Shown in pieces: positions 1 to 64,000 of a stretch of DNA of 64,000 nucleotides. Each line of letters opens with the position of its first letter. The stretch's first letter is position 1. The notes under the pieces are model-generated. The model was not told the DNA's origin, did no database searches, and worked only from the letters and a program-made list of their open reading frames with translations. The DNA is from Bugula neritina. Lineage: Eukaryota > Animalia > Bryozoa. The DNA lies in NCBI GenBank assembly GCA_964035545.1, contig OZ037767.1:17109781-17173780 (forward strand), given 5' to 3'. Both the position numbers and the translations under genes were made by a program.

Positions 1-119
1 ATTTGAAAATTTCTTCTTTCAAATGTTTAAAACATGTCCAGAGTGTGATAGAAAATGAATATAGAAGCCTCAGAACAAAATAACTGGAGCTTTCACTTGT
101 ATGACTATAATCTGCTTAC

Positions 120-3100
120 ACTGTCTGGCATGAAGGCATGTAGAGTCCGGTTTCATAGAGAGTCTGTGAAGTCTGCGGGTGGTCCCCTCACCCCCGAGTA
201 TAAAGATGTCACCAGAACAGCAGGCTACGTCTATTATGGGTAGTGTTAATCTGAAAGACAGAGCAAGTCTATAAAACATAGCCAAGGGAGATGATTGCCA
301 AACATACACTTATGTGAATTCTGGGAACGAAAGTTCAAAGTTGAACTTTTCATTTCAAATGTCTCGTAGAATGTGACAGAGGAGATAACCTCTGAACCCA
401 CAGGCTGTGTTTTCCTGCTCCATGCTATAGTCTCTTGGTAAAATGTAAACCTCTACCTTGAAAAATGACATATTAACTAAACTTAGATATTTAATACCAA
501 CTTGCATATGCCGAGTAGTTGAGAGTTATCGTCCCTTGATATGTCCACAATTAGAATACTTTTGTCATTCCAAGAGACAAGTGTTGAGTCATTCACAGAT
601 TTAATTATACCAAACTGTGGTATAAAGCCAGCCGCATTCTAACAAATATAATAGCATAGAATATGATATATTACAGCCAATAAAAACAGGGCAGACAACT
701 ACCAGACTGAGTGAACAAATGTGTGTGTTTCGGAAGTTAGGATTAGAAAGAAATGTCTAGATATTAATCACTAAACTGTGGTTTGTCAGAAAAATCACTA
801 TGGCAAACTAAGAGACAAGAGAGAGAAGAATGCCGGGGAGAGAAAGGGGAAAGAAAGGTGAGAAAAGGAGAAAGGGAAGAAGCAAGGGAGAAAGGATGAA
901 GAAATAACGAAAATCCCCCTGGCAGTGTTAAAGGCCGTAAGCTTCCAGGTTATTTATTACATTTGAGCAAAAGTTTGCATGCTTTTCAACTGTTTTATCA
1001 GCATTTTATCCAATTTCTTATACGAAAACACTACAAAAATACAAGTAAAAGTGGTCATATTAGGTGTCTTAGACTTGCCCAGACTTGCCCGCGAGCTTGC
1101 CCTCCGTGTCCTATTCTGACGTGGGGATGGCAAAATAGCCCTATTGTAGCGTGAGTTTATATCGCGTAAAGTTATTAAGAAGCGGGTTTGTCACAGATTC
1201 TCGTTATTCGTAGCTCAAATCATATGAATGTTACTCTTCGGGCGGCTACTAATAACTAACGTTAGCTACGCAACATCAAGAAAGGTAACTAATTTGACTG
1301 TTTTCTAATGGACTATTCCATTTCGCTAGTTTGTAACTTGCTGTAAATCACAAAATAATTATTTTTCCTATTTTAATTTCAATTATCATGTCGACCACAC
1401 TACCAGAAAATTACTCTTAAATATGCAGTTAATGATGATTTTCAACCGTTTTGTGATGAACTATAGGTTAATAGTTGTCTACGTAAAACCAAGTTTTAAA
1501 ATTTGTAATTGAATCAGTGAATCACAGTATGAGTATCACTATGAGTATGACTATCAGTATGAGTATCACTAGTCTATGTCTATGACTCTCACTCTAAGTC
1601 TATGACTATCGCCTATTAATATTGGTGAACTATTATTAATAACATTCAATGGTTATATTTATTAATACCATTATTAGTCATAATGATAATCATATAACAG
1701 TATCACTATCAGTATGTTAATGTTACGGAGCAGGATCAGTTTCGAAACTAATAGTAATAAAGTAATAGTAATACTTGTAATATTAGTTATAACTATAAGT
1801 ATAAGTTATACCGATAGCTATATTAACATAAATATTTATATTCATAGTAATACTAATAGCAAATCTAATATTATTATGTTAATAGTAATACTTGTAAGTT
1901 ATAATATAAAGCAAACGACACAAGTATTAATTTGAACTGTTGGTCTTAAAATAAAAAGTAAAATAAATATAAATAATAAAATATAAATTATAATAATTTA
2001 ATTATACTAATACTAATAGTAATAGTAATACTTATGCAGTAATATATTTATAATAAATTTATAAAACTTAAACAACTTTAGATTTAAGGAACAACTTTAA
2101 ATACAAACATAAAGATAATATTAAATAATTATAATCATAATGATCATAACAATAAATATAATTATGATTCCAATAATTATCAATATATTATATAATATTT
2201 AAATTATTTTAATTTATAATTATAATCATAATTTTTTTAGTTATAGTGAATAAATTCAATTTGACATAATAACTATAGTATTATAAAGCAGTCAGTCTAT
2301 CTCTAATGCTGATTGATATTCAAATTGTTATGACTGTATCATCATTCACTAACTCTAAGAGTGAGTGACTACAATTATTAGACTTAGTATCAATGTTGTG
2401 TTAAGAGTACTATACCCATTGGAATTTTGATATATCCATTATATTTACAACTCTGCCTGTTACAGCTATAAATAAATTGAACCAAAATACCAACAGTGCC
2501 TAATCATCGCCTTATTTATAAAATAATCACAATCATAATGCTCAAGTTAATAGATTGGAAATTATTGAAAATTATGTTGATGCCAATATAAATATGACAT
2601 TGTATGCATCCAAGTAGTGATGTTGTAATATATCTTGGAAGATAATTACATTCTAATAAGAGTTAAATTCCTCTAACTAACTTTTTTTGCAATTATTCCT
2701 TAGAATAACTATAACTTATACTCCTAACATTAGTTTTAGATTGAGCTACTAATTGTATTTATTGCATGTAAAGGTTAGTTATTCTCCATCAGCTGCATGA
2801 ATGCGACTGGTAAATTTTGTAACCTTTGGCAGTAATAACTTTGTAGCATAAATTAGACACATTTTATAAAAATACATAATTTTAATGCTATAGCTGCTAG
2901 TAACTCTAATGGGTGTAATAATATTACTTTCACCAGCATTAATTTTTACTTTGTTCATACTTCATAAAGCATTTTCTAAATTCTTTTTTGAATAAATTTC
3001 TACAATACATATAATGTGCTGAATAAATTACATATGTTGGGGTTCTTCCTATACTGCAGCTCAGCCTACACTCCCGCCACAAATGTTCCTAAACTACTAG

Positions 3101-6100
3101 CTTCATCAGGATGCAGATTGATGGAGCTGTATTGATAAAAACTTTTCTTTTTAGCAGTAGAGGCATCATGAAAAAAAGGTAAGTATTTTACTCAATAAGA
3201 ATGCGGGTTTTTTACTTCTACAAATTTGATAGCCTACACTATTCTATTTAAATGGAGACTGGTCTGACATGTGTCTGCAATTTATTAGTTATAATATAGT
3301 AAATACTATGCGGGCCTATAGATCAAATGGCTCAAAAAAAAATTAAATAAAACATTGCACAACGCTGTATTTATTAGCAATGTGATACTTAGCAACTAAT
3401 TTCACATTATCATTGTTTGCAAAGTTTACATTACATATGTTTGTTCAATTCAGTGTTCTGAAGTAGAAGGTTCCAACAGCAGGGAAAAGCCTTGAACAAG
3501 ATATTATGTTCTACATCTCCAACTCATTTTAACTTTGCTGGTCAGTTCATTGTGTATCTGGAGCATAGTTTTGTATTTTCAAGTAGTCCATCAGATACCT
3601 TTGTAGGTAGTAAAGATTAAAATGTTTGTGCAATGATGTCCATAATGTTGAACTGATTTATTGAAACTAAAACTGTTCTTAATTATAACAAAACTTGACA
3701 ATCTTTACATAAAGAATAATGTCCTATAATCTATCTTCATTGTAAACAAAATTAGAAAGTTCCACATCAGCAAATTGTTTATCATCATCTGTAGGTGGAA
3801 GAAGCTTGCACTCAGTTATAAAGGCAAGCTGACAGTGGTTTTCTTTGCCTTCTATGAAGATTTGGAAAGAGCCAGAAAATTAATACTCTATAACTGCAAA
3901 ACCATGTTGTAGTGTCTTGTGTTATTGATTGAATCATCTAAAAGAAAAATTGTTGTATCATTATAATTTTACTGTTAATGAATAAGCAAATCTACTTATC
4001 TTGGTAAATATATTCAAGAACAAATACTATAGTGTAACTCAGTTTTGGTTATGTGTATGCTCCTTAAGCGAATTTACAGCAGATATCAAACTATATATTA
4101 GAGACTGATATAGGAATTAAATTTAAGCTAACCATGATGATGTAAATAGCTGTTGAATGTGACTTCAAGAACTCTGCTGGCCATGTCAGTTCAAATACAC
4201 CAGGGTGATATGTTACGAATGTCATGTCATTATTGAAATTCAGCTTTTTTAAGTGCCTCTTCACAACTCTGGCAGCATTCTGACTGCTCCTTAGCTTTCT
4301 GCGCCTGAAATTTCTTCTACTTGCACCATTCTTCTATTGGTGGAATGTTAGCCTATAACAAACAGGTGTACCAAAGCTAAAAAATATCTAATTCACTGCA
4401 CTAGGATATTATTCAACTCATTTAAATTTAATATATAGCAGTAAAACAATCACATACTTGTATTTATTTTATCAGCTTTACTTTACAAAGCTGAACCATA
4501 TGATTTAGTAACTTGTCACCATAATAAACATTGTACAACATACAAATTGAAAACCTGATGTGATTGCTTTTTTAATAGAATATACATCACAAACATGTTA
4601 CTTTGATAAGCGTGTTCATAATAAAAGTATTAAACCAGTTTGAAAAAAATTATTTTGTTATGTAATGAATCACAAAACTACATCATTTTAGACCTGTAGC
4701 TCGATGTTCTTCAAGCAACGGGCTGCTATGACTAATTAATTTTTTATCATTGCATTTGATTGTTCTACTCATTGGCGAGTTAAAATTATTGGTAATTTAA
4801 TGTATATTTTAGCTATCTCTGTACAATCAATGTCATAGTAATATCAATTAGGTTTTAAATTTCACTGAGTTTATAGTAAATTATTGCAACTGTTACATAA
4901 CATTTGGCTAATTCTCTAGTTCATTAAATAACCATACGAACTTAATTTTATAACATGACAAAACACACAAAGCAAAATTAAAATAAGCATATTATGAACC
5001 AATGTATTTGATAAGTGATAATGCTGTTGTAAAACATAAATTATCAAATTTAAATAGTTATTATTACTATTAGTATTACTATCATTATAACAACTATAAT
5101 CATTATTACTATTACTATTAGTATTAGCATTAGTAGTAAAATATTAATATGAGTAGAGTTCAACATATACAATCTAGCGTACTATAAAAGTAGAAGTAGA
5201 ACTTCTAAAACTATCATCTGCATCATTAACAGAACTATGAGTAATACTAGTAGTTGTACTAATAGTAATACTAATTATTAATACTAATAGACAATAGTAA
5301 TAGTATCACTATGAGTATGAGACTTGGGCTGGCAGTGATTATCACTATGATAGTGACTATCAGCATCGTCATAGTCAAAAGTTACAAGAATTAGAAGCCA
5401 TATTGATATTCTCATTGAGTTATGCATAGTCATATTCATAGTATTAGTCAATCACTGATTGAGTTAATGTCATAGTGATACTCATACTCATAATTAATTT
5501 ATACGATTACGACACTCATAGTGATAGTCATAGTCATAGTGATAGTGATACTTCTTCGTGAATTTAATAATAATTTAATATTATTATCATTGTTGCTAAT
5601 ATTATCATTTATGTCTTACTCTTAGTCTAACAGCAGCTCTATGAAGAAGTTAAACATAACTGATAAAACAAATTTAAAAAACAATACTGCAACAATCAAT
5701 ATAATGTATATCAATATGCTAGCAACCTAATTTTCAGCTCACTTCATTAACTTTCCGTGCAGTATTGCGATAAAATAAATTTATTAATGGTGACCTTGAC
5801 ATCTTCGTCTAAATGCCTTTCACATCAAGCCCCGAACCAATTTGTAAAAATTTTGGATTTTTTACTTTTAAATATTTTTTACAAAAAGAGCTTCAAAATA
5901 AATTTAAAAAAAAGTGAGCTGTTGTCCACATGAGAGGAAATATATGAGCCAATTTTCTAAATTCTGGAAGTTACCAGAGGGTCACAATATTTTTTTTTAA
6001 AAATCTTTATTTTCACGACAAGCTCTATATATTAATATAGAAAAAAAGAAGACAACTCTTCTTTCAGATTTTTCATGTGCCACGGTCACGTCAATATCAG

Positions 6101-8310
6101 TGCTATTAACACATATATTTTAATTCATTTTTTCTGGTATATTGAGTTGAGATTTTTTTTATATATTTTGTAAATGTAACTAAAAAAGTATGATCTTTCA
6201 ATTAACAGTAATTGATTTTATCAAAATAACCTGGATGCCTACGATGTTTAAGAGAGATGAGAGAGGAACAGGGAAGGAAGAAAAGGAGAAAAGAGGAAGG
6301 AAGAAAAGCGAGAGATAGAAACTAAGCCGGACACCTGAGCAGTTTCACCGGAGAGTTTAATGTTAGGAGTTGTCTCTAGTGTTCCCTTGAAGATATGAGT
6401 CACAGCAACAGCACCAGAGGGCGCTTCACACTTCCACAGCCTCAGGCCAGGTCTAGCAGCGTAAACATACTCGGGGGAGTCGGGACGGGCGTGGAAACAG
6501 CCTCCAAATGTGCCTTGTCTACAGTAACAGAAAAATCTGTCTTAGAAACATTAAATTGATTAGCTCTTCACATGACTTAATACTTGTAAGGCAATGTGTT
6601 GATTGAAGTCTCAACATGAGAAGGCAACTGAAGTAGTGACTCTATTTATATCTTAAAGAGATAACCAATCAGAGCAAAGGAACTGGTCACATGACCAGAG
6701 AATACTCACTGTTTACGAGGTTTAGTGCCGAGTTTAGTGATCTCCCCGGAGCTCAGATGTAGTATAGCAGCAGACAGGGTGGTGGATACCAACAGGAGGG
6801 GAGAACTCAAACTCAGCTGTACCACCGGGTGAGTCTCATTCAACAGCACCGTCTGACTCAACTCAGTCTACAGGAAGTGATGTCATGCAGGAAATGAGTA
6901 CGAGTCATACGAGTGGTTGAGAGTTTAAAAGTGTCTTTTAGTCAAAACAAAAATTCTAAGTCGATATGAAGCTGAATATGTAAAACCCCTGAGAGGGGGA
7001 GTTGAGTGGATGATGCTTCGCAAGTAGCTCTAGACTCACCTTTTTGATCTCTACAGCTGTCACTACTCCACTCTCGTCTCCGACATATACAACACGGTGG
7101 TCAGGTGCAAACTGCAGCGCGGTTATGCACGCATTGCTAACAACTGCAATCTGCAGACAGGATGTAGCCTGAAACATACAGAAATATCAGATAGAAACTC
7201 AAGCATCTTTAGTCAGTTGTAATATAAAACATTTGAATAATTTATCTTTGGGGAATAAACCAGTCTATTCAGTTTCGCTAAGTCTGTATGAAGTAAAGAT
7301 ATACAAGAAATTTTTAAAAAGAACAATTTAGAAAAACATAATAAATAACTTTAGACAATTTCGCTCTCATGTAAGATAATATTATATATATTATTCATCA
7401 TAATGAGAGTAGACAACTCCCACATTCTACAGTAATACTATAAGTATAGGCAACCAGACAGACAGACAGACACACATGATAATAATATAGATCATATAAT
7501 AAAAACCTTAATATAGCTCTCAGGACTGTCAACATGCAGACGTGAGTAGAAGATCTGCCCTGATTGGCTGCCGACTGCCACATGATAATCTCTACCTTCT
7601 GATTGGCTGCCTTTAACGGTATTCTTACTGCCTGATTGGTCACTTTGAGACCTGTCTTTTGATAGGCTGATCTTCGTGAGGTTTTCACTCTTATTCTGAA
7701 CAGAATTTTACACGCTTTAAAAAACGTTGCATTTAAAACATACTTTGATATCAGCAGACAATCATTATAAATAGCTCGTGAACTTACACCACACTTAATT
7801 TTCAGAATGAGGCTGCGTCTTCTCCTGTCAATAATATAGACGACGGCCATATTGCTTCCTACAGCCAGCCAGTCCTCGCAGACGTCCAGAGAAGTTATTA
7901 GAATGTCTTGAGTTCCCAGAGAGATGATTCTCTGACCTGCATTCAATAGCAGACGTCATATGAATGCTCAAACTAGCTGAACTAGTAAACACTCAGTATG
8001 AGTCGAGAAATCAATTTCTTCAATAGACAGGTTTTTTAAAGGGAAATTTTCAACTCGGTTTGAGCCAGGAAACTAGTTTAAAATGCTTCTTCAACTGATA
8101 GGAGAAAATTCAATTTACACAAAATAAAATGTTTAGTGAACTACGAAACCAAATTTTGGGTAAACATACCATTCACCAGCAGTTTAAGGTAACTATATAT
8201 AAATTAGGAGGTCAAAGGGTTAACTGTTCACCTTTGTCAGGAATGAGATAGAGGAGATGAGACAGGGAGTCCCATTCTTTGTAACGGGGAGATGTCTGAG
8301 GGTCATCCAT
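120..8310 (-). CDS. TECPR2: TECPR2-like (TECPR2/HPS5 family) N-terminal WD40 beta-propeller; partial, continues off the left edge
   Basis: Phase-consistent GT-AG exons: 8232-8310 (MDDPQTSPRYKEWDSLSHLLYLIPDK), 7788-7936 (ITSLDVCEDWLAVGSN), 7507-7695 (HVAVGSQSGQIF), 7040-7168 (ITALQFAPDHRVVYVGDESG), 6710-6867 (VVQLSLSSPLLLVST...LGTKPRK), 6335-6518 (GTFGGCF...YAARPGLRLWK), 502-638 (LVSWNDKSILIVD), 120-250 (IIDVACCSGDIFIL). Motifs IPxK, GTxPRK and RPGLRLWK fit TECPR2 better than HPS5. Confidence 0.85.
932..6247. mobile_element. Decayed Kolobok-like DNA transposon (TTAA TSD, short imperfect TIRs) in TECPR2 intron
   Basis: TTAA at 928-931 and 6248-6251; left end aggccgtaagcttccaggttattt vs reverse complement of right end acatcgtaggcatccaggttattt (19/24); sits between GA-rich tracts on both sides (810-910, 6252-6320); internal degenerate exons. 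Confidence 0.6.
3720..4352 (-). pseudogene. Degenerate Cys-rich exons resembling KolX (Kolobok second ORF, related to the P2X7 intracellular ballast domain)
   Basis: Exon-like segments 4133-4352 (EEWCK*KKFQ...ECCQSCEE...FVTYHPGVF...RVLEVTFNSYLHHH, with frameshifts and stops) and ~3720-3893 (YRVLISGSFQIFIEGKENHCQL...), with AG acceptors; loosely follow the WCxC..CC..HPGF..VL..Y..YR pattern. Confidence 0.35.
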
Positions 8311-9699
8311 GTTTTCAGTGGCAGGTGAAAGATGAAAAGCTGCTCATCTTTAACTGCATCAACAAACTTAATGGTCAAATTTGAATTTTAGTAAATTATT
8401 CACAATGATAATAATTATTATCATAGTTTTTAGAGGAGTATGAATGGTGGTTATTATTCATGTTTTAGCAACCTCAAAGAGTCAGAGTAAGACTGATTAA
8501 TAACAAGTATTACTATTACTGTTAGTCTTACTGTTTAGGATTTACCAATTATAAAGATTACTTATCACTATAATAGGCATTGTAAATTTCTTTTATAAAT
8601 TATAAGTATTGTTATTGTATAGTTATAAGGCTATACCTAATAGTGATAGTAATACTATTAGTCCAGCACTCATAATCATAATGATAATCATTGATTAAAT
8701 TTAATGTAAAGCCAAATGTATAAACTTACAAAATCATGTAAAGTATTCATATAAGTATTCTAATGCCCTAATGGTAATACTTATATTATACATATATTTA
8801 TATTGCATATATAAGTATAACTATAAGTATTATTGAGTATATATAAGTATAAGTATAACTACATGGTAAGTAATATTATTTAGTATACTGTAACTTTAAG
8901 ACTATCATTAAGTCAAAGTGTATATTGGTGTTCATGCTGACACTGATACTCAGGATGATAATGAAACTTGAAAGCAACTGATATGTCAATCACAATGTAA
9001 ATGTGAAATTCAAATTGAAAATGAATGCAAACTTAGTGATCATGATAGTGATAGTGTTAGTAATGAGCAAATCATAATACTAATGCCAATGGTAATACCC
9101 AAATAGTAAAACTAATTGTAATGACTAATTGCCAATTGGGCTTAGTACTACAACTACTACTAATACTATGATCTATCATTATGAGCATGACTATGAGGGT
9201 GACTGTCATAGTTGCTGTTAGAGCATGGCATTATCATTATGATTATCCCATTGTGATACTGATTGACTCAATCATTGACTCATACTCATAGTCATTATTA
9301 TTGAGTATGACAACGCTTACTCTAACTCTTACAGTTACCCTTACAGTTACTGATAGTGTTACTCTTGGTCTTAGAGTTAGTCTAAGCCTTACTCTTACTC
9401 ATAGACTTACTCTTACTCTTAGAGTTGGTATCACACCAGTTTCAGCTTGACTTTGAGTTTCACTTTGTCTTTAAATAGTTTCAAACTACAGTAACTAATC
9501 TTTGAATTTAATGCTAAAACCAACAAATAAAAACATTGCCTAAGTTTATCGACATTTTAACATAGCAGAAAGTGAAAACATAATCGACTAATATATAACA
9601 ATTATAATAAATATTTTAATGTAAATTATTAATTATTGCTACAAACACTGATAGTGATATCATATTATGATATCAGCAGTGGTATCAAAGGTAAATAAA

Positions 9700-9990
9700 T
9701 GCAGAAATGAGGGTGCACTAAATAACGAGTAAAGCTATTACCTCACGCATATTTCAAATCAAAAACTTTTTCAGCTATGTCATGAACATTTATCACGAGT
9801 GATTTTTATAAAGAGGACAACTCTTAGAGTACTTTTGACTCAATTTTTCCAAAATTATTTCACTCGTGCAGTTTGTTTCATTGATGATCAGGTAACTTGA
9901 GTGTTTTTACCACTCTCCTGGTTTACAATATTTCACTCAGACTTTAGCTAATTTTCACACAATACCCACACTCGTAAGTTTCGAAGCAGT
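9700..9990. promoter_or_regulatory. Possible bidirectional promoter / non-coding first exons shared by TECPR2 (-) and the PA-GPCR (+)
   Basis: CpG-richer patch between divergently oriented genes; minus-strand donor gag|gtaata near 9740 and plus-strand donors cag|gtaact (~9891) and ctc|gtaagt (~9974). Confidence 0.3.
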
Positions 9991-10137
9991 GTTTTAAGCG
10001 TTATAAATTGTAAATAAAAGTTATATGTTTGCTATTGGCAACACAATTATAATATAATATTCTTGCTTCACAACAACAGCAATGCAATATACCTGAGGTT
10101 GAATAACTAAATAATGTCACCATATTAGTATACTATT

Positions 10138-10468
10138 ATTATGTATTATGTATTATACATTATATACTATATACATGTATACTATGTATTATATAGTATG
10201 TATTATGTACTATGTATTATATATTATGTATTCTATACTATATGCTGTGTATTATATACTATATATTATATACTATGTATTATGTACTATGTATTATTAT
10301 ATAGTATGTATTTTGTACTATGTATTATATAGTATGTATTATGTACTATGTATTATATATTATGTATTCTATACTATATGCTGTGTATTATATACTATAT
10401 ATTATATACTATGTATTATGTACTATGTATTATTATATAGTATGTATTTTGTACTATGTATTATATAC
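10138..10468. repeat. AT-rich low-complexity repeat with a ~136-bp higher-order duplication
   Basis: tatgta/tactat-type units; the block starting ~10198 recurs at ~10334. Confidence 0.85.
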
Positions 10469-12170
10469 TAGAACCTTAGTAATAGAGTCATATCAAAGTC
10501 AATTTGTAACTAGGTAAGTTTTCTAAAGAATTTTTTTAAGAAAGTATTTGCTGAGATACCTATTAACATGTAAAAATTACAATTCAACCAGTTGAATCCT
10601 ATCTTTTCTTTCACAATTTTGAGTAAAACCTGGCCAACAAATGGCCTTTTGTCAATGGAAATAATTGAGCCCCTGAAAATACACTTAGTCAGTATGACGC
10701 AGCTGAGTCAATCAAACTACTATAAACTATTATAACTGGTAATCCAATTACTCAATTCTGATTGGCTGTCAATTTTACAATCAAACTTTAGCAGTTTTGA
10801 GATGTCAATCATCAAGCACGTGGTCCCTAGAACTGCAATTTTCAATTTATTTTCTAACTACATTTGAAATAAGTGTACTTAAATTATTAGTTATCAATGA
10901 GCCCACGCTTGTAGCTTACGTGTGTATACAATATACAACCAACAATGGATAGTATACCAAAGTGTCTGCACTGTGTGACGTGAAAAGGCAATTCCTAAGG
11001 AATAAGGGCACTGCAACTGACTAGCACCTGCTAATCACTGCTTATATAACCAGGGCTTCTCTGCTGACATTATCAAAACTCCATTCATCTTCTGACAGGC
11101 GGTGCAGGTGCTCCATGGTGCTGCCTGCTCTTGTTGGCTAATATTAGAACCTGCAGCCATAGTGACTACTACTGCTGCCACTACTGCTGCCGAAGTGAAG
11201 TGAGAGACAGCTGAGTCTAACTGTAAGTATAGATGTGCCTTCATTTGTGCTTCATTTGTGTTTCACTTACCTCCATAAACAGAAGTAAGTATATGGAAGT
11301 AACTTTTACTAAACTTACATTCACTGTATTATATCATTTGATATATATTTTTTAATGTATATTATTTTATTATATACACTTTGATTATATATATATACAT
11401 TAAGCAACATTATACCATGCATTACATACTATAATATATAATATCATATGTATTATATCCTATATGCATTATATATTATACAACTAAATTATACAAACTT
11501 ACATTCACTGTATTTTACTGTATGTTCACTGTATTATATCATTTAATATATATTATTTGATTTATTTTATTATATACACTTTGATTATATATATACATTG
11601 CAACAATACACTATGTATTCTATATTTATATTATGTATCTTATGCTAATACTATGTATTATACACTATTTATTATATAGCATATAATGTATTATATATTA
11701 GAACAGTAGTAATCAAGTCATAATAAAGGCAAGTTGTAATTAGATGAGAAAATTTGCTGACATGCCTATTAAAGCTGACTATAGCAAGTAAACAAGCTGC
11801 TGTTTAGCCAAAGAACTTTAGAATATAAGCTAAAGTATGGGCATATGAATACCCCACCCTCAATACAACCTGCTCTGGGAGGGAATTGGCTATGAATTCT
11901 GTAATAATTAAACTGGAGATATTTCTGTATACATGAGGACTCTTTACATCTAATCTAATCTGGTTCTGTTTCATCTATATATATATATATATAATGTGTT
12001 GGTAGTCTCTGTTCTCTAATATATCAGTCGCTGTAGTAGAAGTCAGGCTAGCAAATGGTCACATGTTTACTCAACATGGAGCTAAGGCTAGGATTAATAA
12101 ACAAGGCTGTATGACTATTCTAATTTTGTATTATATGTTATAGCTTATTATACTGTCATCTATATTGCTA

Positions 12171-12918
12171 TGTAATACTGTGTAATATAATGTAATACTA
12201 TGTAATATAATGTAATACTATGTAATATAATGTAATACTGCGTAATATAATGTAATACTGTGTAATATAATGTAATACTATGTAATATAATGTAATACTA
12301 TGTAATATAATGTAATACTGCGTAATATAATGTAATACTGCGTAATATAATGTAATACTGTGTAATATAATGTAATACTATGTAATATAATGTAATACTA
12401 TGTAATATAATTTAATACTGTGTAATATAATGTAATATTGTGTAATATAATTTAATACTGTGTAATATAATGTAATACTGCGTAATATAATGTAATACTG
12501 TGTAATATAATGTAATACTGTGTAATATAATGTAATACTATGTAATATAATGTAATACTATGTAATATAATGTAATACTGCGTAATATAATGTAATACTG
12601 CGTAATATAATGTAATACTGCGTAATATAATGTAATACTATGTAATATAATGTAATACTATGTAATATAATTTAATACTGTGTAATATAATGTAATACTG
12701 TGTAATATAATTTAATACTGTGTAATATAATGTAATACTGTGTAATATAATGTAATACTGTGTAATATAATGTAATACTGTGTAATATAATGTAATACTG
12801 TGTAATATAATGTAATACTGTGTAATATAATGTAATACTGTGTATAATATAATGTAATACTGTGTATAATATAATGTAATACTGTGTAATATAATGTAAT
12901 ACTGTGTATAATATAATG
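12171..12918. repeat. 20-bp minisatellite (tgtaatataatgtaatactg), ~37 copies
   Basis: Direct reading of tandem units. Confidence 0.95.
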
Positions 12919-14255
12919 CAATATTATATAATCCCATATATACGCCATGTTCTACAATGTTATTGTGACTAGCACACTTCAACTGTCCCACTATACAGAA
13001 AGTGATGTTTCTTATGTAACCTGCAACTCCCTTATCTGTATGTTGAACTGTATGTGTTTTAGAATCTAATATATAATCATCCATGGCAACATCTACCTTG
13101 TGGTAATCTGTTGAAGATTGGCACATTAGTTCTTATTTGATGTAAGTATTCACCTACATATTATATATTAGGCTATATATTATTATATTATATTGTTAAT
13201 ATAATATTTTTATATTATTATTATTATTATATAATCGTTATATTATTCCGATATTGTATTATTATATTTTATCACACTATTCTATATTATATCATTATTT
13301 TGAAAACTATTAAAACATAACGAAAAGAAAAGCAGCAAAAATTTTTGATAAAATTTGCAGTTTGAAAAGAAGCTTCTAGAATAAAAATAGTTACAGATAA
13401 ATGCATAGACTATAAGTGATATTATCTGTATAAATAATATAATGGTAAGGCTCTAAGCTATATTGCACGCATAAGATTATATATAAACACGCACGGTATA
13501 TATTATAAATGCCAATATAATATATAATTTAAAATGCTAGTTATTTAATTTTCTACAATACTAACTACAAGAGTTGTAATGAGGAAATAATGATGACAGG
13601 CAGCTGCTAGCAGAAACTGTAAACAACATTATAATTATATGGTAACATGACATATTGATAACAAAACACTTTATGGTTGATGGTAAAGATATAAAACAGA
13701 GGGTCACAATTGCCATACATCATAACATATAAAAATACTTTAAAACAACTTATTCTATCAGGGGTTTTTACAGGGGTGGTGACTATAAACTTGTGTGAAT
13801 TTTATTACATATAAAAATATAATTAACTATAAAACTAAGATAGCTTTATGCATGTAATAGTAATTCATATAGCTATTGACTCATATTAACTAATGCCAGC
13901 ATATTCTAAGATTGGAAAAGTTTAGACTTAGATCTGCCATTCTACATAGCTATAGACTGTGATCTTAAGTCAGTCTCCACATATTTCTAGTCTTAGTTTT
14001 ACTTTCAGTTTGCTGGCTTTATTTGAATATTTGCTTTTGTCTATAAGCTTACAACTTCTTCTATGATGAGCATTATGAAAGTTCTTTAGTAGAGTGACCT
14101 CTGACCTCAATTAGCCGTAATAATCATAATTACTTCAAGTGAACGTGTTTTGCATAATTTTCAGTGCATTCCTCCATTCTACTCAACAACCGCTTCGGAT
14201 CACATTATTCTGTTAAGTATTGGTTTTACCTCAGGTTTTTGAGAGCACAAGCTTG

Positions 14256-14458
14256 CTACTTGTCACATCACTACTTTATGGTAATGTCACACACTTGCTA
14301 GTTGTCACATCATCACTACTTTATGGTAATGTCACACACTTGCTATTTGTGTGTCACATCATCACTACTTTATGGTAATGTCACACACTTGCTATTTGTG
14401 TGTCACATCATCACTACTTTATGGTAATGTCACACACTTGCTAGTTGTCACATCATTA
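14256..14458. repeat. 45-49-bp tandem repeat, ~4.5 copies
   Basis: gtaatgtcacacacttgcta...catcactactttatg recurs at 14281, 14326, 14375, 14424. Confidence 0.9.
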
Positions 14459-14787
14459 CTATATTATAGTGCCGTTGCTACTATATGGTAAGGCTCATTA
14501 TATGCATAAGATAGAGTGACATTATTTGAAGGTAGAGCTAGTGGGTTAGTTTTTAGATAAATATAGAATCTGTGGTTTGGCTTAGAGAACCAACAAGTGC
14601 AGGGGAGTGTGGTTACAGTGACAGCAACAGCTAGTAGTATAATTATAGTAGAGTACATTGTATACGTGTGCAGAGGAAGTGTGGTTACAGTGACAGCAAC
14701 AGCTAGTATCCTATAGTAGCATGCATTGTGTACAAGTTATTGGAGTGTTGAATATTTTATCACATTGACAGGCCAAAACTCTACTGT

Positions 14788-14801
14788 GTTGCTAAGGTAA
14801 C
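14788..14801. promoter_or_regulatory. RFX X-box-like motif GTTGCTAAGGTAAC upstream of the PA-GPCR start codon
   Basis: Matches the X-box consensus GTNRCY-N(0-3)-RGYAAC; ~680 bp upstream of ATG 15479. Confidence 0.35.
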
Positions 14802-15290
14802 TTACATACGAATAGTAGGAAAGAGGGCGACTATATATAAGGTGATGTATGAAGAATATTCTATGGTAACTAGTAGCTTATTAGAGTAATAATTCCTCTT
14901 AATTATCAACCTTTAATGTCTATTTAATATAAACAATATTTTCTTTCTTTACCCTCCAATTGAATTAGCCATTTGCTAAACAAATTGGCCTGTAGTACCA
15001 ACTTCAAAGCTGAACAAAACACACAAGAAACTTCAGCTAAGCAAAACTATACTTATACTGTATTGCATTGTACTTAAATATAATTAAATCTAATTATAGT
15101 TTATTGTATTGCACTTGTATTAGGTATATAATATAATTATCTGTTGAGAGATAAAACACATCAAGCAAAGATCTACCAACTTTTCCTAAGGCTGATAAAT
15201 AAACTGATAATAACTACTTATTGTTATTCAATTGCCATCTTCATGACTTCTTAAAATAGACGGAAACCTGTTCCATCTACTAAGTTCTAC

Positions 15291-15336
15291 TACCAGCACC
15301 ACCACCACCAGCACCACCAGCACCACCACCAGCACC

Positions 15337-15367
<31 letters not shown>

Positions 15368-15403
15368 GCACCACCACCACCACCACCACCAACACCACCA
15401 CCA
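15291..15403. repeat. (CAC/CAG)n trinucleotide microsatellite
   Basis: accagcaccaccacc... run upstream of GPCR exon 1. Confidence 0.95.
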
Positions 15404-15478
15404 TTGCTCAACTGTTTGTTTTAATGTTTTTCCTAATTTTCCAGCTTCTGAGTCTGCACCTGTTTCTGGCCTTAAAAG

Positions 15479-18400
15479 ATGTGCTCGTCTCATCGCCTGC
15501 TGCTGCCTTTGCTGACACTCGCTGCCTGCACATCAGCATCAGCAGAGTTTGTAGACGACTGTAGTAGTCCTATCAAGCAGCACGTAACTGTGTCGGCCAT
15601 CTTCAGATATGGAGAGAGTAACTCCAGCATAGAGTTCAGCAAGTACGGATACGCCCACATATACAACACACCATATGCACAAGTCTCAGGTATAATAAGC
15701 CAATTGATTTACACAGAAAAGTGAAATCAATTAAAGGATATAAAATCAATCAAGATTCATTTGAAAAACCTATGTTACTGTGCTGAATGGCTACAGACAA
15801 AATATTATAATCAAATTTTTACATTTAGTTTGATTTAAGCGATGCAGTATTGTATTAATGTATAATACTGTTATATTTTTAATAACTTGTATAATCATAG
15901 CTCTATATATTGCAATATTATATTATATTGTATTATTATATTCAAATCAAAACCTCAATTAACATCGGCAACTTTAAATCCTAATTATATATCGTCTGCT
16001 TCAATTTTGTTTACCCTGCAAATACCTAGATCATTCGATGAATAGCAAAAGATTATCAACAAAATTCCTTACTAATAAATATATAATAGCTTCAGGTTGT
16101 AACAGTGCTGTAGTTTGACCCTTGCATATGTTTATCTGACGTATAATTAGAATTATCTCCTCTTTTTTCAAGGAATCATCCCAGTTTATTAGTGCCGTAT
16201 GCTACTGGAATAAAAATAAGAGTTACCTCCTCTCTTTTTGCAAATCACATGACAGGAGTTTAATTCTTATAATATTTTTATTTTCTCTTTTTCCCAATGC
16301 AATATAATTGAGCAATCAAGCTTTAGTGAAATTGCCTTGAATGACATACAAAATGTGGTAGTGTGAGTTATTTCACTTTTGGTTATTTATGATGTAGTAG
16401 GAGTTATCTCCCTATATATTCTAGTAATTTCTCAAGATCCTAATTTTTCACCCTTTCTAAACTCAGGGCTGGTGAGAATACCCGAGGTGAACAAATATGG
16501 CTGCAGAAATGAGTCATATTCAGCTGACGAGGTGGGGGATTGGATAGCCTTAGTTCAGAGAGGTAACTGCACATTTAGTAGGAAGGGTGAAGTTGCCTTC
16601 TCTCTTGGAGCTCAAGGAATCATAGTCTATGACAATCAGAACAACTCTACCCCTATCCTTATGACTGGACTACCAGGTAAAGGTTTCTATATGTAGTTGA
16701 AAAGTTTGTTACAGTAAATACAATCTTACACAACTTGCACTATGAACACAGGGTTTTGATTCTATAGCTAGCAAAGTTATATGGCAGGTTTCATGTACTG
16801 ATGCAGCAAACAGTAGCAAACTGATACTATTAATAGCTACATTATCTTATAATAGTATTAGTTCCATTACAATAACTAATAGATATATGTGTCTTACAGT
16901 TTTACCTACTAATTGTGTGAAGTGATTCCATTAGCAGCTGTTGCAGGTATAAATATATACGAATAAATAGATTGATATTTACAGTGAAATTATTATATAC
17001 ACATTTGATCTGTAAAAATTGTATTCTATTATTTTATAAAATCTTTACTGCATTTCTGTGCAATACATTTAAATTCTAGTGTTATTATATACACTGTATA
17101 TTATTGTATATTACATTGCAATGTTAATGTAATTAGCGTATATAATTATTGTATTACTATGTTATATATAATATATTTGCATACACATTACATTATGTCA
17201 TTTTATACATATTGCAAAGCGATATTATGTAATTGCATTCAAATTAAACTACAGTTAGATAACTTATTCCATATACATATTACACTATATTATATTATTG
17301 TATGCATATCACTGTAATATTTACTACACTGTATATTACTGTATTACGCTGCCAATGTAGATGGGCTGCCAGCAGTATTTCTACCTCGGGATGTTGGAGA
17401 TAATCTCACCCAGTCAATACAGACCAATAAGATGGCAGCATTTGCTACACTCTCTGAGATGGTGGAAGATCCAGTTACTCGTTATAAAGGTATCTATGTT
17501 TATAAACTAACATTGAAGTTAGTTTGGTTGCCATAGAGATGAACTCTCGCAGCAATAAAGTGTGAAGAAACTAAAATGCCCAGTTGCAGCGGCAAAAAAA
17601 CTAATACTTTGGTATGACATAAGAAGATGAATGTTTAACACTTGGGCTATGAAGTTCATTCCAGAACTTTCTCAAAGTGTGTTCACCGGTTAGGAAGTCA
17701 AATGAGTGTCAATTAGCTATATAACAAACTTGATGAAATATTTTATATTTTAGATCCTTCCAATGTTGTGATGCCTATCACGGCCAGCATCATGTGTCCG
17801 GCAGCCATCATACTCAACATCATCTCTCTCCTCGCCATGTACAAGTACACTGGGAAAGAGAAGCCACACCTGTATCTTATAGGAAACCTCATTCTCACAG
17901 ACCTCCTAGTAGCCATTGTAAGCTCAATATCTATACTGGTGAGTCATGGTTTATTAGTAGTCATATATATATATATATATTATTTGGTGCATCTTGTGCA
18001 TTGAAACCTCAACTTAAATTATTTTTCAGATCAATTACACCTGCATTTTAGTATTCATTCGTCTAACATTCATTTAGATGTTGTTCAAACATGCTCTGAT
18101 TAAATTAATTATTTTATACACAGAAACGCCAGTACTTATGTACTAACTACATGATGTACAGTCATACTTTTATACTTATAGATCTATTTATAGTATTCAA
18201 GTGTGTAGATACATTATTTTCTATTGTTGTTACACCTTATACGATATATATGCTATTATAGCTTATAGAACGCATTATATTCAAAATACCATTAGAAAGT
18301 TTTGCATATAAAAATTAGAATCTGTTTTATAGTTAAGAATGTAGGATTACAATCTTGCAATTTTGTAAGTAAAATAGCAAACATAAATATAATTTGGCAT

Positions 18401-21400
18401 TGCAATATATTATTTCTATATATGTAATATAGTATATTAATGCTACATAAAAATGCAATCTAACGTATCATTGCTATATTATATCAAAATGATATATAAA
18501 ACCTGTATTAAAATTCATTGTATCAAAACATAAATAGTATAGTTCGTGATATTTAACAACAGTTATTTCAAATGACAATTTGAACACCTATGTTTGTAAC
18601 GTAACATACGGATAATAGTGTCAGTAGGTGAAACGCACAGTATTTACAACTTGGGGAATAGCAGTTGTACAGTTCAATATATTTATACTGGTGTTACTAT
18701 AAATAGCAGCAGACGGAGGGGTCAGGTGAGGTCAGCAGTATCCCCCAGAGTGTTATCTGCAGATTATACAATTACAGCTGTATATAATTATATTGCTGCA
18801 GTTGAGTGTTGTTCTATTCTATACTATGTTATATAATGTGTTCTATTCTATACTATGTTATATACTGTAGTCTATTCTATACTATGTTATATAATGTAAT
18901 CTATTCTATACTATGTTATATAATGTGTTCTATTCTATACTATGTTATATACTGTAATCTATTCTATACTATGTTATATATTGTAGTTTATTCTATGCTA
19001 TTTTATATACTGTAATCTATTCTATACTATGTTATATAATGCAATCTATTCTATGCTATGTTATATAATGTAGTCTATTCTATACTATGTTATATAATGC
19101 AGTCTATTCTATACTATGTTATATAATGTAATCTATTCTATACTATGTTATATACTGTAGTCTATTCTATACTATGTTATATAATGTGTTCTATTCTATA
19201 CTATGTTATATAATGTGTTCTATTCTATACTATGTTATATACTGTAGTCTATTCTATACTATGTTATATACTGTAATCTATTCTATACTATGTTATATAC
19301 TGTAATCTATGCTATACTATGTTATATATTGTAGTCTATTCTATGCTATTTTATATACTGTAATCTATTCTATACTATGTTATATAATGCAATCTATTCT
19401 ATGCTATGTTATATAATGTAGTCTATTCTATACTATGTTATATAATGCAGTCTATTCTATACTATGTTATATACTGTAGTCTATTCTATACTTTATCCCG
19501 ACAGTCTCTACACGACAGGAAGTAGCCGTTAGCTGCTCATCATCTCTTCTATGAACTTCCTGTGTTCTCGTTTCTCCTGTAGGGCTTTCCACCTTGAAGT
19601 TACCATCTCCTTCTTCTTGTGGTATTCCACTCTGAAAATTTTACAATAATATTTTCAATACTGTTAAATATTGACTTTATCTTACATTTGGTTTTCTAAA
19701 AAAATTTCGTTTCAAAATTGATCAGTTGTTGACAAACAATCATTAAAAAGTAACATTTTATGCTGGTATTAGTGGTGACCTAACCACAGTGTACCAGATG
19801 CATGTCGTATCAGTACAATAGTATAATACATACATTATACTATTATATACTGATATATATTAGTATAATATAGCAGTAATAGTACTATTATAATGTATGT
19901 ATTCTATAATCACAACGACTAACCTCCAGGTTTCATGTTCTTCCAGAACTTTCTCTATCAACTGTTTTTTGATCTCCACCTCTTCATCCAATGACCTCTC
20001 ACGTTCTTCTTCCTCTGCAGTCATTATGTTCCACTCTGAGTCACCATCTTGAGAATTGTCATCATTGTTTACAGCAATCTCATTGGTCAACTGATTGCTA
20101 TCTGTATTGTCATTCGCTAATTTACTTTCATCTGTATTTGAATTGGATGTTTCGTTTATATTAGCTGGGCTGTCTTCAGCCATTTTTTAGAATTTGTGCT
20201 CTTCAATATTTCTCAGTTTTCCTTCAAATGTTGCTGCAGATATTTTCTACAATACAAACTTACTGCAGATATTCTCTACAATACAAACTTACTGCAGATA
20301 TCCTCAGTTATGTCCTGCCTCTGTTGGCATAACAAGTAGAATATAATATTTTTACCTGCTTTTGTTTCCCTCAGGCTATGAAAACATTTTATTAGTTTAT
20401 GACGTTTGAGTTTAAATTTCTAAAAATAGTGACGCATGTCTATGCAATTAGCACTACTGTTCACACAGTTGCAATACATTGCTGGACAAAGTAAAGCACT
20501 GTTATACAATATAATATAATGTTATATAATATGATTGTAATACCTCTAGCTATATTCCATATACTATGTAATCATTTTACCTATTTTAATAATTGGTATA
20601 ATTCAGGCTTATTAAATACAAATATTAGTACTTTCCATTAATCCAGCTAACCTATATACACATTTTAACATAATTAGCTGCGTTAATGTAAAGTATAACA
20701 CTATAAAATTAGCACAATGTGTTACAAACATGTTATATAACACAGCAACCTACCTTTTCTACTCAGCTTACTGTATTTCTACCTTAACTCATCTAGATTT
20801 AGTATTTAATACCCTCCACAACACACACTGAATAAATAAGCTAGTCTCTCTGAATTATTTTAATATTAAACACCTCCTTTGTTAGGAGTAATTGAGCCGT
20901 TGGTTAGCACAGTTCTCATTGTATACTCATTCTGTAATTTAATAGCTACAATTATTCTCACCTCTTCAAGCATGAAATTTCACCCTGACACTGCACTGCA
21001 GGTGTTTCACACTTACATCGTCTGCTAGTTAGCTTCAGTTCCATGTACTACTTTTCCTGCAATGTCGGGTGGGGATGCACTAGTACCAGACTGCTTATTG
21101 AACCTTAGTCTTAATTGCAAAGCAGACTCCATAGTAGCTTTAAAACCAATATATATGTTGAAGCTGTAAACCAGAGAAACATTATTATGGAACAAAGGCT
21201 AAAAGTTGAGTAACACAAAGTAAATAGTAATTCAAAACTAATTTATAAAAACAACAAAAAAGATTCAATTTCCATGATGTGACATTTCTGTGTCATATGA
21301 ATGAAACTGAGAGAAATGTTTATCAAGTAAATGCAGATGAATATCTTAGTTCTAGGAAACATACAATTAGAATACTAAAGTAAGTACAGTATTAAGTGTA

Positions 21401-23460
21401 GATGTATCTATAGGAAGTATAGTGAGAATACTAAAGTAACTAAAGTAAGTACAGTAAGTACACTTGTTTAAGTGGATTAACATTGCTATAGATAAAGTTG
21501 TCTCCTTTCCTACAAGGGGAAATAAATTGATATTTTCTATAGCAAGGTGCAACTTGTCTTTATTTCACCATGCTGCATAAAATGACACAATAAACATCAT
21601 ACTAATAAAAGTATTGTCGGTAGTTGATTTAGAAGTTATCTTCTTGTTGACCTACATTCCATTGCATCTATACTCATAGTTGCTTAGGTTATTATAGAAT
21701 ATTAAGTAAGAGGTCCAATATGTTGATACTACACCACCTATGAGTGATATTTCCCTGCTTTGATCATTCTCTTGTCTTGACTACCAGACGGAGTAATATA
21801 TGGAGATGCTTGCTAAAGGAAATTGTAGACTTCTAGATTTTAGTTGCTATTTCAGTCTGAGTGGTTTGATTGAGATTGAATTTGACATTCTAGCTGCAGT
21901 TGAATACATAATCATTTTTTTAAGTTATTAATGTTAAAGTTGGGATCGAAGGTTATATAGAATTTTATTCATGTTGTTAAAACTGTTTCAGAAACTAATA
22001 TTTGTGCATCTATTATTAAAAAGCTATTATAAAATCAGATATACAGTTTTAGAGCTCAACATTTTCTACAAATTTCAGAGTAAAGAAATGCGTTTACAAA
22101 ACCATTAGTTTTGGATTGAGATTACACTTTTTATTTGTATATTTAAATTGTTTATTTATTGTTTGTTTATTTATTTATTGTTTATAGTAATAAATATTTA
22201 CATTTTTAGCTCATTTATCCCCAATACGATAACTTTACTAAAAAGACGATGTTCACTCAAGTATATCTACCATGTATTAACTACACACTCGCTGAATTAT
22301 GGGATATGCTTATGTACTCCAATTTATTCACTCTGCTATTTTTAGCCTTGGAGCATTACATAGGTGAGAAAGATCTTTATAATTGGTATATTTTTGATTT
22401 ACATGTTACTACAGCAGACATGAGTTTGTCTAGTTGTTGCTATGACAGCACTATAGTTGTTTACTTGTTGCTATGAAAGCCATAAGGTCGCTTGTTGCTA
22501 TGGTAGCAATTAAGGTTGTTTACTTGTTGCTAGACTAACTTAATTTACTTGATTTGTTCACTATAATCATACTGCTGAAAAGCTAGAATATATTCAGTTT
22601 AATTGTTGCTATGACAACAGTATGCCTACTTTGAACGTAACTATGGCAACATAGCAATACATTTTGCGAATAGGTTGCCATAACTTCTAGCACTTTCAAA
22701 GTTACTTTAACATCAAAATTTATGTTTTATTTGCATTACTGCCTATATTTCAGCGTTCAAATGGCCTTTCAAGCACAAAGTCCTGGTGACCAAGAAGCGT
22801 GTGTGGATTGTCATAGCCATTTCCTGGATGTTATCAGCTGCTCCAGCAGTCTACTTCCTTATCAAAGACTTTACCTTCAGCTCAGTAGAGTCCAGCTGTT
22901 ACGAAGAGAAAGGATTTTGTTGGAAGAGGTACTACGATATGTTTGTAAATCAGACATATGCCTGGGAAAAGTCCTTGTACTGGGTCATAGTTGTGTCTAC
23001 AGTCTTCGTGTCTATGATCTTGGTCTATGGCTACATACTCATCATTGTTCATAAAGTGAAGAAACGCAATAGAGGTTTCCGGAAGCATTATACAGCCTTA
23101 GTAACGGCATTATGTCTTGTTGCTTCTTTCTTTGTGTCGTACATTTTCTATTACGTCATCCATGTTGATGCAGCCATCTACAAGGGCTACAACACAGCGC
23201 TACAGAACGCCATCCATATTCAACTAAAGAAGTTTTGTCCTGCGTGCACATTGATACTAGACTATTTGTTGACAGGAACTTTGGGTGCCATACTTGACCC
23301 AATTATTTACTGCGTAAGAACAAAGGAAGTTAAGGGAGTGCTTAATCGGTTCTTCAAAACTAAGATATTTTTGCGTCGGCCATCAGTTACATCCTCTACA
23401 GGTTACGTGAGAGGAGCTCAGATCAGCACGACAGACGAGGTTGCAGATGAGCACGTCTGA
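15479..23460 (+). CDS. Class A (rhodopsin-like) GPCR with signal peptide and N-terminal PA (protease-associated) domain, ~531 aa
   Basis: Exons 15479-15689, 16467-16676, 17361-17489, 17754-17938, 22210-22363, 22754-23460 (1596 nt; intron phases 1,1,1,0,1 all compatible, all GT-AG). Signal peptide LLLPLLTLAACTSASA; PA motif WIALVQRGNCTFSRKGEVAFSLGAQGIIVYDN...LPAVFL; TM1 AIILNIISLL; TM2 IGNLILTDLL; TM3 C...LFTLLFLALEHYIA; TM4 IAISW; TM5 ILVYGYIL; TM7 ILDPIIY. Confidence 0.85.
18812..19492. repeat. 28-29-bp minisatellite (tctattctatactatgttatatactgtag)
   Basis: Tandem units in GPCR intron 4, just 3' of the nested gene. Confidence 0.95.
19529..20183 (-). CDS. Nested antisense gene: ~120-aa protein with an acidic N/D/S-rich N-terminus and charged helical/coiled-coil C-terminus; unknown family
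   Basis: Exon 19924-20183 (MAEDSPANINE...EEVEIKKQLIEKVLEEHETW) with donor ag|gttagt; exon 19529-19631 after ttttcag continues in frame (RVEYHKKKEMVTSRWKALQEKREHRKFIEEMMSS*). Confidence 0.7.
22405..22684. promoter_or_regulatory. Cluster of RFX X-box-like motifs in GPCR intron 5
   Basis: GTTGCTATGACAGC 22436, GTTGCTATGAAAGC 22467, GTTGCTATGGTAGC 22494, GTTGCTAGACTAAC 22526, GTTGCTATGACAAC 22605, GTAACTATGGCAAC 22637, GTTGCCATAAC 22674. Confidence 0.4.
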
Positions 23461-24361
23461 ATGTAGTCGGATGAGTCATAAGAAGCAGACGTACTCTTCT
23501 CGGAGAAAATCTTATGATTTTCAATCAAATGAATATGAACGACAATATTATCTAGTTATGTGACACTGTAGAATGCTAAACTTGTGGCATGAATATAAGG
23601 CTATGAAATTGGACTCTTTTATCTTGAAGGTTTTTTGTGATAAGAGAATTTGAATGGATATTCTATATTAGCTGTACGCCATGCTAATAGTGTACAAACT
23701 ACATACAAATAGAACTATTAAACACAATAACTAACTATTATACACAATGATAGTCTCTTGTACCAGCCACTTTTATTTGCTAGCTGATCAGCTGGTGAAA
23801 ACTATACTGTGATGGACGTCATTATAGTCTAATGTCACAACCACAGAGTTTATATATATACATTTGAGATATAGTGTGAAATCGACTAAATTTATACAGT
23901 TTACACTACGTGCCAAATATTATAAATATATTTTTTAAATATTTACATTTTTATATCACGAACTTGTTAAAAGAAAGAAGCGTGACTTAGTTAGTCACAG
24001 TCACACAACAGATTGTTACTCGCCAATGTGACATATTTTCAAAATTTTTAAAACTTTTGAATTATTTATTTTTTCAGTTTATTTCAATTATTAATAGTTT
24101 TGCTCATGCTTGCCATACTTCTGTTTGAGATTGTAAGTTTTTTATTTTTGGACTGTAAATCTATATTTTTATTTAAAAACTTTATAAAATATAAAAGTAG
24201 ACTAAAACTAACAATAAACAATCAATAAAATCTACTGATTCAGAGAATAGAATATTTATATCATATATATTTCAACTACAGACACTGCATAACAACTAAA
24301 ATTCTATCTAATAAAATATACTATAAAAATAATTAATAATTTGGAGCTACTAGCCGTACAA

Positions 24362-24803
24362 AAGAAGACATCAATGTGAGTATAGAGAGAGTGCTATTGG
24401 CTGGTAAGAAGACATCAATGTGAGTATAGAGAGAATGTTATTGGCTGGTAAGAAGACATCAATGTGAGTATAGAGAGAGTGCTATTGGCTAGTAAGAAGA
24501 CATCAATGTGAGTATAGAGAGAGTGTTATTGGCTAGTAAGAAGACATCAATGTGAGTATAGAGAGAGTGCTATTGGCTGGTAAGAAGACATCAATGTGAG
24601 TATAGAGAGAGTGCTATTAGCTAGTAAGAAGACATCAATGTGAGTATAGAGAGAGTGCTATTGGCTGGTAAGAAGACATCAATGTGAGTATAGGGAGAGT
24701 GCTATTAGCTAGTAAGAAGACATCAATGTGAGTATAGAGATAGTGCTATTAGCTGGTAAGAAGACATCAATGTGAGTATAGAGAGAGAATGCTATTGGCT
24801 AGT
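24362..24803. repeat. 44-bp minisatellite, 10 copies
   Basis: aagaagacatcaatgtgagtatagagagagtgctattggctggt at 24362+44n; no spacers. Confidence 0.95.
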
Positions 24804-25068
24804 GGTCATGTGATTAGAGGTAATCATTAGAGTAGATCTGATGGCATGTAAACTAGTCATTAAGAAAAAAATAAGAGAAAATACTTTTACTAATATAACA
24901 GATAATATGATGTATAATATGTAATAATAATAATGAGGACACTTGCACTTAAAATAGGGATGTGAATCGGAATAATGGCTATGTGAAATCAGATCTGATA
25001 GGTGTCAGTATGATATAATAGGTGTCAGTCAACAATGTGTCAGCAGATACACGATGCTTGGAGAGACG

Positions 25069-27451
25069 CTACTCCTGGATACCTACAGATAGATATGTAA
25101 ATTATTATATATACACATTGTACACTATATATACTATACACTGCATATACTATACACTATATATACTATACACTGCATATACTATACACTGCATATACTA
25201 TACACTGTATATACTATACACTATATATACTATACACTGTATATACTACACACTATATATACTATACACTATATATACTATACACTGTACATACTATACA
25301 CTGTATATACTATATACTGCATATACTATGTACTGTATATACTATATACTGTATATACTACTATGTATACACTGTATATACTATATACTGTATATACTAC
25401 TATGTATACACTGTATATACTATACACTGTATACAGTATATACTACTATTTATACATACTACTATGTATACAGTACACAGCACACACAACATAAGAGTAG
25501 TATATACTATACAGTGTACACAGCACACATAACATAAGAGTAGTATATACTACACACTGTACACAGCACACACAACATAAGAGTAGTATATACTACACAC
25601 TGTACACAGCACACACAACATAAGAGTAGTATATACTACACACTGTACACAGCACACATAACATAAGAGTAGTATATATTATACACTGTACACAGCACAC
25701 ACAACATAAGAGTAGTATATACTATACACTGTACACAGCACACATAACATAAGAGTAGTATATACTATACACTGTACACAGCACACACAACATAAGAGTA
25801 GTATATACTATACACTGTACACAGCACACACAACATAAGAGTAGTATATATTATACACTGTACACAGCACACACAACATAAGAGTAGTATATATAATTAC
25901 CAACAGCCCCTTCTCCTTCATCCTCAGTTTGATCTAACCCATTAGCCTTTATTTCTCTCTCCCATGACCTTGATTCGACCTTCTTTAGCTTGAGCACCAC
26001 TTTGCCCTCTTTCCACTGCATATACAAACATATAAATCTGTAATCACACTAACAGAGTACAACAAGATGCTTCTAGCTTCGTCAATTCTAAAGAAACATG
26101 AGTAGCTTGAATAGAATAGACTATAGAGTATGATGTAGGGGAGTTCATGACTCATTGACATGACATCATCCCTCTAGCAGACGGCTGACAGGTCAAGGGC
26201 ACTGTTTATATTAACAAGTCAGTAGAAAGTGAATCACACACTATGGCAGAGTATATACAGTTTCTCTGATGTCACCAGTGTCATGTCTATTCCCAACTTT
26301 GGCACTTGATGAGAAAATGAAACTGCAAATCATTTTGTAAAGGTCAATCAATAGCTTTCCTTTATGCAATAGTTAAAGTTAAACTAAACATGATTTTGTT
26401 CAAAGTTAGTCTCTTTCTCTTTACTTAAATTTGATTACAAGTTTCCAACAGAGGTTTCAACTCAATTGGCACATTGAGTGGCTAGTGGGTAAGTAGAGGG
26501 TGGCTAAAGGCTAACTAGGGGTGTAGCTATGGGTGTAGTTAGGGGGGTAGCTAGGGGAAGGCTAGGGGTGTAACTAGGGGAGAAGGCTAGGGGTGTAGCT
26601 AGGGGGAAGGCTAGGGGTGTAGCTAAGTGTATAGCTAGGGGTGTAGCTAGGGGGAAGGCTAAAGCAACTGTACCTTGATTTTGGAGTCGTCAGGTAGGAT
26701 ATCTCCAGGCAGCTGCTTCACTTCGTACACATACTTGACTGTCTTCTTACTCTTTGATTTACATTCTACGTGGAAGCTGAGGGACCTAACAATCAACACA
26801 GGGCTTTGGTTATACTCAGTAACTAGTTGGGAGTTACGTTCTCCCGGACAGTTTAGAGCTGGCATAGTCCTTCACCTTGATACCACGTAGCTAAAGTTCC
26901 TTAAGTTACCCTAGCAGTAATTCTAGCGACTGGGAGAATTCAACACATGCGAGTATAAAAACTCAAACTGAAAAACGGCAAACAAAGGAGTGTGGAACCA
27001 AATAGCCAGACCTGTTCTCAAACCGATGGTCAAAGTTGCCTACAGCTGGTTTGTCTGTAAACTTGCCACCACTAAGTGACTTCTTCACTTTCAGCTCTGG
27101 AATGACGCAGATGACTTCACACCAGCCTTCTGGTTGCTCGTCGTTGGTGGTTACTACAGAATACACCTGGTATATAATACACCTGGTATATAATACACCT
27201 GTTATATAATACACCTGTTATATAATACACCTGGCATATAATACACCTGGTATATAGTACACCTGATATATAGTACACCTGGTATATAATACACTTAGTA
27301 TATAATACACCTGGTATATAATACACCTGGTATATAATACACCTGGCATATAATACACCTGGTATATAGTACACCTGGTATATAATACACCTGGTATAGT
27401 AACGGACTCACTCCCTAAAGGGCCTCGAGAGGATTGGTCCCCAGAACTCAT
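25069..27451 (-). CDS. Small CS/p23 (HSP20-like chaperone fold) domain protein, ~147 aa
   Basis: Exons 27391-27451, 27012-27153, 26674-26785, 25901-26015, 25069-25082 (444 nt, phases compatible). FENRSLSFHVEC...YVYEVKQLPGDILPDDSKIKWKEGKVVLKLKKVESRSW fits the CS-domain pattern L..I.P..S..K...KV...LKK....W, followed by an acidic tail. Confidence 0.75.
25105..25893. repeat. Compound intronic repeat: tatactatacactg-type tract (25105-25470) then a 43-bp minisatellite x10 (25474-25893)
   Basis: tacacagcacacacaacataagagtagtatatactacacactg at 25474+43n. Confidence 0.95.
26475..26662 (+). repeat. G-rich short tandem repeat (gctaggggtgta / gctaggggaag), G-quadruplex-prone
   Basis: More than 10 GGG/GGGG runs spaced by short loops, in an intron of the CS gene. 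Confidence 0.8.
27161..27398 (-). repeat. 16-bp minisatellite (ataccag|gtgtattat on minus), ~15 copies, forming nearly all of the first coding intron of the CS gene
   Basis: ctggtatataatacac units; each contains the exon/intron junction sequence. Confidence 0.95.
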
Positions 27452-28989
27452 CTCTAACAGCAAAGTACCTCTGAAACAAAATGAAATAATTTTCGTCAAA
27501 AAGAAGCTGCTACATGTACCTCTGTCTACATGTAAGACTGGTTTTAGTATTAAACTTATTAAGCATAAAATAGTAACTTAGAACTCATTATAATGTAAAC
27601 TTAAGATGAACACATATAAAAGTGCTTTTATCAAACATTTGAAATCCAGCTTTCGGGTTACTACACATAAGTTATATAAGTGCTAATATCAAAATACGTG
27701 TAGAAGTAAAAATAATAGTGACATGAAGATAGTTTGTTATATTTCAAATAGTTTTAAACCAGAAAACTAACTTAAAATGCCTGGAAAAAGTGTTGATGAT
27801 TTTGATTTGAAATAAATTTGCTGAACTTGCAATAAATGGTTGAATAATGAGAGACAAGACACAATACCTAAACTCAATCAATAAATAGCGTAATTATAGC
27901 AATTATAATGCTAATAATTGCAGATAATGGCATTTGCTTACATTAGTTCAATCTCTTATCATGACATTCATAGTGATCCTTGTCATTATGAAAGCAATAC
28001 AAAACCAAAGAAGGAAAAAAAATCCCATTTAGCTAGAACTCTAATGATGCATTTACTGTGTATTATTGTCCCGAATAAACATTACAATAACCACAAGGGT
28101 AAATTATTTATATTAAATATAAAACTATAAAAACTATCTTAATGTGGTGATTGATATTGATAAAATAGCAATACTAAACAGCCTTCCATCAGGTAGTAAA
28201 TTATGTGGTTAACAATTCAGCAGACTGCTGAGTTGCATTAAAGCAATTAGTGGGTTATTGCAAATCTATATTTTACAAATCATTTAACTTAGTTTAAAAC
28301 TTATTTCTACTCAACAGCAGCTAAACCTAAAAAAAATAAAATATTAATATATAATTAAAAATAGCAATGCAGCAATGTGTACTTGGCAAATGAAATTAAA
28401 TTGTGAATTACTATTCTGATGCTTATTATCTAGGACACCTTAGTAAACTAACATAAAGATCACCACCAAGTGGGCAACTGAGATACTGATGGCAAAATCC
28501 ACTCCCTTCCTTGACTGATTTAGGCTTGTTAGTTTAAGTTGGTAGTATTGCTATTCAAATTATAAGTCTAACCAGTATCACTATCAACCTAAACTTCAAC
28601 TAACAAAATAAAATTATAACATTTCCATTCATTTTAAATTTAATATACAATTGTTTATTATTATTATATCACAAAATTAAATTCATTTCATAATTATAAC
28701 ATTGATAATCAATATATGTACAGTGTACTCAAAGTCAATAGACTGAATAGTTAATAATCAATACTAAATACCCAATGGTGACTCCAATAAATTAAAATAC
28801 TATAGAACTATTTAGTTTAATGAGCGCACACTCTTTCCAATAACTACAGTCTATTACTATTAGTATAAAATAAAGATTATCATCATCGAGTAAAAGTATA
28901 ACTAAGACTTAACTATAACTATAAGTATTAGTATAAGTTAAGCCATACACTAGCCTTGAGTTACTTATTAATAACCCCCATAGCTCATT

Positions 28990-30076
<1,087 letters not shown>

Positions 30077-31985
30077 CCCTACTTATAGCTATAGTAATAC
30101 TAATACTCTAATAGTAATACTACTACTAATAGTATAAATACATTACATTCACTATTACTATTAGTATTAGTATTACTATGAGTATGAGTATTAGTACAAC
30201 TATAACTATAAGATTAATCATCAAGTATAAGTATAACTCTAAGTGCATAAGAATAACTATACGTTTAAGTCTAACTATAACTATAAGTATAAGTATTAGA
30301 TTTAATATAACTATAAATATAAATATAACATTACCCGTATAACTATAAGACTAAGTTAATATTAATACTATTATATATTAATATACTATTAGTATTAATA
30401 TTAATATAATAATAATATCAATATGTTATTGTTAATATTATATTTATTATACTTGAACAGTTGAAGTCAAGAGTTTGAACAAAATAAAAGTTTTAGTAGC
30501 AATACTATTATTATAACTTCTACTCCAAGTCTAAAACTAGAACTAAAAGTAGAGCCTAAATCAAAATAAAATACTCCAATTGTAGTAATTTAGGCCTACC
30601 ACAGAAATGAAATAAATAAAATAATCATAATGATATAAACAATATTATTTCATTTTCGGGCAATTATTAATGAAGAATCGCTAGAAGCAGTACAAAGTTG
30701 GGGCTCATTGAGTGCAGTGTTTGTATAGACTATAGAGTATGGTATTGTTGCTCCGAACTCCACGCTTGATACCTCGAAACCACTGCTTTCAACAACCACT
30801 AACTTTGTGCTGCTTCAAGCAATTTTGTTACTAGTGATTGCGGAAATCGACAACTAGCGCTTCTTAGCAGCAAATGAAAAGAGTTTGTAGGCGTCTAGTG
30901 CACTACTCACAGCCTCATTAAGTATTTCTACGACACTAACGCTATTTGCTCGAGTCTAATATATTCAAATAATGAAAAATATGAGCTCTATTTTCAAATA
31001 CCCCACGCCAAATGGTTACATACTTTGGAGATACTCGTCAGTAAACTGACTAGTCATTACTTTCAGCATTTTCAAAGAAATTTAGATAGATCAACATATC
31101 TTATTTTACAATGGAACTACAAAATAACAATGCTAATTTTATGATTACATTTGAACCATATTTATTTTTAAGTTTTTATTTGCCAAATAATAACCTCAAG
31201 TCTATTAAAAATAAAGCATGCTCATACTCATAGTATAACTATAAGTATGACTATGAGTATCACTATCAGTCATAGTCATAGTAACTGTAACTGTAAGTCA
31301 TACTGATATTCAGTGATACCCATAGTGATAGTCATACTGATACTCATACTCACAGTGATAGTGAATCACTGAAACTGAACAGTGAATGACTGAATGTAAT
31401 ACTTATACTGATAGTGATAGTGCCAGTGGTAGTGTAACCCTAATTGTACTGCTAGTTATACTTATAATTAATAAATTATTATTATTTAAATATTTTATTA
31501 TAATTAAATTATTAATAAATTATATTGATTTGCTTTTAGAACCCGGCAGTTTAATTTATTTTTAATCATAATTAAATTTAATATTTGACCTGTTGATACC
31601 CGTCTGTCTGTCGATGTTATCTCCACAATGAACCTCCCTATAGCAGAGGGAAAGAGGGGTTTGTCACATATAGAAAATAAGTTGTCAGTACAGGTACTTG
31701 GGCAGTAGTCCAAACAATGTTAACATTCTTGTGCAGATTAACTTAACAGGCTAACTCAAACTGGCTAACTAACTTGTTAATTCAATAATTGACAAAATGA
31801 CATCAGTTTCAGAAGAATAAATAACAAAATTAAATAATTATCAAAAATTTAGCTAAATTTAGACTAAATAACTGGTTGAACTTCGCAAATATTTGTAAAT
31901 TTACTTTATTTTTATTTTTGGTTTTCAGTTGCGGAAGTTACATTCTCAAGTTCAACCCAGTCCCAGGATCAAAAGATTTTTGAAA

Positions 31986-34900
31986 ATGGATAAAATATTT
32001 TGTGGGCTAATGGAGGCGGACAATCTCAATGCTGAACACAAACTGAAAGTGATACACATGTTGAAACATAGTGGCACTCTACCACATGATAGCAGTGAAG
32101 TAAAGCGAGTGCTTACTGCATCTCTTTCATACTGGTTGCATAGCAAAACTTCAACTGAAAATGTAGAACTCTCATCTGTTGTATTTAAAGCATGGGCTTG
32201 CAAACGAGTCGTGTTGCTAATTGAGGTTGTCACAGAAGAACTGACTAAGATCTCCAATGCTTCCATCTTTCCACTTTCAGTGACGCAATTTAGCAATCTC
32301 TTAAAATTTGTGTTACACTCCCTAGACATTCAAGAAGTCCGCACAGACGCCGTGGAAACTGATTTGCCTGTAAAATCTGTGCAACAGACTGTATCACTGA
32401 TTGCTCTAGTTTCAAATACAGTTCTACCATTGGTGATGTCTTATTGTCAGGAGTTGTCTGATCTCGCCAATTTGTCGATCACTCTTTTGGAAAACTCTGT
32501 TTTACTGCAACAAGGCGGTGCTGCATTAGCTTGCAGTCTAGTGGAACGACTGAGTGTATTAAGGCCAACAGTAGGGGGCGATCCTAAACACTTCATACAA
32601 AACTCTCTTACAGTTAGTAGACTTGTGAAGGTTCTTTGGTCGAAATCCTCAACACCCAAACAACTCATCTTGCAGTCACTTCAAACCCTGTTTCGTATTG
32701 TCGCGACCAATGAGAATGCTGAAAACGTCTCTGTCTCTCTCAGCACTATATTACAGTTGGTGCCAGAGGTTTGTGTGAGCTTATATACTAGTGTGCATAT
32801 TATTATACTCGTTGCTGTTGACTCAGTCCGATTTGATTTCCACTCTTTGTAGTCTATGATTGATGATGTGTGTAAGAATCTACTCAGCGACACTAGTGTC
32901 AAGGATAATCAGATCACCAATGCCTTGCGTCACATGATCACATGGTTACAGTGGCCTAAACACGTCAACCTTCACCTCTGGATAATCAGGCTATGTTTGT
33001 CAGTTATCTTCTCTTTGTTCTCCTGGAATTTTATGTTTATATGTATGTTTGGTAGCGCATGGAATGAACTCATGTTCGGTGCTTCCTTTACTGTAGCGGT
33101 CTCGCAGAAACTGGCCGACTCATCATCCTGTTTGAGATAACCAATGAGATGGCGGCCACTGTTGCTCAGAAACTCTGGTACAGAAACATTCAGTCAACTG
33201 TGTTACAAGTCCTCATCACTCTGCTGCTGTTCAACCAGAGCTGCCCGGTGGCTTTCCACGGCATCATTCCTATTCTAGTAAGAATGTTTCTGTTGGTACA
33301 TGCTTCATAGAACCAGATGTTCTACATCCACTGGGTTCTTTAACTGGTGTTCACGAGGTTTGGACCTTCAGCTGATCTTCTTAATTGCAGGTAAAGGCAT
33401 TCGATGAGGTGGAGGAAGTGGATATAAAGGAGGAGTTGTCTAGGCTGGTGCAGACACTGATATACATGCACCCCGGTTACCCTGAGCTCTACCACCCCCT
33501 GTCTACACTCCTGGCTGACTATGATGTGCTCTCTGAAACATGTATGCAGGAGATGGTCAAGAAGTACTCCGTCTCTGTGTATAACAGTAAGTATTCTATA
33601 TATAATAGTAAGTATTCTATATATAACAGTAAGTATTCTGTATATAATAGTAAGTATTCTATATATAATAGTAAGTATTCTATATATAGTAGTAAGTATT
33701 CTATATATAATAGTAAGTATTCTATATATAACAGTAAGTATTCTATATATAATAGTAAGTATTCTATATATAATAGTAAGTATTCTATATATAATAGTAA
33801 GTATTCTATATATAGTAGTAAGTATTCTATATATAATAGTAGGTATTCTATATATAATAGTAAGTATTCTATATATAATAGTAAGTATTCTATATATAAT
33901 AGTAAGTATTCTATATATAACAGTAAGTATTCTATATATAATAGTAAGTATTCTATATATAATAGTAAGTATTCTATATATAATAGTAAGTATACTATAT
34001 ATTATAGTAAGTTTTCTATATATAACAGTAAGTATTCTATATATAATAGTAAGTATTCTATATATAATAGTAAGTATTCTATATATAATAGTAAGTATTC
34101 TATATATAACAGTAAGTATTCTATATATAACAGTAAGTTTTCTATATATAACAGTAAGTATTCTATATATAATAGTAAGTATTCTATATGTAACAGTAAG
34201 TATTCTATATATAATAGTAAGTATTCTATATATAATAGTAAGTATTCTATATATAACAGTAAGTATTCTATATATAATAGTAAGTATTCTATATATAATA
34301 GTAAGTATTCTATATATAATAGTAAGTATTCTATATATAGTAGTAAGTATTCTATATATAATAGTAAGTATTCTATATATAATAGTAAGTATTCTATATA
34401 TAATAGTAAGTATTCTATATATAGTAGTAAGTATTCTATATATAATAGTAAGTATTCTATATATAATAGTAAGTATTCTATATATAATAGTAAGTATTCT
34501 ATATGTAACAGTAAGTATTCTATATATAATAGTAAGTATTCTATATATAATAGTAAGTATTCTATATGTAACAGTAAGTATTCTATATATAATAGTAAGT
34601 ATTCTATATATAATAGTAAGTATTCTATATATAATAGTAAGTATTCTATATATAATAGTAAGTATTCTATATATAATAGTAAGTATTCTATATATAGTAG
34701 TAAGTATTCTATATATAATAGTAAGTATTCTATATATAATAGTAAGTATTCTATATATAACAGTAAGTATTCTATATATAACAGTAAATATTCTATATAT
34801 AATAGTAAGTATTATATATATAATAGTAAATATTCTGTATATAACAGTAAGTATTCTATATATAATAGTAAGTATTCTATATATAATAGTAAGTATTCTA

Positions 34901-36739
34901 TATATAGGTGTAAGAATAAGTGTATTTAGAGTAAGTACTCTGTATATATGAGTGAGTATAATTAGAGTAAGTACAGTCAAAGTAAGTACCAGAATAAACA
35001 TTAATTGCTATTTTCATAGGATCAAAGAAATTTGCTGCGTTTGCCTCTCAAAGCAAAGTTGAAAAAAGGGTGGATAAAGTAGGACTGGAGAACCTGGGGA
35101 ACACGTGTTTTCTCAATTCAGTGGTGCAAGCTCTCTACAACATAGACAGTTTCCAGACGGCCATCTTGTCTTCCGAGATGAGTTCTACTCCGCTCCTGCG
35201 AGGGTTGCAGACGGTGTTTGCATTTCTGCAGCTCACTCAAAGGTATATTACCTCTTTAGTCACAGTAACAGCCGTAGATCTTCTCTATAGTCACAGTAAC
35301 AGCTGCAGATATTCTCTTTCGTCCAGTAACAGCTGTAAATTTCCTATTTAGACACAGTAGCTGCTGTAGATATTCTCTTTAGACACAGTAACAGCTGTAG
35401 AAGCTACATTCAAAGTTGTCTTCTCACTCTTGTAGAGCCTCCCTCAGTCCCCATAGCTTTGTGAAGGCCAGTTTGCCGAGCTGGTTTGTGGAGGGGGAGC
35501 AGCAGGACAGCAGTGAATATATGAGATTCCTATTGGACAGCATCCACGAGGAGACGGAGAAGGTGAACAGACAACTCCCAACTCAGTCTGAACAGACACT
35601 ACTAGGTGAGAGTAACTTACACAGTTGGTAATCAGTTTCCTTCCTCTTGACACCAGAGAGCTGTCCGAATTGGCTTTCTTACTTTGTCAGCATTTCTCTT
35701 GTAAAATTTAGTTTCTGCAGTTTACACTTTATGCTAGCACATGCACTTATATTATCTTTAGAATACACTTGCTGAATATTTAGTATAGCATCTCTATCAA
35801 GTATTTGCCTCTTGGATTTTTGTAGTCTTATAGAATAAACCTATCTTTGTGTTAAGAAGATTCAACTCTAGTTTGTGTTGAGAGGATGAAGTAAACCTCA
35901 AACTCTCTATTTATGTGGCCTCAGGTTCTTTGATTTACCTGCAGATTACACTCTGAGTTTCACGGGGAGTGACACGGTCACTACGAGGTGTGAGAAGTGT
36001 TCCGCTACAAGCTCATCTCACCAGAAGTTCTATGACATCTCTCTGCACTTTGACGAGGAAAGCAGCAACACAGACGCCCTTGACCTCACTGACATGCTCT
36101 GCAAGGCTTTCAAGGACGAGAACCTGGTGGGAGACAACCAGTTCTACTGTAACTCTTGCGGTGAGATAAGCTGCACATATCACCTCTCTCTCTCTCTCTC
36201 TCTCTCTCTTGTAGCTACAGATATCACCTCTCTCTTGTATCTGCAGATATCACCTCTCTTTTGTAGCTGCAGATATCACCTCTCTCTCTTGTATCTGCAG
36301 ATATCACCTCTCTCTTGTATCTGCAGATATCACCTCTCTCTTGTATCTGCAGATATCACCTCTCTCTTGTATCTGTATATATCACCTCTCTCTCGTAGCT
36401 GCAGATATCACCTCTCTCTCTCTTGTATCTGCAGATATCACCTCTCTCTTGTAGCCGGGTTACAAGATGCCACCAGGAGTCTGTCTGGCTTCTCTCTGCC
36501 GTCCTGTCTGGTGCTGACTCTGTGTAGATTCTCATACAACGTCAAACTCAACAAACACATAAAGATACGGGCACCCGTGCAGTACCCCTCTAACCTGGAA
36601 ATACTCAACAAGAAATACATGCTAAACGCAGTCATCGTACACTCCGGGACCTCCCTGAACGGCGGCCATTACTATACGTATGCTCGTAGCTTGTCTTCAT
36701 CATCCGGCCAGTGGTAAGTCTTCTTATATAAATATATTA

Positions 36740-36783
<44 letters not shown>

Positions 36784-36788
36784 TATAT

Positions 36789-36883
<95 letters not shown>

Positions 36884-36909
36884 TATTATATATATATATA
36901 TATATATAA

Positions 36910-36973
<64 letters not shown>

Positions 36974-36975
36974 TA

Positions 36976-37006
<31 letters not shown>

Positions 37007-37741
37007 AATATATTATATATATATATATATATATAATATTTATATATATAATATAGTATAGTATTTGCTATTTCTTATTATTTAAATCAGCTGTTGGTAA
37101 TCATGGAATAACATTTTGCAGGTACTTGTTTAATGACAGCAGAGTGACGCCGTGTGCATCACCCGCTGAACTGTCTAGTAAGACTTTTAAGAACAGCAGG
37201 CTAAGCTCAGATACTCCGTACCTTCTGTTCTACACAGACATAAACTCAGTTCCCAGCACCCCTTTGGTGAGTTGAAGGCTAGGCTAATGTAATAGCAAGT
37301 AATCTAATAACAGGTAATCTAGTAGCAGGTAATATCTAGTAGCAGGTAAACTAGTAGCAGGTAAACTGATGAATTTTGGTTCACTAAAGTGATTGCATTT
37401 AATTTCTGGTTAAAGTTTGAAACTGAACTGTCACTGAGTGTTCAACGTGACTCAGTAAGACATCCTGTTGTCGTATCCTTACATGATAGCCTGCTGGTTA
37501 CACCAACCACTCTATACTGCAGGTAGGGGCGATGGTGAACCCCACCCTTAGACAGCTGGTAGTCCGAGATGACTTGTCTCTCCTCAGAGAAGTGCAAGCT
37601 GCTGCCGAGCGAAAGTCAGCAGAGAAAAAGGCCTGCCAAGGCAACGTTCTCTCCTGGTACAGCTATACAGATGATGATGATAATGTCCCGCCAGGGGCTG
37701 ACAACTCCATTGACCTCTCCGGCTCCAGATTTATATTCTAA
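31986..37741 (+). CDS. USP38: Ubiquitin carboxyl-terminal hydrolase USP38/USP35 family, ~845 aa
   Basis: Exons 31986-32768, 32853-32998, 33097-33277, 33391-33586, 35020-35242, 35436-35605, 35945-36160, 36455-36713, 37122-37266, 37523-37741 (2538 nt, phases compatible). N-terminus MDKIFCGL; MITWLQWP; HPGYPELY; Cys box GLENLGNTCFLNSVVQAL; QQDSSEYMRFLLD; His box VIVHSGTSLNGGHYYTYAR; WYLFNDSRV; TPYLLFY; C-terminus SRFIF; AATAAA at 37891. Confidence 0.92.
33580..34906 (+). repeat. 21-bp minisatellite (tataatagtaagtattctata) x63 starting at the USP38 exon-4 donor
   Basis: GT donors at 33587+21n up to 34889 with no net change of register; degenerate in-register copies at 34910, 34931, 34952. Confidence 0.97.
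36170..36454 (+). repeat. ~25-bp tandem repeat (ctgcagatatcacctctctcttgta) filling USP38 intron 7
   Basis: About 10 units, each with a pyrimidine tract and YAG; the last unit provides the real acceptor. Confidence 0.9.
36725..37055. repeat. Interrupted (TA)n microsatellite
   Basis: Direct reading, USP38 intron 8. Confidence 0.95.
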
Positions 37742-38194
37742 TGTCTATCTCACTGATGTCTAGTTAACTAAGTCAATCTCGCTTTACACAGACTCAGTGT
37801 TCAAATGTTATATTTTATTAGACGAGTGCAAGTATATTGTTATTAGTATTGTAAATGCTTCTGTAAGATTCTGTTGAACGAAGTTTCTTGAATAAAAGTT
37901 ATAATTTTCTAAGAGCTTTTTACCTCTTAGAGTTATCTACTCGTATATATGCTCTTTATTCTGTCATAATATAATATGTTATTAAATTATTTGCCTAGCT
38001 TTCATCGTATGCTGTATTTCTGTATAACTCTGCTAACTTCACCATGGTGCTTTCAAATACATGCTTCCAGCTCAAAGTGTCTGCTTCATAATTTATGTTG
38101 TTGGAGAAACACACACTGGGAACTCTATGCATGTGGCACCCTGTATGCTGTGTGTTGTAGACTTATAGCTATTTTATAAAAGAAGTGTCAGAGG

Positions 38195-40041
38195 TATTGT
38201 CAGTAAATACGTTATGCTATGCTATGCTATGCTATGCAGAAGCATTGACCAGTCCACAGTCAAGAGAATGGCTAACTGCAGCACAAGCTGAATACGACTT
38301 TTTGGTTGAGAACAATACATGGGAGCTTGTTCCTTTAGCCTAGGGCCACACGGTGCGTATTTTCACATGCGAAAATTGAAATCACAAGTAGCAAAGGTGT
38401 CCAAAGGTGTCCATTGACTGCAAATGGGTATTTAGATCTAAATACGACACAGACGGAAACATTGAGCTCTACAAAGGTCGACTAGTAGCTCGAGGGTGCA
38501 CACAACAAGCTGGTGTCCACTATGACAAAACGTAAGCGCCAGTAGTCAAGTATCCATTGTTAAAAGCCTTGCTAGCTTATGCTCTCTGCAACAACATATG
38601 TACATTCATCAAATGGATGTGATAACCGCTTTTTCAAAATGGACATCTAAGTGAAGAGATATATAGGCTATGCCACAACCAGAGGGTTTCGTGAAACAGG
38701 GAAAAGAGAAACTAGTGTGTAAACTCAATAAGTCAATCTATGGCCTCAAGCAATCACCCAGGTGTTGGAATGCTGTTCTAGATAATTTTCTGAAATCAGA
38801 AGATTTACTCAGTCATCTGCTGACCAGTGCTTATATGTAAAGTTCGTCAAAAATGTAAAAACCATTGTTGCTATTTATGTAGATGATCTTGTGATTATGT
38901 CCAACACTGAGTCGGCTCTGCTTCAGGTTAAACAAAGACTAGCCAATAGATTTGCAATGAAATACTTGGGTAAACTACACTTCCTTCTTGGTATGTCAAT
39001 AGAGCATGGAGGAAACTTTCTAAAGATAAGTCACCAGGCCTTCATCAAACAAATGCTCACAAAGTTTGAAATGGAAAACTGTAATTCAGTATCTTCACCT
39101 GCAGCTATGGATGTAAAGCTGGTCAAATCAGATGAAAGCAAACCAGTTGATCAAAAACTGTACCAGTCAATCGTAGGCAGTCTACTATACCTTGCAGTTG
39201 CAACCCGACCTGACATTGCCTATACAGTGGGAGTCCTCTTTAAGTTCAATTCCTGCCCCACTGTAACACACCTTACTGCAGCTAAACATGTTTTGCGATA
39301 TTTGAAAGGTTCTGGTGATGTTGGACTGAGTTACAGAAAACATAATGGAACACTAATTGGATATTCAGATGCTAGTTGGGCAGATAATAGTGATGATCGG
39401 TACTCAACAACTGGGGTAGTATTCTCGTATGCAGACAATCTTATCACATGGTTGCCCTCTCAACTGCTGAGTCAGAATACATCTCATTGTTTGAAGCTAC
39501 AAAAGAAGCGGTCTGGTTAAGACAACTCCTAACAGATTAATAGATAGTCCAATCTCGGACGCAACTGTTATTAATGTAAACAATCAATCTGCCGCAGCCA
39601 TTGCTAACAATAACAAAAGCACCAAGCGTATCAAGCACATGGACAATAAATACCACTATGTTAGGAAGGCTGTTGACTCAAAAACTGAAGCAACAAACTT
39701 TTGTCCAATTAAGTGAGATAATGCTGGCAGACCTGTTGACAAAGCCAATGCCTAAAACTAGATTTTTCCAACTCAGTAAACACTTTTATATAATTTAGAT
39801 TTGATGTGGACCAAGTGGGAGTGTTGTCCGTAAATATGTTTATAGCCACACATTGAATCAGTTGATGTTATTTCAATGTGCTTTTGTATCCTAGCTTGTG
39901 CCTATTGTACTTATCTGCTTATCTGTAATAGCAATCTTATAGCTATCCACTTATGTGTGCTACTTTATGTTTTTTGTTCTTCTTTTACTTGCTTGTAATA
40001 TTCAGTGCAATAAAGAGCTCTGTCAAATTATAACTCTAACA
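38195..40041 (+). mobile_element. Internally deleted Ty1/Copia LTR retrotransposon (RT-RNase H, PPT, 3' LTR)
   Basis: YAEAL..W..A...E..NNTWELVP, CKWVF, KGRLVARG, IHQMDV, KSIYGLKQSPRCWN, YVDDL, GYSDASWAD..STTG with frameshifts and stops; PPT aagtgggag then LTR TGTTG(39822)...TAACA(40041) containing AATAAA; 5' LTR stub tattgtcagtaaatacg at 38195; flanks agagg/agaga. Confidence 0.9.
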
Positions 40042-40976
40042 AGAGACAGTACCTGTTGATAGGGACAGTACCTGTTGATAGGGACAGCACCTGTTGAGAT
40101 ATCCCTACATTGAGGCATATTTTTAGCGACCGGTATTTTTTATAAAAATATCGACATGGTTGTAAATGTAATGTAATGAGTACTGTGAGGGTGTTGCTAA
40201 AACTTTTCCCTTTCCCAGTCTCAACACATGCCAGTCTTAGTGGCCCACGATTTCAGTGGCCATATGTCAGTCTTAATAGACTTGCAGTAGGCAAAGCATA
40301 TCCTTGTAGATACTTGATTCACAGATTATGATACTTGAAGACATCCTCTACTGAAGTTGCATAAACTAGCCTTTTCTATAATACTGCTAAACCTAAGCTT
40401 CTGGAGTAGCGTTTTTAAGTTTCTAAACACCAGTACCCTATGCACTTAGTTGAATATGGTGGATTTTTTCCAACAAGAAGAAACATAATGAAATGCCTTC
40501 TTACAACCAACACTACACGGCAGATGAAAACTATACGTAACATAATATCATTAATGAAATTTAAACTGCTGGACAACCATAAAGCTCATCCGGTTGTGAT
40601 ATGCAATTGGCAAATGTTGGAGTTGTTCTACCATTAGACTAACTAGCTTTATAATCTAACAAATTCTATTAGCAGGTAAGAAAGCTTCAAATACGTACAT
40701 AAGCAGTTGCCCTCTACAAGCAGTTGATGCCTGCTAACTGAATAACTGAGGCTATGAAATTCCACATCTATATGTTTGTGTAACTAAAATGTTATTAAGT
40801 AGATAACTCCATGCATGTTTCATATTCTGCTCTTCAAGTTGAAATAACACTGTGGAGTCACAAATATTTAAACGCATGTAGAATGCTAGTTTCCCTACAG
40901 AGTAAAATCTATACAAATATGCAGATTAAAAAAATGTAATATCTTCGTTTATCTGATATATATAGCACAAATTGTC

Positions 40977-41162
40977 GGTGTCCGGTAAAAGTGGCGCAGG
41001 TAATAATTGCACAAGTGGCAAAGTAGGTGAAAATGGCACATTTTCAATATTAGGGTTTGAGGGTTGGAGTTTGGGGTTTGGGAAAATTTAACATCAGTGT
41101 GCCAATTTTTCCTATACTTTTCTATTTGTGCCATTTTACCTGTGCCATGTTTGCCTAAAACC
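40977..41162. mobile_element. 186-bp MULE/Mutator-type MITE with a telomere-like core
   Basis: 9-bp TSD caaattgtc (40968-40976) / caaatcgtc (41163-41171); GG...CC termini; ~60-bp imperfect inverted arms; central ttagggtttgagggttggagtttggggtttggg. Confidence 0.75.
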
Positions 41163-43619
41163 CAAATCGTCACTTAAAAATTATGTTCGATTTTATACTT
41201 GTCTTATATGATTTCATGGCTAATGTTTTCTTATTCATACACATTTAAAAATATTGCATCAACACTACAAAATATAATGTTTTTGCGTTTGTTTTTAACT
41301 ACTTAAATTCAAACTTTGCAATGGTTTGGAGTCACGGAGAAACAAACTCAATCATAATACCTAATAGTAATCTTAACAATGAGCCGTACAAAAGCATTTT
41401 CAAATGAATAGGTAGCAATGAAAAGAAATTTAATGCCTTGTTAAATCATAATGCCACTCTTCACAGCTGTAGCTTTATATATAACTGTGTTACCTGTCTC
41501 TGTATAGACAGCTGACCACTGAGTCAGCTAGTAGGAGGGGTTTGCTGCTGTTGTTTGCCACAGGGAACTTATTCTATTTAGCCTTAGAACCTACACACAT
41601 TGTTTCAAGAAGACGTTATCCAACCCTAGAGTTTCCAGTTAAAATCTAAGTCTATTTTGAACTAAACAATCACTAGAAACCAAGTTTATTAGCTCCTTAC
41701 CTCATATCATCGTGCCTTATCTACAAGATGGTGAGCGAGTAGATAGTATGACACTGTGGAATAGTTGTACACAGGCATTCATAGTATGACATACACTGAA
41801 AGCTAAGAGTATACAGTGCAGTGGTAAGAAAAGTTATGATTATACTAGAATGTTCTACTAATGTATAATTATTTATTTTAATCACAGCAAACAGCTGTTA
41901 CAATACTCTATAGTTATTCACCTGGACTTAGGATAATACTATAACCAACTTCACAGTTATCAATAGTTACTTGTCATTAGTACTACACACTGTGAGGTGC
42001 AGTAATGGAGAAGTTTAGAAATGCCTGTGTTCTGGATTAGAAATGTGAGGAAACGAGGTTATGTTCTTTTCAACCTTTTCACTCAAAGTCTATTAAGAAA
42101 ATTGAAGAACTTAAGCTATTGAAATTTCTCTACTACTGCAATGAGGTGAAGCTCGACTGTTTGAAAAAGCAGTGAGGAGCTGGAAACCTGGGAAGTGTGT
42201 TTGAAGCATACCTGCACACATAAATGTGCTGTCTTGCTTTAGTAAAAAGAAATATACCTGCTTATTATGTGACAAGGCAAGGGCCAGGAAATAGTTTTAG
42301 TTTCTTATTAGAGTTCTTGTTGAGATAGCTTTAGCTCTTCGTGGTTTCTTATGTACATGATTACCGAGGCATAATGTTTTGAATAAACTTGAAAACTAGG
42401 GCTATTTCTGAGACCACAAGCTACTCCTAACTGCTTCACTGTTTTAGCTGCATGTAACGGACAGGAAGGAAGTCTGTATTTAAGGAACTCAAAGTTTCAA
42501 CTGTACATATTACGGTGTTATTGTGTTTGGTTGTGGATCTTATCTAGTTAAACATGCTGTAGGTGGTTGGTTGGCTCTGCACATATATTTGCCATGATAT
42601 AATAGTAATCCCATTTTCACAGCTTAGTTTTATGGAAACTTTGATTGTTCATTAATCAAAATTCAAATGAAATGACAGTCCATAGTCTGTTCCAAACTTC
42701 ATATAACTTAATGCAACTCCCATCAATGGTTAGGGGCTTTTCCCTATGGAGCAGAGACTACATTTCTTCTAACACTTTGGGTTGCAAATGTGACATACCT
42801 TTGTCAATTTATTAGTGTTTGAATGGTTAAGAATAATGAAGGCTGCATTTAACTATACTGTGTATTGATAACTATTGAAATGAATTAGAATATACAAGCA
42901 GGGACTGCATGGTCAGTTAGTGCAGCTGGTTTAGTAACATTACGACAAGCTTTCTGCCCACTGGTACATATAGCTAACTTTGTTCGAGTATTCTGTACAT
43001 ATAACTATTAGAAATTAGAATCAGGAAGCTGGTAAAGTTGATGCCAGGTGAGTTGTGTCAGCAGGTGTATATCAGTGTGTGGCTGTGACTTTTACTTTCT
43101 TATTGACTTTTGAAAATTAATCTTTATTTTCTTTATCAATATTTACTGAGGCCAAAGCTAATAAGCTACCCAATCTCAATAGGTAGCACATAATTTCATT
43201 TCGTTACTTTAGGCCTTAGGGGCTTTAGATGAGTTCTCTAAACTGTCAAGGAAAACAACTCCATAGTTTATATCCACAACTTCATATTGTAACAATATTA
43301 TTATATTTGTACTCTTTCTGGGCCATTGAACTTTTGCATGATTAGATATTGTATTGGAGTCAGTCGTATATACTCACTGCTACAGTTTCAACTCGGTACT
43401 ACCGTATCAAACTGCATGCTATAATCTAAGCAAGCTGAATGGGTTTTAAATAGAACAAGTTTGTAATACAAGCTTTGTATATAATAAATAGTTCAATAAT
43501 GAGACTTGAATTATGGACTTAGTATATTGCAGTAAAACAGCTGCTGCTGCATGCAGGTAATTGTGTAATGAAGGCTGATTTGTTTTCTGTTAGGTGTAGT
43601 GTTGAGTTGACCCAGTAGT

Positions 43620-43690
43620 CCTGGTGGTGGGATGCCTAGAGCGCGTGCTTGCAATCAGGAGGTTTTGGGTTTAAATCCCAGTAGGGACAA
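43620..43690 (+). mobile_element. Degenerate tRNA-like (Ala-TGC-like) sequence, probably a SINE head or pseudo-tRNA
   Basis: ctagagcgcgtgcttgcaatcaggaggttttgggtttaaatcccag: anticodon-arm-like cttgcaa and B-box-like ggtttaaatccc; stems imperfect. Confidence 0.4.
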
Positions 43691-43819
43691 AACTATTTTA
43701 TATTAGGTAATAGAAAAAGACACACCAGTTCTGTTTATTTTTTTCAGAATGGACTTAAGCTAAGACTCCAGTCACAAGTTAAGACTCTATAGTCACAAGC
43801 TAAGACTATAATCACAGAC

Positions 43820-46036
43820 ATGGCACACTTCAAATTACAGAAATGCTTTAAATGGATTCTAGCTATTGGAATGTTATTATCCATCAATTACCTGACAATG
43901 ACATACTTTACAGTGGTGGAACCAACCCCCCTCACACCAACCTCGCCTGAAGGTAAAGGAATGGCTACAGCAAGGCATGTCTCATTTCCTTCCAATGCAA
44001 AGTATTATCAGAAGAAGCCAGGAAATATAAATTTAGTTGATGTGAAGCCACCAATAGTGAAGCGATCAACACAAACTAAAGTCAAAACCCTCTACGCTCT
44101 CCAGGCCAACAAAACTAAAACAATTCAGCCAAATGTACCTGTAAAGAAAGTTCCTGCAACTAAACCCCCTGTAAATAAATCTCCTGTAAACAATCCCCCT
44201 GTACATAACCTCCCTGTAAATAAACCCTCTACACCTCAGCCTAAAAAGTCCATTGCAATAAAAGTAGAGACTCAATCCAACAGAACCAAGCTGATATTAG
44301 CCTGGACTAGCTTGACTGCTCGGAAACCATTGTGGGGAATAAAACCTTGGACATTCAGACACTGCGCCTATTCCCAATGTGAGATAACAGGGAATCGTAG
44401 TCTCTTGGATTCTGCTGATTTGCTGCTGTTCAGAATAAGAGAGTTGAAACCCAACTTGAATATCTCACCTTACAGACCTTACGTGAACGCTATAGACTTT
44501 ACCGACTTGCCTGTGCATCACAAAGCTGGTCAGATGTGGATGGACATAAACCAGGTTTGCAACTAAACTTTTAGAGTATAAATTTAAATGTTAACCTATT
44601 GTAATATTACATTTTACTAAATTAGCAAATTGGGAAAGATATAGTGCTATGGTCTTTTGCCAACTGACCATTGCTCATTTTTTCACCCTCGTTGTGATGA
44701 CCTATTCTTTGGTTCTCCTCCACCCTCTTCCCAACTTTTTATTCTAGGCTTCTTGTTTTATTTTAGTTAATATTAATGTGAAAAATAGCTGTTTTTCATA
44801 AATGATGCAATAAGTTATCTGTACCAACTTTTCATTTACCAACTTAGTATCTTCTGAGTACTTAATGCCAATTCTGCTCTATCTACGGGAAATACCAACT
44901 ACACAATATTCAAGCAAATAGCTACAAGCAACCCAGCGTCACACTAGTTGAAGAAATAAAGTATTGTAACCGAGATACAAAGATGGTAGATGAATGTTGG
45001 GTTAAGATTCACCCATAGCATCATTATTAAATGGTAAAATTTGTGAACATGTTTTCAGGAATCACCAGTATACACCCATGCAGATGAGGAAATACTACCC
45101 TTACAGAACATATTCAACCTGTCTTCCAACTATCTATTAAACTCAGACTACAGTATCTCATACATACCAACTGTCAGACTAAAAAACTCTTCCAAGTCTC
45201 TCAAGTCCATAGACTACTCTGCGGGAAAAACCAAAATGGCTCTCTGGTTTGTCTCTCACTGCCAGGCAGCTTCTGGTAGAGATGAGTATGTGAAAGAGCT
45301 GCAGAAGTATGTCTCTGTTGATATATTTGGTGAGTCAAATGTATATATTATGCATCAGTATTCTAATCAGATCGGTTCAAAGGTTGACTCAGTCCGTATA
45401 CTGAATCTACATCTAGGGCACTCTGCTGGTACTAATAAAAGATCTACAAGATTGCATTTTGTTCACTGTGATGTTTACTCTCTGCTAACCTGTGAATATG
45501 CTTGTTTCACTTCTTCCCCGAATTTCTTTATGATTTTCTTTGCAGGAAAGGGAAGCTGTTCTGGAAAATCCGATGGTTGTGCACCAGGAAACACCACTTG
45601 TTATGATGAACTGAGAAGTAAATATAAGTTTTATTTAGCATTTGAAAACAGTATTTGTAAGGAATACATAACGGAGAAGTTCTGGAACGCCCTGACATCA
45701 GCAAGTTACAATATTCCGATAGCTCTGGGTGCTTCTGTGGAAGAATACAAACGGTTTGCTCCTCCCAACTCCTTCCTCCACACCAGAAACTTCACGTCTG
45801 TAAAGTTGCTGGCAGAGTTCATGCACAAGCTAGATAAGGATACGAGTGCGTACAACAGTTACCATCAGTGGAGAGAATCACACGAGATTGTCCCAAGATA
45901 TCACGAAGAGTCGTTACAGTGTTACATGTGTCGACAGGCACACTTGAAACAAGACGGGAAGGCAGAATATAAAAATATCTCTAAATACTGGAGTAGAAAA
46001 AATAATTGTGATTTGAAACCTGAGCCAATCGGGTGA
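43820..46036 (+). CDS. Alpha-1,3-fucosyltransferase (GT10), copy A, ~498 aa
   Basis: Exons 43820-44554, 45059-45329, 45546-46036. Type II TM anchor, Pro/Lys stem, QESP, ALWFVSHC, YKFYLAFENSICKEYITEKFW (alpha-1,3-FucT motif), PPNSFLH. Confidence 0.93.
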
Positions 46037-46241
46037 TAGACATTGGCCAATCATGTGAAATCAAGAGCTGAATCATGATTCATTGTTAGTTGTAAGTGCT
46101 TCTATTTAACAACTAGGAGTTGTTTACACTTTCCCTTCAAGCAACAATATTAGGTTCATATGTCATTTTATTAATTGATAATCTTCATGCAGCTATAAGT
46201 TTCTTTGATATAATGTAATTTTTCTGACTTCCAAAATACAA

Positions 46242-48802
46242 CACAGTTAGTTTAAGGTCACACTTTTCATTTTCTGGCTCTTTGCCAGGTGCTTTATGTT
46301 CTATATGAACAATGTTCCACTGATAGCTCGAACAGGTTGAATGTCACAGGAACAAAAAAAATATGAAAAGATAAAGAAACTTATGTTCTCCAATATACTT
46401 TTTTATTTTTTTCAAAAACCAATTCATGTTTAAGTTATAGCTTGTTGAAAAACATAGTCCCCCTTCCACATTCTTTTCAATTTATACGCTCCTGACTTGT
46501 TATCGCGTCTCAATATGCCTTGTATTTGAGTGCTATAGTTAGTCTCGCTTCACTAACTTTGCCTATACTTCACAAGTGCCAGTGCTGCTGGCTCAAAAGC
46601 TAAATGTTATAAACTGTCAGCTAAAACCCAATCTTGTATTCCTAGGTTGGTTGGCCTAAATAAAACAATAGTCAAATCATGATTTCATGTTTTAAAAATT
46701 TACTCTATTCTAACCTGCTGCCTAGCTATAGTTCTATTTTCGATGTATAATTACAAAATTTGTGATACATTTTTTGGCAACCATGTGATTTATAAAATGC
46801 AGTAATGGTACTTATAATATTATATTATTATCATTATAATATATTATATAGTATTATGTGTGTTTTTATTATACTGCATAATATCTATTTTATTATTGTT
46901 GTTGTGCAAACAAGTGCAATTAACCTAGTTTTCAAAATGTACCTCTAAATTATCAGAATATCAGTTTAGATATGTTCATGCTTTGTAAGGTAAACCTAAA
47001 AAAAGAGGCTGTATTCCCAAAGTAAAGGGTGTTGAACTATGAACTATATTAGATTAGCCACTCTGCTACCGAGTGCATCAGTATAATATTATATGAATAG
47101 CTCTGATGCTTTGTCTCCGGTGGCTGGCTGCGATATGATAACTTGGCCAACTTCCAAGAGTTTAAAATTGGCGCAATTATTCAAGAGGTTACATACTGCA
47201 CAGAGCTAGCAGTGATAGTACTTATTACAACTGCCAGCATATAAGCTGCATTGTAGAATGCCGTTGGGGTAGGCTAGTAAAACCAAATTCTGCTCTCTAA
47301 TATACCTTAGACACAATGCAGCAACACAATTTTTAGTTTCAAATTACATTTGCCACCCTTACATGAGCTGTGGGCTTCATAAAGATTCATATGATTAGAG
47401 ATTTATGCTGTAGGCCCTATCTGTGCTAGTGTATGATGAAAATAACACACCATTGTCAAAGTTAACTTCAAGTATGTTGTTTTCCAGAAACTCAGTAATG
47501 TCCATTTATCTCTCGCATACAAATACTTATGTAATAGCATATAGTTTAAGTTTTATTTTAGAGCACATCTGCAAACTCTACAATAAGAGCTTGCTTTACC
47601 AGTCTATTTCAGAGTTGTTTTTGTAGCTAGCAATACGCAAGCTACTTATTTTTTAAACTTTTGGGTTATTTGTTCAAAACCATTAGCTTTGCTAGTAACC
47701 TGAGACTATTGCAACAGTTGACTGCTATCAGCATCAATTGACAGCCTAATAATTATAACCCATTTGCGCGCGAAATATTTATGTAATGATAGTTACTCAT
47801 ATAATGCGCATTTCATTAAAGACGAATGCGTGGTCCAGAGGTTAGAGGCGTCAGTGAAGAGTTTGTTGGTCATGGTTCAACCCTGTTTTGTTGCAATTTT
47901 TTTTGTCAACTTATGCAAATCCTACGCATGTATAATAAATATGGCTATAATTGTAAAGTTTTTTTTAACTTTTGTTCAACAGTAAGACAACATACATGCA
48001 TAATAATTAGATACTGAACACTGGACTAAACCTTAAATTGATCTTATAGAATACAATGTACTTAAAATAATCATATGCGAATTAGAGAAACTGAAAGTAC
48101 ATCTGCTGCGCTATAGACAGACCTTTACTGACAAGACTGCAAAGTGAAGTGATTTAGCTGAAATTAACTCTGCCAAACAAACAAAGAATTATGTTGTGCT
48201 GAGGCATTTTCAATATATTATTGTAACATAGTGAGATGATTCAGCTAAGTGCTAATGTAAAACAGGGAACATTATATTGGCAGAAATCCAATAGATTGCC
48301 AATTTGTGCGAGAGGGTACTATATGTTATTGTGATAGCGCAGAGCGGCAAACGTACTAGGAGTGTTATAATTAGTCACAGGAGCGTAGCTAGAACCACCA
48401 TATGAAGAATTTAGAAAATTGCAGTGAAACTTGCAAAATGGTGTATGTTTTTACCAAATTGTGAAGAGCATAAACAGAATTTCAAAAAACAAAGAAAGTA
48501 TATTAGAGAAAACATATCAAGGAATGTCAAGTTTAACTTTTAGACTTTATAAAATGAATCCCCTGTGCTACAGCAGTGGAACATGGAGGGTGTAAAATTT
48601 TACTTATTATGCAACAAATTTCTCAGAAAATTTTTTATTGAAAAATTAAAAAAGTATATGAAAGAGGAATGCAAGAGCTATCTTTTCATGTAAAATTTGT
48701 TAATGTGAGACAAAAACTGTTCGAGCTATCCCCTGGAAACCGTTTATATATAACATAAAGCAGTGCTTGAATCTGGAAAGTAATGACCTTAAACTAACTG
48801 TG
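46242..48802. mobile_element. 2.56-kb non-autonomous DNA transposon with CAC...GTG termini (Chapaev/Transib-like ends)
   Basis: Perfect 19-bp TIR cacagttagtttaaggtca / tgaccttaaactaactgtg; imperfect inverted similarity extends ~170 bp (gctttatgtt, gatagctcgaacag, atgaaaagata...atatactttttta); no matching TSD; no transposase ORF. Confidence 0.7.
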
Positions 48803-50128
48803 AAAGTGATTGATTTTGTGTTGTTAAAACTGTCTAACAATTGAAACTATTGTTACTATATATATAAAGCACATTTAAATAAACACTTACTATTTTGTAA
48901 CTATTTTGGTTTCTTATTAATGTATATAATGTAAGTTGAGAATTGGATGCCTGGGCTGTGAGAAGCTATAAATGTTTTATAAATGAATGGTTGAAAAAAT
49001 GTGAATGTTTTTAATAACAGTGTTGTGCAATGTTGTTGTAGTTTTGTGCGCTACTAGATTGTGTGTTATTGTGTGCTGATAATTACTGCATATCCACTGT
49101 GAAGTTATGTGAAGAACCAAATAAGTTGATCATAGAACGAGAGAACTGTATTGAATCAATTACACACGATAAACTATTATACATATAAAAGAGAAAATAT
49201 AACAACAGTAAAAGCAATTACACGTAGTTATCCCAATAGGTTAGTCATACTAACACTGTCCGGGACAGCCTGCACGCGCCGGAAGGCGCTACTCATATAT
49301 ACATGAAGTCAATCCTGATTGGACGACACAAGATTCCGGCGGTGTCGTGTGCAGTTGCTGGCGGTGTCACCCGTAATTATTAGTATGGCACCGCATGAAG
49401 ATACGGCATGACTTGGAGTTGCCATTCCTGACCTTAATCTATTGAGTTATGTTTAGTAGGGGGTACTGGGGGATATACTTTCACTAACCATTACAATGTT
49501 TAACAACAAAGAAAAAAATTACGATTGTTTTTTCATATATGAAATATAACATTTTGTTGGTTTAGTAATAGTTTTGCAGCATTACCAATAGACAAATTTT
49601 TAACTACAAATTTGCATTATACTTTATGGGCAATAACTATGGAATATTGGGAAAAAAAGCTACTCACTAAAGTAAATTTTTGAGTTTATAGAGTTGTCTT
49701 TTATAACTAGAAAACAGACACAATGCTTAATTATAAAATAATTTACAAAGGACTTGCAGATTTCATAAATAGAAATAGGAGATAACATTTGGATAATAGA
49801 TGGGGGTACAATGTAGCTTACAGTTCATGCTATAACATGGCATGATATGATATAACATAAAATGATTTGATATAGTATTCGTAATTTCATGAAATGTTCG
49901 AAATCTGTGTTAGTCGCCCAAGTCTAGAGGCGGATTATTCAAGTACAAGAAATGTTAATATGGATCCTCCCATACACACACCATCTGTCATCCTTCAGCA
50001 CCAATATTTTACAGATGCTGCTATTACTTTGTTGCATAGATAGAAAGTGTAAACAACTCCTAATTGTTAAACTGAAACAATACCACAACTAACCATGACT
50101 CATGATTCACAGAATTGGCCATTGTCTA

Positions 50129-52103
50129 TCACCCGATTGGCTCAGGTTTCAAATCACAATTATTTTTTCTACTCCAGTATTTAGAGATATTTTTATATTC
50201 TGCCTTCCCGTCTTGTTTCAAGTGTGCCTGTCGACACATGTAACACTGTAACGACTCTTCGTGATATCTTGGGACAATCTCGTGTGATTCTCTCCACTGA
50301 TGGTAACTGTTGTACGCACTCGTATCCTTATCTAGCTTGTGCATGAACTCTGCCAGCAACTTTACAGACGTGAAGTTTCTGGTGTGGAGGAAGGAGTTGG
50401 GAGGAGCAAACCGTTTGTATTCTTCCACAGAAGCACCCAGAGCTATCGGAATATTGTAACTTGCTGATGTCAGGGTGTTCCAGAACTTCTCCGTTATGTA
50501 TTCCTTACAAATACTGTTTTCAAATGCTAAATAAAACTTATATTTACTTCTCAGTTCATCATAACAAGTGGCGTTCCCTGGTGCACAACCATCGGATTTC
50601 CCAGAACAGCTTCCCTTTCCTGCAAGAAAAATCATAAAGAAATTCGGGGAAGAAATGAAACAAGCATATTCACAGGTTAGCAGAGAGTAAACATCACAGT
50701 GAACAAATTGCAATCTTGTAGATCTTTTATTAGTGACAGCAGAGTGCCCCAGATGTAGATCCAGTATATGAACTGAGTCAACCCTTGAACCGATCTGATT
50801 AGAATACTGATGCACAATATATTCATTTGACTCACCAAATATATCAACAGAGACGTACTTCTGCAGCTCTTTCACGTACTCATCTCTACCAGAATCTGCC
50901 TGGCAGTGAGAGACAAACCAGAGAGCCATCTTGGTTTTGCCCGCAGAGTAGTCTATGGACTTGAGAGACTTGGAAGAGTTCTTTAGTCTGACAGTTGGTA
51001 TGTATGAGATACTGTAGTCTGAGTTTAATAGATAGTTGGAAGACAGGTTGAATATGTTCTGTAAGGGTAGTAGTTCCTCGTCTGCGTGCGTGTATACTGG
51101 TGACTCCTGAATTCACATGGTTAATACATTATTTAGAAAAGACGGAAAAATTTATCCAGAATGAAACAAAATACATAGAATAAAAATGAGGAATTGGGGA
51201 GAAAAAGTGTTCGAAAAAAGAGCATAAGGATCAACAACCGTCAGTTGGCAGAGTAAGATCTTTGCCTTATATGTTACCTAATTCACTAATCTAGTAAAAA
51301 GTAATATCACAATAGACTACCAAAAAAGTAAACAACTGAATTTAAACTTCAACACTATAGTTGCTAACCTGGTTTATGTCCATCCACATCTGACCAGCTT
51401 TGTGATACACAGGCAAGTCGGTAAAGTCTATAGCGTTCACGTAAGGTCTGTAAGGTGAGATATTCAAGTTGGGTTTCAACTCTCTTATTCTGAATAGCAG
51501 CAAATCAGCAGAATCCAAGAGACTACGATTCCCTGTTATCTCACATTGGGAATAGGCGCAGTGTCTGAATGTCCAAGGTTTTATCCCCCACAATGGTTTC
51601 CGAGCAGTCAAGCTAGTCCAGGCTAATATCAGCTTGGTACTGTTGGATTGAGTCTCTACTTTTGCTGGAATAGGTTTTTTAAGCTGAGGTGTAGGGAGTT
51701 TATTTACAGGGGGTTTATTTCCAGAGGGTTTAGTTACAAGGGGTTTAGTTGCAAGTACATTTGGCTGAACTGTTTCAGTTTTGTTGGCTTGAAGAGCGTA
51801 AAGGGTTTTATCTTTAAATTGTGTCAATGGCTTCACATTTGGTGGCTTCACAGTTGGTGGCTTCACAGTTGGTGGTTTCACATTCACTAAATTTATATTT
51901 CTTGGCTTCTTCTGATAATACTTTGCATTGGAAGGAAAGGAGACATGCCTTGCTGTAGCCATTCCTTTACCTTCAGACGAAGTTGGTGTGAAGGGGGTTA
52001 GTTCCACCACTGTAAAGTATGTCATTGTCAGGTAGTTGGTGGATAATAACACTCCAATAGCTAGAATCCATTTAAAACATTTCTGTAATTTGAAGTGTGC
52101 CAT
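50129..52103 (-). CDS. Alpha-1,3-fucosyltransferase (GT10), copy B, ~498 aa
   Basis: Exons 51369-52103, 50836-51106, 50129-50619; same motifs as copy A. Confidence 0.93.
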
Positions 52104-54143
52104 GTCTGTAAGTAACTTCTGACTATAGTTTTAACTTGTGACTGCAGTCTTGACTTGTGACTGATGCTAACATAGGTCCATTCTGAAAGAGATAGGCAGT
52201 TGTTTTATAGACGTTTCTGTTGACTCCTACAAAATTTACTTCTACTTTGCAGAGTATCTGTGAAACAGTTTGAAGATGTTCGTGAAGCTACAAATTTGTT
52301 TACAATTTATACTTTAAGTTTCTGCATTTTTTGTGCTACAATAGTAATGTTAATAATAAGTTATGCTGATAATAATAATAATAATAATAATAATAAAGAG
52401 TTTGTATTAATAGCGTGATTGTCCCACCACCCAAACATGACAGAGCGAAGATATAGGTGTGGAAAAAGAAAATTAATAGTGTGCTTGTGAAATAAATTCA
52501 GCTTTTGCTATATGTATTATAAATAGAAGTAATATAAAACAATTATATGTTATACGTGTTGTAGTTATAGTGTGCTTGTAAACATAAATAGCTTCAATAC
52601 TATATAATATATTATAAATAGAAGTAAAGTAATTATAAGATATATGCATATATAATGTGTTATTTTTACTTATAATTATTAAACATTTGTGATGTCACAA
52701 ATTTACCTGAAATTAGAGCTTCTTCACCTGAGATTGCTTAGTCAGTATCTACAGCCTCTTTCTGACTACACTTTGTTGCTGTCAGTCTCCCAGCTTGTAC
52801 CCAGTAAATAATCTGCACCTAGTCTATAGTATAGCTGAGTAACACATGACCTAGATATATTCAAGTCTGTATCATTCACCATACAAAAGATACTCAAATT
52901 TCTTTCCATGGTTTAAATACGAATGTAAAGGTTTTAGCAAAAAGCAGTCTGCCATGTAACAAATATCTTCATGTTGAATAGAAATATATCAGTCACATAA
53001 GTTCCCGTTTCAAGCTCACAAGATAGAAAACTATTGATTTATGTGAATGCAGAAAGAGAGATGAATACAAAGTGTCAATTTTTAGCCTATTGTCCATTAT
53101 TTTCTCTTCACTTTGACTACTGAGAGCGTACTATGAGATCCCATTACATTTAATATAGCCTACATCAATGATTAACTGACAAATGGTTCCACACAAAACT
53201 ATAGTAATTGAACTCAGGGCATGTTTAAAGCCAAAACAAATGAGATGTTTATATAGCGATTGCCATTATATAACTATTGGCCTAAATATTGGATAAAATT
53301 CCCTGAATCTCCTATTTGACTCTTCAAGTTTATGTCATGTATTATTTGCAAACTTTTACCTGCAATTAAAAAGTTTAAGCAGATGATATTAAATAAGTAA
53401 ATGTCAATATAATAAGTAATTTTCTTTGTGGAAATCTCAACCCAATCATCTGATTTGAGTTTATGCTTGTGCCAATAAAACACATGACTGATTATATTTA
53501 TGCTAAATTTTTAAAATTGATGGTTAATAATCTAAGATATTCATTTTATTTTGCCATAAAAATGATTAAAATTGCAGTCTAAAAAAGATGAAAAAGTGCA
53601 AAAGTGTACTTCACTGTTTTTCTTTTACATTCTACTTTATAAGGCTAATACGCACAAGTTGAGGCCATGCTATAACTTAGGCACTAAAATCAGCTCTCAA
53701 TTTTTAGCATAACCCCATATACTGTTCTATTCACACCTTGACCTTGACCTTGACTATTGTATGCATATAAACATGCGTATTGATTATAGCAGGTCTCATA
53801 GTATAAACCACCAATGTATAATCATAGCTAGAATAATAAACCCAGCTAGATTATTGTATGGAATAAATACAGCAGACAGCTGGTTGAAACAATCACAGAA
53901 AGTAGTACAATAATAAATCTCTATTCTTCAATAGCAAAAATAATTTCACTGACCAACAAAACAACACAGCATATTATGCAACTATATAGATACAAGATAT
54001 GATAAATCCATATACATCTATATAGGCTATTATATTATTACACTATATCACTAGATACATCCCTAAACTATTAGTTATCTTGTAGATATTTATAGTATTA
54101 ATAGTAAACTCTGTACACTTGGTGATACATTCAGATTATGTGA

Positions 54144-54325
54144 CTAAAGAGCAGACGACTCTCTGGGTTTGAAGGAAACTTTGAATTCTCCTGGAAATCT
54201 GATGAGTCCGTAGACATCAGGTTTGACATCTCCGGAGAGGCTGACGTTGAACTTCTGCAGAATAGCTGTGAGGAAGAGAAAGATTTGCCACTGGCTGACG
54301 GTTTGACCTAGACACGACCTCACAC
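54144..54325 (-). pseudogene. Orphan terminal exon of a cytochrome P450 (clan-2-like), carried by the duplication
   Basis: After acceptor ttgcag, phase 1: (G)VRSCLGQTVSQWQIFLFLTAILQKFNVSLSGDVKPDVYGLIRFPGEFKVSFKPRESSAL*; heme-ligand motif GxRxCxG plus the typical FLFLT.ILQKF...GL...P..F.V...PR tail; upstream is (CA)n and the duplication junction, with no further CYP exons. Confidence 0.85.
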
Positions 54326-54423
54326 CTGCAACACACAGACAGACGGAACAGGAGTGTACACTGTCTACCCCCTCAGGGGTGTACGCTCTCTACCCTACCT
54401 CAGGGGTGTACGCTGTCTACCTT

Positions 54424-54595
54424 ACACACACACGCACACACGCACGCATGCACGCACACGTACACGCACACTCACACGCACACGCACACACGCACACACA
54501 CACACACGCACACACACCACACACAAACACACACAAACACACACAAACACACACACCACACACACACAAACACACACACCACACACACACAAACA

Positions 54596-54670
<75 letters not shown>
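54424..54670. repeat. (CA)n compound microsatellite at the duplication junction
   Basis: Direct reading. Confidence 0.97.
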
Positions 54671-54672
<2 letters not shown>

Positions 54673-55901
54673 GTGATTAATTTTGTGTCGTTAAAACTGT
54701 TTAACAATTGAAACTATTGTTGTTATATAAAGCACATTAAAATAAAAACTTATTATTTTGTAATTATTTTGGTTTCTTATTAATGTATAATGTAAGTTGA
54801 GAATTGGATGCCTGGACTGTGAGAAGCTATAAGTGTTTTATAAATGAATGGTTGAAAAAAATGTGAATGTTTTTAATAAAAATGTTGTGCAATGTTGTTG
54901 TAGTTATGTGCACTACTAGATTGTGTGTCATTGTGTGCTGATAATTACTGCATATTCACTGTGAGGTTATGTGAAGAACCGAACAAGTAGATCATAGAAC
55001 GAGAAAACTGTATTGAATCAATTACACACGATAAAAGTATTTTACATATAAAAGAGAAAATATAACCATAGTCGAAGCAATTACATGTAGTTATCCTAGT
55101 AGTTACTAACACTGTCTGAGACAGCCTGTGTGCGCCGGAAGTCAGTCCTGATTGTACGACACAAGATTCCGGCGGTGTCGTGTGCAGTTGCTGGTGGTGT
55201 CACCCGTGAATACTAGTACGGCATGATTTGGAGTTGTTGTCCTTGACCATAATCTATTGAGTTATGTTTAGTAGGGGGTACTGGGGGGGGGGTGTACTTC
55301 CACTAACCATTACAAAGTTTAACAACAAAGAAAAAAACTATGATTGTCTTCCCATACAAGAAATATAACATTTTGTTGGTTTAGTAATTGTCTTGCAGCA
55401 TTACCAATAATATATATTAGGAAAAAAAGCTACTCACAAAATTAAATTTTTGAGTTTATAGAGTTGTGTTTTATAACTAGAAAACAGACACAATGCTTAA
55501 TTATAAAATAATTTACTGAGGACTTGCAGATTTCATAAATAGAAATAGGAGATAACATTTGTATAATAGATGGGTACAATGTAGCTTACAGTTCATGCTA
55601 TAACATGGTATGATGTGATATATAACATAAAATGATTTGATATAGTATTCGTAATTTCATGAAATGTTCAAAATCTGTGTCAGTCGCCCAAATCTAGAGG
55701 CTGATTATTCAAGTACAAGAAATGTTAATCTGGATCCTCCCATATATACACCATCTGTCATCCTTCAGTACGAATATCTTACAGATGTGCCATTATTTTG
55801 TTACATGCATGGATAGAAAGTGTAAACAACTCCTAATTGTTAAATTGAAACAATACCACAACTAACAATGACTCATGATTCACAGAATTGGCCATTGTCT
55901 A

Positions 55902-57847
55902 TCACCTGATTGGCTCAGGTTTCAAATCACAATTATTTTTTCTACTCCAGTATTTAGAGATATTTTTATATTCTGCCTTCCCGTCTTGTTTCAAGTGTGC
56001 CTGTCGACACATGTAACAGTGTAACGACTCTTTGTGATATCTTGGGACAATCTCGTGTGATTCTCTCCACCGATGGTAACTGTTGTACGCAGCCGTATTT
56101 CTATCTAGCTTGTGCATGAACTCTGCCAGCAACTTTACAGACGTGAAGTTTCTGGTGTGGAGGAAGGAGTTGGGAGGAGCAAATCGTTTGTATTCTTCCA
56201 CAGAAGCACCCAGAGCTATCGGAATATTGTAACTTCTGGATTTCAGGGTGTTCCAGAACTTCTCCGTTATGTATTCCTTACAAATACTGTTTTCAAATGC
56301 TAAATAAAACTTATATTTACTTCTCAGTTCATCATAACAAGTGGTGTTTCCTGGTGCACAACCATCAGATTTTCCAGAACAACTTCCCTTTCCTGCAAGA
56401 AAAATCATAAAGAAATTCGGGGAAGAAGTGAAACAGGCATATTCACAGATTAGCAAAGGGTAAATGTCACAGTGAACAAATTGAAATCTTGTAGATCTTT
56501 TAGAAGTAACAGCAGAGTGCCCCAGATGTAGATTCAGTATATGAACTGAGTCAACCTTTGAACCAGACTGATTAGAATACTGATGAGCACAACATATTCA
56601 CTTGACTCACCAAATATATCAACAGAGACATACTTCTGCAGCTCTTTCACGTACTCATCTCTACCAGAAGCTGCCTGGCAGTGAGAGACAAACCAGAGAG
56701 CCATTTTGGTTTTGCCTGCAGAGTAGTCTATGGACTTGAGAGACTTGGAAGAGTTCTTTAGTCTGACAGTTGGTATGTATGAGATACTGTAGTCTGAGTT
56801 TAATAGATAGTTGGAAGACAGGTTAAGTATGTTCTGTAAGGGTAGTAGTTCCTCGTCTGCTTGGGTGTATACTGGTGACTCCTGAATTGACATGGTTAAT
56901 ACATTATTTAGAAAAAACGGAAAAATTTATCCAGAATTAAACAAAATACATAGAATAAAAATAGAGAATTGGGCAAAAACAAGTCATCAAAAAAGAGTGA
57001 AAGAATCAACAACCGTCAGTTGGCAGAACAAGACCTTTGTCTCATATGTTACTAGTTCGCTAATCTGGTAAAAAGTAATATCACAATAGATTACCAAAAA
57101 AGTAAACAATTGAATTTAAACTTCAACACTATAGTTGTTAACCTGGTTTATTTCCATCCACATCTGACCAGGTTTGTGATACACAGGCAAGTCGGTAAAG
57201 TCTAGAGCTCTCACGTAAGGTCTGTAAGGTGAGATATTCAAGTTTGGTTTCAACTCTCTTATTCTGAATAGCAGCAAATCAGCAGAATCCAAGAGACTAC
57301 GATTCCCTGTTATCTCACATTGGGAATAGGCGCAGTATCTGAAGGTCCCAGGGTTTATCCCCCACAATGGTTCCCGAGCAGTCAAGCTAGTCCAGGCTAA
57401 TATCAGCTTCGTTCCATTGGATCGAGTCTCTACTTTTGCTGGAATGGATTTTTTAAGCCGAGGTGTAGGGGGTTTATTTCTAGGGGGGTTTTTTCCAGAG
57501 GGTTTAGTCACAGGGGGTTTATTTGCTGGTACATTTGGCTGTACTGTTTCAGTTTTGTTGACCCGAAGAGCGGACATGGTTTTATTTTTAGTTTGTGTTG
57601 ATTGCTTCACAGTTGGTGGCTTTACATTCACTAAGTTTAGATCTCCTGGCTTCTTCTGATAATACTTTGCATTGGAAGGAAAGGAGACATGCCTTGCTGT
57701 AGCCATTCCTTTACCTTCAGGCAAGGTTGGTGTGAAGGGAGTTGGTTCCATCACTGTAAAGTATGTCATTGTCAGGTAGTTGGTGGATAATAACACTCCA
57801 ATAGCTAGACTCCATTTAAAACATTTTTGCAATTTGAAGCGTGGCAT
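55902..57847 (-). CDS. Alpha-1,3-fucosyltransferase (GT10), copy C, ~488 aa
   Basis: Exons 57143-57847, 56611-56881, 55902-56392; same motifs; shorter stem region. Confidence 0.93.
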
Positions 57848-58168
57848 GTCTGTGACTAACTTGTGATTATAGTTTTAACTTGTGACTGGAGTCTTGACTT
57901 GTGACTGGAGTCTTAACTTGTGACTGGAGTCTTAACTTGTGACTGATGCTAACATAGGTCCATTCTGAAAGCGATAAGCAGCCTTGTTCGATCAGTTGTT
58001 TTATAAACGTTTCTATCGACTTCTACAAAATTTACTTCTACTTTGCAGAGTACCTGTGAAACATGCAGTTTGAAGATGTTTTTGAAGTTACAAATTTGTT
58101 TACAATTTATACTTTAAGATTCTGCATTTCTTGTGCTACAATAGTAATGTTAATAGTAAGTTATGCTG

Positions 58169-58208
<40 letters not shown>

Positions 58209-58221
58209 TAATAATAATAAT

Positions 58222-58310
58222 GTGTCAGAATAGCTCAGTTGGTAGAACACATTACTCCAAAAATCCAGAGTTCCGATTATGCTTCGGGTGCGATTCGCGA
58301 CTGCGGCATT
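58222..58310 (+). other. tRNA-derived (Pol III A/B box) head at the 5' end of the Dong insertion
   Basis: A-box-like TAGCTCAGTTGGTAGA at 58231; B-box-like GGGTGCGATTC at 58286. Confidence 0.6.
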
Positions 58311-59078
58311 TTTCTGGCAAAAAGCCTTCAGCAAGCTTTGCACATTACCTTGCTGGGTCCTATTAGAACTAAAACCTAAAATTAGTTCCTAAAAACCCAA
58401 TATGATGAATTACAATAACGTGAATGGGATGTCTAGCCAAGCTAGGCATGTCTTGTCCGGCAGTGGGTATGTGGAGGACCAGGCAACCCACGGTCGTCAA
58501 CCTGTTACTGGCACAACTAGAAGAAAATACTCAAGAGAAGACAACAAAGCTGTCATGGAATGCTACTTCAAACGTAGACCTGGAGTGAGGGGTTATAGAA
58601 AAAGAATGTATGAACTCTGGAAGGAAAGAGGAGGATTTGACATCAGCGAACAGAGACTAGCAGATCAAGCAAGAACTATAAAAAAACACAAGCATTTCAC
58701 AGAGGAAGAACTCCATGAGATTGAAGAAGGAACCTTGCAAAAACAAGGCACAACAGTTGATGAAGAAGATCATGAAGAGCTAGATCGAGACATAGAAGAG
58801 GATGTTAAAGTTCAGCATGAGATACCAGATGAACCAACGATAAAAATTTTAAGAGTACCTAGTTCAGAGGCAGAAAAATTACTAGTTGAAAAAATTATAG
58901 ATGAGCATAGTAGATTAACTAATGATCGACCAAGACTAAGCGCCCTTAGGCACATTGAGAGGGTCAGATTACTTCAGGCAGTAAGACAAATTAACGAAAT
59001 GCTAGACTGTGTTGAGATTATTAATATCACTGAGCTCAATGACACCATCATGGATTGTGCAATAATAGTAACAGAACA

Positions 59079-60052
59079 GGTCAGGTGTTTAATCTGCTAC
59101 CGGTAACCATGTAACCGGTACTACCTGTTCCATGGGTCGGACTGTCGGCGACTAAACCGATACCCCCTAATGTCTTGACATTAGGGAGGGTGTACTGGAC
59201 ATCCATGTAGAACTAAAAATAACATCTACTAAAAATCTGAAAGACCATTCCAGTGGGTATCTGTGGCAGCCCTCAAGGGCGTGTACAGACAAACGTGTAT
59301 AACGGCCAGCCACTGCAGCAGGTTGTAAATGCTAGCATGTCTTGACCTGTTCTTGCCGCTAGATCCCATTTACACCCTGCCGAGAGAGAGAACATGGTAA
59401 CGCGAAAGCCAAGTTCACTTAACCACTTCGCATGCAGTTTTATGGACTATGACAATGGAAACAGTATTTGATACCGGCACGAACGTCGCCCGGGTTAACA
59501 AGGTTCGCGCTGGTCTGCTCCCGCTCCGGCAGCCAGTGAAAAGTCAGCTAGGACGCAATGGAAAGTTCAGAAAAGTTCTGAGACTAGCAGAATGGAATGT
59601 TAGAACATTATTAGACCGGAATAATTCAAAAAGACCAGAGAGGCAGACAGCACTTGTTGCTTCATGATGAGGCAACTGAGAGACATAATGGCTGTAAAAT
59701 GGTATGACAAAGTTACGAATGAAGAAATATTAAGACGTGCCAATTTGCCAAGCATGGCCGACATCCTTATAGAAAAGAACTTGAGATGGCTAGGCCATGT
59801 GCACAGGATGGAACATAGCCAGCTACCAAGACAATTGCTCTACTCTCAGCTGAAAGAGGGTAAAAGAAATACAGGGCGACCTAGACTCAGACTTAAAGAT
59901 GTTGCTAAGAGGAATATGAAATGGAGAGCAATAAACTTGAGTTCATGGCAGCAGACAGCTGACAACAGAGCTGCGTGGAGAGCTGCAACCAAATCTAAGC
60001 TTAATCCATAAAACAGTCATAGTCGTATCGACTGACTGCAAGAGAGAGAGAG
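59079..60052 (+). mobile_element. Internally deleted RTE-clade non-LTR element nested in Dong
   Basis: 12-bp TSD agtaacagaaca (59067-59078, 60053-60064); (AG)n tail; APE N-terminus LAEWNVRTLLD..RPERQTALVA joined directly to the RTE C-terminal region W.DKVTNEEIL...LRWLGHVHRM...LPRQLLY...GRPRLR...W...A.NRAAWR. Confidence 0.9.
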
Positions 60053-63000
60053 AGTAACAGAACAAGTGTGTAACAATAAGGAAAGAAGAAAACCTAACAA
60101 TGTACCAGCATGGAAAGTACGACTACAGAACAAATCAAGAGAAATTAGATCAGACTTGAGTAAAGTAATCGAGTGCAAAAGAAGACCTTACAATGATCCA
60201 TTGAGAAGAAGGCTTGAAGGAAAGCATAGGATAAAGAACAAAGGATATAATGTAGTGATTGAAGAACTAAAGCAAAATCTGAGGGCTGTAAGTCAGAAAA
60301 TAAAAAGATATACAGAACGAGTCGAACAATATAACCAGAACAGGATGTTTACAAACAATGAAAAGCGCTTCTATCAAGAATTACAAGGATCTGAATGTAC
60401 ATCTAAAGAGACACCTGACAAGGAAGAATCAAAAACGTTCTGGCAAAACATCTGGGGCCAGCCAAAGAAGCATAATAACAATGCAGAATGGCTAAATAAA
60501 GTAAGCAGCAAGTTGGAGCATATGGAAAAACAAGAGAACTTAAGCATTACAGTGGCTGATGTGAAAAAGATGATAAGCAAAATGCCCAATTGGAAATCAC
60601 CAGGGCCAGATGGAGTTCAAGGATACCGGATTAAACACCTGACGAAGCTACATATGCTGATTGCTGATCACCTGCAGAAGTGCTTGGATAATGGGGATGT
60701 CCCTGAAAGGATGACATCAGGCAAGACAATGATAATGAAGGATCCAGCTAAAGGGAAGCAACCAGGAAACTATAGACCAATTACCTGCTTGCCACTCATG
60801 TGGAAAACATTGACAGGCATATTAGCTGACAGCCCGTATGATCATCTCCCAGAGCAAAATATAATTGGAGAAGAACAAAAAGGCTGCATTAGAAAGTCAA
60901 AGGGTGCTAAAGATCATCTCATGCTTGATAAGGCAATCATGTGTGACTCGAAAAAAAAAGTACCAATCTAGCAATGTGTTGAATAGACTATCAAAAGGCA
61001 TATGACATGGTACCACACTCATGGATCTTAGAAACAATGCAACTAACTGGAATGGCTGATAATGTGATAAGGTTGATAAAAAAAGCATGAAGTCTTGGAA
61101 AACACAACTGGAGTACCTTGGAGAAAAGATCGGAGGGATAGACATCAAGCGAGGAATTTTCGAAGGAGACTCTCTATCGCCACTCCTCTTTGTGACTGCT
61201 CTTATCCCTCTATCAATTCTAATGAGAGAAGCGGCTCAAGGATACAAGTTTCGACAGGGTAGAAAAATAAACCATCTTTTATATATGGGTGACTTGAAGC
61301 TATATGAGAAATTGAAGCCAGAACTGGAAGCTTTGGTGAACACTGCCAGGATCTTCACAAGGGATGTAGAAAGGAAATTTGGGTTACAGAAATGTTCCAC
61401 ACTGGTTATGAAAAGAGGAAAGAAAATTGAAGACACAGGAATTACTATGCCTGATGAACAGGTAATCAAAGATCTGGATGAGGAGCCGTATAAGTATCTA
61501 GGAGTTCTTGAGACTGATAGAATAAAAATGGATGAAATGAAAGATAAAACCAGGAAGGAGTACTATAAGCGAATAAGAAAAGTTCTGGAATCAAAACTAA
61601 ATGGAGGGAATACGATCAAAGCAATAAACACTTGGGCAGTAGCAGCACTGCGTTACACAGCTGGAATACTTGACTGGACTGTTGATGAACTAAAAGATAT
61701 GGACTGAAAGACAAGGAAGCTTATGACAATAAATCGTGCACTCCATCCAAGAGCAGATGTAGACAGGCTGTATGTTAGCAGAAGGGAAGGCGGCAGAGGG
61801 ATGATGTCAATTGAAAAATGTGTAAGGATTGAAGAATGCAGCATGTCAGATTACATAAAGAGGACATGCACTGATGGAGACACCACTCTGAATACCTTCC
61901 TAAAGGACAAAACAGCTATAGAAATCAAGAACGATAAACCGCTAGAAAGAACTGATGGGTGGAAAGAAAAGGCTCTACATGGTCAGTACATCAGAAAGGT
62001 GGAGGACATGAAAACGTGCTCATGGAAATGGTTGAAATCTCGTTGGCTGAAAAAGGAAACAGAAGGACTGCTGTTAGCTGCGCAAGATCAAGCACTTTCT
62101 ACTAAAAATTATAAAGTAGCTAAAATGAAAGAACAAGGTAGCAAGAAGTGTCGGATGTGTAATGCAAGAGACGAGACTGTGATGCATATACTGAGTGAAT
62201 GTGAGAAGTTAGCACAAGGAGAATATAAGAAAAGACACGACCATATGGCATTGATAATTCACTGGGAGTTGTGTGAGCTCCATGGATTTCAGAGAAGCAA
62301 AAATTGGTACGACCACCAAGCAGAATCAGTACTGGAGAATGACGATGTAAACATTTTATGGGACTTCAACATACATACCGACAAAGTCATCGAAGTAAGG
62401 AGGCCTGATATAGTAGTAGTTGACAAGCGTAATGCTGAAACAACAATCATCGATATCCCAGTTCCTGGTGACTACAGAGTAAAAGAAAAAGAATCAGAGA
62501 AGATAGGAAAATATCAGGATTTAGCACTAGAGTTAACCCGACTTTGGAAAACATCAACAAAAGTCATCCCCATTGTAGTTGGAGCCCTTGGAGTTTCACA
62601 CAAAACTGCAGAATGGATGGCACTACTTGGAGTAGGTAGCTGAAAACAAATACCCACTGATTCAGCAGACAGCCTTACTAGGATCAGCTCACATCTTGAG
62701 GAAAGTGCTATCCATCCCAGCCTAGTGGAACTAAGCCGATGGTAGAAGGTTGCACCAGCTAAAAGCTGTGATACAACCAATAATAATAATAATAAAGAGT
62801 TTGCATTAATAGCGTGATTGTCCCACCACCCAAATATGACAGAGCGGAGCTATAGATGAGGAAAGAAAAACATTAATAGTGTGCTTGTGAAATAAATTCA
62901 GCTTTTGCTATATGTATTATAAATAGAAGTAATATAAAACCATTATATGTTATAATTGTTGTAGTTATAGTGTGCTTGTAAACATAAATAGCTTCAATAC

Positions 63001-64000
63001 TATATAATATATTATAAATAGAAGTAAAGTAATTATAAGATATATGCATATATTATAATGTGTTATTTTACTTATAATATTTAAACATTTGTGATGTCAC
63101 AAATTTACCTGAAATTAGAGCTTCTTCACCTGAGATTGCTTAGCCAGTATCTACACAGCCTCTTTCTGACTATACTTTGTTGCTGTCAGTTTCCCAGCTG
63201 GTACTCTGCACCTAGTCTATAGTATAGCTGAGTAACACATCACCTAGATATATTCAAGTCTGTATTATACGCTATACAAAAGATACTCAAATTTTTTTTC
63301 ATGGTATAAATACGAATGTAAAGGTTTTAGAAAAAGGCAGTCTGCCTTATCACAAATATCTTCATGTTGAATAGAAATATATTAGTTACATAAGTTCCCG
63401 TTACAAGTTCACAAGATAGAAAACTATTGATTTATATGAATGCATAAGGAGAGATGAATACAAAGTATCAATTTTTAGCCTATTGTCCATCCTTTTCTCT
63501 ACACTTTGACTACTGAGAGCGTACTTTAAGATCCCATTACATTTAATATAGCCTACATCAATGATTAACTGACAAATGGTTCTACACAAAGCTATAGTAA
63601 TTGAACTCAGGGCATGTTTAAAGCCAAAACAAATGAGATGTTTACATATAGTGATTGCCATTATAACTACTGGCCTAAATATTGGATAAAATTCCCTGAA
63701 TCTCCTATTTGACTCTTCAAGTTTATGTCATGTTTTATTTGTGAATTTTTACCTGCAATTAGAAAGTTTAAGCAGATGATATTAAACAAGTAAATGCCAA
63801 TATAATAAGTAATTTTCTTTGTGGAAATCTCAACCCAGTCATCTGATTTGAGTTTATGCTTGTGCCAATAAAACACATAATTGATTATATTTATGCTAAA
63901 TTTTTAAAATTGATGGTTAATAATCTAAGATATTCATTTTATTTTGCCATAAAAATGATTAAAATTGCAGTCTAAAAAAGATGACAAAGTGTAAAAGTGT

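Follow-up and report, generated by a model that had tools for sequence, protein, structure and literature searches.

A candidate receptor gene of the bryozoan Bugula neritina that joins a PA domain to a class A seven-transmembrane core

A single gene of the bryozoan Bugula neritina joins a protease-associated (PA) domain to a class A seven-transmembrane (7TM) core within one open spliced reading frame. It lies on the forward strand of the window, by which we mean the whole stretch of 64,000 nucleotides analysed here (contig OZ037767.1, positions 17,109,781 to 17,173,780, of assembly GCA_964035545.1). The gene is single-copy in the Bugula neritina genome, and both its architecture and its exon structure are kept in relatives. 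Very probably it encodes a type-I-oriented class A 7TM receptor, the whole extracellular N-terminus of which is a glycosylated PA domain seated about 18 residues above TM1. Our literature search found no paper describing a PA plus class A 7TM architecture, in agreement with the initial annotation, which knew of no characterised PA plus rhodopsin-type GPCR; this is a genuine, uncharacterised domain combination.

Folded ectodomains are rare among class A GPCRs. The exceptions, namely the LGR, relaxin and glycoprotein-hormone receptors, have been informative on how a module activates the helical bundle, and a PA domain atop a class A bundle provides a new natural experiment. The fusion brings into 7TM signalling a module found elsewhere in peptidases, E3 ligases and sorting receptors, its RGNCTF motif is a defined, testable putative binding loop, and the bundle itself is unusual in that three canonical switches are missing. 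The gene also indicates that receptors of novel type continue to arise by domain shuffling in a phylum that has received little study. The reach of the finding is limited by a narrow taxonomic distribution.

Gene structure

GT-AG splicing of six exons between positions 15479 and 23460 (Table 1) gives an ORF of 1,596 nt, comprising 531 codons and a stop, in which a script-built frame check found no internal stops. An in-frame TAA stands two codons 5' of the ATG, and the intron phases along the gene are 1, 1, 1, 0 and 1. The initial annotation had described six exons with canonical splice sites and one 531-aa ORF, phase 1 for all three introns around the PA region, and neither a stop, a RING domain nor an extra TM between the PA domain and TM1. 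All of this held: only about 18 residues separate the final PA strand from TM1, and no RING-H2 pattern occurs in the six frames of the window between 10 and 31 kb. Hydropathy of the 531-aa model shows an N-terminal signal segment and then helices beyond residue 186. Six N-glycosylation sequons are located in the ectodomain, with further ones in predicted outer loops; from the signal peptide and the sequons on the N-terminal side, we infer that the N-terminus would lie outside the cell.

Table 1. Positions in the window of the exons of the PA-7TM gene and of associated features
Feature	Positions	Strand	Content
Exon 1	15479..15689	+	ATG, signal peptide (about aa 1-22), first PA-fold strands; phase-1 end within a Gly codon
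Exon 2	16467..16676	+	PA domain core (Pfam PF02225); phase 1 to phase 1
RGNCTF	16559..16576	+	Read from sequence; fits the ligand-binding RGxCxF loop known from PA domains
Exon 3	17361..17489	+	Last PA strands and linker of about 18 aa; phase 1 to phase 1
Exon 4	17754..17938	+	TM1, ICL1, TM2; Asn1.50 and Asp2.50; phase 1 to phase 0
Nested antisense gene	19529..20183	-	Two exons, 120 aa, within intron 4; synteny marker
Exon 5	22210..22363	+	ECL1, TM3, Cys3.25; E-H-Y (22351-22359) in place of D/E-R-Y
Exon 6	22754..23460	+	ICL2, TM4-TM7, DPIIY (23296-23310), helix 8, Ser/Thr-rich tail, stop

Relatives and conservation

Database, family and fold searches were run per exon, and the joined 531-aa model was used for frame checks and pairwise alignments. 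When 1.84 billion proteins were searched exhaustively, only five relatives (P0001-P0005) came up, which match exon 6. The family is therefore small and lineage-restricted, and is apparently confined to a small, bryozoan-centred lineage. Word-indexed homologue searches with the whole of P0005, with its PA region or with a C-terminal family profile retrieved P0004 and P0005 only, the index seemingly being too coarse. The ESM Atlas yielded no PA+7tm_1 cluster by features or by shape; the clusters that it gave were generic, of either GPCR or PA type.

P0005, a PA plus 7tm_1 protein of 501 aa, is encoded without interruption in a single ORF of contig L003 (1,698 nt), which derives from run SRR17902662 (the source may be RNA or DNA). 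The spliced model is collinear with it over 461 residues, from the PA domain through TM7 (E 1e-55), and this agreement with one uninterrupted ORF places the model far beyond chance. The best matches of P0005 in the Bugula neritina genome are at the PA-7TM locus.

The orthologue at locus L005, in a second species, consists of six GT-AG exons that encode a stop-free product of 525 aa, 40% identical to our model, and its intron columns and phases are identical to those of the window gene, including the exon 1-type phase-1 intron in the '..VSG' codon. Homologues of the phase 1-1 exon 3 exist at 3125-3235 in L005 and at 3338-3457 in L018, and the exon 4 homologues of these two loci are 44-49% identical to exon 4 of the window. 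L005 had for a time been read as lacking the latter half of its PA domain; this reading was rejected after its phase 1-1 exon was found. In L018, from a third species, the PA exon, exon 3, the TM exons and the nested antisense gene follow in unchanged order, and rebuilding of its exon 1 in one frame was unsuccessful. The nested gene occupies the same intron, in antisense orientation, in L005/L006 and L018, which marks the loci compared here as orthologues; their flanks, too, show synteny with the window. These comparisons use alignments A2, A3 and A5, with A1, A4 and A6 left out because short exon rows were misplaced in them. Comparison with the relatives supports the predicted exon junctions, including that between exons 3 and 4 (17489/17754). 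Judged from sequence divergence, the PA-7TM fusion is old, and would predate species that are now 27-40% identical.

Domain assignments

Exon 2 alone matched the Pfam PA profile with an E value of 7.1e-13 (48.9 bits; cut-off 23.9). Exon 6 alone matched 7tm_1 positions 89-260 with an E value of 2.5e-10 (40.7 bits; cut-off 30.5), and exon 4 alone matched 7tm_1 positions 2-37 (E 0.02). Run exon by exon in this way, both of the profiles that the initial annotation expected, PF02225 and PF00001, scored above their gathering thresholds. Besides PA, no Pfam family exceeded its cut-off in the ectodomain exons, and hence there was no LRR or LDLa match. Over its full length, P0005 scored 44.6 bits against 7tm_1 and 31.5-33.9 bits against PA, with no RING in the Pfam search, whereas the orthologous PA exons of L005 and L018 scored 39.6 and 40 bits, respectively. 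The proposed order of signal peptide, PA domain and class A 7TM is upheld by these searches and by three independent relatives with the same architecture.

The RGxCxF loop reads RGNCTF in the window, RGICTF in L005 and RGVCTF in L018, whereas in P0005 (RGNCRI) Ile replaces Phe. The conserved Cys pair is present, and 'GC' and 'RG.C' are invariant across the window, L005 and P0005, and are also present in L018. The Arg of this loop in plant VSR1 binds the free C-terminal carboxylate of cargo (PMC8740768). Bacterial peptidase PA domains have the loop too, and a motif so general to PA domains is no proof of C-terminus binding. The retained loop is the sole direct hint of protein or peptide ligand sensing.

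Our alignments give moderate support to the earlier description of the PA domain as Goliath/RNF130-type. Among animal solved structures, the Goliath/GRAIL-type PA domain of RNF128 is the closest to that of the family, and RNF128/GRAIL (PDB 3icu), alone among solved structures, could be aligned across the entire ectodomain of the full-length relative, a stretch of 126 residues that takes in the N-terminal GVYG...AG...P element. With the short PA core, however, bacterial peptidase PA domains outscore the Goliath/GRAIL type, and ZNRF3/RNF43 PA domains are absent among the PA-domain matches.

N1.50, D2.50, C3.25, Glu3.49 and W4.50 of the 7TM core occur in P0005 as well as in the window and L005 models. 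The NPxxY position is DPIIY in the window and L005 and NPIIY in P0005, and Tyr5.58, present in the former two, is His in P0005. Arg3.50 is replaced in all of these sequences (E-H-Y in the window, E-H-F in L005 and L018, E-Q-F in P0005). In the family alignments of the window, L005 and P0005 no Pro occurs in TM5, Pro5.50 included, and CWxP is absent from TM6, where the aligned stretch is S-Y-I-F. The lack of Arg3.50, Pro5.50 and CWxP makes canonical G-protein coupling less likely and leaves fold membership unaffected. The tail has a conserved RRxS/Ser-Thr cluster and a hydrophobic C-terminal residue.

The structure prediction that had been suggested was made for P0005. AlphaFold gave seven long helices plus helix 8 with pLDDT of 70-90, but the PA part, with the expected strands and helices, reached only 35-60, because the alignment was shallow. 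Foldseek identified adenosine A2A/A2B and melanocortin receptors as the best structural neighbours (TM-score about 0.65-0.74 by target), and the nearest named sequence match outside the family is 'ACTH receptor-like' ('adrenocorticotropic hormone receptor-like'). The 7tm_1 score, the seven helices and the conserved microswitches all bear out the rhodopsin-type (class A) assignment.

Origin of the fusion

Elsewhere in the Bugula neritina genome, seven PA matches occur, spread over about six loci; the nearest of them is 38% identical over 34 residues. None of the seven is a close, donor-like PA gene, and no intron positions common to our gene and these matches are evident. Exon shuffling, the origin proposed initially, would fit the phase-1 introns, but a donor-like PA gene to go with it was not found in this genome.

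Alternative explanations and proposed mechanism

To read the ORF as a pseudogene in decay, or as exon-like pieces strung together by chance, is scarcely credible: its 1,596 nt contain neither stop nor frameshift, all splice sites are canonical, every exon is open in 40%-identical orthologues, and conserved motifs extend along the full length. A division into two transcription units or isoforms could draw on several local features, since read-through of the exon 3 donor leads to a stop after 7 codons, AATAAA occurs at 17554, and in exon 4 an in-frame ATG stands where TM1 begins. Exons 1-3 would then encode a secreted PRADC1-like PA protein ending in intron 3, and exons 4-6 a receptor nearly without an N-terminus, starting from the TM1 Met, with the 531-aa fusion minor or unmade. 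We consider this very improbable, because the relative P0005 has PA and 7TM in a single uninterrupted ORF, and two other genomes keep both the linker exon and the phase-1 junction that precedes TM1. In addition, the 264 nt between exons 3 and 4 leave little room for a terminator and a promoter, and chance alone would give AATAAA in an intron of 34% GC.

Alternatively, the fusion may be real and yet not signal through G proteins. A degenerate 7TM part would then merely anchor the protein in the membrane or act as a trafficking scaffold, with the PA domain doing what it does in plant VSR/RMR proteins or PA-TM-RING ligases, and the whole would be a cargo-sorting, scavenging or decoy receptor of the secretory or endosomal system. 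The replacement of Arg3.50 in all four sequences and the loss of Pro5.50 and CWxP agree with such a role, and the membrane PA proteins that have been studied in depth, plant VSR/RMR among them, act in cargo sorting and not in signalling (PMC8740768). However, Asn1.50, Asp2.50, Glu3.49, Trp4.50 and D/NPxxY are conserved, with Tyr5.58 in the window and L005, helix 8 is predicted, and the tail keeps Ser/Thr clusters typical of regulated GPCRs. The structural neighbours, moreover, are active-state Gs-coupled receptors. On balance we regard a non-signalling role as rather unlikely.

In the single-gene receptor that we favour, the PA domain would serve as the ligand-capturing module. Its ligand would probably be a peptide or protein, which the RGxCxF Arg might hold by the free C-terminus, as in plant sorting receptors. 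Occupancy of the PA domain may be relayed to the helical bundle, which would lie directly beneath and descend from a melanocortin/adenosine-like class A branch. The output of the receptor may be atypical because E-H-Y stands in place of DRY and both Pro5.50 and CWxP are missing; the RRxS/Ser-Thr cluster and the hydrophobic C-terminal residue would be compatible with a regulated surface receptor. By analogy with LGR-type receptors, capture by the ectodomain followed by activation of the bundle is the likely working principle. A bolder and only tentative proposal is that a Goliath-type PA domain on a bundle lacking Arg3.50, Pro5.50 and CWxP reads the free C-terminus of a secreted peptide or protein through the RGxCxF Arg and drives that bundle, and that these genes might form a bryozoan-specific class of sensory or developmental receptors with its own activation logic. 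To our knowledge, recognition of a C-terminus through this Arg has been shown so far for plant sorting receptors only.

Comparison with known systems

The Goliath/GRAIL PA-TM-RING ligases (RNF128, RNF130 and RNF13) likewise have a signal peptide and an N-terminal luminal or extracellular PA domain followed by a membrane span. In contrast to their one TM and RING-H2, the Bugula neritina gene has seven helices and no RING-H2 in or near it, and thus its product cannot be a ubiquitin ligase of the Goliath/GRAIL type. Plant VSR/RMR proteins share a membrane-anchored PA domain with an RGxCxF loop, but are single-pass sorting receptors without a 7TM part, and the sequence similarity is weak (E 0.02-0.1 for VSR1). 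PRADC1-like secreted proteins consist of a signal peptide, a PA domain and a stop, whereas here the spliced frame runs on into TM1; only retention of intron 3 would bring a stop after the PA part, and P0005 has none at that place.

The 7TM core has its best structural neighbours in the melanocortin and adenosine receptors (MECA-like, alpha-group), and melanocortin receptors have DPxxY and no Pro5.50, as does the window gene. However, these receptors have DRY, CWxP and short N-termini, whereas the present family, at 13-19% identity to them, lacks CWxP, reads E-H/Q-Y/F and carries a PA ectodomain. Like LGR4-6, the glycoprotein-hormone receptors and the relaxin receptors, the gene combines a rhodopsin-type 7TM with an independent N-terminal protein-binding domain on separate exons. 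It differs from them in having a PA module and a joint of about 18 residues instead of LRR, LDLa and hinge, and Foldseek places its 7TM nearest the adenosine and melanocortin receptors rather than in the LGR branch. In the vertebrate ZNRF3/RNF43-R-spondin-LGR4/5 system, a ligand bridges a class A 7TM receptor and a PA ectodomain within one complex. The 7TM part here is not LGR-like and the parallel is one of analogy only, with the two kinds of module united in one polypeptide in the bryozoan gene.

Structure and surroundings of the receptor gene

The gene structure proposed in the initial annotation was reproduced in every detail by a script run on the window sequence: all acceptors have AG and all donors GT, and the six joined exons (1,596 nt) give 531 codons and a terminal TGA without internal stops. 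Intron phases are 1,1,1,0,1, so that the three introns around the PA region are all phase 1, as described, and an in-frame TAA lies two codons 5' of the ATG. Family searches, run one exon at a time, recovered both expected domains, PA (PF02225) in exon 2 and 7tm_1 (PF00001) in exons 4 and 6; the joined model served to check the reading frame and to make local pairwise alignments with the sequences of relatives. Hydropathy indicates a signal segment and then helices past residue 186, and the ectodomain has six N-glycosylation sequons. The RING-H2 pattern is absent from every frame of window 10-31 kb, in agreement with the proposed lack of a RING domain between PA and TM1. The Bugula neritina genome has one copy each of the PA exon and the last exon. 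A microsatellite, (ACC)n over about 112 bp (window 15292-15403), ends 76 nt upstream of the start codon and is probably located in the 5' UTR or promoter.

Nested in intron 4 is a two-exon antisense gene, the 120-aa product of which is acidic and coiled-coil-like and showed no Pfam match. The same intron carries a tandem repeat (window 18813-19492; 29-bp unit, around 23 copies, 91% matching) and 2.5 copies of another 29-bp unit (window 20234-20305). Three family-10 fucosyltransferase genes form a small cluster in the window (Pfam Glyco_tran_10_N and Glyco_transf_10, E down to 8e-51), each consisting of an N-terminal and a C-terminal ORF.

Coordinates of features in the window and at the loci of two other species
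Feature	Coordinates	Strand	Remarks
Receptor exon 1	window 15479-15689	+	rebuilt by script from window sequence
Receptor exon 2	window 16467-16676	+	PA domain, E 7.1e-13
Receptor exon 3	window 17361-17489	+	rebuilt by script from window sequence
Receptor exon 4	window 17754-17938	+	first 37 positions of 7tm_1
Receptor exon 5	window 22210-22363	+	rebuilt by script from window sequence
Receptor exon 6	window 22754-23460	+	7tm_1 positions 89-260, E 2.5e-10, exceeds gathering score
Antisense gene in intron 4	window 19924-20183, 19529-19631	-	two exons
Antisense counterparts	L005 4296-3964; L018 5035-4473	antisense	corresponding intron
USP38-like deubiquitinase exons	window 31929-36714	+	Usp38-like_N, UCH
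Fucosyltransferase gene	window 43820-46033	+	family 10
Fucosyltransferase gene	window 50132-52103	-	family 10
Fucosyltransferase gene	window 55905-57847	-	family 10
Retroelement fragment	window 38891-39517		RVT_2
Retroelement fragment	window 61087-62640		RVT_1, zf-RVT
Second-species receptor	L005/L006 2308-2521, 2708-2917, 3125-3235, 3321-3508, 5224-5377, 5615-6315		six GT-AG exons
Third-species split last exon	L018 8618-8737 / 10133-10705; L007 2073-2222 / 3618-4172		

Orthologous loci and protein relatives

In the second species (L005/L006, a 9.5-kb scaffold; sample label BRYA16-1), the exons total 1,578 nt and encode 525 aa without stops. Their product shares 40% identity with the window model, and all five introns fall in matching alignment columns with identical phases. 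The third species is represented by L018, a 19.9-kb contig also present in JGI and Logan assemblies, whose exons follow in the same order as in the window: PA (Pfam E 4.4e-10), a third exon of phase 1-1, TM1-2, TM3 and the last exon, which is here divided by one extra intron, located between TM4 and ECL2 and missing in the window and L005. At L018 900-1460 the signal-peptide ATG and the next PA strand are out of frame with each other, which could reflect a small additional intron, an indel in the assembly or damage to the first exon.

The small two-exon antisense gene is common to all three loci; since two other species have it antisense in the corresponding intron, its nesting there is ancient. 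Exons further downstream are likewise shared between L005 and the window, and the minus-strand coding pieces conserved 3' of the receptor (window 25929-27154 and L005 6891-7470) are part of a neighbouring gene, an instance of microsynteny. The three loci are true orthologues, and the junction between PA and TM1 is old and conserved.

A search of 1.84 billion cluster representatives with exon 6 yielded just nine proteins at E 0.001 or better, five of them at 1e-10 or better. Four of the five (P0001-P0004; 38-48% identical) are found on genomic or metagenomic contigs as open frames that cover the last exon. The 501-aa P0005, 30% identical to the query, has both PA and 7tm_1, and its coding contig (Logan, 1,698 nt) is a single uninterrupted ORF with short flanks. 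The window model is collinear with P0005 over 461 residues (local pairwise E 1e-55), running through the PA strands, the linker and TM1 to helix 8, and the best matches of P0005 in the Bugula neritina genome are exactly receptor exon 6 and the PA exon.

The PA domain

The initial annotation called the ectodomain Goliath-type. RNF128/GRAIL (3icu) is the sole solved structure matching the whole P0005 ectodomain (126 residues aligned), including the N-terminal GVYG...AG...P element, the window counterpart of which spans the exon 1/2 junction. However, the 69-residue PA core, searched by itself or as a profile built from three species, scored highest with bacterial M28/S8 peptidase PA domains, then RNF128 and the transferrin receptor, and neither search matched ZNRF3/RNF43; because of these results, Goliath-type is a reasonable but unproven description. 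The seven other PA matches in the Bugula neritina genome are only distantly similar (38% over 34 residues at most), and the genome holds no recent donor of the domain.

The seven-helix part

An AlphaFold model of P0005, built using alignment A2, contains seven helices plus helix 8 at pLDDT 70-90, with the PA part below 60. Foldseek searches of the PDB placed adenosine A2A/A2B and melanocortin MC1/3/4/5 receptors at the top, followed by beta-1 adrenergic, GPR119, serotonin 5-HT1 and CB1 receptors. By sequence, solved receptors match weakly, and the closest named matches outside the family are "adrenocorticotropic hormone receptor-like" and "GPR52-like". The family retains N1.50, D2.50, C3.25, E3.49, W4.50 and D/NPxxY. 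Position 3.50 is H or Q in the window, L005 and P0005 (H also in L018), and Pro5.50 and CWxP are missing in the former three. In the tail, an RRxS / Ser-Thr cluster is conserved and the C-terminal residue is hydrophobic.

A probable single receptor gene and its possible role

We consider it highly probable that a single gene at window 15479-23460 encodes a class A receptor with a PA ectodomain. Two genes, or a PA-only isoform, in place of one fusion would be favoured by intron 3: if it is retained (window 17490-17560), translation would terminate after seven codons, and AATAAA occurs at window 17554. It is conceivable that a secreted isoform of about 190 aa with PA alone is made. In P0005, PA and 7TM are in one reading frame, whether its contig is RNA or an intronless gene, and we regard the two-gene or PA-only reading as very improbable.

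A role outside canonical signalling, or outside signalling altogether, for instance in sorting or scavenging, is a less likely alternative that still deserves weight, because the missing switches (H/Q at 3.50, and the lack of Pro5.50 and CWxP) leave real room for it. In a PA-ectodomain receptor, the PA domain may be the ligand-capturing part, given its position, its glycosylation and its retained RGxCxF loop, and the ligand might be a free peptide C-terminus. The loop reads RGNCTF in the window, RGICTF in L005, RGVCTF in L018 and RGNCRI, with Ile for Phe, in P0005. In VSR1 of Arabidopsis, the loop holds the last residues of the cargo, with its Arg forming a salt bridge to the cargo C-terminal carboxylate (PMC8740768).

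The view that a PA plus class A GPCR is uncharacterised has held: a full-text literature search found no receptor joining PA with GPCR/7tm_1 (automatic annotations may already list this one), the text of two surveys of GPCR domain architecture does not mention the combination, and searches of the ESM Atlas returned no PA+7tm_1 cluster. The predicted receptor should interest specialists in GPCR evolution and PA domains, its reach being limited by a narrow distribution. Among known systems, it belongs with the ectodomain-bearing class A receptors.
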